From positions 8,075 to 72,074 of the forward strand of contig CALXVQ010000003.1 of the NCBI GenBank assembly GCA_944392135.1: a stretch of DNA of 64,000 nucleotides, read 5' to 3'. The stretch comes from an uncultured Rickettsiales bacterium. Its GTDB lineage: Bacteria > Pseudomonadota > Alphaproteobacteria > Rickettsiales > UBA1997. This document shows positions 1 through 64,000 of this stretch, piece after piece (positions within the stretch are counted from its first letter, which is position 1; each line of letters starts with the position of its first letter). The notes beneath the pieces were generated by a model. It was not told where the DNA came from. It saw only the letters and a program-made list of their open reading frames with translations, and ran no database searches. The position numbers and the translations under genes were made by a program.

Positions 1-2
1 TT

Positions 3-404
3 GCAGATAATGCTATACATGTTTCTATCAAAGAGGGCTTAGACAAGAAAGATGTTAATAATTTCTACGGTTTACATAGAAATAATATAGCAAATATTGT
101 CAAAGGTTTAATTGAACATTTTAAAATTGTTTTGGAAATTAATGGTGTTGGTTTTAAGGCAGCTGTGGTTAAAAATATGTTAATTTTAACATTAGGTTAT
201 AGCCATGATATAGCTTTTGCTTTGCCAAAAGAAGTTAGTGCTAAGGTTGAAGGTAACCAAATAGCTTTAGAATCAGATGATAAACAACTTGTTGGACAAG
301 TTGCTGCTGAAATTATAGCTTTAAGAAAACCAGAACCATATAAAGGTAAAGGTGTTAAGATTTTAGATAAACCTATTTTAAGAAAAGAAGGTAAGAAAAA
401 ATAA
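3..404 (+). CDS. rplF: 50S ribosomal protein L6 (N-terminus lies upstream of the window)
   Basis: The frame is open from nt 3 into tracked ORF 132..404. The translation ...FYGLHRNNIANIVKGLIEHFKIVLEINGVGFKA...RKPEPYKGKGVK is the conserved L6 C-terminal half. The canonical L6-L18-S5-L30-L15-SecY order follows. Confidence 0.9.
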   Translation, partial: ADNAIHVSIKEGLDKKDVNNFYGLHRNNIANIVKGLIEHFKIVLEINGVGFKAAVVKNMLILTLGYSHDIAFALPKEVSAKVEGNQIALESDDKQLVGQVAAEIIALRKPEPYKGKGVKILDKPILRKEGKKK

Positions 405-419
405 TTAAAGGGAATAAAT

Positions 420-779
420 ATGACTTGTTATAAAGGTGCTGAAAAAAGAAAAGTTAGAACTACTTTACAAGTAAAGAAAAACAATAAAAGCAAAAGAGAT
501 ATTCTTGTTGTTTTTAGAAGCAATAAAAATATCAGTGCACAAATTATTGGGTTAGACGGTAATGTTTTAGTTTCCGCTACTTCTAGTTCTAAAACAATGA
601 AAGATTCCTTAAAAGGAAAAAGTGGAATTGAAATTGGATCTTGTGTTGGAGCAGAAATTGCAAAAAAAGCAGCTGAAAAAGGAATTAAAGAAGTTGTTTT
701 TAATAAAGGTCCTTATATGTATACTGGCAGAGTAAAAGCTTTGGCTGATGCTGCTAGAGAGAATGGTTTAATTTTTTAA
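420..779 (+). CDS. rplR: 50S ribosomal protein L18
   Basis: 119 aa. LVVFRSNKNISAQIIG...GPYMYTGRVKALADAARENGLIF is an L18-type pattern. It sits between L6 and S5. Confidence 0.92.
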   Translation: MTCYKGAEKRKVRTTLQVKKNNKSKRDILVVFRSNKNISAQIIGLDGNVLVSATSSSKTMKDSLKGKSGIEIGSCVGAEIAKKAAEKGIKEVVFNKGPYMYTGRVKALADAARENGLIF

Positions 780-795
780 TAAATGAGTAGTTCAA

Positions 796-1347
796 ATGTT
801 AAATAAAGAAAAAGATAGTTCATTAGTTGAAAAACTTATTGCAGTTAATAAAACAACAAAGGTTGTACAAGGTGGTAAAAATTTATCATTTACAGTTTTA
901 GTTGTTGTTGGAGATAAAAAAGGTAAAGTTAATTTTGGAATTGGTAAAGCTAGAGAAGTTGCTGATGCAAGAACAAAGGCTTTTACTAATGCTAAAAAAA
1001 CATTAATTAAAGTACCTTTAAAAGAAGGAAGAACAGTTCATCACGATATTGAAAGCAATTATGGTGCTTGTAAAGTTATTATTAGAACTGCTCCATCTGG
1101 TACAGGTATTATTTCTGGTGGTATTATGAGAAGTATTTTTGAGGCTCTTGGTATTAAAGATGTTGTTGCTAAATCTGTTGGAAGCAATAACCCATACAAT
1201 GTTGTTAGAGCTACATTTAATGCTTTACAAAGTATCAATTCTCCAAAGAGTGTTGCTGACAGAAGAGGAAAAAATATTAATGAAATCATTAAGAGAAGAA
1301 ATTCACTTTTAAATTTTAATGCTAATAATGATGAAGAGGGTAAATAA
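796..1347 (+). CDS. rpsE: 30S ribosomal protein S5
   Basis: 183 aa with the S5 motifs VNKTTKVVQGGKNLSFTVLVVVGDKKGKVNFGIGKAREV and IIRTAPSGTGIISGG. Confidence 0.95.
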   Translation: MLNKEKDSSLVEKLIAVNKTTKVVQGGKNLSFTVLVVVGDKKGKVNFGIGKAREVADARTKAFTNAKKTLIKVPLKEGRTVHHDIESNYGACKVIIRTAPSGTGIISGGIMRSIFEALGIKDVVAKSVGSNNPYNVVRATFNALQSINSPKSVADRRGKNINEIIKRRNSLLNFNANNDEEGK

Positions 1348-1348
1348 T

Positions 1349-1555
1349 ATGTTATTAAAATTCGAAGAATTAGATGGCAAAACAATATTAGTTAGTCAAG
1401 TTAAGAGTGAACTTGGTTATGCCGAAGATCAAAAGCAGACTTTAAAAGCATTAGGTTTAAAAGGAGTTAATACAACTTCTGAATTAAAATGCACAAAATC
1501 TGTTTATGGTATGTTAAATAAAGTAAAACATTTAATAGATATTAAAATCAAATAG
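1349..1555 (+). CDS. rpmD: 50S ribosomal protein L30
   Basis: Tracked ORF 1319..1555 overlaps rpsE. The ATG at 1349, immediately after the rpsE stop, gives a 68-aa protein [39 protein letters not shown]... of L30 size and pattern, in the L30 slot of the operon. Confidence 0.8.
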
Positions 1556-1563
1556 GAGAAAAA

Positions 1564-1980
1564 ATGAAATTAAATGAAGTAGTATCTGTTGCTAATAAAG
1601 ATAAAAAAATATTAGGTAGAGGTATTGGTTCTGGAAGAGGTAAGACATCCGGTAGAGGACATAAAGGACAAAAGGCTAGAACAAGTGGTGGTGTTAAAGG
1701 TTTTGAAGGTGGTCAAACACCTATTTACAGAAGATTACCTAAACATGGTTTTAAACACCATGTTGATAATAAAGTAATTGCTTTAACAACAGATTATATT
1801 GTTAGTCTTATTGAATCCAAAAAATTAGGAACAGAAATTTCCAAGAAAGATTTAATTGATAATGGTATCATTTCTGCTAATGATATTGTTAAGTTAATTG
1901 CTGGAAAGAAAGAAAATAATGCTAATTTTAAAATTGAAGTTGATAAAGCTTCTGAATCAGTTAAAAAATATGTAAAGTAA
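1564..1980 (+). CDS. rplO: 50S ribosomal protein L15
   Basis: 138 aa. The Gly/Arg-rich motif [26 protein letters not shown] is diagnostic of L15. Confidence 0.92.
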
Positions 1981-1981
1981 T

Positions 1982-3250
1982 ATGACAACAGAATTAAAAA
2001 ATAAAATTTTTTATACAATATTTTTATTATTTCTGTATAGGGTAGGTACTTTTATATTCATACCTGGTATTAATGGTGATGTTATTACTGAATTCTTTAA
2101 TAGCGATACCGGTTCTATATTTAATTTATTGAATATGTTTTCCGGTGGTGCATTTGCCAGGATGAGTATTTTTGCTTTAAATATAATGCCATATATTACA
2201 GCATCTATCATTATTCAATTACTGAGTTCTGCATATAAAGGACTTGAAGAATTGAAAAAAGAAGGTGAATATGGCAGAAGAAAATTGAATCAATATACTA
2301 AATATCTTACATTAATATTAGCAATTTTCCAAGCTTTGGGTATATATTATGCTTTTTCAAATCTTGAACAATCAGCATTTATTAGTAATTCATCAATGTT
2401 TTTATGGACTACTGTATTTACATTGGTTGCTGGTACAATGATATTAATGTGGGTAGGCGATAAAATCACAAAAAATGGTATTGGTAATGGTATTTCATTA
2501 TTGATTTTTGTTGGTATTATTGCGGAACTTCCTTCAAGTTTTATTCAAATGTTTGATTTATCTAAAAGGGGAGCATTTTCATTCTTATTCTTACTTTTAG
2601 TTTTATCAATATTTATAGGACTTGTATTATTTATAATATTTATGGAAAAAGGAAGTAGACAAATTAAAATACAATATCCTAATAGAGGAATGATGAGATC
2701 AAATGGTATAAAAGATGATAATTCATATATTCCTATTAAATTGAATATGTCAGGGGTAATTCCTCCAATTTTTGCAAGTTCTGTTTTAATGTTCCCATTT
2801 GCTATTTCAAAAATGTTTGATGGTGAAATTGGACAAATGATTTCTGCAATGATTGCTAGGGGAAATTTACTTTATGTTATTTTATTTTCATTATTAATAA
2901 TTTTCTTTTGTTATTTTTATTCATCAGTTGTATTTAATACAGAAGATGTAGCTAACAATTTAAAAAAGAGTAATTGCTTTATTTCTGGTATTAGACCTGG
3001 TAATGCTACAAAAGATTATTTGAATTATGTTATAAATAGAATAACATTTATTGGTGCTTTATATTTATGTATTGTATGTTTGTTGCCAGAGATACTTGTT
3101 ACAAAGTACAGTCTTCCTATTAGTATAGGTGGTACAGGATTATTAATTATTATTAATGTTGTAATAGATTTAATTGGTCAAATTCAATCATATTTATACA
3201 GCAATAAATATAATACTATTAATAAACAAAGAAGAATTAGGGTAAGATGA
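1982..3250 (+). CDS. secY: Preprotein translocase subunit SecY
   Basis: 422-aa polytopic membrane protein in the L15-SecY-Adk position, with a basic C-terminal tail. Confidence 0.95.
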   Translation: MTTELKNKIFYTIFLLFLYRVGTFIFIPGINGDVITEFFNSDTGSIFNLLNMFSGGAFARMSIFALNIMPYITASIIIQLLSSAYKGLEELKKEGEYGRRKLNQYTKYLTLILAIFQALGIYYAFSNLEQSAFISNSSMFLWTTVFTLVAGTMILMWVGDKITKNGIGNGISLLIFVGIIAELPSSFIQMFDLSKRGAFSFLFLLLVLSIFIGLVLFIIFMEKGSRQIKIQYPNRGMMRSNGIKDDNSYIPIKLNMSGVIPPIFASSVLMFPFAISKMFDGEIGQMISAMIARGNLLYVILFSLLIIFFCYFYSSVVFNTEDVANNLKKSNCFISGIRPGNATKDYLNYVINRITFIGALYLCIVCLLPEILVTKYSLPISIGGTGLLIIINVVIDLIGQIQSYLYSNKYNTINKQRRIRVR

Positions 3251-3906
3251 TGAAAAATATAATAATATTTTTAGGTTTGCCAGCATCGGGTAAAGGAACC
3301 CAAGCTTCTTTGCTAAAAGAAAAATTAAAATATGAGAATTTATCCACAGGCTATTTATTAAGAAAAGAAGTTGAGAAAAAAACTGAATTAGGCAATAAGA
3401 TTGCAGAAGTAATTGATGCTGGTAATTTAGTTTCTGATGAACTTATTTTTGAAATTCTTATTAATAGTATGAAGGATATAAAAAGTAATGGCTTTATCTT
3501 GGATGGTTTTCCTAGAACTTTAAAGCAAGCTGAAATGTTGTCTAATTATTTAGATAATAATAAAGAATTAAGATTGCAGAAAGTTTTTTTAATAAATATA
3601 GATGATAAAGTTGTTATAGAAAGAATTTGTGATAGAATTAGTTGCAACAAATGTGGTGCTACTTATAATCATACTTCAAAAAAACCAAAGGTTGATGGAG
3701 TTTGTGATGTTTGCGGTTCTACTGAGTTGGTTGATAGAAGTGATGATCTTGATGCAGAGGCTGTTAAAAAGAGAATTAATATCTTTAAGGAAAACATAAA
3801 AGATATCACTTCTTTTTATGAAAAAAAAAGCTTGATTTTTTCGTTGGATGGTTTAAAAGATATAGATACTATAAACCTTACAATAATGGAAGCTTTAAAT
3901 GATTAA
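3247..3906 (+). CDS. adk: Adenylate kinase (zinc-knuckle LID type)
   Basis: P-loop GLPASGKGTQ. The LID has CNKCGATY...CDVCGS (CxxC...CxxC). The ATGA overlap with the secY stop is present. Confidence 0.95.
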   Translation: MMKNIIIFLGLPASGKGTQASLLKEKLKYENLSTGYLLRKEVEKKTELGNKIAEVIDAGNLVSDELIFEILINSMKDIKSNGFILDGFPRTLKQAEMLSNYLDNNKELRLQKVFLINIDDKVVIERICDRISCNKCGATYNHTSKKPKVDGVCDVCGSTELVDRSDDLDAEAVKKRINIFKENIKDITSFYEKKSLIFSLDGLKDIDTINLTIMEALND

Positions 3907-3927
3907 TAACATGAAAGAGGTAATAAA

Positions 3928-4347
3928 TTGGCTAGAATAGCAGGTGTAAATATACCAACAAATAAAAGATTTGTTATTGCCTTGACTTATATTTATGGTA
4001 TAGGAAGGTCAAGAGCTGAAAAGATATGTAAAGATTTAAATATAAATACTTTATTAAGAACTCCTGAAATTGATGAAAAAACTTTGAAAAAAGTTAGAGA
4101 TTACATCACAGCACAAGGTGAAAAAGATGCTGAATCTGATGGCTCCGAAGTTTTATTAATTGAAGGTGATTTAAGAAGAAAAGTTCAAACCTCTATTAAA
4201 AGATTAATAGATTTAGGTTGTTATAGAGGTATTAGACATGTTAAAAAATTACCAGTTAGAGGACAAAGAACTCATACAAATGCTAGAACAAAAAGAGGAA
4301 AGGCTGTTGCTATAGCTGGTAAGAAAATTGCTACTGCTAAGAAATAA
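3928..4347 (+). CDS. rpsM: 30S ribosomal protein S13
   Basis: TTG start. Contains [10 protein letters not shown]... and [26 protein letters not shown]. Confidence 0.95.
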
Positions 4348-4358
4348 TAGGTAAGAAA

Positions 4359-4763
4359 ATGGTTATGAAAAAAAATGTAAGTAATAAAAAAGTTGCAACT
4401 AGTAAAAAGAAAAGAAATATATTGATGGGTATAATTTCAATACAAGCTACTTTTAATAATACCATTATTTCAGTGTCCGATTTACAAGGTAATGTTATTT
4501 CTTGGTCTTCGGCTGGAAAAATGGGCTTTAAGGGTTCAAAAAAATCAACTCCTTATGCTGCACAAGTAGCTACAACTGATGCTGTTGAAAAAGCAAAAGA
4601 ATATGGTTTACAAACAGCTAAGGTTAATTTATTTGGTCCTGGTGTTGGAAGGGAAGCTTCATTAAGAGTATTACAAGGAAGTAATATCGTTGTTACAGGT
4701 ATAGAAGATAAAACTTATCATCCACACAATGGTTGCAGACCACCAAAGAGAAGAAGACAGTAA
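4359..4763 (+). CDS. rpsK: 30S ribosomal protein S11
   Basis: ATFNNTIISVSDLQGNVISWSSAGKMGFKGSKKSTPYAAQ and the C-terminal PHNGCRPPKRRR. Confidence 0.95.
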   Translation: MVMKKNVSNKKVATSKKKRNILMGIISIQATFNNTIISVSDLQGNVISWSSAGKMGFKGSKKSTPYAAQVATTDAVEKAKEYGLQTAKVNLFGPGVGREASLRVLQGSNIVVTGIEDKTYHPHNGCRPPKRRRQ

Positions 4764-4802
4764 TTTTATTTGTTTATTATTAAAATATAGAAGTAGAAGA
4801 AT

Positions 4803-5813
4803 ATGGCTATTTTACAGGAAAATTGGAAAGATTTAATTAAGAGCTCCAATGTTGAAATATTGAAAAAAGATGATAAAGAAGCTACATTTATTGTAGAACC
4901 TCTTGAACAAGGTTATGGTATAACACTTGGAAATGCTTTAAGAAGAATTTTACTCACATCTATTAGAGGTTTTGCTGTTACATCTGTTAAAATTGATGGA
5001 GTATTCCACGAATATGATTCAATTAGTGGAATTAGAGAAGATGTTTATGATATAATAATGAATATCAAATCATTATTATTTACAAAGGAAAATTCTTCTC
5101 CATCTAAATTATTTGTAAAATCAAATAAAAAAGGACAGGTATTAGCAGGTGATATTAAAATTGAAAATGGTGGTGAAATATTAAATAAAGATTTAGTTAT
5201 TTGTAATATTGAAAAAGATGGTGTAGAATTCAATATGGAAATGACTGTTGAATATGGTGTTGGTTATGCTCCTGCTGTTTTCCACGACGAAAAGAAAGCA
5301 TTAGGTACAATTTATGTAGATGCCGTATTCAGTCCAGTTAAAAGGGTTATTTATAAGGTTAGCAATGCCAGAGTTGGACAAAAAGTTGACTATGATAAAT
5401 TATCTTTAACAGTTGAAACAAATGGTACATTAGATCCTGCTGATGCTGTTGCTTTAGCTGCTAAAATTTTACAAACTCAACTTAATATCTTTATAAATTT
5501 TGATTTTGTTGAAGAAGAAACAACAGAACATACAGATGCTAAGAATGAAATAAATCCAGCATTCTTAAAGAAGATTGATGAAATGGAACTTTCTGTTAGA
5601 TCATATAACTGCTTAAAAATGGAAAACATTAATTTAATTGGTGATTTAGTACAAAAAACTGAAACAGAAATGTTAAAGTTGCCAAACTTTGGTAGAAAAT
5701 CACTTAATGAATTAAAAGATAATTTAAAAGCTATGGGGCTAAGTTTCGGTATGCAAATAGATAATTGGCCACCAGTTGATGCTAAGGAAAATTCAAAAAA
5801 GAAAAAAAAGTAA
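4803..5813 (+). CDS. rpoA: DNA-directed RNA polymerase alpha subunit
   Basis: 336 aa. The N-terminal domain has GYGITLGNALRRILL and the C-terminal domain has ELSVRSYNCLKMENINLIGDLV. Confidence 0.95.
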   Translation: MAILQENWKDLIKSSNVEILKKDDKEATFIVEPLEQGYGITLGNALRRILLTSIRGFAVTSVKIDGVFHEYDSISGIREDVYDIIMNIKSLLFTKENSSPSKLFVKSNKKGQVLAGDIKIENGGEILNKDLVICNIEKDGVEFNMEMTVEYGVGYAPAVFHDEKKALGTIYVDAVFSPVKRVIYKVSNARVGQKVDYDKLSLTVETNGTLDPADAVALAAKILQTQLNIFINFDFVEEETTEHTDAKNEINPAFLKKIDEMELSVRSYNCLKMENINLIGDLVQKTETEMLKLPNFGRKSLNELKDNLKAMGLSFGMQIDNWPPVDAKENSKKKKK

Positions 5814-5836
5814 TATAAATAAAGGGGATTTTGAAA

Positions 5837-6223
5837 ATGAGACATGGAATGAGTGGAAGAAAATTGAATAGAACAAGTTCACATAGAAAAGCTTTACTTA
5901 TGAACTTGGCTAATTCATTAATAAAACATGAACAAATTAAAACAACTTTGCCTAAGGCAAAAGAGCTTAGACCATATGTTGAAAAACTTATTACTCTTGG
6001 TAAAAAGGGTCAATTAAACAACAAAAGACAAGCTATTTCTATATTACATGATTTAGAGGTTGTTAATAAATTGTTTTCTGATATAGCAAAAAGATATGAA
6101 AACAGAAATGGTGGCTATATTAGAATTATGAAATATGGTTTTAGAACTGGTGATGCTGCTCCTATGGCAATTATTGAATTAGTTGACAGAGTAGATATTA
6201 TTAGTGAAGAAAATAATAAATAA
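5837..6223 (+). CDS. rplQ: 50S ribosomal protein L17
   Basis: The tracked ORF starts at TTG 5831. The ATG at 5837, 8 nt after AAAGGGGA, gives [21 protein letters not shown]..., the standard L17 N-terminus. Confidence 0.9.
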
Positions 6224-6237
6224 TAGCAGGTATTAAG

Positions 6238-6642
6238 ATGACAAATTTATTAGAAAAATTTAATAAAGCTAAAACCGATGAAACATCAAAAAATAAGAAA
6301 AAATATACAGAGTTTGATGTCGGTGATACAATTATAGTAGCTTACAGAATTACAGAAGGAAACAACACCAGGGTACAAAACTTTGAAGGTATTGTTATTG
6401 CTAAAAACAAAGACATTAACAACTACGATGCAAGCTTTGTTGTTAGAAAAATTAGCCATGAAGTTGGTGTTGAAAGAAAATTTATGTTTCATTCTCCTTT
6501 GGTTGAAGAAATTACATTTGTTAGAAAAGGTACTGTAAAAAGAGCTAAACTTTATTTCTTAAGAAATTTAAGAGGCAAGGCTGCTAGAATTAAGGAAGAC
6601 ATTAAATTTAGAAAAAAGAATTCAGAACAAACAGCTGAATAA
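6238..6642 (+). CDS. rplS: 50S ribosomal protein L19
   Basis: 134 aa with the L19 pattern FDVGDTIIVAYRITEGNNTRVQNFEGIVIAKNK...ERKFMFHSPLVEEI. Confidence 0.9.
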   Translation: MTNLLEKFNKAKTDETSKNKKKYTEFDVGDTIIVAYRITEGNNTRVQNFEGIVIAKNKDINNYDASFVVRKISHEVGVERKFMFHSPLVEEITFVRKGTVKRAKLYFLRNLRGKAARIKEDIKFRKKNSEQTAE

Positions 6643-6667
6643 TTTTATTCTATTTATAGAAAATTGA

Positions 6668-6692
6668 AGTTCCATTATAAATGGAACTTTTT
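6668..6692 (+). terminator. Rho-independent terminator after rplS
   Basis: AGTTCCAT-TATAA-ATGGAACT (8-bp stem) followed by TTTTT. Confidence 0.6.
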
Positions 6693-6979
6693 ACTATTTA
6701 AAAATATCATGAAATTAATAAATAATTTATAAAATTATAAAATAATAAATTTATTATTATTTATAGTATTATTGTTTAAATAAACACACACATGTATAAA
6801 GTAAATTTGTGTTTATATTAATTAGTTATTATAACAAGATAATACAATATTTGTTTATATGAATATAGTGTTTATAAATTGTTTTGATAAAAATACAGAG
6901 AATAAGTTACTTTTCAATTTAATAAATAATTGATAAATACATAGCTATAAATGATTATAATGTATTAACTTATAGACAA

Positions 6980-7720
6980 TTATTCAATACCATAATAAAA
7001 ACGATTACATACATTATTTGAATATATATAATTACAACCAGATCTAAAATTGCCAGAGTTCCATATATTATCATCTAACTTTTGATCAAGTCTTTGAAAA
7101 ATCTTATTTTTTATATTTGGATTTTCTTTTTTAAAGAATGTTAGCCAAGTTTTTTCTTTCATTAAATATTTTGGAGATGTTGGACTAGTTTCATATATTC
7201 CCTTTTCATAATAATAAACATAATCAGGAAAAGCTTTTGAATATGGACAACCACCATTAAGTTCTGATAACATTGCAGTGCTAGGTATCTTTTTTTTAGG
7301 TTCAAAATCAATAATTTTATTTAAATATAAATCAACAAATGGACCAGTACGAGCAGTTGGTAGACCATAATCTTGATTACCAGAAACATATGGTGTACCA
7401 AAATTGTTATTATTATAACTTTGATTACTTAAATAGCCAATAAAACCAGAGCCAACAAAATCTCCTGGTAATCTATCTTTCATTGATTTAAAAGTATATA
7501 AAGCTTGTTTATAAGTTGTAAGTTCGTTAATTACAGACTGAATTTTTGCACTCTCAATCAAACTAGTCCCACCAGTAATACCAGCAATTAAAAGCCCAAT
7601 AATAATTAATACTATTGATAACTCAATAAGTGAAAATGCAAAGATATTATTTTCCTTTTTGTATTTATAAAATATTGTTAATAATTTATTAATAAAATTT
7701 TTACTTTTATATTTATCCAT
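6980..7720 (-). CDS. Type IV pilin / type II secretion pseudopilin-like protein (prepilin-type N-terminal domain)
   Basis: A basic leader of ~27 aa is followed by FAFSLIELSIVLIIIGLLIAGI. This is the prepilin cleavage/methylation helix with the conserved Glu at position +5. No partner pil/gsp genes lie nearby. Confidence 0.6.
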   Translation of the reverse strand: MDKYKSKNFINKLLTIFYKYKKENNIFAFSLIELSIVLIIIGLLIAGITGGTSLIESAKIQSVINELTTYKQALYTFKSMKDRLPGDFVGSGFIGYLSNQSYNNNNFGTPYVSGNQDYGLPTARTGPFVDLYLNKIIDFEPKKKIPSTAMLSELNGGCPYSKAFPDYVYYYEKGIYETSPTSPKYLMKEKTWLTFFKKENPNIKNKIFQRLDQKLDDNIWNSGNFRSGCNYIYSNNVCNRFYYGIE

Positions 7721-7876
7721 AAAAAATTATGTATTATTCGTAGTATTTGCTACTAATTTATTAATTATCATTATTAAAATCAATAAATATTATATATTTT
7801 ATAATTATTACTCTCACTAACTATGATTCAATAAATTTAATTTTTTAATATTTTATAATGATTTTAATTGCAATAG

Positions 7877-8013
7877 TAAAAATAAAAGGTGAAGCAAAAC
7901 TTCACCTAAAAATACTATAATAAAAATAGTAGCCCAAAAGTTAGATAAAGGATGGGCGACCTTACGAATCTCTTCTTATTATAGCAAGCTGTTTTAATTT
8001 CCTATGTTAAAAC
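7877..8013 (-). ncRNA. tracrRNA: tracrRNA (predicted)
   Basis: Minus strand 8013->7979 reads GTTTTAACATAGGAAATTAAAACAGCTTGCTATAA. By hand it pairs with nt 2-36 of the crRNA-sense repeat: 29 Watson-Crick pairs, 2 G:U pairs and 4 mismatches in two internal bulges. It is followed by a tail with hairpins and ends at AGGTGAAG-TTTTG-CTTCACCT plus TTTTATTTTT (7907->7877). The ends are inferred, not mapped. Confidence 0.75.
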
Positions 8014-8019
8014 AATAAG

Positions 8020-8049
8020 ATTATAAAAATATAAATTTCTTAAAGTCAA
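8020..8049 (-). promoter_or_regulatory. Sigma-70-type promoter of the tracrRNA
   Basis: On the minus strand: TTGACT (8049-8044), N18, TATAAT (8025-8020), then 6 nt to the first G of the anti-repeat. Confidence 0.55.
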
Positions 8050-8124
8050 GTCTTTTCAATAAACATATTGCAATTTTTAATAATCTTTTTTATATATAGT
8101 ATATCAATAATATATATAAAACAT

Positions 8125-11100
8125 ATGTTAAAACGAATATTAGGATTAGACTTAGGTATTTCAAGTATCGGTTGGGCAATTACCGAGATTGATGATTTGG
8201 ATTTTGTTAACAATAATGGTGAAGTTTTTCTTAGAAATGGAAAAATTGTTGATTGTGGTGTTAGAATTTTTGATGCTTGCGAACAGCCTGGTAATAAACA
8301 TGAAGCTTCTGCATTACCAAGAAGAAATGCTAGATTAAATAGAAGAAGATTATTTAGAAAGTCAGCTAGATGTAAAAAAATTAGAGAATTATGTGAAAAA
8401 CAATTTAATATTAAAATTGATGATAAATTTTTTAAAAAAACATTAGATAAAAATGATTTTAAAGATGTATGGATTTTAAGAAAAGAAGCATTAGAAAGAA
8501 AATTAAATGAAATAGAATTAAGTAGAGTTTTGTGTCATATAGTAAAGCATAGAGGTTGGGCTAGCAGAAGAAAAAGCGAAGAAAAAGAAGGTGATTCTGG
8601 TAAAATGAAAACTGCTATTGATAAATTAAAACAAGAATTAGGAGATGATAAAACACCTGGTTATTATTATGGAAAATTAAAAGCTGAAAGTTTAAATTAT
8701 GATAATGAAAAAATAATAAACGAACATCAAAATTATGATCATTGTATTGGAAGAAGTCAAAATGAATTTGAAATAAAAAAAATTTTTGAAAAACAGAGAA
8801 AATTTGGTTTTGATAAATTAAATGATGATTTTGAAAATGAAGTTTTAAAATTATTTAATTATGAAAAAGAAACTAAATCAATCAAAGATATGATTGGTTT
8901 TTGTTTATTTGAAAAAGGTGAATTTAGAGCACCAAAAGAATCTTATTCTGCTGAATTATTTAATGTTTATACAAAAATTAATAATTTAAAAGTATTAGAT
9001 ACAAAAGATGTTGATTATGATAAAAAGTTTAATAGTTTAGTGGAATTATTCAAAACTAAAAAAGAAGTAAAATATAAAGATATTAGAAAAGAATTAAAAC
9101 TTGATGATAATTATAAATTTAAAGGTTTAGATTATTATCAAGCTGAATATGTTGAATTTAAAAAAGCTAAAAATTCAACAGAATTAACATTATCTAATAC
9201 AGATAAAAATAATATTGAAAAATATAAATTAGAAGGCTTTTTTATAGAAGAACCAGATAAAGCTAGAAAAGTATTTTTTAAAAATGATAAAGGTGAATAT
9301 AAATATAAAAGCAAAAACGATATAGAAAATGTAAAAATATATTCAATGGTTGGTTATCATAAAGTTAAAGATGTATTAAATGATGAAGAATTTAAAAAAT
9401 ATATAGAAAAGGATAAAGATTCACCATTTATAATAGATACTATAATGGAAGCTTTGTCATATGAAAAAAATGATGAAAAAAGTAAAAAATATATGCAAGA
9501 TCATAATATTCCAGAAGATATTATTGATAAATGTTTAAATATTCAAACTAGTAATTTTATTCATATATCTTGTAAAGCTATTAGAAATTTATTACCATAT
9601 TTAGAAAAAGGTTTAACTTATGATAAAGCTTGTTTAGAGTGCAATTATGAATTTAAAGATGACTCAAAAAACAATCAACAAGATTTTTTGCCTACATTAG
9701 AAGAATATACAAAAGAAAATGATATTGCTAAATTAACAAATCCAGTAGTAAAAAGAACTCTATCACAAACAAGAAAAGTAATAAATGCAATTATTAGAAA
9801 ATATGGAAATTTTGATCAAATAAATATAGAATTCACAAGAGATTTAGGAAAATCTGCTGATGAAAGAATTAAAATTGAAAGAGGGCAAAAAGAATTTAGA
9901 GATTTAAAAGAAGAATTAAAAAAAGAAGCTTCTTTAATATTACATGTAAATGAAGATGTAATAACTGATAAACAAATTTTAAAATTAAGGCTATACAAGC
10001 AACAAGAAGGAAAAAGTTTATATTGTAATCCATTAGAAAAATTACCAGATTTAAAAGAAATTTTAACTGATGATAAATGTTGCGAAATAGATCATATTTT
10101 GCCTTATTCAAAAAGTTTTGATGATTCTTTAAATAATAAAGTTTTAGTTTTACCAAAAGAAAATCAAAACAAACAAAACAGAATACCTTTTGAATATTTA
10201 AAAGATAGCAATTGGGAAGAATGGAAAAAAATTATATGGAGTATACAAAGTTTACCATATATAAAAAGAAAAAATTTAACAACTGAAAGTTATGATTTTG
10301 TAGATAAATGGAAAGCTAGAAATTTATGTGATACAAGTTATATATCAAAATATTTAGTAAAATATTTATCTAAAAGCTTAAAATTTAAAGAAAATGATAA
10401 AATAAAAAATAAAATTCAAGTTAGACCGGGACAATTAACATCTTATTTAAGACATATATGGGGCTTAGGTGAAAAAATTAGAAGTGATGGCGACACACAT
10501 CATGTAGTTGATGCTATTATTATTGCTTGTGCTACTCAATCAATGTGTCAAATGATTTCTGCACTACATGCTACACAAAGAAGTGAAGATGTAAAACAAC
10601 AACAAAAAGAAATTTTTGATAAAATAAATAAATTAAAATCTTTATCAAAAACAAAAGAAATTGAAGAAAAAATTAAAGAATTAGAAGAAGAAAGCAAATG
10701 GTATAATTTAATTGAATCTAGACATATATTAGAAGGGCATTGTAAATTAAATGGTATATGGGAAAATTTTGTAAGTGATGTTACTAAAAAAGTAAACAAT
10801 TTAACAAAAACAAATGAAACAACTGGTTTACCAGAAAACAATCAAAATATTGTTTCACGAATGCCACGAAGAAAAATCACAGGAGAAGCTCATGATGCAA
10901 CAATAAAAGGTTTAGATAAAGTAGAAAATATAACTTATACTAAAACTAAATTATCAAAATTAACATTAAAAAATATAGAAAATTTGCAAGACAAAGATGG
11001 TGCCTCTAAAAATTTATATAATATATTAAAAAATAGATTAGAAGAATTTAATGGAGATGCCGAGAAAGCATTTAAAGAACCTATTTATATGACTAATAAA

Positions 11101-11670
11101 AATGAAGAATATGATGAAAATAAAACTCCACAAATAAAAAGTGTAAAATTAGTTTCTAATTATACAGGTGGTGGAGTTGAAATAAATAATGGTATTGCTC
11201 AAAATGGTGGTATGCCAAGAGTTGATATATTTTACAAAGATAACAAATATTATGCAGTTCCAATTTACATTGCTGATTTTGTAAAAGATGAATTGCCAAT
11301 CTTATCAAAACCACACAATATTGATTTTCCAATTGAAGAAAAAGAAGATGATAAATTTTACAATAAACATTTTGTTTTTAGTTTATATAAAGATGAGTTG
11401 ATTTATTTTAGAACAAAGAAAAACGAACAATATTTTGGTTATTTTTGTTCTTTTGATGCAAGTCAAGCTAATACAATTAAAATAGAATCATTAGATAGAA
11501 GTAAAAAATATTTAGTTGGCAATAAATATGATAAAGAAATTAGGATATCCTTAGGTAGTATAATATCTTTAAAAAAATTTCAAGTAGATCCATTAGGTTA
11601 TATAAACGAAGTAAAACAAGAAAAGCGACAAGGTATAATTGAGAAAAAATGTAAAAAACAAAAAAATTAA
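8125..11670 (+). CDS. cas9: Cas9, type II-C architecture (1181 aa from ATG 8125)
   Basis: RuvC-I ILGLDLGISSIGWAI; Arg-rich bridge helix ALPRRNARLNRRRLFRKSAR; HNH CEIDHILPYSKSFDDSLNNKVLVLPKENQNKQNRIPFEY; RuvC-III THHVVDAIIIACAT. Only cas1 and cas2 follow (no csn2 or cas4), which indicates II-C. The tracked start at 8068 is a TTG that adds 19 hydrophobic residues. Confidence 0.95.
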   Translation: MLKRILGLDLGISSIGWAITEIDDLDFVNNNGEVFLRNGKIVDCGVRIFDACEQPGNKHEASALPRRNARLNRRRLFRKSARCKKIRELCEKQFNIKIDDKFFKKTLDKNDFKDVWILRKEALERKLNEIELSRVLCHIVKHRGWASRRKSEEKEGDSGKMKTAIDKLKQELGDDKTPGYYYGKLKAESLNYDNEKIINEHQNYDHCIGRSQNEFEIKKIFEKQRKFGFDKLNDDFENEVLKLFNYEKETKSIKDMIGFCLFEKGEFRAPKESYSAELFNVYTKINNLKVLDTKDVDYDKKFNSLVELFKTKKEVKYKDIRKELKLDDNYKFKGLDYYQAEYVEFKKAKNSTELTLSNTDKNNIEKYKLEGFFIEEPDKARKVFFKNDKGEYKYKSKNDIENVKIYSMVGYHKVKDVLNDEEFKKYIEKDKDSPFIIDTIMEALSYEKNDEKSKKYMQDHNIPEDIIDKCLNIQTSNFIHISCKAIRNLLPYLEKGLTYDKACLECNYEFKDDSKNNQQDFLPTLEEYTKENDIAKLTNPVVKRTLSQTRKVINAIIRKYGNFDQINIEFTRDLGKSADERIKIERGQKEFRDLKEELKKEASLILHVNEDVITDKQILKLRLYKQQEGKSLYCNPLEKLPDLKEILTDDKCCEIDHILPYSKSFDDSLNNKVLVLPKENQNKQNRIPFEYLKDSNWEEWKKIIWSIQSLPYIKRKNLTTESYDFVDKWKARNLCDTSYISKYLVKYLSKSLKFKENDKIKNKIQVRPGQLTSYLRHIWGLGEKIRSDGDTHHVVDAIIIACATQSMCQMISALHATQRSEDVKQQQKEIFDKINKLKSLSKTKEIEEKIKELEEESKWYNLIESRHILEGHCKLNGIWENFVSDVTKKVNNLTKTNETTGLPENNQNIVSRMPRRKITGEAHDATIKGLDKVENITYTKTKLSKLTLKNIENLQDKDGASKNLYNILKNRLEEFNGDAEKAFKEPIYMTNKNEEYDENKTPQIKSVKLVSNYTGGGVEINNGIAQNGGMPRVDIFYKDNKYYAVPIYIADFVKDELPILSKPHNIDFPIEEKEDDKFYNKHFVFSLYKDELIYFRTKKNEQYFGYFCSFDASQANTIKIESLDRSKKYLVGNKYDKEIRISLGSIISLKKFQVDPLGYINEVKQEKRQGIIEKKCKKQKN

Positions 11671-11678
11671 TTTTTATT

Positions 11679-11703
11679 AGGCACTATTGAGTGCCTTTTT
11701 TAT
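11679..11703 (+). terminator. Hairpin with T-tract between cas9 and cas1
   Basis: AGGCACT-ATTG-AGTGCCT followed by TTTTTTATT, 9 nt after the cas9 stop. Confidence 0.55.
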
Positions 11704-11722
11704 TAATAAATTTTTAATTAAC

Positions 11723-12625
11723 ATGTCTTGGAGAATAATTTTAATTACAAAACCTTGTAAAATATCTTACAAAAATAATCAATTAGTTTATCAACCACAA
11801 GATGAAGAGGAATTGCAAGTTCCATTAGAAGATATAGGGGCTATTGTAATAGATACACCACAAATAAATATTACTGGTTATTTATTATCGGAAATTGCAA
11901 ATAATAAAATTGTTGTTTTAACTACTGATAATTCACATACACCAAATGGAATTTTTTTGCCATATATGCAATATTATAAAAATGCAGAAACTGCCTTCTT
12001 ACAAAGAGATTGGAGTGAAGCTTTTAAAAAAAGATTGTGGCAAAAAATAGTTCAACAAAAAATACAAAATCAAGCATTATGTATAAAAAATATAAATAAT
12101 AATTTATATAAATATTTAATTGGTTTATCAAAAGAGGTTTTATCGGGTGATACATCTAATATTGAAGGAAGAGCAGCAAAAGAATATTGGAAAGTATATT
12201 ATAATAATTTTATAAGACATGATAACACAAAAGTAAATTCTGCTTTGAATTATGTTTATATGATTACTAGAAGTTTAATAGCAAAAAATTTATCCGCATT
12301 AGGTTTTATTACTTGTTTTGGTTTGCATCATTGTAATATGTATAATTCTTTTAATTTAGCCGACGATTTAATAGAACCATTTAGAGGAATTATAGATTTT
12401 AGAGTAAAAAAATTATATGACATTGATGATAAAGATGATACACTTACAATAGAAGACAAACAAAAACTTATAGAAATTATTTTTTATGAAGTTAATTATG
12501 GGGGACAAAATTATAATATGATGTATGCTACACAATTATTAACTGAAAATCTATTAAACATTACAAAAAATAATGAAGCAAAAAATTTTATTTTACCAAC
12601 TTTTCCTAAGGATTTATTATTTTGA
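11723..12625 (+). CDS. cas1: Cas1 integrase
   Basis: 300 aa from ATG 11723 (MSWRIILITKPCKISYKNNQLV...). Cas1 motifs are present: NIEGRAAKEYW, FGLHH, ADDLIEPFR. The tracked TTG start at 11687 lies inside the upstream terminator hairpin. Confidence 0.9.
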   Translation: MSWRIILITKPCKISYKNNQLVYQPQDEEELQVPLEDIGAIVIDTPQINITGYLLSEIANNKIVVLTTDNSHTPNGIFLPYMQYYKNAETAFLQRDWSEAFKKRLWQKIVQQKIQNQALCIKNINNNLYKYLIGLSKEVLSGDTSNIEGRAAKEYWKVYYNNFIRHDNTKVNSALNYVYMITRSLIAKNLSALGFITCFGLHHCNMYNSFNLADDLIEPFRGIIDFRVKKLYDIDDKDDTLTIEDKQKLIEIIFYEVNYGGQNYNMMYATQLLTENLLNITKNNEAKNFILPTFPKDLLF

Positions 12626-12633
12626 GGTATTTT

Positions 12634-12966
12634 ATGGACTATACAAGGGATAAATTTATGAGAATGTTAGTATTTTTTGATTTACCTGTTAAAACAAAAG
12701 AAATGATGAAACAGGCAAATAAATTTAGAAAAGTTTTATTAAATGATGGCTTTCAAATGTTACAATTATCTGTTTATTCTAGAATAATTAGAAATGATTG
12801 TAATGTAGAAACTCACTTGCAAAATATAAAAAAACAAATACCACCACATGGTAGTATAAGAGTTTTAACAGTTACAGAAAAACAATATGCCAGCATGGAA
12901 ATTTTAGTTGGAGAACAAACAAAACAAGAAAAAAAAGTTGGACCTCAACAGCTTTTATTATTTTAA
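12634..12966 (+). CDS. cas2: Cas2
   Basis: ATG 12634 lies 6 nt after GAGG. FMRMLVFFDLPVKTKEMMKQANKFRKVLLNDGFQMLQLSVYSR is the typical type II Cas2 N-terminal ferredoxin fold. The tracked TTG start at 12622 overlaps the cas1 stop. Confidence 0.85.
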   Translation: MDYTRDKFMRMLVFFDLPVKTKEMMKQANKFRKVLLNDGFQMLQLSVYSRIIRNDCNVETHLQNIKKQIPPHGSIRVLTVTEKQYASMEILVGEQTKQEKKVGPQQLLLF

Positions 12967-13020
12967 TAAATCTCAAAAAAATGAAAAAATTTTATAAATT
13001 TTTCTAAAAAATTCTCATTT

Positions 13021-13062
13021 TTTCTTTAAAAAAATACAAAACAAACCCTTTATTATCAAGGG
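13021..13062 (-). terminator. Possible terminator for minus-strand array transcription
   Basis: On the minus strand: CCCTT-GATAATA-AAGGG followed by TTTGTTTTGTATTTTTTT. On the plus strand no T-tract follows the hairpin. The stem is short (5 bp). Confidence 0.35.
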
Positions 13063-13076
13063 CTAAAAAGCTTGCT

Positions 13077-14829
13077 ATTCTAACATAGGAAATTAAAAAC
13101 GCAAGCTATAACAGGCGTTGCCAACGCCTTTACTGGCGGTATATTCTAACATAGGAAATTAAAAACGCAAGCTATAACGTAAAATCATTCAGTAAGTTCA
13201 TCATTTTCATTCTAACATAGGAAATTAAAAACGCAAGCTATAACGATGATATAATAATTTTTCAACAAGCAACAATTCTAACATAGGAAATTAAAAACGC
13301 AAGCTATAACTAGGTTTGTTGTGTTCTGAATACAATCAAGATTCTAACATAGGAAATTAAAAACGCAAGCTATAACTGTTAATTGTTCGTCAATATTGAT
13401 TTTGCCATTCTAACATAGGAAATTAAAAACGCAAGCTATAACAAAAAGCTTTTGTTTTTCTTGTTTGTATAAATTCTAACATAGGAAATTAAAAACGCAA
13501 GCTATAACTTCGGCTTCTCAGTCCTCAAACTCTTCTGTATTCTAACATAGGAAATTAAAAACGCAAGCTATAACAAAAAATGTCTTATAATAAAAATACA
13601 CGAAATTCTAACATAGGAAATTAAAAACGCAAGCTATAACTATACGCGCAAATGACACCACCTTATAAAAATTCTAACATAGGAAATTAAAAACGCAAGC
13701 TATAACGTTATTTCTGCAATCAAATTATTTGCAAAAATTCTAACATAGGAAATTAAAAACGCAAGCTATAACAAGAAAGGAAGAGAATAGTAATGAGGCT
13801 TAATTCTAACATAGGAAATTAAAAACGCAAGCTATAACAGCCGTATTTGACATTTTTTCTTGGAATGCCATTCTAACATAGGAAATTAAAAACGCAAGCT
13901 ATAACAACGAAATTCCTTGAACTTTTGTTGGCAAAATTCTAACATAGGAAATTAAAAACGCAAGCTATAACTGAGGTATTGCTCGTCACCTAGACCGTTT
14001 TATTCTAACATAGGAAATTAAAAACGCAAGCTATAACTGTAAGTCTAACTCGCCCAACTATTGAAAAATTCTAACATAGGAAATTAAAAACGCAAGCTAT
14101 AACCGCGGTTGTGTTGATTTTAAAGGTATCTCCATTCTAACATAGGAAATTAAAAACGCAAGCTATAACCGCGGTTGTGTTGATTTTAAAGGTATCTCCA
14201 TTCTAACATAGGAAATTAAAAACGCAAGCTATAACTAGATTTATATTCAGCCCATTCTTTTACAGATTCTAACATAGGAAATTAAAAACGCAAGCTATAA
14301 CTGAATCAAATAAACCCATAAGCAACTCCTTATTCTAACATAGGAAATTAAAAACGCAAGCTATAACTTGGCAGTATGGCATTGTCGATGTAGGTTAATT
14401 CTAACATAGGAAATTAAAAACGCAAGCTATAACCGGTTATAAAGGTAAGATATCTGCTCTCCAATTCTAACATAGGAAATTAAAAACGCAAGCTATAACC
14501 GGTTATAAAGGTAAGATATCTGCTCTCCAATTCTAACATAGGAAATTAAAAACGCAAGCTATAACAAATAAGAATCTTTATAACTTTTATTTTCTATTCT
14601 AACATAGGAAATTAAAAACGCAAGCTATAACAGATACGACAACCGACACTTCTATCCCATTATTCTAACATAGGAAATTAAAAACGCAAGCTATAACAGG
14701 ACTACAAAACTATAAGACAGAGCAAAAATTCTAACATAGGAAATTAAAAACGCAAGCTATAACAATTAAAAAAATTAATAAAATTATTAAAATATTCTAA
14801 CATAGGAAATTAAAAACGCAAGCTATAAC
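13077..14829 (-). CRISPR. Type II-C CRISPR array, 27 repeats and 26 spacers
   Basis: There are 27 identical 36-nt repeats. Plus strand: ATTCTAACATAGGAAATTAAAAACGCAAGCTATAAC. crRNA sense (minus strand): GTTATAGCTTGCGTTTTTAATTTCCTATGTTAGAAT. Spacers are 30 nt (spacer 12 is 31 nt), giving a 66-nt period. The first repeat is 13077-13112 and the last is 14794-14829. Orientation rests on the GTT... start, tracrRNA complementarity and the extended -10 TGTTAGAAT at the repeat 3' end. Confidence 0.97.
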
Positions 14830-14832
14830 ATC

Positions 14833-14926
14833 TTGCCTTTTCTGCCCATATAGAACAAAACATTTATTAGTAAGTTTGTTGCAAATATTTTATTGAGTTT
14901 TTGTTCTATATGGGCAGAAAAGGCAA
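14833..14926. repeat. Perfect 28-bp inverted repeat with a 38-nt loop
   Basis: 14833-14860 is TTGCCTTTTCTGCCCATATAGAACAAAA. 14899-14926 is its exact reverse complement, TTTTGTTCTATATGGGCAGAAAAGGCAA. Confidence 0.9.
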
Positions 14927-14961
14927 TTTTAGCGAATCTATTTTTATAGTCAAGCTATAAC
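14926..14961 (-). repeat. psiR1: divergent 36-nt CRISPR-repeat-like element
   Basis: Minus strand: GTTATAGCTTGACTATAAAAATAGATTCGCTAAAAT. It has the same length as the canonical repeat and 23/36 identity by eye, with both termini conserved. It is identical to psiR2. Confidence 0.85.
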
Positions 14962-15218
14962 TTCGCATCTAGATAATCAAAAGGGCCATCTATAATAGCA
15001 TCTATAAACATCTCTTTTGCTCTCTCTTCAACTTCATCTTCATTTTTTATATATGAATTATCTGCTAATATTAAGCCTGTGTCTGGGTGTCTTACATAAT
15101 CCTCAACTACTATACCTACTTCTTTAGCAGCATCTTCTTCAAAACTATCTCTATAATCCTCCCAAACTTCTTTAATATACTCATCTAAACTAGATGTCTT
15201 CTCTTTATTATTACTCAT
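14955..15218 (-). CDS. Hypothetical small, strongly acidic protein (87 aa; 25 D/E versus 10 K/R)
   Basis: Tracked ORF. Its TAG stop is the TAG inside the GTTATAG of psiR1. I recognise no domain. Confidence 0.5.
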   Translation of the reverse strand: MSNNKEKTSSLDEYIKEVWEDYRDSFEEDAAKEVGIVVEDYVRHPDTGLILADNSYIKNEDEVEERAKEMFIDAIIDGPFDYLDAKL

Positions 15219-15227
15219 ATTTTCTCC

Positions 15228-15599
15228 TTAAATCATTCTAACTATATTAATATTAAAAATTATTATTAAATAACCTAACATTCCTATTAATAAAAAAAAA
15301 CTAACTATAAACTTAACTATTTTAAATCCTAAAGTTTTTTCTATATCTATATCTTCATATATAATTTCACTTTTAGGACAATAAAAACTAAAATCTGTTC
15401 TAGGTTTAAAATATTCTGTTATATCTAATGTTTCTATATCCACACCAGTTTCATTCCAAAACTTAAATACCTTAATATTATCACTCTTTATATCTTCTAT
15501 ATCTTTAAGAGTACTAATATTATTTTTCTTAAAATATTGGACTACTTGTTGTAATGTTTTACTCTGGTGTCCTTTAATTTCTAATCCGTTATATATCAT
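15228..15599 (-). CDS. Hypothetical protein with a C-terminal transmembrane anchor (123 aa)
   Basis: Tracked ORF with a C-terminal hydrophobic helix, FKIVKFIVSFFLLIGMLGYLIIIFNI. It lies 9 nt upstream of the acidic ORF on the same strand. Its ATG overlaps (ATGA) the end of a start-less 43-codon frame that begins inside psiR2. Confidence 0.5.
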   Translation of the reverse strand: MIYNGLEIKGHQSKTLQQVVQYFKKNNISTLKDIEDIKSDNIKVFKFWNETGVDIETLDITEYFKPRTDFSFYCPKSEIIYEDIDIEKTLGFKIVKFIVSFFLLIGMLGYLIIIFNINIVRMI

Positions 15600-15698
15600 T
15601 CTTCTACCATTTTTAATGCTTCTAGTATAGCTTCTTTTTGTATACTTAAAGCTAAATCTCTAAATTTTCTCTTAACTTCACTAGGAACTTCACTTTCT

Positions 15699-15734
15699 AT
15701 TTTAGCGAATCTATTTTTATAGTCAAGCTATAAC
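15699..15734 (-). repeat. psiR2: divergent 36-nt CRISPR-repeat-like element
   Basis: 36/36 identical to psiR1, with unrelated flanks on both sides. Confidence 0.85.
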
Positions 15735-16154
15735 TGCTGAAAGCCAACACTTTCTGAACTTTATTAATAAGTTTCTTGTACATATTTGTTAAAGTATAGC
15801 AATGTTAAAGCTATATAGACTTAATATTTTAAATTTATTTACTTTTAAAAATATTATTATATAATGTAAATGTAAGGTTTGTAGAGGAACGAGCTTTGCC
15901 TCCTAGTGCCTGTCTACATAGTAATTATTAATTAGTAGTGTAACCTTTAATAGCCTTACATCTAATAATCATAATAAGCTGTAATTACTAATTGTATTTT
16001 TAAATTCTTAAAATTTGGTTCTACAACAGCAGTTTTACCTTTATACCTTAATTTTAAAGCATTGCCATTTTCTTCAATTTTATCTTTTTAATAGTGTCTG
16101 TTAAATCATCAAAAATTTTTCAATGGTTATTTTATTTCTTTCTTGTATCTATTA

Positions 16155-16189
16155 ATTTTAGCGAATCTATTTTTATAGTGGACTATAAC
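16155..16189 (-). repeat. psiR3: divergent CRISPR-repeat-like element (35 nt)
   Basis: Minus strand: GTTATAGTCCACTATAAAAATAGATTCGCTAAAAT. It differs from psiR1/2 only in the centre of the TTATAG-N-CTATAA hairpin (CTTGA becomes TCCA), so the stem is preserved. Confidence 0.8.
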
Positions 16190-16407
16190 TTATCATTGTC
16201 TTCGTTATGATCTTCCATATTATTTAAAATATCTTCATAATCTTCTGGTGTGAATTTTGTATCAAATTCGTCAACTAGTTCAGGCAAACTATCATGAAAT
16301 AGTTTATCATTTGATTATGTATCATTAATATCTTCTGGTAATGAATCTATTATATTATCATTGGTTAAAATATTATTATCTTTTTCTAAATCTTTTTTAT
16401 TTTCCAT
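16183..16407 (-). pseudogene. Second acidic small ORF, interrupted by an in-frame TAA (16315-16317)
   Basis: Hand translation gives MENKKDLEKDNNILTNDNIIDSLPEDINDT*SNDKLFHDSLPELVDEFDTKFTPEDYEDILNNMEDHNEDNDKL*. As with the 87-aa ORF, it ends ...KL on the TAG inside psiR3. Confidence 0.3.
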
Positions 16408-16535
16408 ATTTTTATGTGTTAATTTATATATTTATATTGTAAATATTTATTTATTATTTGTCTAGTTTTTTTTATTAAAATAAGAAATTTATGATATGTT
16501 TATCATTAATAAATGTAATTATAATTATTTAAATA

Positions 16536-17051
16536 TTAATTATCCATTTTAATAATATCAAAATCAAAATATTCTTCATTGGTTTCAGCATATTTGGTGT
16601 AAGAACAACAATTCATTTCTTTTTGTAATTCTTCTGGAAATATAAATCTTGCAAAGCCATTTTCATAATGTTCTTTTGCCTTTTGTAGTGTTTTATAATG
16701 GCAATGTGTAAATATATTTTGTATAAATAATTCTTTGTCTTGTTTAATAATTAAGTCAACTTCGTGTTTTAAAAAAATAGTTGATGTAAGGCCTTCGAAT
16801 ATATTGCTTTTTTTATTGAAATAAAATTCTATTTGAAAGGCAAAATTATATTTATTGTAAATAAAAATAAATCTATATTTATTATATTGTTTTATATTCT
16901 GTTTTTCTATTTTTTTTAAAGAATTTATAATATCTTTTAAAAAGGAATAATACTTTTCTGTATTAGTACTTATTTTTGTAGTGAATCTTTGTAATGAATG
17001 ACTAATATCATAAATTAAAAAACTATTATATTTTAAAATTAAATGTCTCAT
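16536..17051 (-). CDS. Hypothetical protein (171 aa)
   Basis: Tracked ORF on the same strand as the array and the psiR cassettes. No motif recognised. Confidence 0.45.
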   Translation of the reverse strand: MRHLILKYNSFLIYDISHSLQRFTTKISTNTEKYYSFLKDIINSLKKIEKQNIKQYNKYRFIFIYNKYNFAFQIEFYFNKKSNIFEGLTSTIFLKHEVDLIIKQDKELFIQNIFTHCHYKTLQKAKEHYENGFARFIFPEELQKEMNCCSYTKYAETNEEYFDFDIIKMDN

Positions 17052-17359
17052 TATGTAAAAAATTATTTATAATAGTATATATTACAATATTGTTTTTTAA
17101 AAAAGCAGGCTTTTATATTTATGAGTAATTATTGAAATAAAAATAATACAATTAATATAAAACTTGATTATATTAAATAAGAAAATTTATAATTATTATT
17201 AATTTATTAGCTAATTTGTACCACCACCGCCTGTCATATTTAAAAATTCTAGAATTTTTATAGCATTTTCAGCTAGTAATGTGACAAATAGTGAAAATGT
17301 ATTTATAAAAAAATTAGCAATTTCTTTTATTGTTTCTACCATAATATGTTATATTATAA

Positions 17360-18460
17360 TTAAACATTAAATCTAAAATGAAAAATATCTCCATCTTGTG
17401 CTATATAATCTTTTCCTTCTATTCTTAATTTTCCGGCATTTTTGCAACCTTCTTCACCATTATATTTAATGTAATCATCATAAGCTATTGTTTCGGCTCT
17501 AATAAAACCTCTTTCAAAATCTGTATGTATTACACCAGCACATTGTGGAGCAAAACTTCCCTTTTTAACAGTCCAAGCTTTTGTCTCCATTTCACCTGCT
17601 GTAAAAAAAGTAAGTAAACCTAAATAATTGTAGGCTATTTTTATAATTTTGTCAAGTCCTGTTTCATTAAGTCCTAATGCTTCTAAAAATTCTTTTTTTT
17701 CTTCTGGACTTTCTAAAACAGCAATTTCAGATTCTACTTTTGCAGAAATGATTGTGGCAGTACTGCCTTTTTGTTTTGCATATTCTTCAACTTTTTTAGT
17801 CCAATCATTTCCAGTTAAAATGTCATTTTCATTAACATTACATACAAAAAATTCAGGCTTTGAAGTTAATAATTGCAACATTTTATAATGTTTTTCTTCA
17901 TCTTTTGTAGGTTTATATTCTCTTGCAGGCTTTCCTTCTTGTAATAAAGGTAAAATCTTTTTAATTAATTCTACTTGTTCCTTTAAATCTTTATCGCCAC
18001 CTTTTGCTTTTTTTTCTAAATTAGGTAATCTTTTTTCAAGGCTTTCTAAATCTGCTAAAACTAATTCTGTTTCAATTAATTCTAAGTCTCTAATTGGGTC
18101 AATAGTATTTTCAACATGTGTGATATTTGCATCTTCAAAACATCTAACAACATTCACAATACAATCAACTTCTCTAATGTGTGATAAAAATTGATTTCCT
18201 AAACCTTCACCTTTGCTAGCACCTCTAACAAGTCCTGCAATATCACAAAATTCAATTTGTGTTGGTACAATCTGTTTAGAATTAGCAATCTTTGCTAATT
18301 TTTCTAATCTTTCATCATTTACACAAACTCTACCTATATTAGGTTCAATAGTACAAAATGGGTAATTTTGAGCTTCTGCTTTTGCTGTTTGAGTCAAAGC
18401 ATTAAATAAAGTTGATTTTCCAACATTAGGTAAACCTACAATTCCACAAGTTAAAGACAT
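17360..18460 (-). CDS. ychF: Ribosome-binding ATPase YchF
   Basis: 366 aa with GIVGLPNVGKSTLFNALT, DIAGLVRGASKGEGLGNQFL and the C-terminal TGS-like FRFNV. Confidence 0.95.
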   Translation of the reverse strand: MSLTCGIVGLPNVGKSTLFNALTQTAKAEAQNYPFCTIEPNIGRVCVNDERLEKLAKIANSKQIVPTQIEFCDIAGLVRGASKGEGLGNQFLSHIREVDCIVNVVRCFEDANITHVENTIDPIRDLELIETELVLADLESLEKRLPNLEKKAKGGDKDLKEQVELIKKILPLLQEGKPAREYKPTKDEEKHYKMLQLLTSKPEFFVCNVNENDILTGNDWTKKVEEYAKQKGSTATIISAKVESEIAVLESPEEKKEFLEALGLNETGLDKIIKIAYNYLGLLTFFTAGEMETKAWTVKKGSFAPQCAGVIHTDFERGFIRAETIAYDDYIKYNGEEGCKNAGKLRIEGKDYIAQDGDIFHFRFNV

Positions 18461-18532
18461 ATTTCTACTTAATTTAATAATTAATAGAAATATATTTTTT
18501 AAAAAATAATTTTCAATGCAAAAATAAAATAT

Positions 18533-19126
18533 TTATATTTCAGCCAAAATAATTTCTTTTACATTTCCACTATTAATAGAATTCATGGTAATTTCCATTA
18601 TATCATTTTCAAACCTAACTGGTACATCAAACTCAAAACTAGCTTTAATAGTACTATCTATTTCTGGTGCGGTATTTAAAGTAATTAAACCAGTAGTTAA
18701 ATCAATATTAAAATCTTTACTTTCTATATCATTAATAAAAACTCTTACTGTTGATATAACGGGTTTTGTGATTTTTCTATAATAAACAATATTATCACTA
18801 ACTCTATAAGCTTTTATTAATTGAAATTCTTTTGTTTCTCCATTCCCTACACCTATATATTGATTTTCTGCTTGATAATCTGTAAAATCTTTAAATCTAA
18901 AACCATAACCAGCACCTTTGACATTTCTAAAAAATGTTATTAATTCGTCTAGTTCAGTTTTTGTTTTAATACCATTAATGATATTAAATTTCATTTTATT
19001 AGAATTCCAATTAATATTTCTTTGTTCATAACCATTTTTAGCTTTTATAATTGTTGTATTGAATTCTAAAATTGAAGAAGAATTAAAGGCAATAGATTCT
19101 GGAAATCTTATTTCTAAAAAAGACAT
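18533..19126 (-). CDS. TIGR02217/DUF2460-like protein (gene-transfer-agent/phage tail-associated family)
   Basis: MSFLEIRFPESIAF...GYEQRNINW...FFRNVKGAGYGFRFKDFTDY follows, from memory, the F.EVRFP...G.E.RN..W...FF..RRG...GFR..D..D pattern of the alphaproteobacterial GTA g12-like family. Confidence 0.65.
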   Translation of the reverse strand: MSFLEIRFPESIAFNSSSILEFNTTIIKAKNGYEQRNINWNSNKMKFNIINGIKTKTELDELITFFRNVKGAGYGFRFKDFTDYQAENQYIGVGNGETKEFQLIKAYRVSDNIVYYRKITKPVISTVRVFINDIESKDFNIDLTTGLITLNTAPEIDSTIKASFEFDVPVRFENDIMEITMNSINSGNVKEIILAEI

Positions 19127-19162
19127 AAAAAAATGATATTATTTAAATAATATCATTTTTTA
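19127..19162 (-). terminator. AT-rich perfect palindrome/terminator after the TPR gene
   Basis: AAAAAATGATATTATTT/AAATAATATCATTTTTT is a 17-bp perfect palindrome flanked by A/T runs. Confidence 0.45.
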
Positions 19163-19187
19163 TTTTATTTATTTATAAGGAAGTATA

Positions 19188-20324
19188 TTAATTTTTCTCA
19201 CTCATAATTAAATTTAATTGTTTTTTATATAATTCTAAACTTTCATTACTAACAATAACCGGTTGTGCTTTATTGATTTTTTCTAGATCGCTAATAGCAC
19301 TCTTATCGCCTAATGCAATTTTAGCCATTGCTCTCAAAAAGTAGCTTTTATATTTAATCAAAGCTAAACTTCCAACATTATTATTAGGCATTTTTTCAAT
19401 TAAATCTAATGCTTTTGTAGAATTATCCAATATTGTTCTAGCTTTTTCTTTCATTGGTTTGCTAGAATCTTTATAAAGTGCAGAAGATAAACCATAATAA
19501 GCATCATAATTTGCAGGGTCTTGTTTAATTAATTCACTATAACAAGCTATTGATTTATCATAAAAGTTTGTTTCTTTAAATACTAAACATAAACTTAATT
19601 TTAAATCAATATTATTAGGATATTGTTTTAAAAGCATTTCAATATTTCCTTTTGCTTTGTCGTATTTTCTATTTAAAATATCGCTTTTTAAGAAAGGTAA
19701 ATATTCACTAAAAAAGATATTTGTTTCTATTTGTTTTGTAATATTTCCTTTTTCATAACCTACTATAACTAAAACTGGATCATTTCCTTGATATTGGCCT
19801 AAATTCCAGTAATAAATTTTAATAGATTCACCATTTTTAATATCTTTTTCCATTAAATCACCTAGTGCTCTTTGAGTAATTATATAAAATGTTTTGCCTT
19901 TTGAAGAGAATAAATAAGATCTATATAATGCTTCAAAATTTCCATCAGCTAAAATACCTTGTGCTGTATTTTCACTTAAATCATCAGTTTGTGTATTTGC
20001 TAATTTAAACCAAGTTAATAAAAATATTTTATTAAATGTATCTACACCCTTTTTACTGTTTCTAAATTGAACAAAAGATACATATTTCTCAGGTGGATTT
20101 AAATAAACTGCAGTTGTATTTCCAGTAATATCAACAATTTTATCATTATATGTGCCAGATACTAAATTTGTAACATCTGCATTATATGAACTAATAAAAT
20201 CATTAAAATCAACATATGTATATTCAGGACTTTTTGAATCTCTGGTTGAAAATGTCATTTTAGCATAAGCTACATTAATACATAATAAACATATTGAAAA
20301 ATAAGAAATAAATTTAGTTTTCAT
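19188..20324 (-). CDS. Secreted TPR-repeat protein
   Basis: Has an N-terminal signal peptide (MKTKFISYFSICLLCINVAYA). The C-terminal half contains TPR-like A..YY.L..A.Y repeats. Confidence 0.55.
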   Translation of the reverse strand: MKTKFISYFSICLLCINVAYAKMTFSTRDSKSPEYTYVDFNDFISSYNADVTNLVSGTYNDKIVDITGNTTAVYLNPPEKYVSFVQFRNSKKGVDTFNKIFLLTWFKLANTQTDDLSENTAQGILADGNFEALYRSYLFSSKGKTFYIITQRALGDLMEKDIKNGESIKIYYWNLGQYQGNDPVLVIVGYEKGNITKQIETNIFFSEYLPFLKSDILNRKYDKAKGNIEMLLKQYPNNIDLKLSLCLVFKETNFYDKSIACYSELIKQDPANYDAYYGLSSALYKDSSKPMKEKARTILDNSTKALDLIEKMPNNNVGSLALIKYKSYFLRAMAKIALGDKSAISDLEKINKAQPVIVSNESLELYKKQLNLIMSEKN

Positions 20325-20418
20325 AATATAAATATTTTTATTTTACTCTACTATTAATAAACATTTTTTTATTAAATTCAAGCTAAAATTTATAAATAAT
20401 ATTATTAAAAAATATCTA

Positions 20419-20447
20419 TTGACTTATTTTTTCTTACAATATAAAAT
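20419..20447 (+). promoter_or_regulatory. Putative sigma-70 promoter of atpE-F-A-G
   Basis: TTGACT-N17-TAAAAT, about 30 nt upstream of the atpE ATG. Confidence 0.45.
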
Positions 20448-20477
20448 GCAAATAAATTTAATAACCAATAAAAAAAT

Positions 20478-20750
20478 ATGGATAGTTTAACAATTGTAGC
20501 ATCAATTTCAATTTTTTCAGCTGCATTTTCAATGGGTATGGGTTCTCTTGGTTCTTCATTTGGTGAAGCAAGTATTGCTAGAGAAGCCGTACATTCTATT
20601 ACTCAACAACCAGATGAAGCTGGCAATATTACAAAACTTTTATTTATGAGTATGGCTATGGTTGAATCAACAGCTATTTATTGTCTTGTTATTTCTATGA
20701 TTCTTTTATTTGCTAATCCATTCTGGAATACTTTATTAGAAAGATTATAA
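20478..20750 (+). CDS. atpE: F/N-type ATP synthase subunit c
   Basis: 90-aa helical hairpin with a QQPDEAG loop. Helix 2 is MAMVESTAIYCLVISMILLFANPF, which contains an ESTxxY signature. Confidence 0.85.
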   Translation: MDSLTIVASISIFSAAFSMGMGSLGSSFGEASIAREAVHSITQQPDEAGNITKLLFMSMAMVESTAIYCLVISMILLFANPFWNTLLERL

Positions 20751-20766
20751 TTTTTTAGGTAAAATT

Positions 20767-21513
20767 ATGGAATTATATACAATAATTGTCCAATTCGTAA
20801 ATTTTGGTATTTTAATATTTCTCTTAAATAAATTTTTATACAAACCTGTATTACAAACTATGGAAAAAAGAAGAGAAGATATTAAAAATAAAATTGAAGA
20901 AACCGAAAGTAAACTTGAAGAAAGTGAAAAACTCAAAGAAGAATATTTTAAGAAACTACAAGAAGTTGAAAAAGAAAATATTGTTCTTAGAAAAAAAGCT
21001 ATTGCTGATATTAAAAAATTTAAAGAAGAAGAATTGCAAAAAGCAAAAGATGATATTTCAGCAAAAAAAGATAAATTTAATGACTATTTAGATTTAGAAC
21101 AAAAAAATCTTATAGAAAATTTTAATACAGATTTATCAGACTTATTTGTTGAATATTCTAATAATATTCTTCAAGTTCTCGCTAATTCAACTCTTCAAGA
21201 TGAAATAGTAAATAATTTTGTTGAAAAAGTAAATGAATTGACTACTGATAAAGTTGATTCTGTAAATAAATTAAATCTTGATAATATACACATATATTCT
21301 AATGATGAATTAACCACAAAACAAAGAAATTTTATTAAAGATTCTCTCATTGAAAAAGGTTTTAAATTTAAAGATATTCAATGTGATATTGATAAAGATT
21401 TAATTTTAGGAATTGAATTAAAAGCAAAAAGTTATATTTTGTCTTGGAATGTAAAAGAATTAACAACAAACTTTATATCTAATATAGATAATAAAATCAA
21501 TGATAAAAAGTAG
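20767..21513 (+). CDS. atpF: ATP synthase subunit b, unusually long (248 aa; possible b-delta fusion)
   Basis: An N-terminal TM helix is followed by a charged coiled coil, as is typical of subunit b. An extra ~90-aa C-terminal domain is present and no separate delta gene precedes atpA. Confidence 0.7.
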   Translation: MELYTIIVQFVNFGILIFLLNKFLYKPVLQTMEKRREDIKNKIEETESKLEESEKLKEEYFKKLQEVEKENIVLRKKAIADIKKFKEEELQKAKDDISAKKDKFNDYLDLEQKNLIENFNTDLSDLFVEYSNNILQVLANSTLQDEIVNNFVEKVNELTTDKVDSVNKLNLDNIHIYSNDELTTKQRNFIKDSLIEKGFKFKDIQCDIDKDLILGIELKAKSYILSWNVKELTTNFISNIDNKINDKK

Positions 21514-21521
21514 GTTATTAT

Positions 21522-23042
21522 ATGGAAAAGAAAAATTTATCTATCAACTTTAAAGAAAAAATTCTTAGTAATTTAGGTGAAATTAATTCACAACTAGTTG
21601 AGAAAGAAGCTGGTATAGTTCACAGTGTTGAAGATTCTATTATTAAAGTAGAAGGACTCACAAAAGTAGGTTTTGACGAAGCTGTAATAATAAATGATAA
21701 GTACATTGGCTTTGTAGCTGGTATGGAAGATAATATTATTAAGGTTGTTTTGTTAGACAAAACAACTGATATTAAAGTTGGAGATGAAGTTAAAAGAACC
21801 AATAATTACTTACAAATACCAGTTGGTAGAGAATTAATAGGAAGAGTTGTTGATGGACTTGGTAGACCATTAGATAATAAAGGGCAAATAAAAACAAAAG
21901 ATTTTTTACCAGCTGAAAGACCATCAAAAAGTGTGTTAGATAGAAAAACGGTTGACACACCACTTGAAACAGGCATTAAAATTGTTGATTGTTTAATTCC
22001 TATTGGAAGGGGGCAAAGAGAATTAATACTCGGTGATAGACAAACGGGTAAAACATCAATAGCCATTGACACAATTTTGCATCAAAAAGGAAAAGATGTT
22101 ATTTGTATTTATTGTGCTATTGGACAAAGAGATTCTGCTGTTATGAATGTTATTCATACATTGCAAGTTAATGAAGTAATGGATTATACAATAGTTGTTA
22201 ATGCTAATGCAACAAGTATGCCTGGTATGCAATATATTGCTCCATATTCTGCAACTTCGATGGCTGAATATTTTTGTGAAAAAGGTGAATCCGTTTTAAT
22301 AGTTTATGATGATTTATCCAAACATGCAAAAGCTTATAGAGAAATTTCACTTTTATTAGAAAAATCACCTGGTAGAGAAGCTTACCCTGGTGATGTATTC
22401 TATTTACATTCTAGATTATTAGAAAGAAGTGCAAACTTAAAAGATGAATTGGGTGGTGGCAATATTACAAGCTTGCCTATTATTGAAACAGAAGGTGAAA
22501 ACATTTCTGCATATATACCAACCAATGTTATTTCTATTACAGATGGACAATTATATTTATCACCTGTAAATTTTCAAAAAGGTTTATTACCTGCAATTGA
22601 TGCTGGAAAATCAGTATCAAGGGTTGGTGGCAAAGCTCAATTAAAAGCATTCAAACAAGTTGCTGGAAAAATTGGTATTGAATACTCGCAATTTGAAGAA
22701 TTAGAAATGTTTTCAAGATTTGCTACTAAATTAGATGAAGAAACACAAAGAACAATAGACAAAGGAAAATTAATTAGAGAAATCTTAAAACAACCTAAAT
22801 CTCAAACAGTATCCACAGAAGGACAAGTTGCTTTATTTATATGTATTAATAATGGTATATTTGATGGTATAGAATTGAATAAAATTCAAGAAGTAGAAGA
22901 TGAAGTTGTAGCTTTAATGGAAGAAGATTGTATTGATATGGTAAAAACTATAAGATCTAATGAAAAATTATCAGAAGATCAAATAAATAATTTTATAACA
23001 AAAGCTACTGAAACAGTTAAAAAATATAAGAATGTTGAATAA
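21522..23042 (+). CDS. atpA: ATP synthase subunit alpha
   Basis: Walker A GDRQTGKTSIAIDTI, plus the alpha signature DDLSKHAKAYREISLLL. Confidence 0.95.
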   Translation: MEKKNLSINFKEKILSNLGEINSQLVEKEAGIVHSVEDSIIKVEGLTKVGFDEAVIINDKYIGFVAGMEDNIIKVVLLDKTTDIKVGDEVKRTNNYLQIPVGRELIGRVVDGLGRPLDNKGQIKTKDFLPAERPSKSVLDRKTVDTPLETGIKIVDCLIPIGRGQRELILGDRQTGKTSIAIDTILHQKGKDVICIYCAIGQRDSAVMNVIHTLQVNEVMDYTIVVNANATSMPGMQYIAPYSATSMAEYFCEKGESVLIVYDDLSKHAKAYREISLLLEKSPGREAYPGDVFYLHSRLLERSANLKDELGGGNITSLPIIETEGENISAYIPTNVISITDGQLYLSPVNFQKGLLPAIDAGKSVSRVGGKAQLKAFKQVAGKIGIEYSQFEELEMFSRFATKLDEETQRTIDKGKLIREILKQPKSQTVSTEGQVALFICINNGIFDGIELNKIQEVEDEVVALMEEDCIDMVKTIRSNEKLSEDQINNFITKATETVKKYKNVE

Positions 23043-23047
23043 TAGCT

Positions 23048-23944
23048 ATGGAAACATTAGATAATTTAAAAAAGACATTAGACACATCAAAAAGTATTAA
23101 ACAAGTTGTTAGTACTATGAAGGCTTTGTCTGGTGCAAATATTAAAAAATATGAAAAAATAGTTAAAATACTTTACACATATAAAAGTAATGTAGAATTA
23201 GCTTTGCAGGCTGTCATGATGCATAATGATAAAATTAATATAAATGAATTAGAATTTATAGGACAATCTAAAAATAAAAAAGCAAATAATTTAGTTGTAA
23301 TTTTTGGTTCTAATCAAGGTTTATGTGGAAGATTTAATGATAAAATTGCTAATTTTCTTATAGATGACATTGAAAATATTGATAATAATAAAGTTATTGT
23401 AGTTGGTGAAAGATTAAGTATGTTATTAAGTAATACAAAATTAAAAATTTTTAAAACAATACCAGTACCAAACTCTATTGAAAATATTTCCAATACAATT
23501 TATGAACTATTATCTATTATAGAAGAAGAAATTGAGAACAAAACAATAAATAAAGTATTTTTATATTATACAGCTAATGATGATACCATGAATGGTACTC
23601 TTACAAAAAATAGACTTATACCAATAGATAAAAAAATATTAGAAAATGCACAAAAAAAAGTATGGCCTACAAATAATATTCCTTATTGGCAAGTTGATAC
23701 AAAAACATTGATTGTTGACTTATTAAAACAATATATATTTGTTGGCTTAAATGATGCATTAGTAAATTCAATAGCAAGTGAACAAAAAAATAGATTGTTA
23801 ACTTTACAAAATGCTGAAAACAATATTAATGATTTAATTAGAACCAAAAATTTAGAATATAACCAAAAACGACAGAGTACAATTACCAATGAATTGTTAG
23901 ATGTTGTTACAGGTTATTCTGTGTCTAAAAAAAAGAAGAAATAA
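23048..23944 (+). CDS. atpG: ATP synthase subunit gamma
   Basis: 298 aa. The N-terminus is IKQVVSTMKALSGANIKK and the C-terminus is QKRQSTITNELLDVVTG (the gamma signature). Confidence 0.9.
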   Translation: METLDNLKKTLDTSKSIKQVVSTMKALSGANIKKYEKIVKILYTYKSNVELALQAVMMHNDKININELEFIGQSKNKKANNLVVIFGSNQGLCGRFNDKIANFLIDDIENIDNNKVIVVGERLSMLLSNTKLKIFKTIPVPNSIENISNTIYELLSIIEEEIENKTINKVFLYYTANDDTMNGTLTKNRLIPIDKKILENAQKKVWPTNNIPYWQVDTKTLIVDLLKQYIFVGLNDALVNSIASEQKNRLLTLQNAENNINDLIRTKNLEYNQKRQSTITNELLDVVTGYSVSKKKKK

Positions 23945-23978
23945 TTTTATAGCATTTAATAATAGTAAATTATTAATG

Positions 23979-26351
23979 TTAATTAATATTTTCTATTCTA
24001 ATCGTTTGTCTTTGTAAAATAATATTCTTTTCATTAAATTTATAGAAAGTAGATAATAATATTTCATTTACAATATCTTGTTGATTATTGATATCACTAA
24101 TATAAAATCTTAATGTAAAGTCTAGATTATTATTAGCAAAACTATTAAATGCTACATATGGTGATGGTTTTTGCATAATTTTCTTATTACCATTCACTAT
24201 TTCTAATAATAAGTCCATTATTTGTTTTGGATCGTTCATATAATCTAATAAAAAATTTAAATCAACTCTCACTTGTTTATTATTTAATGTTTTATTTAAT
24301 ACAATACCAGATATTATATTTGAATTAGGAATAATAATATTTGATTTTGTTGATGTTTCTAACTGTGTTGATCTAATGTTAATTTGTCTTACAGTTCCTT
24401 CTTGTCCATTTATATTTACAATATCACCTATTTTTATTGGTCGTTCAAATAAAATTAAAATGCCAGAGACAAGATTGTTAACAATATTTTGCAAACCTAA
24501 ACCTATACCAAATGATAAAGCACCAGCAATTATTGCTAAATTGCTAAAATTACCACCGGCTACTGCTATTGCAAAAAATATAGATATTAAAAAACCAAAA
24601 AAACCAAAACCAGCAATTAAAGAATCTTTAACTCCTGCATCAATATCGGTATTTGATAATGCATTTACTAATAATTTTGTTTTAATTATTTTAAATAAGG
24701 ATAATGATACAATAAAACTAATAATTGCCAAACAAATTGACATAATAGATATTTTTACATCCCCAATATAAAAACCCATTAAAAATCTTTTTATATTTTG
24801 TATTAAAACATCAGTAGAAAAGCCCCATAAATCAAGCAAAACAAGAACTAAAACTAAAATTATTATTGAATTAATTAATAATGTTAAAAATACATCAAAT
24901 TTTAATAATTGTTTTTTATTGATTTTTAGTTTTTTTGTCCAAAATTTTAATAATAATATTCTATGTAAAAATACATTTATTAGGTTATTAATAATATATG
25001 TAATACCAATAAGAATAATAGATATTATGGATTTATTTAATATATAATATGCAAGATTAATATAACCACTAAAACAGATAAAAAATGCAATTATTGAAAA
25101 TAAATATAAAATAAATTTTATTTTTGTTTTATTATCCATTTGTATATCTTCATTATCTTCTAAAATAGAGTTTTTATCTATATTGTCTGTAAAAAATATT
25201 TTAGCAATCATCATTATACAAAATACCTTAATTAAACATGATAACATTTTAATATATGCAACGAGATTAACCGGATATTCAAATTCAATAGCTAAATATT
25301 CAAAAAATCTAATAATAAAAATTAAAATTATTGATGGAATAGTAATTATTGTAATATATTTTGCTTGTTTGTCATTAATATTAATTAATCGCCATTTTTC
25401 ATGATGCGGCACAAAAATTGCTTTTACAGCAAAGCTTAGCAAAACCATATATAGTGAATATATTAATAATTTATTAAATATAACACTAAATTGACTTTGT
25501 CTAATTAAATAATTTTGATTAATAAAAATAAGTACAATTAAAATCAAAGAACAAGGAATAATAATGTTTGAAATAAAAACTGTAATTGCAGTTTTTGTTT
25601 TGTGAATATAATCAATTTTTGTACATAACTTACAATAACCAAAATATTTTTTAATCAAAATACTAATAATTGATGTGATAAAAATTGATATAATAGAAAT
25701 TAATATAATATTTATTATATCTTCATTAATTTGTATTTTTTCTGTATTATTTAATTCATCATACCATATTATAGGAGTTTGAAAAATTTTATATGTAAAA
25801 GTTATAAATTCCTTAGTATTTTGCGAAATAAATTTTATACCAATTATATTATTTTGTCTTATTAATATATTATCTAATAAAGTTTTATTTCTAAAATTCA
25901 AAATTAATTTTTCCAATTCATTAATTTTTGCTAAAATTAAATCATTCTTTGCTATTTTTGTTTTTAATATTTTTTCTTCAATATTAAATTCTGTTCTTTT
26001 ATTATTAATAGAAATGTCTTCAATCATATTATCATTTTGTTCACCTAATGATTCTATTCTTTTTTTGACAAATTCTAAATTATCTTTATCTTCTTGTTGT
26101 GCTTCTTCTATTTGATTTTCTATTTGATTTAATATTTTAATATAGCTATTAGTTTCCTCAATATTAGTATTTTTTCCAACTATATGATTTTCTATATTTA
26201 TAAGTTGTTGATTAATATTTTCATAATTAATATCAATTGTTGATATAGCTTTTACTCTTTCAGCAATAACATTATCAATTTTTGATGTAGCAAAAGCATT
26301 ACTAAAAATTAAAATATAAACAAATAAGCTTAATATAATTTTGTTTAGCAT
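23979..26351 (-). CDS. Large mechanosensitive channel of the MscS/MscK family
   Basis: 790 aa with a signal peptide, a coiled-coil periplasmic domain, about 10 TM helices and an MscS core: GALSFGIGLGLQNIVNNLVSGILILFERPIKIGDIV. Confidence 0.85.
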   Translation of the reverse strand: MLNKIILSLFVYILIFSNAFATSKIDNVIAERVKAISTIDINYENINQQLINIENHIVGKNTNIEETNSYIKILNQIENQIEEAQQEDKDNLEFVKKRIESLGEQNDNMIEDISINNKRTEFNIEEKILKTKIAKNDLILAKINELEKLILNFRNKTLLDNILIRQNNIIGIKFISQNTKEFITFTYKIFQTPIIWYDELNNTEKIQINEDIINIILISIISIFITSIISILIKKYFGYCKLCTKIDYIHKTKTAITVFISNIIIPCSLILIVLIFINQNYLIRQSQFSVIFNKLLIYSLYMVLLSFAVKAIFVPHHEKWRLININDKQAKYITIITIPSIILIFIIRFFEYLAIEFEYPVNLVAYIKMLSCLIKVFCIMMIAKIFFTDNIDKNSILEDNEDIQMDNKTKIKFILYLFSIIAFFICFSGYINLAYYILNKSIISIILIGITYIINNLINVFLHRILLLKFWTKKLKINKKQLLKFDVFLTLLINSIIILVLVLVLLDLWGFSTDVLIQNIKRFLMGFYIGDVKISIMSICLAIISFIVSLSLFKIIKTKLLVNALSNTDIDAGVKDSLIAGFGFFGFLISIFFAIAVAGGNFSNLAIIAGALSFGIGLGLQNIVNNLVSGILILFERPIKIGDIVNINGQEGTVRQINIRSTQLETSTKSNIIIPNSNIISGIVLNKTLNNKQVRVDLNFLLDYMNDPKQIMDLLLEIVNGNKKIMQKPSPYVAFNSFANNNLDFTLRFYISDINNQQDIVNEILLSTFYKFNEKNIILQRQTIRIENIN

Positions 26352-26488
26352 AAAAAAATATATATAATATTATACACAATCTATAATAGAAATTATAAAT
26401 AACAAGTTTTTTATATTAAAGAAAATTTTTTCTTGAAATAAAGAAAATATACATTATATTTTTTATAAATAATTTAATATAAGATTTT

Positions 26489-28471
26489 ATGAAAAATAAT
26501 ATGTTTTTCAAAAAGGAAAAAATTTCCAAGGTTAAACTTTTGTTATCTGTTATTTTAATAGTTGTAGTATTAATTATATGTCTTAAAGAAGATAATAGTA
26601 TCAATAAAATAATAGTTGAACAAATTAGAACCCATATTGAAAATAATAATAATAAAAAAATAGCGGAGAAAAAGAAAATGGTTGATGAAAAGTTAAAAGA
26701 CTTACCTAGATGGAATTTAGCAGATTTATATGATTCAATAGAAGATGAAAGAATTGAGTTAAATTTAGATGAACTCAAAGATATGATTAATGATTTTCAG
26801 GATTATAAAGGTAAAATAGGCTTACTAAATGGTAAGGGATTATATGAAGCTATAATTGCTTATGAAAATATACAAGAATTAATGGCTAAATTAGCTAGTT
26901 ATTCTTATTTAAAATATTCAGAAGATACATCATTGGATGACAATGTAAAATTTTATCAAAGAATTAAAGAAGAATTAAATAATTTATATACTGACACTTT
27001 ATTTTTCCCATTAGAATTAAATAAAATTTCAGATGCTAGATTGCAACAATTATTTAAACAATCAAGATCATTATCAGTATATAGACAAGTTATAGAAGAT
27101 ATTAGAGTTGAAAAACCACATCAATTAAATGAAGATTTAGAAAAACTATTTTTAGATAAATCTTTAACAAGTAATGAATCTTGGATTAGATTATATGATG
27201 AATTAATGAATAATATTCAATTTGAATATAATGGTAAAAAGTATAATCAAGCACAATTCTTAACATTAATGAATGGAAAAGATGAAAAAGTTAGAGCAGA
27301 AACATCTAAAATATTTGGTGAGACACTTGCTAAACACGGAAAAATTATTACTTTAATTACAAATACATTAGCAAAAGATAAAGAAATTAGTGATAGATGG
27401 AGAAAATTTAAAACACCAATATCATCTAGAAATTTAAGTAATTTAATAGAAGATGATGTTGTAGATTCATTAAGAGAAACAGTAAAAAAGAACTATGCAA
27501 ACACAGCACATAGATATTATAAATGGAAAGCAAAAGAATTAGGCAAAGCAAAATTAGATTATTATGATAGAAATGCTCCATTACCATATGATGATGATAA
27601 AATTTATACTTGGCCGGAAGCAAAAGAATTAGTTTTATTAGCATATAGTGATTTTTCACCACAAATGGCAGAAATAGCACAAGAGTTCTTTGATAATAAT
27701 TGGATTGATGCACCAACAAAACCTGGTAAAATGAGTGGTGGTTATATGATGCCTACTACACCTAAGGCACATCCTTATATCTTATTAAATTATCAAGGAA
27801 AAGCAGAAGATGTATCAACATTAGCTCACGAGTTAGGACATGGTATACATCAAACACTTGCTGACAAAAATGGTTATTTAATGTCTAGAACTCCTTTGAC
27901 ATTAGCAGAAACAGCATCTGTTTTTGGAGAACAACTTACTTTTAGAAAAATATTAAATCAAGAAACTGATATACAAAAGAAAAAAGCTATTTTAGCTAGC
28001 AAAATTGAAGATATGCTAAATACTGTTGTTAGACAAATAGCATTTCTTGAATTTGAATTAAAAGTTCACAATGAAAGAAAGAATGGTGAATTGACAATAG
28101 ACAGAATTAATGAAATATGGTTAGAAACACAAAAAGAAAGTTTAGGTGAAGATGTATTTAAATTTAATGATGAATATAAATATTATTGGATGTATATTCC
28201 ACATTTTATTCACTCCCCATTCTATGTTTATTCATATGCTTTTGGTGATTGTTTAGTAAATTCTTTATATGGTATTTATTTACAAGAACCAGATGGTTTT
28301 GAAGAAAAATATATTACATTATTACAAGCTGGAAGTACACAAAGATATGATGAATTACTAAAACCATTCAATTTAGATCCTAATAATCCAGAATTCTGGC
28401 AGAATGGTTTAAATGTTATTAGTAGTTTTATAGATGAGTTAGAATCTATGGATGATACTTCTAATCAATAA
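26489..28471 (+). CDS. pepF: Oligoendopeptidase F (M3B family)
   Basis: Contains the HELGHGIH zinc motif and an LPRWNLADLY N-terminal region. The tracked start adds a hydrophobic segment. An alternative start at ATG 26678 (MVDEKLKDLPRW...) is equally plausible. Confidence 0.85.
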   Translation: MKNNMFFKKEKISKVKLLLSVILIVVVLIICLKEDNSINKIIVEQIRTHIENNNNKKIAEKKKMVDEKLKDLPRWNLADLYDSIEDERIELNLDELKDMINDFQDYKGKIGLLNGKGLYEAIIAYENIQELMAKLASYSYLKYSEDTSLDDNVKFYQRIKEELNNLYTDTLFFPLELNKISDARLQQLFKQSRSLSVYRQVIEDIRVEKPHQLNEDLEKLFLDKSLTSNESWIRLYDELMNNIQFEYNGKKYNQAQFLTLMNGKDEKVRAETSKIFGETLAKHGKIITLITNTLAKDKEISDRWRKFKTPISSRNLSNLIEDDVVDSLRETVKKNYANTAHRYYKWKAKELGKAKLDYYDRNAPLPYDDDKIYTWPEAKELVLLAYSDFSPQMAEIAQEFFDNNWIDAPTKPGKMSGGYMMPTTPKAHPYILLNYQGKAEDVSTLAHELGHGIHQTLADKNGYLMSRTPLTLAETASVFGEQLTFRKILNQETDIQKKKAILASKIEDMLNTVVRQIAFLEFELKVHNERKNGELTIDRINEIWLETQKESLGEDVFKFNDEYKYYWMYIPHFIHSPFYVYSYAFGDCLVNSLYGIYLQEPDGFEEKYITLLQAGSTQRYDELLKPFNLDPNNPEFWQNGLNVISSFIDELESMDDTSNQ

Positions 28472-28492
28472 TTTTAAAAATAGATAAAAATA

Positions 28493-28520
28493 AATAAGGG
28501 AAGTATATTCCCTTATTTTT
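28493..28520 (+). terminator. Rho-independent terminator after pepF
   Basis: AATAAGGGAA-GTATA-TTCCCTTATT followed by TTT. Confidence 0.6.
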
Positions 28521-28599
28521 GTATTTGATATAGTAAGAGATGAGATTATCATTTATTAAATTAATTCTTTGATTTAGTAAGAAGTGATGAATGCTTTTT

Positions 28600-29490
28600 A
28601 TTTTTATTTTTATATTAGCTATTGGTAGTTGCGGATTGTTTCGCTTCTTTTATAATGATGAAGGGGATAAATGGTGGTAAATTCTTTTATTTTTCTGCGA
28701 ATGAATAAAATAATAGTGATTATGGATTGCCACAGGCCTTCGGCCTTCGCAATGACGAAGGGTGGTGAGTAGTGGTTTGTGGGGGCTTGCCTCCCTTTGT
28801 AAGGGGGGAAGTTGCGAAGCAACAGGGGGGTTGAGAAAAAAATTGAAAATTGAAGATTGAAAATTAATATTTCATTTAAAATTAATTCTTTAACTTGATG
28901 AATAATAGTGATTTCTTTTTATTTTCTGTTTTTGTATTAACTTTTTGTGATTTATGGATTGCTTCGTCGTTTCACTCCTCGCAATGACAGTACCCCCACA
29001 CCGTCATTGCGAGGGCTTGAAAAGCCCGTGGCAATCTATAAGAAATTGAAAATTAAAAATTGAAAATTGAAAATTAATTCTTTAATTTGATAAATAATAG
29101 TGAATTCTTTTCTTTTCTGTTTTTGTATTAACTTTTTGTGGTTTATGGATTGCTTCGTCGTTTCACTCCTCGCAATGACAGTACCCCCACACTGTCATTG
29201 CGAGAATTGCTTTTGCAATTCGTGGCAATCTCAGTATGGCGACAACTCTCGTGGTGTTGGGTATCTTACCCGACACCAAATGCTATCAAAAATTGAATTC
29301 ACAAATTAATGTTGTAAAACTTCACTATTTGAAAGCCTTCGGTATGGGGTCAGGAGACCCCACACCACAGTAGAGTGAATTCTTTTTCTTTTCTGTTTTT
29401 GTATTAACTTTTTGTGATTTATGGATTGCTTTGTTATCTTGCTCCCTGCAATGACGAAAAAAAGAGCTGTCATTGTGAGAACCAAAGGTA
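28600..29490. repeat. Cluster A of composite palindromic repeats (RPE/MITE-like)
   Basis: There are at least 4 palindromic cores built on GGATTGC...CGCAATGAC / GTCATTGCG...GCAATC (about 28725, 28955, 29140, 29420). A CCTCCCTTTGTAAGGGGGGAAG...CAGGGGGGTTGAG module is also present. TTGAAAA heptamer tracts lie at 28843-28865 and 29046-29075. A unit of ~190 bp is repeated about 2.5 times. Confidence 0.8.
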
Positions 29491-29588
29491 CATGATAATT
29501 TATTATTTATAAAATATATAACAATTACTATATAAAAACTTGTATTATTATATAACTGGTAAAATAAATTAAATAACTATTATAATTT

Positions 29589-30548
29589 TTAAAAGAAAAA
29601 TTTTAAACCTATATCCACATTATGTATTTGTGGAAAACTGAACTTTTCTGTTGATTTTACAAAAGTAGGATTATAGTAAGTTTCTCCTGTAAAACTACTT
29701 GAAGATATAATTCTTGTAAAAGTTTGTTCCATATCTTGTACGAATAAAGCTCTATAACCTAAATACAACACAATTTGATTATTCACAAAACCATAAGCCA
29801 ACCCAACCATTGCTTGGGCACCTAAAACATTAGATTTACCTTCATTTACAAGACTGGTAAAATCACCACTCACCATACCAGCACCTATACCAACATATGG
29901 TCTAAGTTTCGAATTTGCACTTGTCTTTTCAAAAATAAAATTTAGCATATAAGTTTTTACAGAAAATTCTGCAACTGGCAACATATTGTTTGTTAAAATA
30001 GAATTAGCACCATCAGTGGTTATAGTACCAGATGTTTGTAAATATTGATTAAATATTATACCATTACCAGTGCCAGCACCAGTATATTTTTTAAAATTTG
30101 AACCATAATTATCAGTTTCTAATGTCATTTCAGAATATTCTAACTCAATTCTAAAACCATTTCTCCAATATAAACCACCAGATGCAAAAAAATTAAAATT
30201 ATCTTGTATCTGCCATTTATTAATTTTATTGAAATATGTACCACTTGCACTGTAATTTAAGTTGGATTCTAATTCCATGTCTCCAACTTTTGAATATCTA
30301 CCACCGGCACCCATATAAAATCGTACATCAGTAATTTTAATTTCTTCTTCACCTTTTGTATATTTTAACTTACCTTTATATTGATTAGGTATAGTAAGAG
30401 ATTCTTGATATTGTATATTTTGAAATTTATCTCTTTGATCTGTATTTAAGTCTTCTGTTTCTAAATCGTATGGAATAATAATTCTCGTAGCACCAAAAAC
30501 ATTGCTACTAATAATAAAAAATAAAATAAATAATTTTTTGTTTATCAT
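29589..30548 (-). CDS. Outer-membrane beta-barrel protein
   Basis: Has a signal peptide, an alternating amphipathic strand pattern and the C-terminal OMP signature ...DIGLKFFF. Confidence 0.6.
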   Translation of the reverse strand: MINKKLFILFFIISSNVFGATRIIIPYDLETEDLNTDQRDKFQNIQYQESLTIPNQYKGKLKYTKGEEEIKITDVRFYMGAGGRYSKVGDMELESNLNYSASGTYFNKINKWQIQDNFNFFASGGLYWRNGFRIELEYSEMTLETDNYGSNFKKYTGAGTGNGIIFNQYLQTSGTITTDGANSILTNNMLPVAEFSVKTYMLNFIFEKTSANSKLRPYVGIGAGMVSGDFTSLVNEGKSNVLGAQAMVGLAYGFVNNQIVLYLGYRALFVQDMEQTFTRIISSSSFTGETYYNPTFVKSTEKFSFPQIHNVDIGLKFFF

Positions 30549-30627
30549 AAAAAATTTAATAATATATTAAGAATAAGTATATAATTGATAATATATTTTT
30601 CAAGATATTTTAAATAATAATAGTATA

Positions 30628-31392
30628 TTATTCAATTATAAATTTTAATAAATCTTTTGATGTATTCGCTATTAAATCAGCACCAGCATCTATAAGTTTA
30701 TTAATATATTCTTGTTTATATGGTTCATATTTCATACCGGCTGTATAACCAATTATTTTAACATTGATTTTACTATCAAGAGTATTTTTAAAATTATTGC
30801 TTGCTATGCAACCAGTTTTTGAATCTTCTACAATAAATAAAGTATCATTTTCTGTTAGTTGTAAATTGTTTCTTTTTATAATATCATTAAATGCATAAAA
30901 ATATATATCAGGACTAGGCTTAAATTTACAATCGCTTATAGCTCCACATAAATAAATATTGTAATCTAATTTAAAAATAGAATCTAAAATAGGACTATTC
31001 ACTTTACTATTTTTGATTTCAAAACCTTTTGGGTAAGAAGAAGTTGTAATACACATAAAAATATCTTTTTGTTTTGCAATTTCTCCAATAATATTGTCAA
31101 CACTATCTATAACTTTAATATCACCTTTTTTTAAACTAGCAAAATATTTATCATAATATATTCTAATATCATCAGAACTAATATCATTTGCATTAGCTAT
31201 ATAACCTTGTTTTTCCATTTTATTTAAAAAACCTTCTGGATGATTTCCAGAAATAAACTTATAAAAAAAATTATCATCAAGATTTTTTAAACCCAATTTT
31301 TTCTCATTTAGAAAATAAATTAATGAATTTTTGTAAGCAGTTTCTGTATCTACAAGGGTTCCATCATAATCCCAAAAAACTATTTTAGTCAT
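30628..31392 (-). CDS. HAD-superfamily hydrolase
   Basis: Motif I is FWDYDGTLVDTE and motif IV is VEDSKTG. Confidence 0.7.
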   Translation of the reverse strand: MTKIVFWDYDGTLVDTETAYKNSLIYFLNEKKLGLKNLDDNFFYKFISGNHPEGFLNKMEKQGYIANANDISSDDIRIYYDKYFASLKKGDIKVIDSVDNIIGEIAKQKDIFMCITTSSYPKGFEIKNSKVNSPILDSIFKLDYNIYLCGAISDCKFKPSPDIYFYAFNDIIKRNNLQLTENDTLFIVEDSKTGCIASNNFKNTLDSKINVKIIGYTAGMKYEPYKQEYINKLIDAGADLIANTSKDLLKFIIE

Positions 31393-31524
31393 AATATTGT
31401 ATTTCTTGCATAATACAATATTTTATTTTACAATACTTAGTTTGTCAATAATAATATTTTATCTTGACTATTAGCTAATAATGTTTTAAAATGTCGGTAG
31501 ATTTTTATTTATAATATTTTTTTA

Positions 31525-31791
31525 ATGTATAGTATTTTTTTAATTTTTATTGGTTTAATGATTGGAATATTAAATTCTTTAGCATTAAAGTGGACTATTA
31601 AAAAAATATTGGAGAAAAAAAGTGTAGCAGTTGCTATATCAAGTTTACTCATTAGATTATTCATTATTGCAACAATAGTATATGTATTTTTAGATAAAAA
31701 GTGGCAAAATGCTATTTTAATGCTGATTGGTTTTACTGTTGCGAAAGTATTTTTTATAATTTTAGCAAAAATTCAAAGGACAAAAAAATGA
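31525..31791 (+). CDS. Small membrane protein, AtpI/AtpR-like by position
   Basis: 88 aa with 3 hydrophobic helices. Its stop overlaps (ATGA) the atpB start. The assignment rests on context only. Confidence 0.4.
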   Translation: MYSIFLIFIGLMIGILNSLALKWTIKKILEKKSVAVAISSLLIRLFIIATIVYVFLDKKWQNAILMLIGFTVAKVFFIILAKIQRTKK

Positions 31792-32453
31792 ATATTACAC
31801 CAGATCAAATAATTGTATGGCAAAATGGTTTTTTCAAGATAAATAATACAATTCTATTCACTTGGATATTGATGGCTTTTGTTATTACAGTGGCAATAAT
31901 TTTAAGATTAGCTTTAACACATGAAAAAAATATTGGCAAATTACAAAATTTTTTTGAAGTGTTAATTTATGGTATAAAAGATCAGGTTGAAAAGATGGGA
32001 AAAGTTGATATAAATTTTGTATTTCCTTTTATTGCAACAATGTTTTTATTTATATTAGGTGCTAATTTATTACAGATTATTCCTTATTTTTATTCACCAA
32101 CAGCTTCATTATCAACCAATGTTGCTCTTGTAATTGTTACAGTTTCATTAGGACTTATATATGGTATTAGACAAGTTGGTGTCTTAGGTTATTTAAAAAA
32201 ATATTTAAAACCAACCCCAATTATGTTAGTTATGAATATAATTAGTGATATTTCTAGTAATTGTGCCTTAGCTATTAGGTTATATGGAAATATGATGAGT
32301 GGTATGATTATTACAGCAGTTGTTTCTCAAATAGTATTTTTAGCTTTTGGTTTTCCAATATTTTTAAGTATACTAACTTTTATAAGTAGTGTAATACAAG
32401 CTTATATATTTTCCGTATTATCATTAGTATTTATTATTTCTGCTGAAAACTAA
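31788..32453 (+). CDS. atpB: ATP synthase subunit a
   Basis: Starts at ATG 31788 (MNITPDQII...). ALAIRLYGNMMSGMII contains the conserved stator Arg, and the C-terminus is QAYIFSVLSLVFI. The tracked start at 31701 overlaps the upstream gene. Confidence 0.85.
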   Translation: MNITPDQIIVWQNGFFKINNTILFTWILMAFVITVAIILRLALTHEKNIGKLQNFFEVLIYGIKDQVEKMGKVDINFVFPFIATMFLFILGANLLQIIPYFYSPTASLSTNVALVIVTVSLGLIYGIRQVGVLGYLKKYLKPTPIMLVMNIISDISSNCALAIRLYGNMMSGMIITAVVSQIVFLAFGFPIFLSILTFISSVIQAYIFSVLSLVFIISAEN

Positions 32454-32458
32454 TTAAA

Positions 32459-33604
32459 CTAATCATAAGGTACTAATTTTTCTATTACTGAATTAAGTAA
32501 TAGAAAACCTTTTTTTGTTAATTTAATATTATTTTCATTGGCATGAATTAAATTTAATTTAGTGAGAAATTCTATATTCTCTTTATCTAAAATATCATAA
32601 AAACTATTACAATCTATATTTTTTTGTAGATTTTCTATTTTAATACCATCTTTGATTCTTAGTCCCATTATTAAATATTCCTCTATGATTTCCTGTTTTA
32701 ATAATAAATTTTTAATACTAATACCATTTTTATTTTTTAATGTTTTATCAAGCCAATTTAGTGGTTTTTTTAAATTTTGAATACTATATCTTTTTTGATT
32801 AATATTTATTCGTCCATGTGCTCCCGCTCCTATACCAACCCATTCACCATTATTCCAGTAAACTAAATTATGTTTACATTCATAACCGCTTTTAGTATAA
32901 TTAGAAATTTCATATTGAAATATATTGTTTTTTTCAAGTATATTATTTGTTTCTTCATAAAGTTTTGTAGCTATATCTTCATTAGGTGTTTGAACTTTAT
33001 TTCTATAAAAAGGAGTTCCTTTTTCTATTATAAGTTGATATAAAGAAATATGAAATGGTGATAATTGTATAGCTTCATTTAATTCTTCTTTCCATTCATT
33101 TAAATTTTGATTAGGCCTCCCATAAATTAAGTCTATTGAATATTTATCGTTAAAAATTTTTTGTGCTGTATTTATTGCTTCTATTGCTTCATTCCGGTTA
33201 TGTATTCTTCCTAAAAATTTTAAATCTCTATCAATTAATGACTGCACCCCTATTGATAGTCTATTTATGCCAATATCTTTAAAACTTTTTAATTTTTCAT
33301 AATTGATGCTGTTTGGGTTGCTTTCTAAACTTATTTCACAATTTTGATTAATTTTGTATAATGAATTAATTTTATTCATTATATTACTCAAAAGTTTTTC
33401 ACTCATAAGTGATGGTGTGCCACCACCAAAATATATTGTGTCAATTATTTTATCTTTAATAATATCTTTATAGTATTCAATTTCATTAAGATAAGCTTTA
33501 ATTAATTCTTCTTCTTCAATATTTAAATTACAATAAGAATTAAAATCACAATAAGGACATTTAGACTTGCAAAATGGGTAATGAATATAAATTGAAATTG
33601 ACAT
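32459..33604 (-). CDS. hemW: Radical SAM HemW/HemN-like heme chaperone (coproporphyrinogen III oxidase family)
   Basis: IYIHYPFCKSKCPYCDF (CxxxCxxC) and GGGTPS. Confidence 0.85.
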   Translation of the reverse strand: MSISIYIHYPFCKSKCPYCDFNSYCNLNIEEEELIKAYLNEIEYYKDIIKDKIIDTIYFGGGTPSLMSEKLLSNIMNKINSLYKINQNCEISLESNPNSINYEKLKSFKDIGINRLSIGVQSLIDRDLKFLGRIHNRNEAIEAINTAQKIFNDKYSIDLIYGRPNQNLNEWKEELNEAIQLSPFHISLYQLIIEKGTPFYRNKVQTPNEDIATKLYEETNNILEKNNIFQYEISNYTKSGYECKHNLVYWNNGEWVGIGAGAHGRININQKRYSIQNLKKPLNWLDKTLKNKNGISIKNLLLKQEIIEEYLIMGLRIKDGIKIENLQKNIDCNSFYDILDKENIEFLTKLNLIHANENNIKLTKKGFLLLNSVIEKLVPYD

Positions 33605-33739
33605 AAATAAACTAAATATTTTTATGAGTATAAAATATTTTTTTTATAAGTCTATAATAAATGTTAATTTTTCTTGAAAAAATAAATTTAAGATATATAA
33701 TTTTCTTATATTTTTAATATTATTAATATAAGGAAAAAA

Positions 33740-33949
33740 ATGGCTACAAAAAATAACCCTAAAAATAAAGGTGCATCTGGTGGCAAGAAAATGTATGATG
33801 GAAAGGAAGTTGAACCAATTAAATATGTTGGTTTATATGCTGGCGATGGTATTTATATGTCAGCTAAATATGCTAAAACTAACAACATTATAATGGATGC
33901 CAATGGAAAACCTATTACATGGAAAAGTATTCCAGTTGTAGAAGAATAA
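33740..33949 (+). CDS. Hypothetical small protein (69 aa)
   Basis: Tracked ORF with AAGGAAAAAAATG as a ribosome-binding-site-like context, directly upstream of the giant gene. No motif recognised. Confidence 0.4.
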   Translation: MATKNNPKNKGASGGKKMYDGKEVEPIKYVGLYAGDGIYMSAKYAKTNNIIMDANGKPITWKSIPVVEE

Positions 33950-33977
33950 AATTCTTTTTAATTATTTTGAGGTATAA

Positions 33978-36900
33978 ATGACAAAAAATAAAGTTTTTAT
34001 TTTATTTCGTATGAAGTTGTTAATAATAACTTTATTTTTTCTCTTTATACCTTTTTTATTTTCAGCAAATGCAACTTCCTTAGATAATAATAGATATGTA
34101 ATAGATTTTAGTGAAAACCCACAGAGTGGTTCTTATAATTTTTTAACAATTAGTAAATATAATAAACATACAAATTATTTGCCAAAGTGTTCTGATGGCT
34201 TTACGGGCTCTGATTGGATAACATATCCATCTACCACAAATGTACCACAAAATGTTACTTGTTTAAAAAAAAATTATTGTTCTGATTTAGATGAAAATGG
34301 CGAATTAATAGTGCAATCTCCTGGTGTTGATGAAAATGGCAATCCAAATTGTTATAGAAAAAGTTGTTTAGATCTTACAACAGAAGAATTGAAAGCAATT
34401 TTTAAAAGACAGTATGGTGTAGATGCTGATGCTTATTACGAATCTGGTTATACTGCAACAACTGGACAAAATTTTTATAAATTTTGTGAACCTTATAGAT
34501 ACTTAAATATGAGTATTGGTGGAAAATCTATTCCAGTTAAAGTTGATGTAGAACCGGTATATTGTCATATGTTTGGAAAAGATGAAATTAAATATTTAAT
34601 ACCAAATGTTAAAGGTATTAAAGATACAGAAACTAACTCAATTGATGTTTATCAATGTATGATACATGAATGTCCTTTATCATCAATTCAAAGTGCTACT
34701 TGTCCGACTAATTTTTGGTTATTTTCTTATAAAAATGACAATATAAGATATAGGAGCGATGATTACATAGCAGAATATGAAGATAAAATGTTAGGTGGTT
34801 CTACTACTAATATTGGTACACAATTACTAAATTATTGTAGTGATGTTAATTGTTCTAAATATAGGGTTACAGATTGGTTAGATTGTAATATTAGTATTGA
34901 TCCACAATGTCAAACATGTATACAAAAAATAAATAGTTATAATTGTGGTGATTGTTTTGAAGAAATTATGAATGAAAGTTCTTGTAATGGTTGTTATTCT
35001 TTTCTTAAGAATACAGAATGTGATGATTACGAAGGATTAGACAATATTTTTAAAGATAAAACATATTACACTAATTTATTAAAAGCTTTTATGGATTATA
35101 ATCTTGCTACACAAACATGTAATACAGATGGTACTTGCCGAAAATCAATTGATTGTTCTTTAATAGAAAATAAAGATCATATATTATGTAATTCCGAAAC
35201 ATCTTCGGATCAAACAATGGATTCTGAATTATCTTATTTTTATAGACCATTTCCTCCACAAGAATCAACTGAAATATTACCAGTAAAACGATCTTGGATT
35301 GCTGATGGTAGTATTGCAGAACATATTTATAGTGATGATTATGATCCAAATGCTGTTAGAGCTTTATCTGCAATAGAACCAATTGCTGAAGTAACTGTAA
35401 TTAAGAGATCGTTAAGGGGTTCGATGATAAAACCTATACCACCAACTAAAACTTTTACAAGAGATACAAAAAGTTTAACTAGCACTTTTTCAAATATAAA
35501 TGAAAATTCTAATAGAAGTGATTTTTTTAATTATATAGATAAGAAAAATTATTATAATGATTACACAAATAATATTTGTATTCCAAATAATGAAGAATTT
35601 ATGAAATATGTATCTAGAAAAACTTATTTGACATCAAATTCTCAAAATAAATGGGATGAGGGTGAATATTATTATAAAAGTTTTGTTGATGATATAAATA
35701 ATGGAAAATTTATAACAAGTGAAAAAATTATAAATACACCTTTATGTGATTTAAATAACGAAAGAACAAATCGTTTGGTTAAAAGTGGTCGACGAGCTTT
35801 TTGTACTCAGAATTATGATGATAATGATGTTTGTGATACACCTAGATCTGATAGTTATTATATTAAGGGCAAACCAAATTTTACTTGGCAAGCTGGTACG
35901 AATAAAATTGCTACTGCTTCGGTTACTGTTTGTTTAAGAAGAAGGAGCGAATATAAAGGAGAGGATAAACATTTGGAATATATTGTTAATAATTATGGTG
36001 GTACTACATTGGTACCTGTAAGTACATCTTATGGTGTTTGTGGAGCACGAGAATGTTTTATATCATGTGCTAATGCAGATTGTACAGAATTTACACAAAC
36101 TTGTGGTGATGATATGTGTGTTACATTAACTTGGCATGATGGTGATGATTGTACAATTAAAAATTTAGATAAATATGATATATATAATCATCCTTCTTGT
36201 GCAAGGGCAATACTTTATACAGGTACTACCTCAAAAGGAAAACCAGATGCGATAAGATTTAGATTGAATAGACATCCAAATAATGGAAATTTTTATGTTT
36301 ATGTTGATGCTGGGAATGATAACTGTAAATGGGCAGGTGCAGACGAAAATGATTATAGAAAAAGTTATGATAAATTTTATACAAGATCTGTAAATGATAA
36401 AACTGTTTTTGGAACTACAACAATTAAAGAATATATAGGAAAAATAGATGATAGAAGTTTAATAGATGATAATTCATTAACTAATTATGATGGAAATGCT
36501 ACATATATTACAGATGCAGATGTTTATGGTGAGGAATTATATAAACAATTAAATTGTGATAATATAAATAGCGAACTTAGTCCTTGTAATAGTATGGCTA
36601 GCAATGTAGGAGAGGGTACTGGTAATTGGGTTGGTTGGGATATTGTACAATATATTGGTAATAATCAGCCAACAGAAAATAATCCAAATTGTAAAGTTGG
36701 TCAATTAATGAATTGTAGAGGATATTATGATGCCGAAGGTGTTTTCCATAGAGAACAACAAGGTTTTTCTGCTCCATTAGCTATTTCACCAGATGTCTTT
36801 TATAGGTATGCAACAAAAGAAAATTCTAGTGATATGTTTACTCCACTATTAAAAATCAAATTTGTAATTACACATGATGATAATGTATATGTATTAAAAA

Positions 36901-39900
36901 ACACAGAAGAAGATAAAGAAGTGGAATTAAGTTTTTTTGAACCAAATATGACTATAAATTATGAATTAAGAGAATTATCTAATGTAAAATTGTCATTTCA
37001 GGAGTCGGAACAAGAATATCTTATTCATGATAGTAAAGGAAAAAATCCACAATATTTTATTATTAAAAAAACTCATGCAACAGATGATATATCACAACCT
37101 CAAGTATGTATATCTAAGGTATTTGAATCAAAAGATGATAAAGGTTTTGATGGTTATGATTATGAAGATGTGGTTCAATGTTTAAAGAGAAAAAAACCTA
37201 CAGCGCAATCATTAGCCATAAGACCAATATATCCTTATGAGGGAGAAAAACCACATCTTATTGCTTTTTTTATCAATTATAATAATGTAAATAAAAACGA
37301 GGATGTTATTAATGAAAATAACAAAGATAATGTATTAGCATTTTTAAATAGGGAACAACTACTAAATGGTATTGAAAAAAGAGAATTATTTGATAATTCT
37401 AGTGGTATTTTACAAGGTTATGTAATAAATATAAAAAAAAGTTATTGTGCTCAACTACATCATGAATGTTTGGATATTGCTATAAATCTTGAAGAGCAAG
37501 AAAGGGCATATACAAGGCTTGTTAATGAAAATGCACTTTTAACTTCTGTTAATACTGCTAAATCTGATGTATCAAAACTAAAAAGTAAGCTTGATACTTG
37601 TAATAATATAATTAAACCATATTGTGAAAATATAACTGATGGTGTAATAATGGTTAAAGAATTATATTCTGGCAATAATTTAACTATTTCAAACGATTAT
37701 AATGCATATTTTAATAATTATAATGCAAATATTAGAGAATGTGTTTTAGCAAATAATTGTTCTGATACATTACAAAATCTTATTAATAAAATTCATCAAT
37801 ATAGGAAAAATAAGGAACTTACTTTTCAACATAAAGTTTATCCAAAAAATTATAGGTTAAATCCGGCTACAAATGATATATGTGTTGTAAGTGGTTTTGA
37901 AGACTATTACCCAAATGTAATAGCATTGCCTTCTGCTGATCTACAAAGACCAGGTAAATGTATTTTAAATAATAGTAGTAAATTAAAAAGTGAATGTAGA
38001 AGAGAATATTATGTTGAGTATTGTACTGATAATGCAGATTCACAATGTTTCTGTATTGATGGTACTGCTGAATGCGATTGTACATTTGGTGATACATGTA
38101 TTAAAAAAAATTATTGTACTTGTTCTGATACAGGGGAAGGTATTGCTTGTGATGAATTGCCAGAAGAGTGTTATCTTCCAGGTTATAATGGATATGGAAT
38201 AGTACTTAATAGTAGTGATAAGTTAGACAAAATTTGTGAATGTGAATATAATACAGATGGAATAGCGCAAACTGGTAGAGAAATTAGAAAGGCTACTGCC
38301 AGAGAACTAGGTTTTTGTGGCGATTTGAGAAATATAAATTTTTGTGAACCTGTGAAATATTATAATAGTGAAAAAATTTATGTGGATGGTGGTGCGGGAG
38401 AAAAATTAGATGTAATACAAAATAAATATTATAGTAATATTTGGCGAACTAATCAAAAACAATATGGAAAACTAAGTAATGACAATTTAGAACATGCTGA
38501 ATTTGATCTATCTACATATTCAAATGCCTATGATTATTTTCGTTTAGAAAAATTATATTGTGTTGATGAAAATAATAATGGTTATTATTATGCTTTGCCG
38601 ATAGATGCTTGCTATAACGAATATACAAAATGTTTATCACAAGAAGAATGCGAGGTAAATCCAGAAAAATGTTTTACACCAGATGAGTGTAAAAATAGAT
38701 ATGAAAAATGTTTACAAAATTCAACTTGTCAAGATGGATATAGAAAAATATATGCCACAGAAGGTGAATGTAAAGGATTTTGGAAAAATAAAACTGTAAG
38801 AGATAGTTTAAATAAAAAATATGATTTAAATCCACTTGCGGTTTGTCAGCAAACAGGTTTATTTGAACTTATTGATAATTCTGGTTGTGAAAGATATTCA
38901 TGTCCGGCAAAGTCAGAATTACAGCCTGATTATGGTACATACGATGAAAAGAGTAGTACAATTATAAATGAAAAAACACAAATTACAGCTAATCTTGTTG
39001 GTAAATCAAATGGTTTTGCAAACTGGAATTCTTATAAAAAAGGTACTTATAATATAATTACAGGCGAAATATTGACAGATGGCAATGAAAATGGACATGG
39101 TGATGATATAGAACAACAAAGGGCAACAAGCTGTATTACTGGTTATGCTCCTGCTGGTTTTAAAAATATATTACAACAATATTATCCAGTACCTTTAATA
39201 GATGGAAATTCTAGTGATGGTCAACAAGATTTAGTTATAGATAGTAATTTTAATATGGATATATTTATAGATAATATGTTATTAAATACAGAAGATATAG
39301 TATCTACAGAAAATATGTTATCTATACTATCATATGATGCAAGAGAACATTTACCAGTTAGATATTGCAATCAAATTGGGGAGTGGATGCCAGTGTTAGA
39401 TATTTATAATAGATTTAATGTGCCTTTATATTATATTGGTAGCCCAGTTTATAGTAATAATTATGTTGATTTAGATAAATATTCTACAACAACAAAATCT
39501 AAAATAGAAACAAATACATATGGTATTACTGTTGATTATTCACAAAAATATTGTGAAAGGTTATTTTGTAAAGCCTTAAATGGAGATGATATAAATTCAA
39601 TAAATAAAGAAAATGCTGATATTAATATAAATAATGTAGAAAAGTATAAAATAATTTCTAACAAAACAAATACTAATATTGCTTATTTTAAAGATAATAG
39701 TGAAGTTAATAAATTTACAGTTTGGAGACATACTGGTGGCGCAACTTGGCCAGAAACACCAACTTCGCTAAAAGGTGATTCTGTTGATGTTGTTGGCACT
39801 TGCTATAATGAGGATAGCTATTATCCTAATAATGCTGAATTTATACTTGATTCATATAATTATCAAGGTAATAATATTAAATTTTCTTCTTTTGAAAAAC

Positions 39901-41855
39901 AATATGACTCAATTTTTGAACAAAATAATATTGGTACTACTGTAAATCCTAGAGACTTTAATTTAATATCAAATTCATCAAATTTAATTCAACCAACAAG
40001 AGAATGTAATAAATATGGTATGTGGGGAGAAATTTCTGATAAATGCCAAGTAGCATGTGAACCTATAGATCCTTTTAGAACTAAATATAATGATTTAAAT
40101 AATGATGGTAAAATTCAAAATACAGAAATACTAGAATTATATAAAATTCCACATGTTATTGGGCAATATTATATTCAAAATGGAAATTTAAAATATGGCG
40201 ACAAATATACAGGTGGTGCAAGATGGGGTAGAACATTGGCAGGACAATATGCAATTGGTGAATGCGATTCTACGGTATCATATGGTACTCAAATATATAA
40301 GAATAATGCTTTAATAACATCAACAGAAAATATTATTTTTATCAATAGTGGAAGTTCTGAAAATATATCACCGTTTCCTTATGATATAGGTGGTAGGCCA
40401 TATAGGGAATGTTTACCAGATGGCACTTGGGGACCTGTACATAATCCTTGTGTTTTATATAATGAGACTTGTGGAAATAAAAAAATATTTAATCGTGATC
40501 TCATAAATAATCCTAATTCAATTGAAAGAACTGAACTTGTTGCTACTTTAAATAGTTCATCGTTGGTTATGGATGATATTACAAATAATGGCAATCAAGT
40601 TGCAGAAATTACATTAGAAACATCTTGCGATCCTAGATATTATACTGGCAAAATTAGTCAACAATGCAATATAAATACACAGAATTGGTCTGGACCATTA
40701 AATTCTAATTGTAATCTAAAAACTTGTAATGCATATAATGAAACAGTTAATAATATAGAATTTATATCAATACCAGGTGAAACATATTATATGAAAGATA
40801 CAGGATTTACAGGACTTATAACTTTAAATAATCGTACATATCAAGGTTATCAAGTTAATCAAGCATGTCCAAATTATTATAAATGTGTGGATTGCAAGGA
40901 TAATAAATTGCAATATACTTGCGAATATGATACAGATATTAATCAACAAAAATGGAATAGTACAGGAGAATGTCAACCAATATCTTGTAGTTTTGGTGAT
41001 TTAGTTAATTATTGTAATGATGGTAGAACATGCATTGTGGATGAAACGACTAGTGAAAATAACCTTATTCCAATGCCAGATAATTCACCTTTACAAGCAA
41101 TAAAGAATGAAATTGAAAATGTAGTATTTTTATCGACTTCAACAAAATATGATAGAGAAAAAAATTTATTTGCTGTTGGTTCTCATATAAAATTACTACC
41201 ACCACCAGGTTTTGTGGATTCTCCAAGTACTCCATCATATGCTTATTGTAATACTGATGGCTATTGGTATACTATAAGTAATTTTCAAACTATTAAATGT
41301 GAAGATTTTTCTTCAACAGACGAAGAAAATAAAAAAGTATGGGATGATTTAACAGAAGGAAAATGTGCTGATGGAACAAAAGGTTATAATTGTCCAGGAG
41401 CTGTAAAAAGAGCAAAATGCCTTACTTCTCAAAGCGAAGGTAGTCAAATAGCTATATGTACAGAAAATAAAGATGGTACAGCTAGTTGGGTATATGAAGG
41501 TAATTTAATGTGTTATGAAGGTTGTTCTTTAAATAATGTAAGTGTTTCTATTAATAATGTATCTTGTCTATGTCCTACAAATATTCCAGAGTTAGGATAT
41601 GAATGTAGTACTTCACAACCTGCATGTGTTGATTTGATGAATCTTAATTATAGTTATAGTGATGTTCTTGAACATAATGAAATAACCGCAAAAACTATTT
41701 CTAATGTTAATGGTATAGCTGGAATTACTGCTAAAATTGTATTAGAATGTAATAATGGTAAAGTTACACAAAAAAGTTTAGATGCTAGTGCAGTTAGATG
41801 TAATTGTTATAATGGCTGTACCGGTTTAATTAGTGAATTACCATGTAATAATTAA
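33978..41855 (+). CDS. Giant secreted Cys-rich protein (2625 aa) with sushi/CCP-like Cys-Trp modules in the C-terminal third
   Basis: An uninterrupted 7.9-kb ORF. The signal peptide is MKLLIITLFFLFIPFLFSANA/TS. Cys density is very high. C...G.W....(P)C motifs recur, for example RECLPDGTWGPVHNPC, RECNKYGMWGEISDKC, YCNQIGEWMPV and YCNTDGYWYTISNFQTIKC. Confidence 0.8.
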   Translation: MTKNKVFILFRMKLLIITLFFLFIPFLFSANATSLDNNRYVIDFSENPQSGSYNFLTISKYNKHTNYLPKCSDGFTGSDWITYPSTTNVPQNVTCLKKNYCSDLDENGELIVQSPGVDENGNPNCYRKSCLDLTTEELKAIFKRQYGVDADAYYESGYTATTGQNFYKFCEPYRYLNMSIGGKSIPVKVDVEPVYCHMFGKDEIKYLIPNVKGIKDTETNSIDVYQCMIHECPLSSIQSATCPTNFWLFSYKNDNIRYRSDDYIAEYEDKMLGGSTTNIGTQLLNYCSDVNCSKYRVTDWLDCNISIDPQCQTCIQKINSYNCGDCFEEIMNESSCNGCYSFLKNTECDDYEGLDNIFKDKTYYTNLLKAFMDYNLATQTCNTDGTCRKSIDCSLIENKDHILCNSETSSDQTMDSELSYFYRPFPPQESTEILPVKRSWIADGSIAEHIYSDDYDPNAVRALSAIEPIAEVTVIKRSLRGSMIKPIPPTKTFTRDTKSLTSTFSNINENSNRSDFFNYIDKKNYYNDYTNNICIPNNEEFMKYVSRKTYLTSNSQNKWDEGEYYYKSFVDDINNGKFITSEKIINTPLCDLNNERTNRLVKSGRRAFCTQNYDDNDVCDTPRSDSYYIKGKPNFTWQAGTNKIATASVTVCLRRRSEYKGEDKHLEYIVNNYGGTTLVPVSTSYGVCGARECFISCANADCTEFTQTCGDDMCVTLTWHDGDDCTIKNLDKYDIYNHPSCARAILYTGTTSKGKPDAIRFRLNRHPNNGNFYVYVDAGNDNCKWAGADENDYRKSYDKFYTRSVNDKTVFGTTTIKEYIGKIDDRSLIDDNSLTNYDGNATYITDADVYGEELYKQLNCDNINSELSPCNSMASNVGEGTGNWVGWDIVQYIGNNQPTENNPNCKVGQLMNCRGYYDAEGVFHREQQGFSAPLAISPDVFYRYATKENSSDMFTPLLKIKFVITHDDNVYVLKNTEEDKEVELSFFEPNMTINYELRELSNVKLSFQESEQEYLIHDSKGKNPQYFIIKKTHATDDISQPQVCISKVFESKDDKGFDGYDYEDVVQCLKRKKPTAQSLAIRPIYPYEGEKPHLIAFFINYNNVNKNEDVINENNKDNVLAFLNREQLLNGIEKRELFDNSSGILQGYVINIKKSYCAQLHHECLDIAINLEEQERAYTRLVNENALLTSVNTAKSDVSKLKSKLDTCNNIIKPYCENITDGVIMVKELYSGNNLTISNDYNAYFNNYNANIRECVLANNCSDTLQNLINKIHQYRKNKELTFQHKVYPKNYRLNPATNDICVVSGFEDYYPNVIALPSADLQRPGKCILNNSSKLKSECRREYYVEYCTDNADSQCFCIDGTAECDCTFGDTCIKKNYCTCSDTGEGIACDELPEECYLPGYNGYGIVLNSSDKLDKICECEYNTDGIAQTGREIRKATARELGFCGDLRNINFCEPVKYYNSEKIYVDGGAGEKLDVIQNKYYSNIWRTNQKQYGKLSNDNLEHAEFDLSTYSNAYDYFRLEKLYCVDENNNGYYYALPIDACYNEYTKCLSQEECEVNPEKCFTPDECKNRYEKCLQNSTCQDGYRKIYATEGECKGFWKNKTVRDSLNKKYDLNPLAVCQQTGLFELIDNSGCERYSCPAKSELQPDYGTYDEKSSTIINEKTQITANLVGKSNGFANWNSYKKGTYNIITGEILTDGNENGHGDDIEQQRATSCITGYAPAGFKNILQQYYPVPLIDGNSSDGQQDLVIDSNFNMDIFIDNMLLNTEDIVSTENMLSILSYDAREHLPVRYCNQIGEWMPVLDIYNRFNVPLYYIGSPVYSNNYVDLDKYSTTTKSKIETNTYGITVDYSQKYCERLFCKALNGDDINSINKENADININNVEKYKIISNKTNTNIAYFKDNSEVNKFTVWRHTGGATWPETPTSLKGDSVDVVGTCYNEDSYYPNNAEFILDSYNYQGNNIKFSSFEKQYDSIFEQNNIGTTVNPRDFNLISNSSNLIQPTRECNKYGMWGEISDKCQVACEPIDPFRTKYNDLNNDGKIQNTEILELYKIPHVIGQYYIQNGNLKYGDKYTGGARWGRTLAGQYAIGECDSTVSYGTQIYKNNALITSTENIIFINSGSSENISPFPYDIGGRPYRECLPDGTWGPVHNPCVLYNETCGNKKIFNRDLINNPNSIERTELVATLNSSSLVMDDITNNGNQVAEITLETSCDPRYYTGKISQQCNINTQNWSGPLNSNCNLKTCNAYNETVNNIEFISIPGETYYMKDTGFTGLITLNNRTYQGYQVNQACPNYYKCVDCKDNKLQYTCEYDTDINQQKWNSTGECQPISCSFGDLVNYCNDGRTCIVDETTSENNLIPMPDNSPLQAIKNEIENVVFLSTSTKYDREKNLFAVGSHIKLLPPPGFVDSPSTPSYAYCNTDGYWYTISNFQTIKCEDFSSTDEENKKVWDDLTEGKCADGTKGYNCPGAVKRAKCLTSQSEGSQIAICTENKDGTASWVYEGNLMCYEGCSLNNVSVSINNVSCLCPTNIPELGYECSTSQPACVDLMNLNYSYSDVLEHNEITAKTISNVNGIAGITAKIVLECNNGKVTQKSLDASAVRCNCYNGCTGLISELPCNN

Positions 41856-42743
41856 ATCAAATTTATCAAACTGATTATTGAACCAAGTGTATTGTCGTTT
41901 TGCATATCGTTTTGTATTTTGAATTGATTTATTTATAAATTCTTCCATTGTTATTTTGCTATTTAAAAAATCTAAACCTTCTTTAAAACCAATAGTACTT
42001 GATATTGTATACTTTGATAAATTATCTACAATTTTTATATTATTTTTTGCGAAAGTTTCAATTTCTTTAATAGCATCATCTTCTTCAATAAATTTTTTAA
42101 ATCTTATTTCACATTTATTATAAAGTTTTTCTCTATCAGGTTTGATATTTATATGAAAAAACATATTGTCATCATATAATTTAATATTACCTTTATCTAA
42201 AAAATATTGAATACTTTTTTCTGTTGTTTTGTAAACCTCTAGAATTCTCATTAATCTTTGTTTGTCATTTAAATTTAGTTTACTAGTATAATTTTTATCT
42301 ATTTGAGAAGCTAATTTATAAAATTCTTCATAGCCAATTTCATTATATAAATTTATAACTTCATTTCTAATATTTTCTGGAATTTCTGGTATTTGTGAAA
42401 TACCATTTATAAGTTTCGATATATACATACCTGTGCCACCAACAATAATTGGTGTTTTGCCAATATTTAAGCAATAATCTATTTTTTCCTTAGCTAATTT
42501 TAGCCATCTACCAACATTGCAATTATCTTCGGGTTCTAAATAAGAAAATAATAAATGTTCTATACCATTTTGCTCTTCTTCTGTTGGTTGACTTGATAAA
42601 ATTGGTAAGCCTTTATATATTTGTATAGAATCGGCATTTATAACAATACCATTATTTTCTTTTGCTAGATCAATAGAATAAGCGGTTTTTCCACTAGCTG
42701 TTGGTCCCGAAATAACTATAATTTTATTTTTATCAATTTTCAT
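41838..42743 (-). CDS. miaA: tRNA dimethylallyltransferase
   Basis: IVISGPTASGKTAYSIDLA P-loop, LPILSSQPT, and the size (301 aa) fits. Confidence 0.9.
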   Translation of the reverse strand: MKIDKNKIIVISGPTASGKTAYSIDLAKENNGIVINADSIQIYKGLPILSSQPTEEEQNGIEHLLFSYLEPEDNCNVGRWLKLAKEKIDYCLNIGKTPIIVGGTGMYISKLINGISQIPEIPENIRNEVINLYNEIGYEEFYKLASQIDKNYTSKLNLNDKQRLMRILEVYKTTEKSIQYFLDKGNIKLYDDNMFFHINIKPDREKLYNKCEIRFKKFIEEDDAIKEIETFAKNNIKIVDNLSKYTISSTIGFKEGLDFLNSKITMEEFINKSIQNTKRYAKRQYTWFNNQFDKFDLIITW

Positions 42744-42812
42744 AATAAAAAATAGCTTAAATATTATTATATATTTAAGCTATAAAAAAAATAAATCAAT
42801 AAAATTGTTATA

Positions 42813-43931
42813 TTATAATCTAATTGGCATTAAAACAAATAATAAAGAATCACCACTTTCTTGTTTAATTAAAAGAGGAGAAACACCATCTTCCAATTTA
42901 AATACAACATTCTTTTCTGTGATTTGACTTAATATATCAATTAGATATTTTGCATTTAATATTATTTCTAAATTATCTCCTGAATAATCAATAGCTATAT
43001 TACCATTAGCCATACTTCCATCGGAACTAATAATTTCTAAATCAACATTATTTGCAGAAATAGACATTTTTACATTTTTTGTTTTATCATTAGAAACAAC
43101 AGAAACTTTACCAAGTAAATCTTTTAAAGAATCATTATTAATAATAACTTCTTTGCTATTATTATATGGAATAACTTTATTATAATCAGGGAAATCGCCT
43201 TCAATTAATTTAAGTAAAATTTCTAAATTTTTTGTTTTCAAATCCATTTTACTCTTATTAAATGAAACAATAACTTCTTTTTCTTCTGTTTTTTCAAGAA
43301 TTTTAATGATTTCAGGAATTACTTTTTTAGGCATTATAGCTTTTTGTAATAACTCATCATTTTCATTTTTAATACCAGAAGTAGCAAGAATATGTCCATT
43401 TGTAGCAACCATAAAAGGATAGCAAACACCATCTTTATTTTTATAAATTTCAATATTAATACCATTTAAATAGTATCTAACTTCATCATCACCCATAGCA
43501 ATTCTAACTTTTTTAATGCCTTCAAGCATTTCTTCTTTACTAACTTTATATTCTTCACCTTTATCAGTATCTATTTGATTTCTGCCTTCTTGTTCGCAAG
43601 TTTTAATTTTGAATTTAATACCATCAACTTCAACACTAACGGTTTTTTCATTATCTTCTTTGAAAGTAATTTTTGTATTATCAGAAAAGCTTTTAACAAT
43701 ATCTTGTAATCTTTTTAATGGCAATATCATTTCAATATCTTCACTAGCTTTTACTTCTTCAATACCAGTTAATAAATATCTAAATGATAAAATTTCAAAC
43801 TTTAAAGTTCCATTTGCAACTTTAATAAAAATACTGCTTTCAGCATTTGATAAATCATCATGTCCAACTTCTGGATTGAATAGTACTATATTTTTCAAAT
43901 GTTTAGCTTCTATTGTAAATTTCTTATCCAT
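42813..43931 (-). CDS. dnaN: DNA polymerase III beta sliding clamp
   Basis: 372 aa with a three-domain repeat pattern and the C-terminal LFVLMPIRL. Confidence 0.9.
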   Translation of the reverse strand: MDKKFTIEAKHLKNIVLFNPEVGHDDLSNAESSIFIKVANGTLKFEILSFRYLLTGIEEVKASEDIEMILPLKRLQDIVKSFSDNTKITFKEDNEKTVSVEVDGIKFKIKTCEQEGRNQIDTDKGEEYKVSKEEMLEGIKKVRIAMGDDEVRYYLNGINIEIYKNKDGVCYPFMVATNGHILATSGIKNENDELLQKAIMPKKVIPEIIKILEKTEEKEVIVSFNKSKMDLKTKNLEILLKLIEGDFPDYNKVIPYNNSKEVIINNDSLKDLLGKVSVVSNDKTKNVKMSISANNVDLEIISSDGSMANGNIAIDYSGDNLEIILNAKYLIDILSQITEKNVVFKLEDGVSPLLIKQESGDSLLFVLMPIRL

Positions 43932-44045
43932 GCTTTAATATTATAACTTTAAACTAAGGAAATAATACTATTCACTCAAAAAAAGTCAAGTACTTTTTAT
44001 TGATATGTAATAATAAAAAGCTATAAAAATATCAATTATTTTATA

Positions 44046-44573
44046 TCAATTGTTTTTATTCTTTTTAATATAATTTTCTATAAAATTTATATTTTGTTGT
44101 GGTACATAATTTTTCCATAAATTATCATTATTTTTAATCATATTTCTAATTTCCGTACCTGATATTTTTAAATTGCCAACTTGTGTATTTCTATCAAGTA
44201 TTTCAATCTTTAATTCTCCTTTATCAAACCATTTGCCTTCATCTATACCACCACAATAAAAAGCTTCCACCTTTCCAAATTTTTTGCTTTTTTCTGCAAG
44301 ATTTTGCATAACATAGCCATACCATTCATCATCACTAGGAATGTCATTAAGGGGAAAAATATTCATATTCTCTTTTTCACCATAAACATTTTTAAGCATA
44401 TAAATTCTTTCTTCTGCATTAAAAATATTTTTACTACTCCCACTATCTTGTGCTGAACCAACTATAATTGTAGCATATTTTGATTCATTTAACATTTTAT
44501 CAATTAATGATTTATGTCCGTTATGAAATGGTTGAAATCTTGCCACTAAAAAACTATGTATATATTTTTTCAT
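44046..44573 (-). CDS. Nicotinamide-nucleotide adenylyltransferase-like cytidylyltransferase
   Basis: VARFQPFHNGH ((H/T)xGH nucleotidyltransferase motif) and ISGTEIR (ISSTxxR-like). 175 aa. Confidence 0.6.
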   Translation of the reverse strand: MKKYIHSFLVARFQPFHNGHKSLIDKMLNESKYATIIVGSAQDSGSSKNIFNAEERIYMLKNVYGEKENMNIFPLNDIPSDDEWYGYVMQNLAEKSKKFGKVEAFYCGGIDEGKWFDKGELKIEILDRNTQVGNLKISGTEIRNMIKNNDNLWKNYVPQQNINFIENYIKKNKNN

Positions 44574-44633
44574 AATTTTACTTTTTATGTATAAAAAAAT
44601 AGAAGGAAAAATTATTCCTTCTATTTGTCAATA

Positions 44634-47600
44634 TTATAAATTATTATCAGCTAACAATTTATATTTTTTCCATCGTCTTGTAATGTGATCTTTTAACATT
44701 TCAACGATTTCTTTTGCATGTTCTGGATTAGCTTTTTTAATATTGCTATATCTAGTTTCGCCATATAAATATGTTTCTAATAAGTCTAATTTAGGTTCTT
44801 TACTATCTATTTGTAAAGGATTTTTACCTTCTGCAATTAAACTTGGGTTATATCTATAAAGCATCCACATACCAGAATCCACACAATTCTTTTGTTGTGT
44901 AAAACTCTTTTCGAGGGCAACACCATGAGCGATACAAGAGCTATAACCAATGATTAAAGAAGGACCATCATAAGCTTCTGCTTCTTTGAAGGCTTTTAAA
45001 GCTTGATTTGGGTTAGCTCTAATTGCAACTTGTGCGACATAAACATTGCCATAACTCATCATAATTGCACCTAAGTCTTTCTTAAATGTATTTTTACCAT
45101 TTACAGCAAACTTAGCACTTGCACCTAAGTTAGTAGCTTTTGAAGCTTGGCCACCAGTGTTAGAATAAACTTCTGTATCCATTACTAATACTCTAATTTT
45201 CTTTCCACTAGCAAGTACATGATCTAAACCACCAAAGCCAATATCATAAGCCCAACCATCACCACCTACTATCCATACACTTCTTTCAAGCATTACATCA
45301 ATAATAGATGCTAAATGTTTAGCTTCGAATGAATTGTTTTTAGCTAAAATTTCTTTTGCTTTCTTTAAGTTAGCTATTTGAGTTTTAACACCAGCATCAG
45401 TGTTATTTCCATAATTATCCATTATAGCTTTAACTAAATCAGCACCAAGTACATCTTTTAATTTTTCCATTAAATCACTAGCTTCAACTAATTGAGTCTC
45501 TTGACTTAATTTGAAACCAAGTCCAAATTCTGCTGCATCTTCAAATAAAGAGTTAGACCAAGCTGGACCTCTGCCTTCTTTGTTCTTTCCATAAGGTGTT
45601 GTAGGTAAATTTCCACCATAAATAGAAGAACAACCTGTTGCATTAGCAATAACAGCTCTATCACCAACTAATTTTGTCAATAGTGATAAATGTGGAGTTT
45701 CACCACAACCAGCACAAGCACCTGAATATTTGAATAAAGAATCTTTAAATTGTAAATCTTTAATTGTCTTAGGATCTTCAACTTCTTTTCCTTCAAGAGT
45801 GTTAAAGAATTCTAAACATTCTTTTTCTTCTTTAATTACTTCTTGTTTTGGTTTCATTGATAAAGCACCAACAGGGCAAGCTAAAACACAAACTGAACAA
45901 CCAGTACAATCTTCTGGTGAAATTTGAATTTTGAATTTTTGTTCCCCTGTTTTATCTCCAACAACTGGAATTGCTTTAAAGCAAGAAGGAGCATTTTTTA
46001 ATTGATCTGCTGTAAATACTTTTGACTCTAAGCAAGAGTGTGGACAAGCAAATACACATTGACCGCATTGAATACATTTGCTTTCATCCCATACTGAAAC
46101 TTTATCAGCAACATCTCTTTTTTCATATTTTGTAGTATCTGTTGGGAAAGTTCCATCAAATGGCATTTGTGAAGTTGTAATTTCTTCACCTTTTCCTGCT
46201 ATTAATTTAGCTGTAAATTCTTGAACGAATTTAGGAGCATCTGTTCCAACTTTTTCTTCCATTTCAATTTTACTTGAAACAGTTTTTGGATAATTAACTT
46301 CAAATAAGTTTGCAATAGAACCATCAACAGCTTTAATATTATTATCAACAATTTCTTGTCCTTTTTTGCTATATGTTTTAATAATTGCATTTTTAATATC
46401 AGCAACTGCTTCTTCAAAAGGAATAACATTAGCAAGTTTAAAATAACAAGTTTGCATAATTGTGTTAATTCTGGTACCCATATGAGCTTCATCAGCAACT
46501 TTATAAGCATCTATTATATAGAATTTAACATGTTTATCAATTATGATTTGTTGAACTACTTGTGGTAATTGATCCCATACTTCATCTTTTGAGTAGTGAG
46601 TATTTAAAAGCAATGTACCACCATCTTTAATTCTTCCTAAAATATCAAGTTTAAATAAGAATGGGAATTGATGGCAACCAATAAAGTCAGCTTTTTGAAC
46701 TAAATATGTTGAATTAATTGGTTTAGGACCAAATCTTAAATGTGATTCTGTAACAGAACCTGATTTTTTAGAATCATAAACGAAATAAGCTTGTCCGTAG
46801 TATTCTTCTCTATCAGTAATGATTTTAATTGTGTTTTTGTTAGCACCAACTGTACCATCACTACCTAAACCGAAGAAAATTGATTCTTTAACATCTGGTA
46901 ATGAAATATTAAAATCACTAGAATAGTCTAAACTTAAATTTGTTAAATCATCTTTAATACCAACTGTAAATTCTTTTTTAGGTGTTGATGATTTTAAATT
47001 ATCATAAACAGCTTTTGCCATTGCAGGTGTAAATTCTTTTGAAGAAAGTCCATATCTACCTTTAATTACTTCAATATTTTCTTTTCCTTCTTCTTTTAAT
47101 CCTGCAACAACATCTAAGAATAATGGTTCGCCTTCACTTCCTGGTTCTTTTGTTCTGTCAAGAACTGCAATTTTTTTAACTGTTTTTGGTAATGCATTAA
47201 CTAAATGTTTAGCTGAGAAAGGTCTAAATAATCTAACTTGTAATACACCAACCTTTTCACCATTTTTATTTAATACTTCCATAGTTTCCTTTACAGCTTG
47301 AACTCCGGAACCCATCATAACTATAACGTTTTTAGCATCAGCTGGACCATAGTAGTCAAATAAGTGATATTGTCTTCCTGTTAATTTTGCAAATTCATCA
47401 AACTTAGCTTGAACTATTGAAGGTACATTATTATAATATTTATTTGTTGATTCTCTACCTTGGAAATATACATCAGGGTTTTGAGCTGTACCTCTCATAA
47501 CTGGGTCATCAGGTTTTAAAGCTCTATTTCTGCATTCTAAAATTGCATCTTCATTAATCATTGATTTAATGGTTTCATCATCAATTAATTCAATTTTATT

Positions 47601-48143
47601 GATTTCGTGTGATGTTCTAAAACCATCAAAAAAATTAATAAATGGAACTTTTGAATCAAGAGTTGATAAATGAGAAATTAAAGCACTATCATGAGCTTCT
47701 TGAACTGAACCACTAGATAACATAGCAAAACCAGTTTGTCTAACAGCCATAACATCTTGATGATCACCAAAAATTGATAAACCTTGTGCAGCTAATGCTC
47801 TAGCAGCAACATGAATAACACAAGGTGTCATTTCACCAGCTATTTTATACATATTAGGAATCATCAATAAAAGTCCTTGTGAACATGTAAATGTAGAAGC
47901 TAAACTACCTGTTTGTAAAGCACCATGTAAAGCACCAGCAGCACCAGCTTCGCTTTGCATTTCTGTAACACTAGGTTTTAACCCAAAAATATTTAATTCT
48001 CCACTTGCAGATAATTGGTCTGCTAATTCGCCCATTGGTGATGATGGTGTGATAGGATATATTGCAAACATATCACTCATCTTATAAGCAATTCTAGCAA
48101 CTGCTTCATTTCCATCAATAGGCTTTTTCTTAAAATTTGCCAT
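44634..48143 (-). CDS. nifJ: Pyruvate:ferredoxin (flavodoxin) oxidoreductase, single-chain
   Basis: 1169 aa with two ferredoxin CxxCxxCxxxCP motifs (CIQCGQCVFACPH, CTGCSVCVLACPV) and a TPP-binding GDGWAYDIGFGGLDH. Confidence 0.95.
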   Translation of the reverse strand: MANFKKKPIDGNEAVARIAYKMSDMFAIYPITPSSPMGELADQLSASGELNIFGLKPSVTEMQSEAGAAGALHGALQTGSLASTFTCSQGLLLMIPNMYKIAGEMTPCVIHVAARALAAQGLSIFGDHQDVMAVRQTGFAMLSSGSVQEAHDSALISHLSTLDSKVPFINFFDGFRTSHEINKIELIDDETIKSMINEDAILECRNRALKPDDPVMRGTAQNPDVYFQGRESTNKYYNNVPSIVQAKFDEFAKLTGRQYHLFDYYGPADAKNVIVMMGSGVQAVKETMEVLNKNGEKVGVLQVRLFRPFSAKHLVNALPKTVKKIAVLDRTKEPGSEGEPLFLDVVAGLKEEGKENIEVIKGRYGLSSKEFTPAMAKAVYDNLKSSTPKKEFTVGIKDDLTNLSLDYSSDFNISLPDVKESIFFGLGSDGTVGANKNTIKIITDREEYYGQAYFVYDSKKSGSVTESHLRFGPKPINSTYLVQKADFIGCHQFPFLFKLDILGRIKDGGTLLLNTHYSKDEVWDQLPQVVQQIIIDKHVKFYIIDAYKVADEAHMGTRINTIMQTCYFKLANVIPFEEAVADIKNAIIKTYSKKGQEIVDNNIKAVDGSIANLFEVNYPKTVSSKIEMEEKVGTDAPKFVQEFTAKLIAGKGEEITTSQMPFDGTFPTDTTKYEKRDVADKVSVWDESKCIQCGQCVFACPHSCLESKVFTADQLKNAPSCFKAIPVVGDKTGEQKFKIQISPEDCTGCSVCVLACPVGALSMKPKQEVIKEEKECLEFFNTLEGKEVEDPKTIKDLQFKDSLFKYSGACAGCGETPHLSLLTKLVGDRAVIANATGCSSIYGGNLPTTPYGKNKEGRGPAWSNSLFEDAAEFGLGFKLSQETQLVEASDLMEKLKDVLGADLVKAIMDNYGNNTDAGVKTQIANLKKAKEILAKNNSFEAKHLASIIDVMLERSVWIVGGDGWAYDIGFGGLDHVLASGKKIRVLVMDTEVYSNTGGQASKATNLGASAKFAVNGKNTFKKDLGAIMMSYGNVYVAQVAIRANPNQALKAFKEAEAYDGPSLIIGYSSCIAHGVALEKSFTQQKNCVDSGMWMLYRYNPSLIAEGKNPLQIDSKEPKLDLLETYLYGETRYSNIKKANPEHAKEIVEMLKDHITRRWKKYKLLADNNL

Positions 48144-48279
48144 TTTATAAGATAATTGTTAAAACACTAAAATTGTAAAATTTAATAATAAATAATCAAG
48201 TTTTTTTCTAAAAATGATAATTAGATTATATGATTTTGAGTATCATTTTCATATAGTTAAAAATTTTATAAGAATAATA

Positions 48280-48882
48280 TTAAAGATATTTAGTATTAAT
48301 AGAATATTCTTTATCATTAAAAATAATAAAGTCTTCAATATCAATATTTTTAAATTTTTGTCTAATTTTATTTATAGTATTTTCAAAAACTTTTGTTTCT
48401 AATTCTTCGCAATAACCCCATACATAATTTAAAATATCTTCCTTATTTGCAGAAATATTTTTGTAAAGATATTTAATAATTTCAAATTCTTTATTTCCTA
48501 ATGTTTCTTCTCTATCTTGACAATAAATTATACCATCAACAATTTTAAAGTCTTTGAATTTTAATATTTTATCATCATTTAATAATATTTTTTTAATATT
48601 ATTTAATAAATCTTTTAAGTAAAAAGGTTGTTTTATATTAATAATATCATTATTATCAATATTTTTATTAGAAATGTTAATAATTGATTGTGGTATAATT
48701 ATATTTTCTATTTCCTTATATTTTTTGAAATCATCAATAATAACTAAATTATATTTTATCTTTTTATCAAAATTTTCATCATATACATTAACAATACAAT
48801 CACTGAATATTTTTTTTACATATTCAATGATTGTATTATCTTCTGTTATTAATAATATATTTTTATTATTATTTTGCATCAT
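48280..48882 (-). CDS. OmpR/PhoB-type winged-helix regulator with an atypical receiver-like N-domain
   Basis: The C-terminus LGNKEFEIIKYLYKNISANKEDILNYVWGY...TKVFENTINKIRQKF fits the trans_reg_C pattern. The N-domain is receiver-sized but the acidic pocket is not clear. The start is moved to ATG 48882 (MMQNNNKNILLI...). Confidence 0.5.
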   Translation of the reverse strand: MMQNNNKNILLITEDNTIIEYVKKIFSDCIVNVYDENFDKKIKYNLVIIDDFKKYKEIENIIIPQSIINISNKNIDNNDIINIKQPFYLKDLLNNIKKILLNDDKILKFKDFKIVDGIIYCQDREETLGNKEFEIIKYLYKNISANKEDILNYVWGYCEELETKVFENTINKIRQKFKNIDIEDFIIFNDKEYSINTKYL

Positions 48883-50173
48883 AAACAGTTTTAATATTAG
48901 CACCACAATTATTTAATTTATCAGCTAAAAATTCATAACCTCTTTCTAAATGATAAATTCTGCTAACTTCTGTTTCTCCACTAGCACATAAACCAGCTAA
49001 AACCAATGATACAGAAGCTCTTAAATCGCTAGCCATAACTTGTGCACATTTAAAAGTATTTTCTTTTCCAGAAATTAAAGCTTTATTCCCAGATATAACA
49101 ATATTTGCATTCATCCTGTTTAATTCAGGAACATGCATAAATCTATTTTCAAATACAGTTTCATCTATACTTGATTCTCCATCAATCATAGCTAATAAAG
49201 TCATCATTTGAGCTTGCATATCAGTAGGGAAACCAGGGTAAACATCTGTAATAACATCTATTGGTTTTAATTTCTCTTTACCTCTTTTTATTCTAATAGT
49301 TTTATCATCTATTTTTTGAATATCAGCACCTATTGTTTCTAATTTTCCAATTAGATTTTCAACAGTATTATAAAAATCTAAACCAGTAATTGTTAAATCA
49401 CCATCTGTCATAACTGCACCAATCATATAAGAAGCTGCTTCAATTCTATCTCCCATAATCTTGAAATCTGCCGAATGTAATTCTTCCACACCTTCAATTT
49501 CAATAGTAGATGTACCGGCACCTTTAATTTTAGCACCCATAGCTATTAGACATTTAGCTAAATCTACATTTTCAGGTTCTCTTGCTGCATTATGAATTAT
49601 TGTGGTACCTTCTGCTAAACAAGCTGCCATCATAATATTTTGAGTGGCACCAACAGATGCTTTCCTTAATGTAATTTCAGCACCTTGTAATTTTCCATTT
49701 TTTGTAGTTGCTTTTACATAACCATTTTCAATTTTAATATCAACTCCCATTTCTTCAAAAGCTGATAAATGAATATCCACAGGTCTAGAACCAATAGCAC
49801 AGCCACCAGGTAATGAAACTTCTGCTTTACCGAATCTTGCTAATAATGGACCTAAAACTATAAATGATGCTCTCATTTTAGAAACTATTTCATATGGGGC
49901 TATATAGCTATTTAATTTACTAGCATCAAATTCAATAACTTTACCTTCATCTTTATTGGATTGATCGCCATCTAATGCGACTTTTACACCAAGATGATTT
50001 AACAAATGAATTAATGTAGTAATATCTACAAGATTTGGAATATTTCTAAGTTTAAGTGTATCTTTACACAATAGACTAGAAATTATTATAGGCAGGGCCG
50101 CATTTTTAGCGCCGGACACCTTGATATTGCCGACTAATTTAGTCTTTCCTTGAACTAAAATTTTTTTCATCAT
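48869..50173 (-). CDS. murA: UDP-N-acetylglucosamine 1-carboxyvinyltransferase
   Basis: ATG 50173 is preceded by GGGGAGAAAG. MMKKILVQGKTKLVGNIKVSGAKNAALPII... is the canonical MurA N-terminus. The tracked start adds 20 hydrophobic residues. Confidence 0.95.
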   Translation of the reverse strand: MMKKILVQGKTKLVGNIKVSGAKNAALPIIISSLLCKDTLKLRNIPNLVDITTLIHLLNHLGVKVALDGDQSNKDEGKVIEFDASKLNSYIAPYEIVSKMRASFIVLGPLLARFGKAEVSLPGGCAIGSRPVDIHLSAFEEMGVDIKIENGYVKATTKNGKLQGAEITLRKASVGATQNIMMAACLAEGTTIIHNAAREPENVDLAKCLIAMGAKIKGAGTSTIEIEGVEELHSADFKIMGDRIEAASYMIGAVMTDGDLTITGLDFYNTVENLIGKLETIGADIQKIDDKTIRIKRGKEKLKPIDVITDVYPGFPTDMQAQMMTLLAMIDGESSIDETVFENRFMHVPELNRMNANIVISGNKALISGKENTFKCAQVMASDLRASVSLVLAGLCASGETEVSRIYHLERGYEFLADKLNNCGANIKTVYDAK

Positions 50174-50243
50174 TAGGACTTTCTCCCCTATTAACACTAA
50201 CGACATAATAAAATAAACAATTAATATTTTCAAGAAAAAATAC

Positions 50244-50272
50244 TTGACTAATTAATATTTTTTTTGTATAAT
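50244..50272 (+). promoter_or_regulatory. Consensus sigma-70 promoter of rpoH
   Basis: TTGACT (50244-50249), N17, TATAAT (50267-50272). Confidence 0.55.
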
Positions 50273-50316
50273 GTAGTTTGGTGTTTTTATTTTTATTAAC
50301 AACCATTAATGTATAT

Positions 50317-51177
50317 ATGACTACTCAAAATCTTACTCCTGTTATTACTGGTAACAATTTATTTCAATATATTAGTGAAGTAAATAAAATTCCTGTATTG
50401 ACAGACGAGGAGGAAATATATTATGCGAAAGAAAAAGATGCTGGAAACATTAATGCTGCCAAAATGCTTATTTCTAGTCATCTTAGATTAGTTGTAAAAA
50501 TAGCCAGCCAATACAAAAATTATGGTCTTCCTATGATGGACTTAATTTCCGAAGGAAATATTGGTTTAATGAGAGCTGTAAAAACATTTGATTATACAAA
50601 AGGCTATAAATTAGCTACATATTCAATGTGGTGGATTAAAGCTTTCATACAAGAGTATATTTTAAAAACTTGGTCTATTGTAAAGATTGGCACCAATGCT
50701 ATTCAAAAGAAATTATTTTTTAATCTTAAAAAAATAAAAAATGAATTATTAACATCGAAAAGTAGAAAATTTTTAACAAATGACGATATAGCACATATAT
50801 CCAATATGCTAAATGTATCAGAAAAAGATATTATTGAAATGGATTCTAGAACCGCAAAAGGTGATATTTATTTAAATACAAAAACAAATGAAGATGATGA
50901 TACAGAAATTATTGACTTATTACCTTCTAATCAGGCATTGCAAGATAGTGTTGTTGATAGAAGAAGGGAAAATAAGAAAAAAACAGCATTATTATCTTCT
51001 GCTTTAAATATTTTAAATGAAAGAGAAAAAGAAATTATTAAACTTAGAAGATTAACCGACAAGCCATTAACATTAGCTGAAATCAGTAAAAAATATAATA
51101 TTTCTGGTGAAAGAGCTAGACAAATTGAAGCAAAAGCCATTGAAAAAATGCAGAATTATGTTTTAGAGAATAAATAA
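50317..51177 (+). CDS. rpoH: RNA polymerase sigma-32 heat-shock factor
   Basis: Sigma-70 regions 2-4 are present, plus an RpoH-box-like QKKLFFNLKKIK. Starts at ATG 50317 (MTTQNLTPV...). Confidence 0.85.
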   Translation: MTTQNLTPVITGNNLFQYISEVNKIPVLTDEEEIYYAKEKDAGNINAAKMLISSHLRLVVKIASQYKNYGLPMMDLISEGNIGLMRAVKTFDYTKGYKLATYSMWWIKAFIQEYILKTWSIVKIGTNAIQKKLFFNLKKIKNELLTSKSRKFLTNDDIAHISNMLNVSEKDIIEMDSRTAKGDIYLNTKTNEDDDTEIIDLLPSNQALQDSVVDRRRENKKKTALLSSALNILNEREKEIIKLRRLTDKPLTLAEISKKYNISGERARQIEAKAIEKMQNYVLENK

Positions 51178-51180
51178 TTT

Positions 51181-51208
51181 AAAGTGTAGCATCAAGCTAC
51201 ACTTTTAC
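51181..51208 (+). terminator. Terminator after rpoH
   Basis: AAAGTGTAGC-ATCAA-GCTACACTTT followed by T. Confidence 0.5.
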
Positions 51209-51234
51209 TTAATGTAATATTAATATAAGATAAA

Positions 51235-51905
51235 TCTTTGGTTCTCGCAATAATAATGTGGATTATTACCTTCCTTTGTAAGGTTGCGCCAAAACTATTT
51301 CTTTACCTCCCTTTGTAAGGGGGGAAGCGACGAAGTCGCAGGGGGGTTGAGTATTGTGGTGAGTATGATTATTATATGATTATGAATAATATAATATGTG
51401 TGTATTTGTTGCTATAATGAGATTACCACAGGCCTTTGGTTCGTGTAATGATGATGTGTGAGTACTGTCATTGCGAACGAAGTGAAGCAATCCATAAACC
51501 ACTGCTCTTTTATTCTTTTACAGAAAAATAAAAGAATTTGTTATTAATAAAAAACACAAAAATCAAAAAGAAAAAGAATTCACAAGTCTTTGCCCTCTTC
51601 GTCATTGCGAGGAGTGAAACGACGAAGCAATCCACAAACCACTATTTTTTTATTCATTCACAGAAAAGAAAAAAGAAATCACTATTATTTATCAAATTAA
51701 AGAATTAATTTTCAATTTTCAATTTTCAATTTCTTATGGATTGCCACGAGTTCTACGAACTCTCGCAATGACGATGCTTTATCGTATCCTAGTATTCCAT
51801 CCCGGTGTCTCATGCAAAGATTGCTATGGGTTTTTCAAGCTCTCGCAATGACGAGCCAAGAATAAACGAGATTATCACATACTTTTCCAAGTCATCGCAA
51901 TGTCG
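51235..51905. repeat. Cluster B of the same composite palindromic repeat family, mostly inverted relative to cluster A
   Basis: GTCATTGCGA...GAAGCAATCC cores lie at about 51465, 51610, 51740 and 51825. The CCTCCCTTTGTAAGGGGGGAAG...CAGGGGGGTTGAG module lies at about 51307. An AATTTTC heptamer tract is at 51707-51733. The segment 51480-51733 reads as the reverse complement of the cluster A unit. Confidence 0.8.
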
Positions 51906-52228
51906 GTTTCTATAATTACAATAACAGTTTCTATGATTTTAATGATAATTTAAAGAAAAATAAAATTTTCATACATTATAAATTTATATAATAATATAAA
52001 ATAGTATTTACTAAGAAATAGAATAAATATTAACAAAATACATTTATAACTATTTGTTAGATATTTAGTATAAATAATACTTAAATAAATTTTGTACTGA
52101 ATATGATTTATTATATTTTGTAATAAATAATTTTTCTAAAACAATATTAATTATAAAAAAAAGTAGGATTTTTATCCTACTTTATGTGAATCATTAAAAT
52201 ATACTAATCTTAATTATTTATTTGATAA

Positions 52229-52462
52229 TTAGCTGTTTTGAGAAATATAGTCAACAGCTTTTCCAACTGTTGTAATTTTTTCTGCTGCTTCATCAGGAAT
52301 TTCAATTCCAAATTCTTCTTCAAAAGCCATAACTAATTCAACTTGGTCTAAACTGTCAGCACCAAGATCATCAATAAAGCTAGCTTCTGTAACAACCTTA
52401 TCTTCTTCAACACCTAAGTGATCAACGATAATTTTTTTAACTTTTTCAAAAACTTCTGTCAT
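52229..52462 (-). CDS. acpP: Acyl carrier protein
   Basis: 77 aa with the DLGADSLD phosphopantetheine attachment site. Confidence 0.95.
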
Positions 52463-52694
52463 AATTTTTTTATTTAATTAGTAATTTATAAAAACATTTT
52501 ATAAATATATTTTTTAAATATCAAGCTTTTTCTTAACTGCTATTTAATCATTATTTTTCAATAAATAACAAAATATAATATAAAATATTTTTAAAAAAAC
52601 ATTTTTTTAATTAATAAAAAAACTTATTTGTTTATTGATTATAAAAAAAAATAATCTATATTTTCTAATGTATAATTTTAAAATAGGAAAATTA

Positions 52695-54101
52695 ATGAAA
52701 AAATTAAAAAATTTAATTATTTCTGGTGTGGAGTGTTTACCTATTGTGGAGGGTGGTAAAGGCATTGGAATGTCTAATTACAATACATCTGGAAATTTTG
52801 CAAAATGTGGATGTGTTGGTACTATATCTGGCGTTAATCCTGATATTGTTGATGAAAATGGTGATATCATAGAAATGGATATTAAATCTAAAAATAGAAT
52901 TGATAGACATATGGAAATGATACAACATTCTATTAAAGCTATAATTTCTCAAGCTAAAAGAGCAAAAGATATTGCTGGCGAAAATGGAAGAATTCATTTG
53001 AATGTTCTATGGGAAATGGGCGGTACAGAACAAATATTAAATGAAAGCTTAGATAAAGTAAAAGGCCTTATTAATGGTGTTGTTTGTGGTGCTGGTATGC
53101 CTTATAAATTAGCTGAAATATGCGCTAAATATAAAGTATATTATTACCCAATAGTATCTTCAATGAGAGCATTTAGAGCTTTATGGCTTAGAAGTTTTAA
53201 AAAAACAAAAGAGTGGCTTGGTGGTGTTGTTTATGAGTGCCCTTGGAGAGCAGGGGGACACAATGGCTTAACTAATGCTGAGGATCCATTTGTTCCACAA
53301 GATCCTTACAACAGAGTTAGAGATTTAAGAATTTTTATGAATGGAGTTGGTTTACAAGATGTTCCAATTATAGTTGCAGGTGGTGTTTGGAATCTAGAAG
53401 AATATGAAGATTGGATAGATAACCCAGAACTCGGTCCTATTGCATTTCAGTTTGGAACAAGACCTATGCTTACAAAAGAAACTCCTATTTCCGATTATTG
53501 GAAAAATGCTTTATTAAATTTAAAAGAAGGGGATGTAAAGACTAATCATTTTAGTCCAACAGGTTTTTATTCATCCGCTATAAATAACGAATTCTTACAA
53601 AGTTTATATGATAGATTAACCAGAGAAATACCATATAAAATTGTTGCCGATGAGACTTTTAATACAGAAATTGTATGTGGCAAAACGAATAAACATTATT
53701 TTATTGAAGAAAAAGAAAAAGCTAATGTTGAAAAATGGCTTAAAGCTGGCTATACAGAAGCTCTTAGAACTCCTGATGAAACAATTGTTTTTGTTACACA
53801 AGAGACAGAAAGAGAAATTCATACCGATATGAAAAATTGTATAGGTTGTTTAAGTTGTTGTCATTTTAGTTCATGGAGTCAATACTTTCCAGAGCAGGGT
53901 TATACTTGTGGTGCAACTCCTGATCCTAGAACTTTCTGTATTCAAAAAGCTTTACAATATGCTAAAAAAGGCATATATAATGATAAGGCTTTATTATTTG
54001 CAGGAAGTAATGCTTATAGATTTGCTACTGACCCATTTTATAAAGATGGTTTTATTCCTACAATTAAACAATTAGTTGATAGAATATTAACTGGAAAATA
54101 A
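52695..54101 (+). CDS. Nitronate monooxygenase/FabK-like TIM-barrel flavin oxidoreductase with a Cys-rich C-terminal extension
   Basis: ATG 52695 follows AGGAAA. The PIVEGGKGIGMS and VVCGAGMP...IIVAGGV patterns resemble the NMO/FabK family. The C-terminus has CIGCLSCCHFSSW. The assignment is tentative. Confidence 0.45.
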   Translation: MKKLKNLIISGVECLPIVEGGKGIGMSNYNTSGNFAKCGCVGTISGVNPDIVDENGDIIEMDIKSKNRIDRHMEMIQHSIKAIISQAKRAKDIAGENGRIHLNVLWEMGGTEQILNESLDKVKGLINGVVCGAGMPYKLAEICAKYKVYYYPIVSSMRAFRALWLRSFKKTKEWLGGVVYECPWRAGGHNGLTNAEDPFVPQDPYNRVRDLRIFMNGVGLQDVPIIVAGGVWNLEEYEDWIDNPELGPIAFQFGTRPMLTKETPISDYWKNALLNLKEGDVKTNHFSPTGFYSSAINNEFLQSLYDRLTREIPYKIVADETFNTEIVCGKTNKHYFIEEKEKANVEKWLKAGYTEALRTPDETIVFVTQETEREIHTDMKNCIGCLSCCHFSSWSQYFPEQGYTCGATPDPRTFCIQKALQYAKKGIYNDKALLFAGSNAYRFATDPFYKDGFIPTIKQLVDRILTGK

Positions 54102-54346
54102 TTATAAAAGTAAAATATTGGGCTTTGGAGGCCATTGTAATTTATTTCTCGAAAGAGTTTTTTATTCAATTACTAGCCCAATATTTTGCTAACTACTAAA
54201 AGTTGATAGCAATAATTATACTAAATTTAAAATTGTAAAAGTCAATAGCTTTTTTACAATATTTGCCTTATTTTTATATAAAAAAGTTATTGCAATCAAA
54301 ATATTTTACTTGTAAACTCACAGTGTTGAAACAACCACTATAAACT

Positions 54347-55372
54347 ATGGACAAAAATCTAGTATTGGAAAAATTAGAAAAAGCTGGCCTTTTTGGAAAA
54401 GGTGGAGCTGCTTATCCTACATTTAAAAAATGGCAAGGTGTTAGTGAGGCCGAAGGAGACTTAAAATATATTATTGTAAATTCTTCCGAAGGTGAAATGG
54501 GACTTTTTAAAGATTTATACATATGGAGAAATCATATGGATAAAGTATTTAAAGGTATAGATTATGGAATTAAATTTTTAAATTGTAATGTTGAAGTATA
54601 CATTCATATTAATCAAGACTATTTAAATGAATTACAACCACAACTTTTTAAATATATAAACGATTATAAATGGAGTGGAATTAAATTTCATATTAGTATT
54701 GAAAATCCATGTTATATTGGTGGTGAAGCAAGTGCTTTAATGAATATTATTGAAACAGGTGTAGCACAACCTAGACCTAGAACAAAAAGAACGGTTGTTG
54801 CTGGTTTATTTGAAAAGCCTACAATGATGAATAATGTTGAAACATTTTATGACATTGCTAGAATTTTAGATGATGAATATGATAATTGTAGATTTTCTGG
54901 TATATTTGGTGATGGTATTGAAAAGAAATTTGTTGCAAGACATAAAATTGATGCAAGTATTGCTGATATTTTAAAAGAAAATAATATTGAGCCTAATTTT
55001 GATTATTATGTGCAAATAGGTGGCAGTGCTAGTGGTCCTGTATATGATAAAGAACAATTAAATGATATTATTATGACAGGTGCTGGTAGTATTGAAATTT
55101 TTGATAAGTCAAAAAGAAACTTTTTAGTTTTCTTAAAAAGATTAGGTGCATTTTATCAAAAAGAAGCTTGTGGAAAATGCATGGGAAAAACCTTTGCTAC
55201 AAAATTAAATGAAATTATACAAAATTATAATAATGTTGAAGATATTAATGTTGAAGAATTATTACCACATATTAATGATATGAATAAAAAAACATTTTGT
55301 AAATTATGTAAAAGTTTTAAAGCTCCATTTATTACATATTGCAATAATATATTAAAAATGAATATTGAATAA
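54347..55372 (+). CDS. NuoF/RnfC-like flavoprotein (NADH dehydrogenase 51-kDa-subunit-like), stand-alone
   Basis: GLFGKGGAAYPTFKKW (compare GRGGAGFPTG.KW), VNSSEGEMGLFKD, IGGEASALMNIIETGVAQPRPR, NNVETF. No other nuo genes are adjacent. Confidence 0.55.
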   Translation: MDKNLVLEKLEKAGLFGKGGAAYPTFKKWQGVSEAEGDLKYIIVNSSEGEMGLFKDLYIWRNHMDKVFKGIDYGIKFLNCNVEVYIHINQDYLNELQPQLFKYINDYKWSGIKFHISIENPCYIGGEASALMNIIETGVAQPRPRTKRTVVAGLFEKPTMMNNVETFYDIARILDDEYDNCRFSGIFGDGIEKKFVARHKIDASIADILKENNIEPNFDYYVQIGGSASGPVYDKEQLNDIIMTGAGSIEIFDKSKRNFLVFLKRLGAFYQKEACGKCMGKTFATKLNEIIQNYNNVEDINVEELLPHINDMNKKTFCKLCKSFKAPFITYCNNILKMNIE

Positions 55373-55472
55373 AATTATAAAAAATTCATTTTTATTCATT
55401 TTTTTGTTGTTTATTTTAAATCTTGTTATATTTTATTAACAGGTTAGTTTTTAATTTATATTGTGTAGAGAT

Positions 55473-56753
55473 ATGGAAGGGAGAAAAAAAATATTTATAA
55501 TCGCTGGTGAAGCATCGGGAGATTTACTTGGTAGTAAAATAATGAAATCATTAATAAATAATGATAAAAATGTAGAAATTACTTTTTGTGGTATTGGTGG
55601 TGAAAAAATGGAAAAAGAGGGTTTAAAATCTCTTTTTCCAATGAGTGATTTATCTTTAATGGGATTTTTTGAAGTTTTACCAAAAGTTTTTAAATTACTT
55701 AAAAGAATTAAACAAACTGTTAATACTATTATTAAAGAAAAACCAGATGCTATACTTACAATAGATTCGCCAGGTTTTTGTTTTAGAGTAATGGAAAAAT
55801 TAAAATGCAAAGATAAAAAATTTTTTGATTCTGTAAAAAAAATTCATCTAATTGCACCTAGTGTTTGGGCTTATAAAGAAAAAAGAGCGAAAAGAATTTC
55901 CAAAATTTATGATTTATTACTTTGTATACTTCCATTTGAACCACCATATTTTGAAAAATATGGATTAAAAACAGAATATATAGGACACCCAATTTTTGAT
56001 GATGATACAAAATATTCTACTAAATATTCAAAAAGTGATTTGTCAAAAAATTATAGTGTATCATATGATGATATTATTATAATTTTGACACCTGGTAGTA
56101 GAGAAAGTGAAGTTGAAAGAATTTATCCTATAATGATAAAAGCAATTAATATTTTAAAAGAAAGATATTGTTATACTTATAAAGATTATCATATTTTTAC
56201 TTTTGCAAATAATCATACAAGAGATTTAGTAGATTTTACAGCACACGAATATGAATTTAAAACTAAAATCATTACTAATGAAACAGAAAAAGCAAAAATA
56301 TTATCTTGTGCTAATGTTGCATTAGCTAAATCAGGAACCAATACTTTTGAATTTAATATTTATGGTGTTCCTTTGGTTATTACATATACATTTAATTGGT
56401 TTACAAATAAAATAGTGAAAAGAGTTGTAAAAATTAAATATGCTAATTTAGTTAATATTTTAGCTAATCAAGAAATTATACCAGAATTTGTTTTAGATAA
56501 TGTTGATCCATCACAAATTGCAGAACAACTAAATAAATTTTTAAAAGATAGACAATTATGCAAAAAACAAATAGAAGACACAAGAAATGTTATTAAACAA
56601 TTAGGTTATAATTGTCCCGAAAAAGCTTCTTATTGTGGTGCGACTAAGATTCTTAATTTAATTCTTGATATTAAAGATGACAATAAAGAAAATGGCGAAA
56701 AGCAAGAAGATAATACTAATAAATTAGAAAGTAATGAAAAAAATACTAACTAA
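55473..56753 (+). CDS. lpxB: Lipid-A-disaccharide synthase
   Basis: Starts at ATG 55473. KIFIIAGEASGDLLGSKIM and the GT19-type pattern DSPGF... are present. An unusual low-complexity acidic C-terminal tail is appended. Confidence 0.85.
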   Translation: MEGRKKIFIIAGEASGDLLGSKIMKSLINNDKNVEITFCGIGGEKMEKEGLKSLFPMSDLSLMGFFEVLPKVFKLLKRIKQTVNTIIKEKPDAILTIDSPGFCFRVMEKLKCKDKKFFDSVKKIHLIAPSVWAYKEKRAKRISKIYDLLLCILPFEPPYFEKYGLKTEYIGHPIFDDDTKYSTKYSKSDLSKNYSVSYDDIIIILTPGSRESEVERIYPIMIKAINILKERYCYTYKDYHIFTFANNHTRDLVDFTAHEYEFKTKIITNETEKAKILSCANVALAKSGTNTFEFNIYGVPLVITYTFNWFTNKIVKRVVKIKYANLVNILANQEIIPEFVLDNVDPSQIAEQLNKFLKDRQLCKKQIEDTRNVIKQLGYNCPEKASYCGATKILNLILDIKDDNKENGEKQEDNTNKLESNEKNTN

Positions 56754-57255
56754 CATATTTTTTGTAGTTGTCTTTTTTAGCGTGGTGAATTTTACCTATG
56801 CCTCTTCCATTACATCTACTAAAATAAATAAAAATCAACCATTAAATATTACATCTAATAAGGTGGAAATTATTAGGAATAAAGGAGAAATCATTTTTAT
56901 AGGTGATGTTATAGCCACACAAGATGAATTTACTTTATATGCAGATAAAATGACTGTTAAATATAATGAGTCAAAAGATCAAAAAGTAAATATTGATAAT
57001 ATAAAAGCAACTAAAAATGTAAAATTTGTAAATCAAGCAATAGTTGCAACTGGTGATGAAGGTATTTATGATGTTAAAAAAAATATTATAACAATGAAAA
57101 AAAATATTAAAGCGACAGAAAAAGGCATTACAGTTTATGCTGATGAATTTTCTTATGATGTAAATACTGGTAAGAGTAATATAGTTGGCAATAAACAACA
57201 AAATGAGAGAGTTGTTATAATTTTAGACAATCTTAATGATTTAAATAAGAAATAA
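56734..57255 (+). CDS. lptA: LptA/OstA-like periplasmic LPS transport protein
   Basis: Has a signal peptide and an OstA-N-like beta-jellyroll pattern (ITSNKVEI...GDVIATQDEFTLYADKMTV...ATGDEGIYD). It is adjacent to lpxB. Confidence 0.55.
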   Translation: MKKILTNIFFVVVFFSVVNFTYASSITSTKINKNQPLNITSNKVEIIRNKGEIIFIGDVIATQDEFTLYADKMTVKYNESKDQKVNIDNIKATKNVKFVNQAIVATGDEGIYDVKKNIITMKKNIKATEKGITVYADEFSYDVNTGKSNIVGNKQQNERVVIILDNLNDLNKK

Positions 57256-57313
57256 TATATAAATCATATTTTTTTATTGACTTTATAAAAAATAAATATA
57301 AAATTCTTGATAT

Positions 57314-57389
57314 GCCACAATAGCTCAGCTGGTAGAGCAACTGATTTGTAATCAGTAGGTCCTTGGTTCGAGTCCGAGTTGTGGCACCA
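57314..57389 (+). tRNA. tRNA-Thr (anticodon UGU), CCA encoded
   Basis: A hand-folded cloverleaf. Acceptor GCCACAA/TTGTGGC; D arm GCTC-AGCTGGT-AGAGC; anticodon arm ACTGA-TTTGTAA-TCAGT; T arm CTTGG-TTCGAGT-CCGAG; ACCA tail. Confidence 0.9.
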
Positions 57390-57478
57390 TTTCTTTATAA
57401 TAATCATACAGACTATTTAAAAAAACAAAGTTGTAAAACTTTGCTGATAGTTTGTTTTGTATGTAAAATATAAAAAAC

Positions 57479-57507
57479 CCCACTTAATTAAAGTGGGTAT
57501 TTTTTTA
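57479..57507. terminator. Bidirectional terminator between tRNA-Thr and sdaA
   Basis: CCCACTT-AATTA-AAGTGGG, flanked by AAAAAA upstream and TATTTTTTT downstream. Confidence 0.6.
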
Positions 57508-57522
57508 TATATATTTTTATAT

Positions 57523-58965
57523 TTATTTTTTTTCTTCTTCGCAAACATTGCAAGTGGAGCAAGCACAAGAAATACAAGTAGGAATAATTGTACTTCTACC
57601 ATTTCTAGAATTGATAGCTAAACCACCTTGTGATGTTTCTTTATATTTACAAGGCATTTCTTTACCAACTTGTTTCATTGTTAATATAACTTGATCAAGA
57701 GTACAGAATAAACTTTTTTCTTCTCTTAAAGCTAATCTCATAGCATTAATAGCTTTTACTGCATTCATAGGGTTTCTTTCAATACAAGGAACTTGTACTA
57801 AACCACCAACTGGATCACAAGTTAAACCTAAATTATGCATTAAGCCAATAACACCAGCATTTTCTATTTGATAATTAGTTCCACCTAATGCTGCTGTTAA
57901 ACCGGCAGCAGCCATACAACAAGCACTTCCTATTTCTGCTTGACAACCACCTTCTGCACCTGAAATTGTAGCATTCTTTTTACAGAATACACCAACTATT
58001 CCAGAAACTAATATAAATTTTTTAATGTTTTCAAATGTATATTGTTTTGGGTAATATACTTGAAAGAATTTAATGATTGCAGGAATTACAGCAGCAGCAC
58101 CATTTGTAGGGGCTGTGACAATTTTTCCTAAACTAGCATTTTCTTCTGCACCAGCTAAACCCCATAAATCAACCCAATCAAAAACATTTAATGGATCATT
58201 ACTTTTATCTTCTTTTAATTTTTTATACAATGCAGGAGCTCTTCTTGAAAGATTTAGACTTCCAGGTAATTTTCCTTTTCTATTTAAACCATTTTCTATT
58301 GTTTCATGCATTACATCGACAATTTCTTGAATTTCTTTGTCAATTTCTTCTTCACTTCTCCAACATTTTTCATTTTCTAAAACAACTTCATCTATTCTAA
58401 GATGTTTTTTATCACATATAGCTAACAACTCTTTAAAATTGGTAAAACTATATTTAATAGGCCTATCTTCTTTTGGACTGGGCAAATCTAACTGATCTTG
58501 TGTAACAATAAAACCACCACCTGTTGAATAATATGTTTGAAAATAAAGAATATTATTATCTTTGTCAAAAGCACCAATTGACATACCATTGCTATGAAAT
58601 TCTAATTCTTCTGTTTTATGTAGGTGTAAATTTTTTTCTTCTGTGTATTGAATAGTTTTCTTTTTAGCTAAATTTAATGTTTTTTCTGTTTTGATTCTAG
58701 AAACCTCTGCTTCTATTTCACTAGGAACAACTGTTTTAGGTGTAAAGCCTTCTAAACCTAATTCAATAGCTAAAAATGTAGCATGTCCCTTTCCTGTTAA
58801 AGCTAATGAACCATATAAATCAATATTTACAGCTTCAACTTTATCTAATAATTTTTTTTCAATTAAAGTTTCTATAAACATATTTCCGGCAACCATCGGC
58901 CCAAAAGTATGGGAACTAGATGGTCCAATACCTATTTTAAAGATATCAAATATACTAATATTCAT
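57523..58965 (-). CDS. sdaA: L-serine dehydratase (single-chain, Fe-S type)
   Basis: MNISIFDIFKIGIGPSSSHTFGPM N-terminus and SGAEGGCQAEIGSACCMAAAG in the alpha-domain Cys region. Confidence 0.9.
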   Translation of the reverse strand: MNISIFDIFKIGIGPSSSHTFGPMVAGNMFIETLIEKKLLDKVEAVNIDLYGSLALTGKGHATFLAIELGLEGFTPKTVVPSEIEAEVSRIKTEKTLNLAKKKTIQYTEEKNLHLHKTEELEFHSNGMSIGAFDKDNNILYFQTYYSTGGGFIVTQDQLDLPSPKEDRPIKYSFTNFKELLAICDKKHLRIDEVVLENEKCWRSEEEIDKEIQEIVDVMHETIENGLNRKGKLPGSLNLSRRAPALYKKLKEDKSNDPLNVFDWVDLWGLAGAEENASLGKIVTAPTNGAAAVIPAIIKFFQVYYPKQYTFENIKKFILVSGIVGVFCKKNATISGAEGGCQAEIGSACCMAAAGLTAALGGTNYQIENAGVIGLMHNLGLTCDPVGGLVQVPCIERNPMNAVKAINAMRLALREEKSLFCTLDQVILTMKQVGKEMPCKYKETSQGGLAINSRNGRSTIIPTCISCACSTCNVCEEEKK

Positions 58966-59104
58966 TTATTTTTCTTTATTAAAATACTAGTTTGCATTGT
59001 ATAAAGTGATTTTTTTATTTTCAAGAAATAAGTTTATTTAATTAATAAAATTGATTTTTAATAAAAATTTTATAAAATATTTTTGTCTAATAATATATTA
59101 TATT

Positions 59105-59776
59105 ATGAATATTAAACAAAGGCCTGAAATAATAGCATTTGATTGGGATAATACACTCGCTCTTAATAGAGAAGTAGTTGTTAATGCTATGAATAAAGTT
59201 TTATCAAAATATGGTAAAGCAGAATGGGACATTATTAAAAAAGAAAAAAGAGATAAAAATAAATCTTTGAAAGAAAATTTTATTAATTTCTTTGGTGAAG
59301 ACTTAGAAAAACAAGCATATAATGATTATTTAAATTTTTATAATGAATTTAATTATCTTTTACAAGCACCGGAAAATGCAAAAGAATTATTAAAAATATT
59401 AAATGATAAAAATATTAAAATTATTATAGTCAGCAATAAAGAAAGAAAATTATTATTAGATGAAATTAAAATATTATATAATGATATAAATTTTTATAAA
59501 ATTATGGCAAATGGTGATAGTGAAAAGAATAAACCAGACCCAGCTCCAATATTTAAAGCATTAGAAGATTTAAATATAGAAATTAATTATAATAATGTAT
59601 GGCTTATAGGTGATTCAAACCAAGATATAGATTGTGCTTATAATGCAAATATTCAGCCAATATTATATGGCAAAGGAAAAATAGCAAATGCAGAATATTT
59701 TGAAGAAAAAAAGAAGGCTACACCACCTATGTGGCAAATATTTGATTTTAAAGAGGTTATTAATTATATAATATAA
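59105..59776 (+). CDS. HAD-superfamily phosphatase (phosphoglycolate-phosphatase-like)
   Basis: Starts at ATG 59105. Motif I is IAFDWDNTL. Also VSNK, KPDPAP and GDSNQD. Confidence 0.7.
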   Translation: MNIKQRPEIIAFDWDNTLALNREVVVNAMNKVLSKYGKAEWDIIKKEKRDKNKSLKENFINFFGEDLEKQAYNDYLNFYNEFNYLLQAPENAKELLKILNDKNIKIIIVSNKERKLLLDEIKILYNDINFYKIMANGDSEKNKPDPAPIFKALEDLNIEINYNNVWLIGDSNQDIDCAYNANIQPILYGKGKIANAEYFEEKKKATPPMWQIFDFKEVINYII

Positions 59777-59781
59777 TAAAA

Positions 59782-59814
59782 ATATATGGAGTCTTAAACT
59801 CCATATATTTTTTT
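59782..59814. terminator. Bidirectional terminator (HAD gene / groEL)
   Basis: An 11-bp stem, ATATATGGAGT-CTTAA-ACTCCATATAT, followed by TTTTTT. Confidence 0.6.
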
Positions 59815-59835
59815 AATTTAATGTGTAATAATTGA

Positions 59836-61560
<1,725 letters not shown>

Positions 61561-61679
61561 TCATTAAAACATAATCAAAATATTTTAATCAATATTCACA
61601 ATCTTACAATTAAACAACTTCATTAATAAAATAATAAAATAAACTATAAATTTGAAAATTTAATAATTAAAAATAAAAA

Positions 61680-62030
61680 TTATTTAGCTTTTGATGTTTT
61701 TATAATTTTGATTAAAATATTTATGATTTCATTTACTTTTAAAATATATTCATTAAAATTGTATTCCACAATTTTTGATTCTTTTAATAATTTTAACCAA
61801 TATCTAGTTTCAACACCTTCTTTTAAAGATATTGAAAGTTTAGAAATAAAATCAGCTTTACTTTGAGCTTGTAATGCTTCTTCAATATTAGCTCCAATGC
61901 TTGTACCAGATCTTAATAATTGTTTAGATAATATAAATTCATTATTTTTATTAAGTATTTTATATAATTCAATAATTAGTAAAGCAAAATCAAAGCTCTT
62001 TTTTTGTATAATATTATCTGATTCAAACAT
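61680..62030 (-). CDS. Four-helix-bundle protein (23S rRNA intervening-sequence protein / Avd-like family)
   Basis: FDFALLIIELYKILNKNNEFILSKQLLRSGTSIGANIEEA...SKADFISKLSISLKEGVETRYWLKLL matches, from memory, the TIGR02436-type pattern (LxRSxxSIGANIAEG...F..kl.ia.kE..Et.yWL.l). The start is set at ATG 62030, because the tracked TTG at 62042 lies inside the heptamer tract. Confidence 0.7.
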   Translation of the reverse strand: MFESDNIIQKKSFDFALLIIELYKILNKNNEFILSKQLLRSGTSIGANIEEALQAQSKADFISKLSISLKEGVETRYWLKLLKESKIVEYNFNEYILKVNEIINILIKIIKTSKAK

Positions 62031-62033
62031 AAT

Positions 62034-62068
62034 AATTTTCAATTTTCAATTTTCAATTTTCAATTTTG
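62034..62068. repeat. Tandem heptamer tract (AATTTTC) x4 plus AATTTTG
   Basis: Lies between the groES stop (62072) and the four-helix-bundle gene start. It is the inverted partner of 61525-61554. Confidence 0.9.
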
Positions 62069-62071
62069 GAA

Positions 62072-62359
62072 TTATTCTTGAATAATTCCAAGTACATCAC
62101 TCTCTTTTAAGATAATTAAAGTATCATCTCCTGGAACTTCTGTTCCACCCCATTTTGAGAATAAAACTTTATCACCTTCTTTTAAAATCATAGGTATTGG
62201 TTTACCATTTGGTTCTCTGGCACCGTCGCCAACTGATATAACGGTTCCAATTGATGGTTTTTCTTTTGATGTGTCAGGAATAATAATTCCACCAGCAGTT
62301 TTTTGCACTGCCTCTTCTCTTTTTACTAAAACTTTATCATATAATGGTTTTATTTTCAT
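62072..62359 (-). CDS. groES: Co-chaperonin GroES
   Basis: ATG 62359 (MKIKPLYDKVLVKREE...). 95 aa with a GGIIIPDTSKEKP mobile loop. Confidence 0.95.
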   Translation of the reverse strand: MKIKPLYDKVLVKREEAVQKTAGGIIIPDTSKEKPSIGTVISVGDGAREPNGKPIPMILKEGDKVLFSKWGGTEVPGDDTLIILKESDVLGIIQE

Positions 62360-62403
62360 TTCTTTTCCACTCATTATTAATAACAAATTAATTCATAATT
62401 GTT

Positions 62404-62434
62404 ATATAGTGTTTATAAAATTTTTTACAAGTAT
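62404..62434 (-). promoter_or_regulatory. Possible RpoH-type promoter of groES
   Basis: Minus strand: CTTGTAA, then 18 nt counted from CTTG, then CTATAT. This resembles the alphaproteobacterial sigma-32 consensus CTTG-N17-18-CYTAT.T. Confidence 0.35.
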
Positions 62435-62556
62435 ATAATTAAAAAATATTAATAATATTATTGTTTTAGTATTTATTCTTACAATATTGAAAAATAAATT
62501 GATTTTTTTATTATAAATATTACACTTGGTCTAAGTCTAATTATATTAAAAATTTT

Positions 62557-63246
62557 ATGTCAGATAAAAAACTTATAATCAAAAATATTTTTTGGGATGT
62601 TGATGGTGTTTTAGCAAACTTGAACCATGCTTATTATTGCTTTATTAAGAATCATCCTAAATTTAAAGATCATTTTAAACAATATGAATATAAAGATTTA
62701 GCAGAAGCTTTACCAATAGATACAGAAAAATATGGAGCTATGGAATTAAAAACACACCCAACCCTTGGTATAGAATTAGACAAAGAATTTTGTGTAAGTA
62801 ATGATTATTATTTTGATAGACCATTATACCCAGGTACTGCAAAAATATTAAGAGAATTAAACGATATGGGTTATTTACAAATGACTATGTCAGCAGGATT
62901 TAATATGGATAAAAAGAAGGAATTATTAAAAAGAGTACTTGGTGATTTAACTGACTTTGTAAAAATTGAAGTTGTTGAACACGATAAAGCAGGTATGCAT
63001 GCTGGAAGTACAAAAGAAGCTAAAATGTTAGAAGTTTTAGAAAAACTTGGTGCAAAACCAGAAGAAACTGTTTTGGTTGATGACAGAATTTATAATATAT
63101 ATTCAGCTTTAAAAGCAGGAGTTCATCCAGTTAGATTTAGAAGTGAATTTACAACAGATTCACCAGCTGATTTAAAAGATGTTCCAGAAGTTGAAAATAT
63201 CTATCAATTCAAGGATTGGCTATTGACAAATACAACCATGAAATAA
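62557..63246 (+). CDS. HAD-like hydrolase / 5'(3')-nucleotidase-like protein
   Basis: Motif I is FWDVDGVLAN and a late VDDR motif is present. 229 aa. Confidence 0.5.
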   Translation: MSDKKLIIKNIFWDVDGVLANLNHAYYCFIKNHPKFKDHFKQYEYKDLAEALPIDTEKYGAMELKTHPTLGIELDKEFCVSNDYYFDRPLYPGTAKILRELNDMGYLQMTMSAGFNMDKKKELLKRVLGDLTDFVKIEVVEHDKAGMHAGSTKEAKMLEVLEKLGAKPEETVLVDDRIYNIYSALKAGVHPVRFRSEFTTDSPADLKDVPEVENIYQFKDWLLTNTTMK

Positions 63247-63310
63247 TTAATTTTATACTCTCAATATTTTTTATTGAGAGTTTTTTAAAAATAAATATAT
63301 ATAAAAAAAT

Positions 63311-64000
63311 ATGCAAAACAATGAAGAAGCAATGGCATGTATTTTGATGCCATATTATAGAACTAGACAGGAATTTTTTGAAAAGTCTATTAATAGTTTT
63401 ATACAATAAGATTATAAAAATAAAAAATTAATTATATATATTGATGATAAAATAGATCAAAAAGAAAGTATTTTAAATTTTTTAAATGATAATGAAAAAC
63501 AAAATATTATTATTGGTGGTATAGAACATAAAGGTGTTGCAACAGCTAGAAATGAATTACTAAAATATATAAAAGAAAATATAAATGATAATTCATTTAT
63601 ATTTCAATTAGATTCTGATGATCAATATATGAAAAATAATGCTGTTTCTAATGCAATTAACTTAATGCAAAATGGTAATGCTGATCTTGGCATTTTAGAG
63701 TTTTCTTATGGTTTTTATGATGGAAGAACTCAAAATGCTGATTCATTAAAAACAGAATTAGAAACAAAAGAATTAGTTCAAAAATATGAAAAAGCAAAAT
63801 ATTTTGATATTAATAACATTACAAAAATGACTAGTTTTGGTTGTGTCAAGGTGTATAGCGGTAATATTTTTAAAAAATTCATTATTGTTAAAGAAAATCA
63901 AAAATATTTTGACTTTGTTTATATAGGAATATTTTTTAGTGATAAACTAAAAATAATTGGTATTGTAGGAAATAATATAATTTTTAATAAATATAATTCT
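63311..64000 (+). pseudogene. Family-2 glycosyltransferase interrupted by an in-frame TAA (63407-63409); runs off the window end
   Basis: Hand translation gives MQNNEEAMACILMPYYRTRQEFFEKSINSFIQ*DYKNKKLIIYIDDKIDQ...FQLDSDDQYM... This is the GT2 N-terminal pattern (ILMP.Y......I.S...Q.Y....lii.DD ... DSDD) with a stop inside it. Confidence 0.6.

What the first reader, a model, noticed from the sequence alone, without database searches (positions are those of the whole stretch)
7877..14829. Complete type II-C CRISPR-Cas locus with an antisense array, repeat-embedded promoters and a fully predictable tracrRNA
SEEN. The gene set is cas9-cas1-cas2 only. The repeat in crRNA sense is GTTATAGCTTGCGTTTTTAATTTCCTATGTTAGAAT, and its last 9 nt, TGTTAGAAT, form an extended -10 (TGnTAnAAT). 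A minus-oriented hairpin with a T-tract lies between repeat 1 and cas2. The tracrRNA is upstream of and divergent from cas9. It has TTGACT-N18-TATAAT, a 35-nt anti-repeat (29 Watson-Crick pairs, 2 G:U pairs, 4 mismatches) and an intrinsic terminator.

ESTABLISHED. Neisseria meningitidis and Campylobacter jejuni type II-C systems make processing-independent crRNAs from promoters inside each repeat, and the C. jejuni repeat has a very similar ...TTTTTAAATTTCTTTATGGTAAAAT 3' half.

INFERENCE. This locus works the same way. The Cas9 (1181 aa) is somewhat larger than the compact II-C enzymes and is encoded in an extremely AT-rich genome that may belong to a host-associated bacterium, where active CRISPR systems are uncommon.
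Basis: partly seen in the sequence, partly recalled or inferred. Interest (0 to 1): 0.55.

Follow-up and report, generated by a model that had tools for sequence, protein, structure and literature searches.

The report
Complete type II-C CRISPR-Cas9 locus
This is a complete and apparently active Cas9 (type II-C) CRISPR immune locus of the Neisseria/Campylobacter kind in a very AT-rich uncultured bacterium, so it is a well-formed new member of a known class and not a new kind of system.

Summary
cas9 (8125-11670), cas1 and cas2 are followed by 27 identical 36-nt repeats and 26 spacers (13077-14829). A divergent tracrRNA gene (8013-7877, minus strand) lies upstream of cas9. It has the best promoter match in the region, a 36-nt anti-repeat (29 Watson-Crick, 3 G:U, 4 mismatches) and an intrinsic terminator.

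Four more distant relatives (46-68% Cas9 identity) carry the same tracrRNA design, with compensatory changes in two stems and in the repeat:anti-repeat duplex. Anti-repeat polarity means the crRNAs come from the minus strand, converging on cas2. Every repeat ends in TGTTAGAAT. The terminal -10 hexamer is kept in all relatives examined, but the TG is not. Promoter activity remains inferred from N. meningitidis and C. jejuni.

The Cas9 catalytic residues are intact and the best solved relative is Nme Cas9. Spacers have turned over almost completely between strains, and one spacer matches a Microviridae gene.

A 28-bp perfect hairpin abuts the oldest repeat, as described for II-C 'extraneous crRNA' suppression. 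Beyond it, promoter-bearing fossil repeats flank a variable small-gene cassette.

Verdict: a new member of a known kind, of modest interest.

The parts
7877..8013 (-). tracrRNA gene, about 137 nt. It comprises the anti-repeat (8013-7978), a nexus-like stem GCCCA/TGGGC, an AU-rich hairpin and a terminator hairpin (7907-7887) followed by a T tract.
   Evidence: It is conserved in L001 and L003-L007. There are compensatory changes in the terminator (4 pairs) and in the GCNNA stem (2 double changes).
8020..8049 (-). tracrRNA promoter, TTGACT-N18-TATAAT. The predicted start is about 8013, the first base of the anti-repeat.
   Evidence: 11 of 12 matches, the best in the region. The -35 and -10 elements sit at the same distance from the anti-repeat in L003, L004/5 and L006.
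8125..11670 (+). cas9, 1181 aa. Catalytic residues D9, E569, H657, H792/H793 and D796 are present. Clan-specific insertions lie at 339-393 (by position, the recognition lobe) and 833-870.
11679..11696 (+). Terminator-like hairpin GGCAC(N4)GUGCC followed by a U tract, in the 52-nt gap between cas9 and cas1. It may attenuate cas1-cas2 expression.
   Evidence: The hairpin is conserved in L001, L004 and L006 but absent in L003.
11723..12625 (+). cas1, 300 aa from the ATG. The ORF is open from TTG at 11687.
   Evidence: (TIGR03639 cas1_NMENI, 270 bits).
12634..12966 (+). cas2, 110 aa.
12967..13076 (-). cas2-proximal flank of the array. It holds the minus-strand hairpin with T tract (13064-13044) and the junction motif AAAAAGCTTGCT next to repeat 1. 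In II-C systems this is the presumed spacer-integration side. The hairpin would also stop transcripts that start at the last repeat's promoter.
   Evidence: The junction motif recurs in L005 and L006, and a comparable hairpin occurs in L008. The integration side is taken from PMC12080349 and was not shown here.
13077..14829 (-). CRISPR array with 27 identical 36-nt repeats and 26 spacers. Each repeat, in crRNA sense, carries TTGCGT-N16-(TGT)TAGAAT, with the -10 as its last 6 nt.
   Evidence: The tandem spacer duplications (16=17, 21=22) recur in the independent contig L016.
14833..14926 (-). Perfect 28-bp inverted repeat with a 38-nt loop, 3 nt upstream (crRNA sense) of the oldest, 'extra' repeat. 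It would sequester the would-be guide of an extraneous crRNA.
   Evidence: (-55.6 kcal/mol, z = -9.07). It is conserved in L015 and L021-L023, but the loop is reverse-complemented in L021-L023. The concept comes from PMC12080349.
14926..14961 (-). Degenerate ('fossil') repeat A, GTTATAGCTTGACTATAAAAATAGATTCGCTAAAAT. It is 23/36 identical to the consensus repeat and contains TTGACT-N16-TAAAAT.
14955..15599 (-). Two small orphan genes, of 87 aa (14955-15218) and 123 aa (15228-15599), transcribed toward the array. The cassette varies between strains.
   Evidence: Searches give no family. Homologues are confined to this lineage. The 87-aa gene is truncated in L001 and deleted in L021-L023.
15699..15734 (-). 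Degenerate repeat B, an exact copy of A. Its promoter-like motif faces the two small genes. In L001 a partial third copy follows it at the CRISPR period of 66 nt.

Best explanation
This is a functional type II-C CRISPR-Cas9 adaptive immunity locus.

**Shown from sequence and comparison**
- cas9, cas1 and cas2 are intact.
- A tracrRNA gene with its own promoter and terminator diverges from cas9.
- There is a 27-repeat array whose minus-strand transcript is the only one able to pair with the tracrRNA anti-repeat.

**Inferred by analogy with N. meningitidis and C. jejuni**
- Each repeat acts as a promoter. It has a -35-like TTG at repeat positions 9-11, a 16-nt spacer, and TGT-TAGAAT as the last 9 nt.
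- Transcription therefore starts about 5-7 nt into the next spacer and produces one crRNA per unit with a guide of about 24 nt.
- The repeat part pairs with the tracrRNA. The duplex has 8 bp, a conserved 2x2 internal loop, then a long helix.
- RNase III probably trims the 3' end but may be dispensable.
- Cas9 uses the dual RNA to cut PAM-flanked DNA.

**Inferred from the literature on II-C**
- New spacers enter at the cas2-proximal repeat.
- At the opposite, oldest end, the 28-bp hairpin abutting the extra repeat sequesters the would-be guide of an 'extraneous' crRNA. As a long perfect duplex it may also expose it to RNase III. That RNA would arise from read-through of the upstream small genes or from the fossil-repeat promoter.
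- The hairpin with T tract next to cas2 stops transcripts from the last repeat's promoter before they run antisense into cas2.

At least some targets are small ssDNA phages (Microviridae).
For: - **Gene identities and subtype:**
- **Cas9:** full-length alignment to the best solved relative (6jdq and its series, E = 3e-142), with the RuvC and HNH catalytic residues conserved.
- **tracrRNA promoter and terminator:** the best promoter and a terminator on the minus strand.
- **Repeat:anti-repeat duplex:** -37.5 kcal/mol against -8.3 for shuffles.
- **tracrRNA in relatives:** the same architecture occurs in L003-L007, with the anti-repeat co-varying with the repeat (for example L006), 4 compensatory pairs in the terminator and 2 in the GCNNA/TNNGC stem.
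- **Repeat 3' ends:** TAGAAT, TAAAAT, TATTAT, TATAAT and TATGAT in seven different repeats from relatives down to about 33% Cas9 identity.
- **Literature:** C. jejuni repeats end in GGTAAAAT, with transcription starts at position 5 of each spacer (PMC3656092). Promoters within each repeat are shown in N. meningitidis, where RNase III is dispensable (PMC5965381). II-C acquisition polarity and hairpins that suppress extraneous crRNA are described in PMC12080349.
- **Signs of activity:** 27 of 27 repeats are identical. No spacers are shared with L001, and only one with L021, although the cas DNA is 91-93% identical. L001 carries variants of one protospacer acquired three times.
- **Target:** spacer 12 matches a Microviridae pilot-protein gene at 28/31, with all mismatches at third codon positions.
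- **Upstream hairpin:** z = -9.07, unique in the window and conserved across strains.
Against: - There are no transcript data, so promoter use inside the repeats, the start sites and RNase III independence are all untested.
- Promoter-like motifs are abundant in this roughly 26% GC sequence.
- The TG of the extended -10 is absent in L006 and L008.
- A stronger full promoter (TTGACT-N16-TAAAAT) lies 97 nt upstream of the array in fossil repeat A. It could instead drive a long precursor.
- The hairpin next to cas2 is weak or absent in L005 and L006.
- Acquisition polarity could not be resolved from the strains available.
- The PAM is unknown. Seven exact or codon-degenerate spacer scans of viral contigs found nothing. 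An eighth, codon-degenerate scan found only diverged microvirus homologues of spacer 12.
- L001 lacks the upstream hairpin altogether, so the hairpin is not essential.
Confidence: 0.8

Rival explanations
1. crRNAs come mainly from one long precursor. It would be driven by the strong promoter in fossil repeat A (or by read-through from the two small genes) and be cut by RNase III with tracrRNA, as in type II-A. On this view the repeat-terminal -10 is incidental.
For: TTGACT-N16-TAAAAT at 14953-14926 scores 10 of 12, better than the repeat's own motif. The small genes point into the array. -10-like motifs are frequent in this AT-rich DNA. The TG is lost in two relatives.
Against: A transcript from that promoter must pass a 28-bp perfect hairpin that abuts the first repeat. 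L001 lacks fossil repeat A and the hairpin, yet keeps a 43-repeat array. The terminal -10 hexamer is conserved across very different II-C repeats. Both experimentally studied II-C systems use repeat promoters (PMC3656092, PMC5965381). The two routes are not mutually exclusive.
Confidence: 0.15
2. The array is transcribed on the + strand together with cas9-cas1-cas2, and the minus-strand features are coincidental.
For: No + strand terminator lies between cas2 and the array, so cas operon read-through into the array is plausible.
Against: A + strand transcript has the same sense as the anti-repeat and cannot pair with the tracrRNA. The tracrRNA's own promoter and terminator fix its strand. In crRNA sense the repeat begins GTTATAGC, as type II repeats typically begin (my knowledge), and is 27/37 identical to the C. 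jejuni repeat. Any + strand RNA would be antisense by-product.
Confidence: 0.02
3. The locus is an inactive relic that is well preserved but no longer acquiring spacers or interfering.
For: No protospacer with a perfect match was found. The contigs with identical Cas9, from three samples, show the same array as far as each extends.
Against: All repeats are identical and the catalytic residues are intact. Spacer content has turned over almost completely among strains whose cas DNA is 91-93% identical. L001 carries repeated acquisitions of variants of one protospacer.
Confidence: 0.03

Closest known systems
Neisseria meningitidis type II-C CRISPR-Cas9 (Nme1Cas9; Zhang et al. 2013, as summarised in PMC5965381)
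   Same: - The gene set is cas9-cas1-cas2 only.
- Repeats are 36 nt and spacers about 30 nt.
- A -10 element forms the last nucleotides of each repeat.
- The Cas9 is the best solved relative, aligned over the full length (6jdq and its series, E = 3e-142).
- Cas1 is of the NMENI type.
   Different: - This Cas9 is about 100 aa longer. It has insertions at 339-393 and 833-870 that its own small clade shares.
- No protein outside that clade exceeds 36% identity at full-length coverage.
- The tracrRNA lies upstream of and divergent from cas9. As I recall, the Neisseria tracrRNA sits elsewhere in the locus, but I did not check this.
- The PAM is unknown.
- The host is an uncultured lineage with about 26% GC.
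Campylobacter jejuni 'minimal' type II-C system (Dugar et al. 2013, PMC3656092)
   Same: - The repeat is 27/37 identical.
- Both repeats end in an extended -10-like motif: GGTAAAAT in C. jejuni and TGTTAGAAT here.
- In C. jejuni the crRNAs are individually transcribed from the upstream repeat.
- Both genomes are AT-rich.
   Different: - CjCas9 is much smaller. Its size of 984 aa is from my knowledge.
- The arrays here are far longer (27-43 repeats) and turn over quickly.
- The tracrRNA tail has a different stem set.
Devices that suppress extraneous crRNA upstream of II-C arrays (Feussner et al. 2025, PMC12080349)
   Same: - A helix covers the roughly 25 nt just upstream of the oldest, 'extra' repeat, one of the three strategies described.
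- Relative L003 instead shows another of the three strategies. Its extra repeat is mutated in its first 10 nt or so.
   Different: - The helix here is far longer, at 28 perfect bp against the >=8 bp criterion.
- Its loop is found in both orientations among strains.
- It is preceded by a promoter-bearing fossil repeat.
- Its function was not tested.

Membership tests
Type II-C CRISPR-Cas | A Cas9 effector with RuvC-like and HNH nuclease motifs | tested here: met
   HNH_4, RuvC_III and TIGR01865 (634 bits) hit the protein. D9, E569, H657, H792/793 and D796 align to the catalytic residues of the solved II-C Cas9.
Type II-C CRISPR-Cas | cas1 and cas2 present; no csn2 (II-A) and no cas4 (II-B) | tested here: met
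   cas1_NMENI and cas2 are present. The neighbouring ORFs are a pseudopilin-like protein and two orphan small proteins, and none hits Csn2 or Cas4 in Pfam, NCBIfam or PADLOC. Only ORFs of 50 aa or more between 6500 and 16500 were considered.
Type II-C CRISPR-Cas | A tracrRNA with an anti-repeat complementary to the CRISPR repeat | tested here: met
   The duplex has 29 Watson-Crick and 3 G:U pairs over 36 positions, at -37.5 kcal/mol against -8.3 for shuffles. The gene has its own promoter and terminator. It is conserved with covariation in relatives.
Type II-C CRISPR-Cas | Cas9 sequence groups with II-C enzymes rather than II-A or II-B | tested here: met
   The top solved matches (about 1055-1154 aa chains; 6jdq and others) score E = 1e-130 to 1e-142 over the full length. 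Matches to SpCas9-type chains are only E of about 1e-12, over the nuclease core. No formal phylogeny was built.
Repeat-embedded promoter (processing-independent) crRNA biogenesis, Nme/Cje style | A -10 element at the 3' end of every repeat in crRNA sense | tested here: met
   TGTTAGAAT forms the last 9 nt of all 27 repeats. A terminal TAnnAT hexamer is present in seven relatives' repeats. The TG is missing in L006 and L008.
Repeat-embedded promoter (processing-independent) crRNA biogenesis, Nme/Cje style | Primary (5'-triphosphate) transcript starts inside each spacer | not testable with these tools
   This needs dRNA-seq or primer extension.
Repeat-embedded promoter (processing-independent) crRNA biogenesis, Nme/Cje style | Interference persists without RNase III processing | not testable with these tools
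   This needs genetics or reconstitution.
Repeat-embedded promoter (processing-independent) crRNA biogenesis, Nme/Cje style | New spacers are added at the last repeat in transcription sense (the cas-proximal repeat) | tested here: inconclusive
   W and L001 share no spacers. W and L021 share only spacer 15, which has unique spacers on both sides. L015-L017 match W. The conserved junction motif on the cas2 side is only suggestive.
Extraneous-crRNA-suppressing upstream helix (PMC12080349) | A helix of at least 8 bp involving the roughly 25 nt immediately upstream of the extra (first-transcribed) repeat | tested here: met
   A 28-bp perfect helix ends 3 nt from repeat 27, with z = -9.07. It is conserved in four other contigs.
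Extraneous-crRNA-suppressing upstream helix (PMC12080349) | The helix lowers production or activity of the extraneous crRNA | not testable with these tools
   This needs a reporter or cell-free (TXTL) assay.

The most novel reading that the evidence does not exclude
The cas-distal end of the array may be a dedicated control module and not just debris. Promoter-bearing fossil repeats bracket a strain-variable small-gene cassette found only in this lineage. The cassette feeds into a 28-bp hairpin whose 38-nt loop flips between strains and which abuts the oldest repeat. On this reading the module gates read-through into the array, or the orphan genes are new CRISPR-linked accessory or regulatory factors. 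That would go beyond the three extraneous-crRNA countermeasures described so far.
Probability: 0.1. Interest if true: 0.55.

Novelty: new member of a known kind. Interest (0 to 1): 0.3.

Why it matters
The locus adds a well-documented II-C system, with a fully specified crRNA:tracrRNA pair, from a poorly known, very AT-rich uncultured lineage labelled Rickettsiales.

- **Cas9.** It belongs to a small clade (six 90%-identity clusters in a 5.8-billion-protein search). No protein outside it exceeds 36% identity at full-length coverage. The clade has its own recognition-lobe insertion, so it could offer a new PAM specificity for genome editing.
- **Ecology.** The fast spacer turnover, and a spacer derived from Microviridae, show that these bacteria are under active phage pressure.
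- **Array end.** The hairpin at the old end of the array is a clear natural example of the recently proposed II-C mechanism for suppressing extraneous crRNA.

None of this changes how type II-C systems are understood.

Tried and rejected
- **PAM.** I looked for protospacers in several ways.
  - Both arrays were searched against GenBank phages and the window array against plasmids.
  - Eight scans of IMG/VR used exact 22-24-mers or codon-degenerate patterns.
  - Only spacer 12 gave a credible target, and only through diverged homologues. The 3' flank (TATCAAAG and similar) reflects a conserved Gln-Arg codon pair, so no PAM can be called.
  - The T4-like endonuclease VII hits to the AT-rich spacer 6 were rejected as chance (low complexity, E of about 0.01).
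- **Self-targeting.** No spacer matched the window or any fetched locus with 4 or fewer mismatches.
- **Acquisition polarity.** Strain comparison was uninformative. The apparent difference in L015 is a scaffold gap of Ns.
- **Rfam.** There is no family for the tracrRNA or the repeat at either threshold.
- **More tracrRNA relatives.** A scan of JGI metagenomes with a conserved tracrRNA pattern found nothing.
- **The two small genes.** Pfam, NCBIfam, PHROGs and PADLOC gave nothing significant. Homologues are confined to this lineage and unannotated.
- **The hairpin as a repeated or mobile element.** Rejected, because the arms are unique in the window.
- **A promoter switch in the invertible loop.** Inspection found no convincing -35/-10 in either orientation.
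- **tracrRNA pseudoknot.** AAGG/CCTT would cross the GCNNA stem, but AAGG/CCTT is invariant, so this cannot be tested by covariation.
- **Host taxonomy.** I could not get beyond database labels. There is no rRNA gene in the window, and the literature search was unhelpful.

Full report
**1. What is there**

The window is very AT-rich; 2-kb windows range from 0.19 to 0.30 GC.

- **Genes.** cas9 is 8125-11670 (1181 aa from the ATG). It hits HNH_4, RuvC_III, TIGR01865 and several PADLOC Cas9 models. cas1 is 11723-12625, 300 aa from its ATG, with the ORF open from 11687; it hits TIGR03639, the type II 'NMENI' Cas1. cas2 is 12634-12966.
- **Array.** From 13077 to 14829 there are 27 copies of a 36-nt repeat, all identical. 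They separate 26 spacers of 30 nt (one of 31 nt). Spacers 16/17 and 21/22 are tandem duplicates. The first duplication recurs in an independently assembled contig (L016), so it is not an assembly artefact.
- **Subtype.** No ORF around the locus resembles Csn2 or Cas4. The gene set is therefore that of subtype II-C.

**2. tracrRNA and array orientation**

- **Promoter and terminator.** On the minus strand upstream of cas9, TTGACT-N18-TATAAT (8049-8020) is the best promoter match in 7700-16000. A 9-bp G+C-containing hairpin with a T tract (7907-7887) is one of six terminator-like sites, where 1.5 are expected by chance.
- **Anti-repeat.** Between promoter and terminator lies a 36-nt anti-repeat (8013-7978). 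It pairs with the minus-strand reading of the repeat, GTTATAGCTTGCGTTTTTAATTTCCTATGTTAGAAT. There are 29 Watson-Crick pairs, 3 G:U pairs and two 2x2 internal loops, at -37.5 kcal/mol against -8.3 +/- 2.5 for shuffles.
- **Orientation.** The tracrRNA strand is fixed by its own promoter and terminator. Only a minus-strand array transcript can pair with it. The array is therefore read toward cas2, antisense to the cas operon. This is the usual II-C arrangement (PMC12080349, PMC3656092).

**3. Comparative support**

- **The clade.** A protein search found only a small group around this Cas9. P0001-P0005 are 64-94% identical and P0006 is 46% identical; no full-length hit beyond them exceeds 36%.
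- **Nearest genome.** It is a MAG titled 'uncultured Rickettsiales bacterium' (L001). Its Cas9 is 96% identical and its repeat is the same, with 43 copies.
- **tracrRNA in relatives.** Loci for the relatives were fetched. In L003, L004/L005 and L006/L007 a tracrRNA lies in the same upstream, divergent position. Its promoter elements keep the same distance from the anti-repeat.
- **Covariation.**
  - The anti-repeat tracks the repeat. In L006, for example, the repeat TATATTAG matches the anti-repeat CTAATATA.
  - The 8-bp stem and 2x2 UU/UU loop at the start of the duplex are constant.
  - The terminator hairpin has four pairs with changes on both sides.
  - The 5-bp stem after the invariant GTAAGGTC reads GCCCA/TGGGC, GCCAA/TTGGC and GCTCA/TGAGC. 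That is two independent compensatory double changes.
  - An AU-rich hairpin between these two stems is kept with different sequences.
- Rfam has no family for this RNA.

The tracrRNA is therefore well supported.

**4. Repeat-embedded promoters**

In crRNA sense every repeat ends in TGTTAGAAT, an extended -10. A TTG lies 16 nt upstream of the hexamer, at repeat positions 9-11.

On its own this is weak evidence. TGNTANAAT occurs 64 times elsewhere in the window. Promoter-like sites are no more frequent here than in shuffles.

Its value comes from position and conservation. A -10-like hexamer forms the last six nucleotides of the repeat in every relative examined:

| Locus | Terminal hexamer | Source |
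|---|---|---|
| W (the window), L005, L006 | TAGAAT | |
| L003 | TAAAAT | |
| L008 | TATTAT | |
| L018 (about 35% Cas9 identity) | TATAAT | |
| L020 (about 33% Cas9 identity) | TATGAT | |

The L008 repeat also contains a full TTGACT-N16 upstream of its hexamer. The TG dinucleotide, however, is lost in L006 and L008.

In C. jejuni the repeat ends in GGTAAAAT and primary transcripts start at position five of each spacer (PMC3656092). In N. meningitidis promoters lie within each repeat and RNase III processing is dispensable (PMC5965381). The repeat here is 27/37 identical to the C. jejuni repeat.

It remains an inference from sequence and homology.

**5. Cas9 integrity and size**

The best solved relatives are the 6jdq/6jdv/8ja0 series. 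From my own knowledge these are N. meningitidis Cas9; the tool gives only 'Cas9'. The match is E = 3e-142 and spans the full length.

The following motifs align with the catalytic residues:
- LGLD9LG
- IE569FTR
- EIDH657
- the NQNK motif
- H792-H793-VV-D796-A

Compared with non-clade relatives of about 1030-1130 aa, the extra length sits mainly in two places. One is 339-393, which by position I assign to the recognition lobe; P0003-P0005 expand this site by a further 70-80 aa. The other is 833-870.

**6. Evidence of activity and targets**

- **Turnover.** All repeats are identical. L001 has 91% DNA identity across the module and shares no spacer with the window. L021 (92.6% identity) shares only spacer 15. 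L022 and L023 share none.
- **Repeated acquisition.** L001 has three spacers that are variants of a single protospacer.
- **A target.** Spacer 12 matches the DNA pilot protein gene of gut Microviridae. It is 28/31 identical to an IMG/VR microvirus, and all three mismatches fall at third codon positions of a conserved MAFQEKMSNTA motif.
- **Nothing else.** No other target was found, so no PAM can be called. There are no self-targets.

**7. The two ends of the array**

*The cas2 side.* According to PMC12080349, II-C arrays acquire spacers at the last repeat in transcription sense, which here is the cas2 side. The first-transcribed, oldest repeat is an 'extra' repeat that could give a useless 'extraneous' crRNA. 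A similar hairpin follows the last repeat in L008, but it is weak in L005 and L006. The 12 nt adjoining repeat 1 (AAAAAGCTTGCT) recur in L005 and L006. That fits a role as a leader-anchoring sequence but does not prove one.

*The oldest end.* Three nucleotides upstream of repeat 27 there is a perfect 28-bp inverted repeat with a 38-nt loop (14833-14926). Its fold is -55.6 kcal/mol with z = -9.07, and the arms are unique in the window. It covers exactly the would-be guide of an extraneous crRNA. This corresponds to the 'helix in the ecrRNA guide' strategy of PMC12080349. L003 instead has an extra repeat mutated in its first 10 nt or so, which is another of that paper's strategies.

**8.

- **Fossil repeats.** Directly upstream of the hairpin lies a 36-nt degenerate repeat (14926-14961). 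It is 23/36 identical to the consensus and carries TTGACT-N16-TAAAAT. An exact second copy lies at 15699-15734. In L001 the equivalent copy is followed, at the 66-nt CRISPR period, by a partial third copy. These are therefore fossil repeats.
- **The cassette between them.** Two minus-strand orphan genes (87 aa and 123 aa) point at the array. They have no family hit, and their homologues occur only in this lineage. The cassette varies:
  - The 87-aa gene is cut off by the array in L001.
  - It is deleted in L021-L023, where the other gene is only 62% identical.
- **Loop inversion.** The hairpin arms are identical in W, L015 and L021-L023. The loop in L021-L023 is the exact reverse complement of that in W. 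This is a flip-flop inversion between the arms. I found no promoter in either orientation, so I treat it as a probably neutral polymorphism.

**9. Host and context**

The GroEL encoded in the window is 99-100% identical to proteins on many metagenome contigs. Nearly all named relatives are 'MAG: Rickettsiales bacterium'. The window also encodes PFOR, F-type ATP synthase, SecY, RpoA, an MscS-type channel, serine dehydratase and oligopeptidase F. This does not look like an extremely reduced obligate intracellular genome. No rRNA gene is present to place the organism.

Homology between W and L001 is confined to 7880-15735, running from the tracrRNA terminator to fossil repeat B. In L001 that module sits between ftsK and rmuC, not between rplS and ychF. 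The other clade members also have different neighbours. The module has therefore moved as a unit.

**10. Verdict**

This is a textbook type II-C locus, with the antisense, repeat-promoter layout typical of the subtype, in a new and poorly known host lineage and with a moderately divergent Cas9. It is a new member of a known kind. The hairpin and fossil-repeat end of the array is the most unusual part and deserves a small follow-up. Interest is 0.3.

Noticed in passing
window 14833-14926; L021 6847-6940, L022 and L023 (reverse-complemented coordinates): The 38-nt loop between the perfect 28-bp inverted repeats is the exact reverse complement in L021-L023 compared with the window and L015, while the arms are identical. 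This is a flip-flop inversion polymorphism right next to the oldest CRISPR repeat.
   Followed up: partly
window 14926-14961 and 15699-15734; L001 14386-14421 and 14452-14479: Two exact copies of a degenerate CRISPR repeat, each carrying TTGACT-N16-TAAAAT, flank a strain-variable cassette of orphan small genes (87 aa acidic; 123 aa with a C-terminal hydrophobic segment). In L001 two copies sit at the 66-nt CRISPR period. The array there runs directly into the truncated 87-aa gene.
   Followed up: partly
window 11679-11696 (+): A terminator-like hairpin, GGCAC-loop-GUGCC followed by a U tract, lies in the 52-nt gap between cas9 and cas1. It is conserved in L001, L004 and L006 but not in L003. 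It may attenuate cas1-cas2 expression relative to cas9.
   Followed up: partly
window 13839-13869 (spacer 12): The spacer derives from a Microviridae DNA pilot protein gene. It is 28/31 identical to IMG/VR UViG_3300023271_000002, with mismatches only at third codon positions. It also matches microviruses from the Ciona gut at 26-28 of 31 positions.
   Followed up: yes
window 7880-15735 versus L001 5757-14421: Homology to the 91%-identical relative L001 starts exactly at the tracrRNA terminator and ends at fossil repeat B. In L001 the flanks are ftsK and rmuC. L001's left flank matches window 62470-63999. The whole CRISPR module therefore occupies different chromosomal sites.
   Followed up: partly
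window 14104-14199 and 14434-14529: There are two tandem duplications of spacer-repeat units (spacers 16=17 and 21=22). The first is also present in the independently assembled contig L016.
   Followed up: yes
L001 11053-11148 and 11779-11808: Three spacers in L001 (numbers 2, 3 and 13) are sequence variants of one protospacer. This suggests repeated acquisition from related invaders at the same site. A scan of IMG/VR with a codon-degenerate pattern found no match.
   Followed up: partly
window 7978-7986 (-): The 3' end of the anti-repeat reads TGCTATAAT, which is itself a perfect extended -10 inside the tracrRNA gene. This may be only a by-product of complementarity to the repeat's GTTATAGC start.
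   Followed up: no
window 7935-7963 (-), tracrRNA tail: The invariant AAGG...CCTT could pair across the covarying GCNNA/TNNGC stem, giving a pseudoknot-like fold. From memory, this recalls the unusual scaffold reported for the C. jejuni guide RNA. Covariation cannot test it because the AAGG/CCTT columns never vary.
   Followed up: partly
L008 6001-11375: The most distant clade member (46% Cas9 identity, a 'Rickettsiales' MAG) has an odd layout. Its cas9 is called as 898 aa plus a 105-aa ORF, cas2 is inverted, and cas1 follows. Its repeat, GTTAGTGCTTGACTTTTATCTTTAATATCTTATTAT, carries a full TTGACT-N16-TATTAT promoter.
   Followed up: no
L002 6000-6557: A 42%-GC contig labelled 'uncultured Ruminococcus sp.' ends with 558 nt that are 98% identical to window cas9 10221-10778. 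This is probably a chimeric or mis-binned contig end.
   Followed up: no
window 33978-41855 (+): A 2625-aa ORF has no Pfam match at E <= 1e-5.
   Followed up: no

Follow-up and report, generated by a model that had tools for sequence, protein, structure and literature searches.

We propose, with a probability of roughly three in four, that the elements called psiR at the cas-distal end of a type II-C CRISPR array are the oldest, variant repeats of that array rather than an RNA gene, and that the intervals between them are spacer slots, the 737-nt one being derived from phage DNA. The array lies in the window analysed here, a 64-kb stretch of DNA from an uncultured Rickettsiales bacterium, and the loci with which it was compared are metagenome assemblies throughout. 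The initial annotation had seen in psiR a second repeat family bracketing gene-sized cassettes, and had offered four roles for it: single-guide or scaRNA-like RNAs, CreTA-like modules, portable promoters organising an accessory operon, or scars of a mobile element. The features discussed below are the following.

7878-8013, minus strand: tracrRNA, with the anti-repeat followed by CTATAA-TAAGAAG-AGATTCG, a nexus-like stem and a terminator hairpin.
8125-12966, plus strand: type II-C operon, with cas9 (8125-11670), cas1 (11687-12625) and cas2 (12622-12966).
12967-13076: leader, the flank separating cas2 from the array.
13077-14829, minus strand (the crRNA strand): canonical array of 27 repeats and 26 spacers of 30-31 nt.
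14830-14925, minus strand: 96-nt interval with a perfect 27-28-bp inverted repeat and a core of about 40 nt.
14926-14961, minus strand: psiR1, a variant CRISPR repeat (GTTATAGCTTGACTATAAAAATAGATTCGCTAAAAT) with promoter-like TTGACT-16-TAAAAT.
14955-15218, minus strand: acidic gene, an 87-aa ORF truncated at codon 85, with its stop inside psiR1.
14962-15698, minus strand: phage-derived insert in a spacer slot, 737 nt between psiR2 and psiR1.
15228-15599, minus strand: orf123, intact, a homologue of phage orf120 encoding a 123-aa C-terminally membrane-anchored protein.
About 15596-15698, minus strand: orf145 homologue, 3' end only, a phage gene cut at the left end of the insert.
15699-15734, minus strand: psiR2, with the same sequence as psiR1.
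15735-16154, minus strand: 420-nt interval in a spacer slot, with no convincing ORF.
16155-16189, minus strand: psiR3, the outermost and most diverged copy, 35 nt long and without the -35 element.
16183-16407, minus strand: acidic 74-aa host ORF, a pseudogene here through an in-frame stop at 16315-16317.

Proteins identical to the products of the operon have Pfam matches to HNH_4/RuvC_III, Cas_Cas1 and CRISPR_Cas2. The 16 nt of the leader adjoining the repeat are kept across species, reading AGCAAGCT[T/A]TTTA[G/A]CC in the window, L014, L017 and L012, with a similar sequence in L010. The tracrRNA is 98-99% conserved in L014, L017 and L039, and its nexus stem covaries in the relatives L010-L012 (AGAU/AUCU versus GAAU/AUUC). 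Spacer 13 of the canonical array matches phage contig L018 with one mismatch, beside a 3' flank of the N4-(C/T)AAG type. In type II-C systems transcription is directed toward the leader, and the cas-distal end of the array is the old, or trailer, end (PMC8092290, PMC12638026). Comparison of strains shows that the psiR end of this array is the old end: L039 (spacers 66-75) and L040 (spacers 66-71) have their psiR-side spacers in common and differ in those adjoining cas2. The cross-species conservation of the flank beside cas2 and the divergence of the outermost psiR copies point the same way. New spacers would enter adjoining cas2, and repeat-internal promoters would transcribe crRNAs toward the cas2 end.

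The three psiR copies had been located and their identities scored correctly. psiR1 and psiR2 are identical at 36 of 36 positions (37 of 37 with one extra base), and psiR3 has TCCA in place of CTTGA at its centre. The copy number expected by chance is 0.00 (100 shuffles). Because the three-copy layout recurs with the same spacing in at least eight independent assemblies from different samples, it is not an assembly artefact, a possibility raised at the outset. At 36 nt psiR is as long as the canonical repeat (GTTATAGCTTGCGTTTTTAATTTCCTATGTTAGAAT), from which it differs at 13 positions; the other 23 are identical, as first reported, and include the common first 11 nt. Positions 12-33 have been replaced wholesale, and the 3' end reads TAAAAT where the canonical repeat has TAGAAT. 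Length and termini uphold the view that psiR stems from the CRISPR repeat or is a relative of it. The suggestion that the 36-mer might belong to a conserved coding gene (..LDYKNRFAKI..) was rejected: the frame that stays open downstream of psiR2 encodes the C-terminus of a phage gene whose beginning is missing, and psiR itself lies outside any conserved coding sequence.

Sister strains reveal the normal setting of psiR. It alternates with 26-30-nt spacers at a start-to-start period of 66 nt in L014/L022, L017 and L037, though not in the window itself. The arrangements are psiR*-30-psiR2 in L014/L022, psiR3-30-psiR2 and psiR1-30-psiR1'-26-R in L017, and psiR3-30-psiR2 in L037; the outermost copies, psiR3 and psiR*, are the most diverged. 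The psiR copies of the window stand 737 and 420 nt apart, in agreement with the initial description, and psiR1 is 96 nt from the first canonical repeat. The accompanying statement that these intervals are not spacers does not hold, as the slots contain 26-30-nt spacers in sister strains and the 737-nt interval is a flush phage fragment. The window would then have three grossly over-length spacer slots, of 420, 737 and 96 nt.

We agree that near-identical copies do not result from independent decay of old repeats. Each spacer acquisition copies the leader-adjacent repeat, so the near-identity of the psiR copies requires neither selection nor recent duplication, the two causes proposed earlier. 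psiR1 and psiR2 may have arisen when a single repeat was duplicated, or may both belong to a homogeneous block of repeats.

The 737-nt insert comes from a tailed phage in one unbroken piece, which is cut within a gene at either end and lies flush against the repeat on each side. It aligns with phage contigs L018-L020 over 752 nt at 79% nucleotide identity and with phage contig L021 over 654 nt at 82%. Genes for a terminase large subunit, an endolysin and a DNA ligase lie on the donor contigs, among them ERZ28613918 scaffold_504 and ERZ27280381 k141_1399087, and eight canonical spacers match these contigs with 1-3 mismatches and N4-(C/T)AAG-like 3' flanks; the insert is DNA of a phage targeted by the same arrays. 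Searches of GenBank phages (DNA and protein) and IMG/VR did not find the donor phage. Homologues of the 87-aa ORF are full-length at 97-134 aa, with a C-terminus that is missing in the window. The observation that two acidic ORFs, at 14955-15218 and 16183-16407, stop on the TAG of GTTATAG proved correct; the former seems to stop on the TAG of the repeat because the phage fragment ends inside the acidic gene. No small ORF has a significant Pfam or PHROGs match, and neither a family nor a function was found for orf123.

Across strains there are at least five independent flush junctions. The right end of the insert lies at codon 85 of the acidic gene in the window and L043, at codon 57/58 in L017, L035 and L037, and at codon 49, joined to a canonical repeat, in L014; the left end differs in L017, and the fragment is wholly missing in lineage L039. 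A single clean integration is too simple an account, since the insert diverges more between strains (82% identity) than do its flanks (94-95%) and its alleles are mosaic. Microhomology-mediated deletion is not supported as the source of the varied right junctions, whose sequences have at most 1 nt in common. Self-targeting as a driver was rejected, as 0 of 117 spacers from four arrays match the chromosomal phage fragment. The N4-(C/T)AAG motif of regular protospacers is absent at the right ends of the insert. Of the three distinct right-end sites, two carry N4-ATTA, one of these only in the phage variant L018, and one old-end protospacer carries it as well. The background frequency is 1.7% per site, and we regard this as a lead and not a result. 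Some of the strains compared have a 1332-aa Cas9.

An over-length spacer is established for one of the three intervals, because neither the 420-nt nor the 96-nt interval could be traced to a source: neither matches the phage segments examined or any other locus. No source was found for the psiR-flanked 30-mers either. The 420-nt interval contains a G+C-richer, structured stretch at about 15860-15975 (fold z -2.97, minus strand) and is conserved at 99.5-100% in L035 and L043; L017 and L037 have two different 30-nt spacers in its slot. The 96-nt interval region folds at -61 kcal/mol (z -7.2), and its core is inverted in lineages L039-L046. A division of this interval into 30+36+30 nt (spacer, decayed repeat, spacer) was considered and discarded, as the middle 36 nt resemble neither repeat. 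An Rfam scan of positions 7000-18000 (E<=1) returned only spurious miRNA-precursor matches on the long hairpin and none in the 420-nt interval. Beyond the 420-nt interval, psiR3 supplies the last two codons and the stop of the acidic 74-aa host ORF, whose homologues are all 74-79 aa long, lie on long host contigs and have a common end point.

Two routes could have brought the phage DNA into the array. In the preferred one, to which we give somewhat less than even odds, Cas1-Cas2 would have integrated an over-long DNA fragment. A second, more tentative one is recombination of phage DNA with two spacers already in the array, the stretch between them being filled in. Under either route, the versions seen in sister strains would result from later remodelling flush with the repeat boundaries, together with allele exchange with phages. 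A ruler mechanism in Cas1-Cas2 sets spacers at about 30 bp, and phage fragments of several hundred bases lying flush in spacer slots run contrary to it. We found no precedent in the literature for integration of 0.4-0.9 kb of DNA by Cas1-Cas2 in vivo.

The psiR elements probably also act as promoters, judging by their sequence. TTGACT-16-TAAAAT is near consensus, matching it at 10 of 12 positions in psiR2. The extended -10 TG of the canonical repeat (TGTTAGAAT) is missing from psiR, which has gained the near-consensus -35 TTGACT at 16-nt spacing. Since the repeat-embedded promoter has been kept and a -35 gained, psiR probably transcribes the sequence downstream of it, including orf123. The full promoter makes the proposed portable-promoter role plausible; the organised accessory operon that went with it is not borne out, as the cassette starts and ends mid-gene.

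One possibility, unlikely in our judgement yet compatible with the main explanation of arrival, is that the phage fragment was kept because it is useful, with psiR2 as a portable promoter for a domesticated orf123 that might, for example, exclude superinfecting phage. orf123/orf120 is intact in six of six host lineages examined, while the acidic gene beside it is cut short at three different places, and the dN/dS of orf123 is 0.26-0.58; intactness and dN/dS hint at a retained function rather than inert filler. The psiR2 promoter lies about 100 nt upstream of orf123 in sense orientation, and the psiR2 orthologue of L017, a strain with the arrangement orf67-orf120, sits directly upstream of another phage ORF with a strong ribosome-binding site. 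However, much of the divergence may have arisen in phages, before capture or exchange, so that dN/dS is no measure of host selection. Moreover, phage orf120 is translationally coupled (ATGA overlap) to an upstream gene that is decapitated here, and the ribosome-binding site still present is weak. Its lack of a family match and the existence of a lineage without the fragment (L039) also count against usefulness. A stronger version, in which type II-C Cas1-Cas2 has repeatedly inserted 0.4-0.9 kb of phage DNA, instead of 30 bp, at repeat boundaries and psiR, through a strong promoter of its own, expresses the intact captured gene, we consider similarly doubtful; if true, it would make the CRISPR array a gene-capture and expression platform, bridging spacer acquisition and casposon-like integration.

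A site-specific origin appears improbable. Here the insert would be the remnant of an element or prophage integrated into a CRISPR repeat, with psiR as a hybrid attachment site made of the 5' end of the repeat and an arm of the element; the element would have a repeat-mimicking attP, predicted to read ...TTGACTATAAAAATAGATTCGCTAAAAT. psiR and the canonical repeat do agree over exactly the first 11 nt and diverge thereafter. In L010, from a related species, a tyrosine recombinase-like gene lies directly against a trailer-end repeat that is cut off at position 8/9; psiR* of L014 is broken at position 8/9 too, and the whole L014 locus lies in another genomic context. There is also a precedent, as phage PhiAP1.1 integrates into a CRISPR repeat of Streptococcus pyogenes (bioRxiv 10.1101/2020.10.09.333658). 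Against this, identical psiR copies stand on both sides of the insert, psiR also borders ordinary 30-nt spacers, and normal spacers fill the same slots in sister strains. The insert comes from a phage early-gene region, has mid-gene ends and contains neither an integrase nor an attachment site, and no psiR-like or repeat-like sequence was found in the 16-kb phage segments examined. The early proposal of mobile-element scars pointed the right way, in that the 737-nt interval is phage DNA.

Still less probable is the proposal that psiR transcripts are functional Cas9 ligands, acting as natural single guides or as scaRNA-like or CreA-like regulatory RNAs. Besides the promoter inside psiR, it draws on the likeness to the tracrRNA, which on the minus strand directly 3' of the anti-repeat reads ...GCTTGCTATAATAAGAAGAGATTCG... 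and so carries CTATAA...AGATTCG, as originally observed. Both motifs are common to psiR and the tracrRNA, and AGATTCG is specific to the tracrRNA of this lineage. The similarity is weaker than first claimed: 3.4% of random window segments score as well against the tracrRNA as the psiR-specific 25-nt part (p about 0.03), so the resemblance looks real but statistically modest. The variant-repeat model leaves this likeness to a lineage-specific tracrRNA segment unexplained. The proposal also draws on pairing: the 5' end of psiR can pair with the anti-repeat through an 8-bp lower stem and one further pair, leaving positions 12-36 unpaired. Sequence comparison thus shows less complementarity than a functional crRNA:tracrRNA duplex requires, and with pairing over just 8-9 bp or so the psiR-flanked units are probably not functional guides.

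The internal hairpin, the other structural argument for a Cas9 ligand, has the stem that had been described, but its stability is marginal (-2.5 to -4.2 kcal/mol, z about -1.4 to -1.6) and in psiR1 and psiR2 it differs from the minimum-energy fold. The centres of psiR3 orthologues read TCCA, CCCA and CCCGA, and one orthologue is without the 3' arm of the hairpin; psiR3 of L017/L035 and psiR* of L014 have lost the hairpin, and no compensatory change was seen. With about 13 nt of tracrRNA-like sequence, psiR has neither nexus nor 3' terminal hairpins. The would-be guide is not conserved: 5' of psiR2 stands either the 420-nt interval or one of two unrelated 30-mers, depending on the strain, and the flanks of these strains are 94-95% identical. 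A search for partial matches had been suggested for the 20-24 nt 5' of each psiR, and a search of the 64-kb window with the last 10-16 nt gave one chance 10-mer; the last 11-16 nt have no match elsewhere in the window, the cas9 and tracrRNA promoters included.

Two further readings found no support: a CreTA-like module finds no toxin-like small gene and no partial target match in the region or window, the contents between psiR1 and psiR2 being phage gene fragments, and a phage-borne repeat unit or RNA anti-CRISPR is at odds with psiR being seen only adjoining the host array, psiR and canonical repeat having no match in IMG/VR or the phage loci, 12 chance matches only in a JGI metagenome scan and, in a GTDB genome scan, matches only in this Rickettsiales species.

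Unusual as a phage-filled spacer slot is, it does not amount to a new guide RNA or a new addiction module. For annotation, the locus warns that a conserved second repeat family bracketing ORFs by a Cas9 array can be a fossil part of that array with captured phage DNA, and that what resembles an anti-CRISPR, an acidic ORF, can be a phage gene cut short. The locus is also a record of an active Cas9 system, together with its phage, from a Rickettsiales lineage that is uncultured, and makes two ideas testable: that the integrase occasionally takes very long substrates, and that spacers anchor recombination with phage DNA.

Among known systems, casposase and Cas1-family integration of long DNA offers a parallel: a Cas1-type integrase that inserted kilobase-scale DNA with target-site duplication would yield exactly the architecture seen here. 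To our knowledge such long-DNA integration is not known for CRISPR Cas1-Cas2, and a link of the insert to casposase-type integration is purely inferential. tracr-L of S. pyogenes and scaRNA of Francisella novicida resemble psiR as repeat-related sequences near a type II locus, and for psiR, too, pairing with the tracrRNA or mimicry of the repeat:anti-repeat stem is conceivable; they possess a conserved guide with a genomic target and a full Cas9-binding scaffold, whereas psiR has neither. PhiAP1.1 in S. pyogenes (Varble et al.) likewise places phage DNA within a type II array between repeat-like bounds, but it is a complete prophage with integrase and repeat-mimicking attP, while the insert here is a 0.65-0.87-kb early-region fragment with no integrase.

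Type II-C repeats of Neisseria meningitidis and Campylobacter jejuni embed promoters with a -10 at the 3' end of each repeat, from which transcription enters the next spacer and heads for the leader end (PMC12477760, PMC8092290). psiR similarly has its -10 at the 3' end but would transcribe phage coding sequence. With the degenerate repeats at trailer ends psiR has in common its old-end position, contiguity with the array, strand, length, conserved termini and a most diverged outermost copy. Those repeats are scattered, point-mutated copies, whereas psiR is a homogeneous family that, unlike them, brackets not only normal spacers but also inserts 96-872 nt long.

A type II-C CRISPR-Cas locus lies in the window, which comes from an uncultured Rickettsiales bacterium with a G+C content of ~25%. 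Its features are:

~8013-7878, minus strand: tracrRNA
8125-11670: cas9
11687-12625: cas1
12622-12966: cas2
13077-14829, crRNA strand minus: canonical array of 27 repeats
14830-14925: 96-nt interval between psiR1 and the first canonical repeat
14926-14961, minus strand: psiR1
14962-15698: 737-nt insert
15699-15734, minus strand: psiR2
16155-16189, minus strand: psiR3

On the crRNA strand the canonical repeat reads GTTATAGCTTGCGTTTTTAATTTCCTATGTTAGAAT. The three copies of the psiR element were confirmed, two matching at every one of 36 (in fact 37) nt and the third, of 35 nt, differing in its centre alone. As described in the initial annotation, psiR agrees with the canonical repeat at 23 of 36 positions, its first 11 nt among them; its CTATAA and AGATTCG blocks recur in the tracrRNA directly past the anti-repeat; the intervals between copies are 737 and 420 nt; and the stop codon of two acidic ORFs is the TAG within GTTATAG. 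All of these sequence statements hold. An assembly artefact, raised earlier as a possible explanation, is rejected because at least eight assemblies, made independently from separate samples, show the identical layout.

Sister lineages of the locus, found through exact-protein look-ups, have the following arrangements (psiR* is the outermost copy of L014/L022):

L014/L022 (other genomic context): psiR*-30 nt-psiR2-insert-canonical repeats
L017: psiR3-30 nt-psiR2-insert-psiR1-30 nt-psiR1'-26 nt-canonical repeat-leader
L037: psiR3-30 nt-psiR2-insert-psiR1-96 nt-repeat
L039: single psiR-96 nt-repeats

psiR therefore alternates with normal-length spacers at the normal 66-nt period. In strains with 94-95% identical flanks, the slot that is 420 nt long in the window is occupied by two different 30-mers. 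The earlier view that the intervals are not spacers is thus abandoned: psiR is a variant repeat of the array, at its old end. The part of the cas2-array flank adjacent to the repeats is conserved, even where the Cas9 of the species is only 65-68% identical, and a comparison of L039 spacers 66-75 with L040 spacers 66-71 revealed common spacers on the psiR side and different ones on the cas2 side. Together with reports that transcription of type II-C arrays runs toward the leader (variable) end (PMC8092290; PMC12638026, citing Zhang 2013 and others), this identifies the psiR block as the old trailer end. The outermost copies, psiR3 and psiR*, are the most diverged. Terminal repeats are expected to show the greatest divergence.

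L014 has the entire CRISPR-cas module, with psiR and phage insert, in another genomic context, between FtsK and RmuC. The outermost psiR of L014/L022 (9417-9452) is broken at repeat position 8/9, and a trailer-end repeat of a related species (L010, ~9650-9690) is cut at the same position, beside a gene for a putative tyrosine recombinase, judged from sequence alone without a family search.

The 737-nt interval is phage DNA occupying a spacer slot. Its 87-aa acidic protein has ~30 homologues (76-89% identical, mostly 97-134 aa), from which it departs exactly at the psiR1 boundary (..DYLDA|KL*). Two short homologues run into repeats at other positions, P0153 into psiR (..SYSLTIKIDSLK) and P0154 into the canonical repeat (..CYSLRF*). 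The full-length acidic genes are located on ~50-kb contigs encoding terminase large subunit, endolysin, DNA ligase, dUTPase, GTP cyclohydrolase I/PTPS and SNF2 helicase, where orf145, orf120, the acidic gene and a DUF7307 gene stand next to one another. The alignment of 14962-15698 to the phage stretch from orf145 to the acidic gene gives 79-82% nucleotide identity, from the base after the psiR2 end, inside orf145, to the base before the psiR1 start, at codon 85 of the acidic gene. The start inside orf145 accounts for the open frame LDYKNRFAKI... noted previously. Eight canonical spacers, from the arrays of the window, L014 and L043, hit these phage contigs with 1-3 mismatches. Given the homology and these matches, the supposed cassette is a genome fragment from a phage that this CRISPR system targets, in a spacer slot. 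The protospacers are grouped in the phage early region by the terminase gene (L018 3526-8727; L021 3939-8922), all but one on one strand. In crRNA orientation their conserved flank is on the 3' side and gives a PAM of ~N4-(C/T)AAG, carried by most of the eight. N4-ATTA is found instead after one old-end spacer match (L043 spacer 4) and two insert right ends (background 1.7% per site).

Lineages differ in where the insert ends on the right: within the acidic gene, this is at codon 85 in the window and L043, at codon 57/58 in L017, L035 and L037, and at codon 49 in L014, where it is joined directly to a canonical repeat; L017 has another left end and an additional phage ORF. All junctions are flush with the repeat boundary, and this recurs across lineages; at none did we detect useful microhomology or the regular PAM. 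The alleles are mosaic: orf120 of L035, L037 and L017 is nearer to the phage version than to its window counterpart orf123, a relationship contradicted by their flanks. orf123/orf120 is intact in 6/6 lineages (dN/dS 0.26-0.58).

An over-long substrate taken by Cas1-Cas2 would, in a single step, leave flush junctions with an identical repeat on either side. The other candidate route is recombination of phage DNA with a pair of resident spacers derived from that region, which would fill in the stretch between them. Later recombination of the chromosomal fragment with new spacers or infecting phages could then give variable flush ends and mosaic alleles. The entry route is inferred, and the available data do not tell the two apart. 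A decayed prophage integrated via a repeat-like attachment site has a prophage-in-repeat precedent in PhiAP1.1 but is less likely, because the fragment is internal early-region DNA without integrase, psiR also flanks normal spacers, and the phage segments examined contain no repeat-like sequence.

The regulatory-RNA roles proposed for psiR are not upheld. Within the 64-kb window, the guide-like matches sought for the last 11-16 nt 5' of the copies were absent, apart from a single chance match of one 10-mer, and these 5' sequences vary from strain to strain. psiR lacks a nexus and terminal hairpins. Its internal hairpin is marginal (-2.5 to -4.2 kcal/mol, z ~-1.5), shows no compensatory change and is gone in some orthologues. 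AGATTCG is specific to the tracrRNA of this lineage, and a repeat x tracrRNA crossover in the common AGCTTG would yield nearly the psiR sequence; in unconstrained local alignment, however, 3.4% of random segments equal or exceed the psiR-tracrRNA score. We regard the tracrRNA resemblance of the internal 25 nt as intriguing and statistically modest. Since psiR pairs with the anti-repeat over only ~8-9 bp, units flanked by psiR are probably non-functional as guides.

Among relatives, the nexus-like tracrRNA stem covaries (AGAU/AUCU in the window, 7878-8013; GAAU/AUUC or GAA/UUC upstream of cas9 in L010, L011 and L012), and the loop UAAGGUCGC(C/U)CAUCCUU is conserved. The sister strain L039 (9454-13452) encodes a 1332-aa Cas9 whose first ~22 and last ~35 residues are identical to those of the window Cas9 (8125-11670) while the body is only 33% identical; the surrounding tracrRNA (1 mismatch), cas1, cas2 and repeats are the same, which is a cas9 allele swap within an otherwise constant locus. 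Two array spacers are each doubled in tandem (14104-14199 and 14434-14529); sister assemblies vary in these duplications and in one internal deletion, and in L001/L004 a 120-nt gap stands at the position of spacers 3-9. The canonical array is reduced to a single repeat in several strains (L015, L017, L035-L037, L045), close relatives having 27-43 repeats, and in L035-L037 the lone repeat is not followed by the usual leader and cas2.

The palindromic 96-nt interval (window 14830-14925; L039 7255-7350; L043 8477-8572) has a ~40-nt core that is inverted in L039-L046 relative to the window and L035-L038, with the same asymmetric outer ends in both orientations. This looks like an in-situ flip across 27-28-bp inverted repeats. 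The adjacent 420 nt of L043 show no other difference from the window, so the flip appears to be recent. No clear promoter was seen in either core orientation. Within the 420-nt interval, a G+C-richer stretch (15860-15975, minus strand) folds better than 200/200 shuffles (z -2.97), matches no Rfam family and has a promoter-like TTTACT-16-TATAAT on the plus strand just upstream. Further out, orf171 (16536-17051), between ychF and an acidic 74-aa ORF, has no Pfam domain and belongs to a small family of ~170-aa proteins of unassigned function (14 representatives at E<=1e-3, most of them sharing 23-32% identity with orf171). A lone DUF2460 protein, gene-transfer-agent or phage-tail-like (18533-19126; PHROG 2913, E 3e-62), lies among housekeeping genes.

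Overall, the observations of the initial annotation were accurate and its interpretation is largely replaced: this part of the locus is a fossil, variant-repeat section of a type II-C array that holds over-length "spacers", the 737-nt one being of phage origin, and psiR is unlikely to be a new class of Cas9-associated RNA. Such a section is unusual enough to merit note and a biochemical test. A promoter scan of the crRNA strand found a complete TTGACT-16-TAAAAT in psiR1 and psiR2, and psiR3 without a -35 box; the predicted psiR promoters may still fire. The 3' end of the canonical repeat bears an extended -10 (TGTTAGAAT), a feature shared with the repeats of Neisseria.

Follow-up and report, generated by a model that had tools for sequence, protein, structure and literature searches.

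We found that a perfect 28-bp palindrome at the cas-distal end of the CRISPR array in the window (here, the whole 64-kb stretch of DNA that was analyzed) is best explained, with moderate confidence, as a hairpin that masks the guide of the first, non-immune crRNA in a type II-C array and insulates the array. According to this explanation, the stem-loop module would fill the 96-nt slot between the last fossil copy of an old repeat variant (psiR) and the first repeat that can pair with the tracrRNA. Since the guide in type II systems is located upstream of the repeat, the 30 nt preceding this first repeat would be loaded into Cas9 as part of an "extraneous" crRNA, whose guide would come from no invader. 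In RNA initiated at the promoter-like site of psiR1, or read through from further upstream, the guide would be locked (as judged in silico) into a duplex of 21–28 bp, which should keep Cas9 from using it. Such masking would leave Cas9 free for the true crRNAs that are promoted by the repeats. The hairpin probably also acts as an RNase III substrate and as a barrier that shields the array from outside transcription. The original prediction had mentioned a transcriptional insulator between the neighboring cassettes and the array as one possibility; this idea comes close to our explanation, in which the barrier is a presumed role of the hairpin.

The locus is of type II-C, with cas9-cas1-cas2 and a tracrRNA carrying an anti-repeat, and without csn2 or cas4. 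The following features were assigned to it:

7880–8018, minus strand: candidate tracrRNA, with the anti-repeat followed by stem-loops and a T-run (repeat-similarity scan and sequence reading)
8068–11670, plus strand: cas9 (ORF; HNH_4 and RuvC_III Pfam marks on the same gene in L003)
11687–12625, plus strand: cas1 (ORF; Pfam Cas_Cas1 in L003)
12622–12966, plus strand: cas2 (ORF; Pfam CRISPR_Cas2 in L003)
12967–13076, no strand assigned: conserved, leader-like array flank on the cas2 side, with ...TAAAAAGCTTGCT adjoining the repeat
13077–14829, minus strand: 27-repeat CRISPR array with a period of 66 nt and spacers of 30 nt; the repeat reads GTTATAGCTTGCGTTTTTAATTTCCTATGTTAGAAT on the crRNA strand
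14794–14829, minus strand: first tracrRNA-competent repeat to be transcribed (the "extra" repeat), for which the upstream sequence would be the guide

The promoter of the candidate tracrRNA, TTGACT-17-TATAAT, is located directly upstream (8019–8048), and the anti-repeat is at approximately 7975–8012 on the minus strand. Together with a PAM located 3' of the protospacers, the anti-repeat fixed the minus strand as the crRNA strand. Every canonical repeat ends with TGTTAGAAT on reading of the sequence, i.e., an extended -10. It has been reported that new spacers are added to type II-C arrays at the repeat that is transcribed last, and that the one transcribed first is the oldest, "extra" repeat (Feussner et al. 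2025, PMC12080349). The cas2-side flank, inside which a terminator scan placed a terminator-like hairpin (13044–13064), was found to be conserved in an alignment of the window, L001, L019, L016 and L014, down to 79–82% Cas1 identity. This conservation agrees with the II-C polarity and therefore places the palindrome at the old, cas-distal end, where transcription starts. By analogy with the published arrays, this would be the oldest end of the array. An attempt to derive the polarity from shared spacers was abandoned because only one spacer was common to the arrays.

The region upstream of the palindrome on the crRNA strand contains copies of psiR and a phage-derived fragment:

14926–14961, minus strand: psiR1 (GTTATAGCTTGACTATAAAAATAGATTCGCTAAAAT), an old variant of the repeat that shares 23/36 positions with the canonical one
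14962–15698, minus strand: phage-derived fragment, exactly between psiR2 and psiR1 (similarity to L020–L022)
15218–14955, minus strand: ORF87, 3'-truncated, inside the phage-derived fragment
15599–15228, minus strand: ORF123, inside the phage-derived fragment
15699–15734, minus strand: psiR2, a copy with exactly the sequence of psiR1, including the promoter-like site (15726–15699)
16155–16190, minus strand: psiR3, a more diverged copy, which is found directly before the hairpin in L026 and L031

The predicted duplex with the tracrRNA was -10.4 kcal/mol for psiR, versus -38.4 kcal/mol for the canonical repeat paired with the anti-repeat. On the other side, the promoter-like site of psiR1, TTGACT-16-TAAAAT, matched the consensus at 10/12 positions (-35 at 14953–14948 and -10 at 14931–14926); this site, as well as ORFs upstream on the same strand, predict that transcription enters the hairpin from upstream. 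In L001 and L025, psiR-type repeats were separated by normal 30-nt spacers, and the related system L016 (79% Cas1 identity) showed a terminal psiR-like element with the conserved end ATTCGCTAAAAT. These observations suggest that psiR is an old repeat class which, by its sequence, is no longer a working repeat but is predicted to work still as a promoter. In our model it behaves as a mutated extra repeat with the promoter kept, and the promoter of this fossil upstream of the stem has apparently even been improved. Two other leads on psiR were discarded. Its reading as the coding sequence of an RHH-type antitoxin was rejected because the frame in L001 differs by 2 nt and the piece of ORF located downstream belongs to a phage gene, of which it is the 3' end, and the two matches of a psiR 20-mer in metagenome contigs were chance matches in unrelated genes.

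The palindrome itself has the following parts:

14830–14832, minus strand: three unpaired nucleotides between the 3' arm and the repeat, GAT (GAG in L032)
14833–14860, minus strand: 3' arm of the hairpin, TTTTGTTCTATATGGGCAGAAAAGGCAA, positions -3 to -30 of the first repeat, the would-be guide
14861–14898, no strand assigned: 38-nt loop (sequence comparison across strains)
14899–14926, minus strand: 5' arm of the hairpin, TTGCCTTTTCTGCCCATATAGAACAAAA, which starts with the T that ends the psiR1 -10

As claimed in the original prediction, the two arms are perfectly complementary (28/28) with 38 nt between them, and the distance on the crRNA strand from the first G of psiR1 (14926–14961) to the first G of the last canonical repeat (14794–14829) is 132 nt, or 2 x 66. 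The middle part had been regarded as a repeat slot holding an unrelated sequence. We confirmed that the sequence is unrelated, as the loop showed no similarity to either the canonical repeat or psiR in both orientations, and for the same reason the term "repeat slot" had to be corrected. The exact length of two array periods is not explained by guide masking. Within the 64-kb window, the palindrome was the only long perfect inverted repeat, and the arm 28-mer occurred only twice, at the arms themselves (0 expected). Its predicted folding energy on either strand was -58 to -59 kcal/mol (z ~ -8.2). Only sub-threshold, miRNA-precursor-like matches were obtained when the hairpin was searched against Rfam, and these are a mere effect of a long hairpin.

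With regard to the guide, 27 of the 30 nt preceding the first tracrRNA-competent repeat belong to the 3' arm, and the 5' arm is 38 nt upstream in the same transcript. The transcription start of psiR1 was predicted at approximately 14919, which is within the 5' arm. A read-through transcript is predicted to fold the full 28-bp stem, and a start at psiR1, approximately 7 nt past the -10, leaves 21 bp. The earlier proposal that, in a transcript starting at the psiR1 -10, the first crRNA would have its guide folded into a hairpin was thus borne out in predicted folds, with 21 bp for this start and 28 bp for read-through. The predicted mean pairing probability of the 25-nt guide was 0.87, versus 0.44–0.67 in relatives that have no palindrome. 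In RNA initiated at psiR1, 9–10 PAM-proximal nucleotides of the guide are predicted to lie outside the main stem; an extra helix between the 5' end of psiR1 and the first repeat is possible, and was seen only in the predicted read-through fold. The promoter, the start site and the folding of the hairpin region are all predictions.

Guide masking has a described counterpart. The sequence upstream of the extra repeat would give an extraneous crRNA (ecrRNA) unless this is prevented, and three preventing devices have been described, among them a mutated extra repeat that keeps its promoter and an upstream terminator (PMC12080349). Also, helices formed by the ecrRNA guide and upstream sequence were reported to be enriched in type II-C, and the helix of C. 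jejuni blocked targeting in TXTL; ecrRNA silencing in II-C was proposed only in 2025, on the basis of a single tested case and of short helices whose enrichment was statistically weak (PMC12080349). This guide-sequestering hairpin (Feussner, Migur et al., Microlife 2025, PMC12080349; C. jejuni NCTC 11168 tested) is most likely the kind to which the palindrome belongs, as a new variant that is extreme and odd in structure. In both cases the array is of type II-C with promoters (predicted ones in the window) in the repeats, approximately 25 nt before the first transcribed repeat pair with sequence further upstream, a mutated extra repeat that keeps its promoter coexists with the helix, and the non-immune guide is expected to be unused by Cas9. 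However, the published helices are 8–12 bp long, bulged and in some cases also terminators, whereas the stem described here consists of 28 perfect base pairs, encloses a 38-nt loop and lacks a T-run. In addition, unlike the published helices, it follows a fossil repeat with a near-consensus promoter, occupies two array periods and has a loop that is inverted between strains, and its function is a predicted one. A second related structure is the type II-A leader-repeat hairpin (Liao et al. 2022) which, as far as it is described in PMC12080349, is likewise an RNA structure at the array head that suppresses an extraneous crRNA; there, the leader pairs with the first repeat at the acquisition end, whereas the stem considered here covers the guide at the oldest end. 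The palindrome may offer a natural, conserved and very strong candidate case of ecrRNA silencing, in which a 28-bp stem is placed exactly over the guide.

The same position also fits a hairpin that primarily serves the 3' end of genes read toward the array, as a terminator, a processing site or a stabilizer, and insulates the array from read-through. The genes in question would be a 74-aa acidic ORF in the simplest strains, L026 and L031, where the order is 74-aa ORF, psiR, hairpin and array, and the phage-derived ORF123-ORF87 in the window. We consider this unlikely as the main role. In L026 and L031 the hairpin is located approximately 30 nt past the stop codon of the 74-aa ORF, which is located inside psiR, and in the window it follows the stop codon of ORF87. 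Upstream terminators are also one published II-C strategy (PMC12080349), and L019/L030, which have neither the hairpin nor psiR, showed a stem followed by a T-run approximately 85 nt upstream of the array. However, no terminator was found at the hairpin by the terminator scan: on the crRNA strand the stem is followed by GATGTTATAG, which has no T-run, and on the plus strand only by TTTTAG. Besides, the psiR1 promoter is placed between these genes and the hairpin, so that transcription would restart there, and a 3'-end function leaves the 3' arm abutting the repeat unexplained.

Strain comparison showed how stable the module is. Assemblies were gathered by means of identical Cas2 and ORF87 proteins, and they represent one species-level population, with cas1-cas2 DNA 96.5–100% identical. 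The 96-nt slot was found in nine strain variants (window type, L023/L024, L026, L027, L029, L031, L032, L033 and L034), invariably with the same length and in the same place, after the last psiR and before the first canonical repeat. Among the arrays that bear the slot, only one spacer in total is shared, and the remaining spacers differ. Because the slot is kept while spacers turn over, we regard it as a fixed part of the locus rather than a pair of old spacers. The possibility of an assembly artefact, raised in the original prediction, did not hold, since the identical palindrome was found in the independent assemblies L003–L006, L023/L024, L026, L027, L029, L033 and L034, and variant copies were found in L031 and L032. 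On the other hand, several close relatives have no 96-nt hairpin slot, which counts against masking: L001 has lost it in a deletion that extends into the phage fragment, L025 has the arrangement psiR-30-psiR-25-R at this place, and L019/L030 belong to the same group.

The loop was found in both orientations. Orientation A was observed in the window, L023 and L032, and its exact reverse complement, orientation B, in L026, L027, L029, L033 and L034, as well as in L031 with 2 substitutions. All assemblies of the window strain type (window, L003–L006 and L028) had the same orientation. Since both states came from the same assembly pipelines and the window-type assemblies were concordant, an assembly artefact is an unlikely source of the difference. 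At least one flip of the loop has occurred among the strains, probably as a side effect of the long perfect inverted repeat. Minute inversions associated with hairpins have been reported from non-coding regions of chloroplast genomes (Kelchner and Wendel 1996; Whitlock et al. 2010, PMC2903610), and it has been stated that those of similar size, for example with a 25–27-bp loop and 18-bp arms, are common and apparently neutral (PMC2903610). Both cases share a short loop (38 bp here, with 28-bp arms) that is found in both orientations among close relatives, and a hairpin located in a transcript end region; the difference is that the present one is located in a bacterial chromosome at the boundary of a CRISPR array. 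Inversion of such loops matters for assembly and for the annotation of array orientation wherever long perfect inverted repeats are present at array boundaries.

These findings bear on two further explanations. One, which is possible at a low probability, is that the palindrome is a neutral DNA feature that arose by inverted duplication or template switch, is kept perfect by recombination between the arms, which also flips the loop, and has no selected role. The perfect arms, the two loop orientations, the similarity to the chloroplast minute inversions and the existence of relatives without the palindrome are all consistent with it. It does not account for the constant place and length in nine variants despite complete array turnover, and even if the origin were neutral, folding of the guide would follow physically whenever the region is transcribed. 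The other explanation, a phase-variable invertible switch in which the orientation of the loop changes expression of the array or its neighbor, is very unlikely. Natural strains do show the loop in both orientations, enclosed by perfect 28-bp inverted repeats, but no sigma-70-like promoter was found in the loop in either orientation, no invertase or recombinase gene was present among the ORFs of the neighborhood, and a single orientation was seen in all window-type assemblies. Also, 38 bp is very short for recombinase-mediated inversion.

Sequence divergence provided a further view on neutrality. In the diverged strain L032, 3 of 56 arm nucleotides were changed, all of them preserving pairing, compared with 8 of 38 loop nucleotides (Fisher p 0.045). 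One of the arm changes was C:G to U:A and one was A:U to G:U, the latter preserving pairing on the crRNA strand only. Over the nine variants, 100% of the cells in the arm alignment were paired, with one compensatory pair and one G·U pair. The lower divergence of the arms and the one-sided change that gives G·U only on the crRNA strand argue against the neutral explanation, and weakly suggest that the stem on the crRNA strand is the conserved part. However, the covariation came from a single diverged sequence and was not significant in a shuffle control (117/500), a weakness that favors the neutral explanation, and concerted evolution of the arms by recombination would equally keep them complementary. 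Two observations were withdrawn from consideration. The fact that the window and L023 have a 100% identical hairpin was no evidence of selection, as the host-derived flanks are also 96–100% identical, and an apparent inversion between L019 and the window around 15821–15855 proved to be a recurrent AT-rich motif found at several places. With regard to guide masking, the strains that lack the hairpin and those with an inverted loop provide matched natural variants within one population in which masking could be tested.

The original prediction had also considered a 94-bp MITE. This origin, together with the related possibility that the two arms are spacers taken up in opposite orientations from one protospacer, appeared to be the least probable of all those considered. 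MITEs and Rickettsia-type palindromic elements do resemble the palindrome in size (~94 bp), in their terminal inverted repeats (28 bp here) and in their occurrence in a Rickettsiales-like genome, and the segment is in phase with the array period. Unlike such elements, it is present as a single copy at a fixed place. We detected one copy in the 64 kb and none elsewhere in L001–L035, and in all related loci it occupied one constant site, which contradicts a mobile element. The flanks, ATC and TTT, show no target-site duplication, and the available sequence has no dispersed relatives. Searches with the 28-mer and with the entire 94-bp unit, which covered the window, the fetched loci, IMG/VR, and the phage and plasmid collections, gave no further copy and only a 23-nt match of the arm to the IMG/VR contig L009. 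This match does not include the 7 PAM-proximal nucleotides and is in an unrelated viral contig (GC 45%); of five control spacers, four had no match and one gave a similar, chance-like 20-mer, and the match was dropped as evidence. The absence of matches in the phage and plasmid collections, the middle slot that is not a repeat and the invariance of the slot among strains whose true spacers differ also do not support a pair of spacers. A cultured-phage search with all spacers gave no real matches.

Another suggestion was a guide-target pair similar to tracr-L or CreA, in which the first crRNA would be a regulatory guide that directs Cas9 to bind, without cutting, the opposite arm, which lies at the psiR1 promoter at a distance of 38 bp. 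In agreement with it, the guide and the target match over 27 nt, the guide, in contrast to real spacers, is conserved from strain to strain, and the target coincides with the predicted start of the psiR1 transcript. Nevertheless, we consider such autoregulation highly improbable. The PAM was determined from 16 protospacers in the phage-like contigs L020–L022, corresponding to 16 different spacers of these arrays, and was N4CAA: position 5 was C in 13/16, position 4 was T in 12/16, and positions 6 and 7 were each A in 12/16. Beside the 5' arm, the self-site reads TAGCGAA (flank TAGCGAATCT), with G at position 5 (N4GAA). In addition, GA in the guide faces TT in the self-site at PAM-proximal positions 2–3, where Cas9 binding tolerates mismatch least. 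It had been stated that the three repeat-proximal nucleotides, GAT, face TTT; GAT (14832–14830 on the crRNA strand) does face TTT, and since the last T matches, 2/3 are mismatched. Thus, neither a valid PAM nor a seed match was found. Guides such as tracr-L, scaRNA and those of the CreA/CreR type pair PAM-proximally beside a valid PAM. The resemblance to these guides consists of a repeat-associated guide, partial complementarity to its own locus and degenerate "psi" repeats nearby; the seed mismatch and G instead of C at position 5 of the PAM set the palindrome apart, and the geometry of the self-site is opposite to the PAM-proximal pairing of known Cas9 autoregulators. Besides, the three nucleotides adjoining the repeat vary (GAT or GAG), and the guide itself would be sequestered in the hairpin. 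For the guide-masking explanation, the N4CAA PAM, the tracrRNA and the phage targets are parts from which a masking assay could be built.

The cassette between psiR2 and psiR1 is, on sequence evidence, a phage gene fragment in a spacer slot. The segment 15704–14965 of the window was 79–82% identical to the phage-like contigs L020–L022, where the gene order is a 120-aa gene, an ORF87 homologue, DUF7307 and DNA ligase, with dUTPase in L020. Full-length ORF87 homologues of 91–134 aa are present in phage-like contigs, and the fragment also contains the 3' end of a gene upstream of its two ORFs. No psiR-like sequence was found in the fetched stretches of L020–L022, and Pfam and PADLOC searches with the cassette proteins gave no matches. 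The phage origin of the cassette, the inversion of the loop in other strains and the position at the old, transcription-start end of a type II-C array go beyond the original prediction. The array-side end of the fragment differed by strain, with four truncation points, each joined precisely to nucleotide 1 of a repeat. A phage gene fragment of 0.5–0.9 kb, a segment of 420 nt and the 96-nt palindrome were each found exactly in the spacer slot between psiR copies. The slot-exact segments, together with the identical psiR copies that flank the phage fragment in the window and the four precise truncation junctions, suggested another reading, in which an activity specific for repeat boundaries (Cas1-Cas2 being the obvious candidate) would insert and trim long foreign DNA at the old array end. 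The palindrome would then be the footprint of captured fold-back DNA, and inversion of its loop possibly a heritable switch. We regard this as decidedly unlikely.

A homologue of the loop had been noticed beyond psiR2, and we located it at 15758–15797 (designated X'), where it is 27/32 identical to the loop with one gap; only 1/2000 shuffles scored as high (p ~0.0005). It belongs to the following feature:

15735–15830, minus strand: segment upstream of psiR2 that may be a decayed hairpin module, consisting of X' and then GTTCAGAAAG

In this segment, possible remnants of arms resemble those of the hairpin by sequence. In agreement with guide masking, the copy-like sequence before psiR2, a repeat that is unable to pair with the tracrRNA, is decayed.

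The stretch between psiR2 and psiR1, two of the old diverged repeat variants at the cas-distal end of the array, was found to be derived from phage. The features of this end of the array were as follows.

Window 14962-15698, minus strand: phage-derived fragment, 79-82% identical to the phage-like contigs L020-L022.
Fragment/repeat junctions: window 14961/14962; related loci L023 5171/5172, L025 3205/3206, L027, and L001 17797/17798.
Window 15860-15975: G+C-richer segment, whose minus-strand fold was better than that of shuffled sequences (z -3.0).
Window ~16200-16416, minus strand: small acidic ORF, with its stop codon TAG inside psiR3, the third repeat variant.

The contigs L020-L022 carry genes including those for DNA ligase, dUTPase and DUF7307. 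The phage fragment fills one spacer slot exactly, and the two psiR copies that flank it are identical. Within the fragment, the minus-strand ORF87 is a phage gene truncated at its 3' end, the homologues of which are 91-134 aa at full length. The array-side end of the fragment varied among the window, L023, L025, L027 and L001, falling in ORF87 at about codon 85, 57, 4 or 48 depending on the strain, and every junction coincided exactly with the first nucleotide of a repeat, whether psiR or canonical. No microhomology was seen at these junctions in the five loci. Comparison of the window with L023 revealed a mosaic: host-derived parts were 96-100% identical, whereas the acidic ORF showed 80-85% identity and the 3' half of ORF123, the other minus-strand ORF of the fragment, only 50-80% (compared over window 15200-15500). 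This pattern of sequence identity suggests exchange with phage DNA.

The same phage-like contigs contained protospacers for 16 spacers, with 0-4 mismatches, from the arrays of the window, L001, L027 and L033, and the 3' flanks of these protospacers gave the PAM N4CAA with T favoured at position 4. Besides, one L001 spacer (16610-16639) had a 23-nt match to the 5' end of cas1 (window 11694-11716), with mismatch across the 7 PAM-proximal nt. The window array also held two pairs of identical spacers, the members of each pair being adjacent (14104-14133 and 14170-14199; 14434-14463 and 14500-14529).

The G+C-richer segment is adjoined by promoter-like sites on both strands and had no match in Rfam. 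It is part of the 420 nt that separate psiR3 from psiR2, in place of which a 30-nt spacer is found in other strains (L025). The acidic ORF, 74 aa and intact in L023, L026, L027, L029 and L031, is broken in the window by an in-frame TAA.

Strains lacking both psiR and the palindrome that adjoins psiR1 carried a different element ~85 nt upstream of the first repeat.

L019 10604-10740 and L030 7983-8112: GAGAGTTGT, a 27-nt loop and ACAACTCTC, then TTTTGATATT.

Judged from its sequence, this element looks like a terminator; a simple terminator scan did not flag it, because the loop is long. In L016 (14641-14746), a related system whose Cas1 is 79% identical, the first transcribed canonical repeat begins with T, not G. 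A psiR-like element precedes this repeat, as does a 30-nt sequence that contains a 6-8-bp hairpin of its own (GAAAAT..ATTTTC).

At the cas end of the locus, one further feature was located.

Window 7880-8048, minus strand, divergent from cas9: tracrRNA candidate with its own promoter, TTGACT-17-TATAAT.

This candidate matched no Rfam family. Among strains with an identical Cas2 protein, Cas9 differed greatly in length when L026 and L032 were set against the other loci (1177-1183 aa versus 1322-1332 aa).
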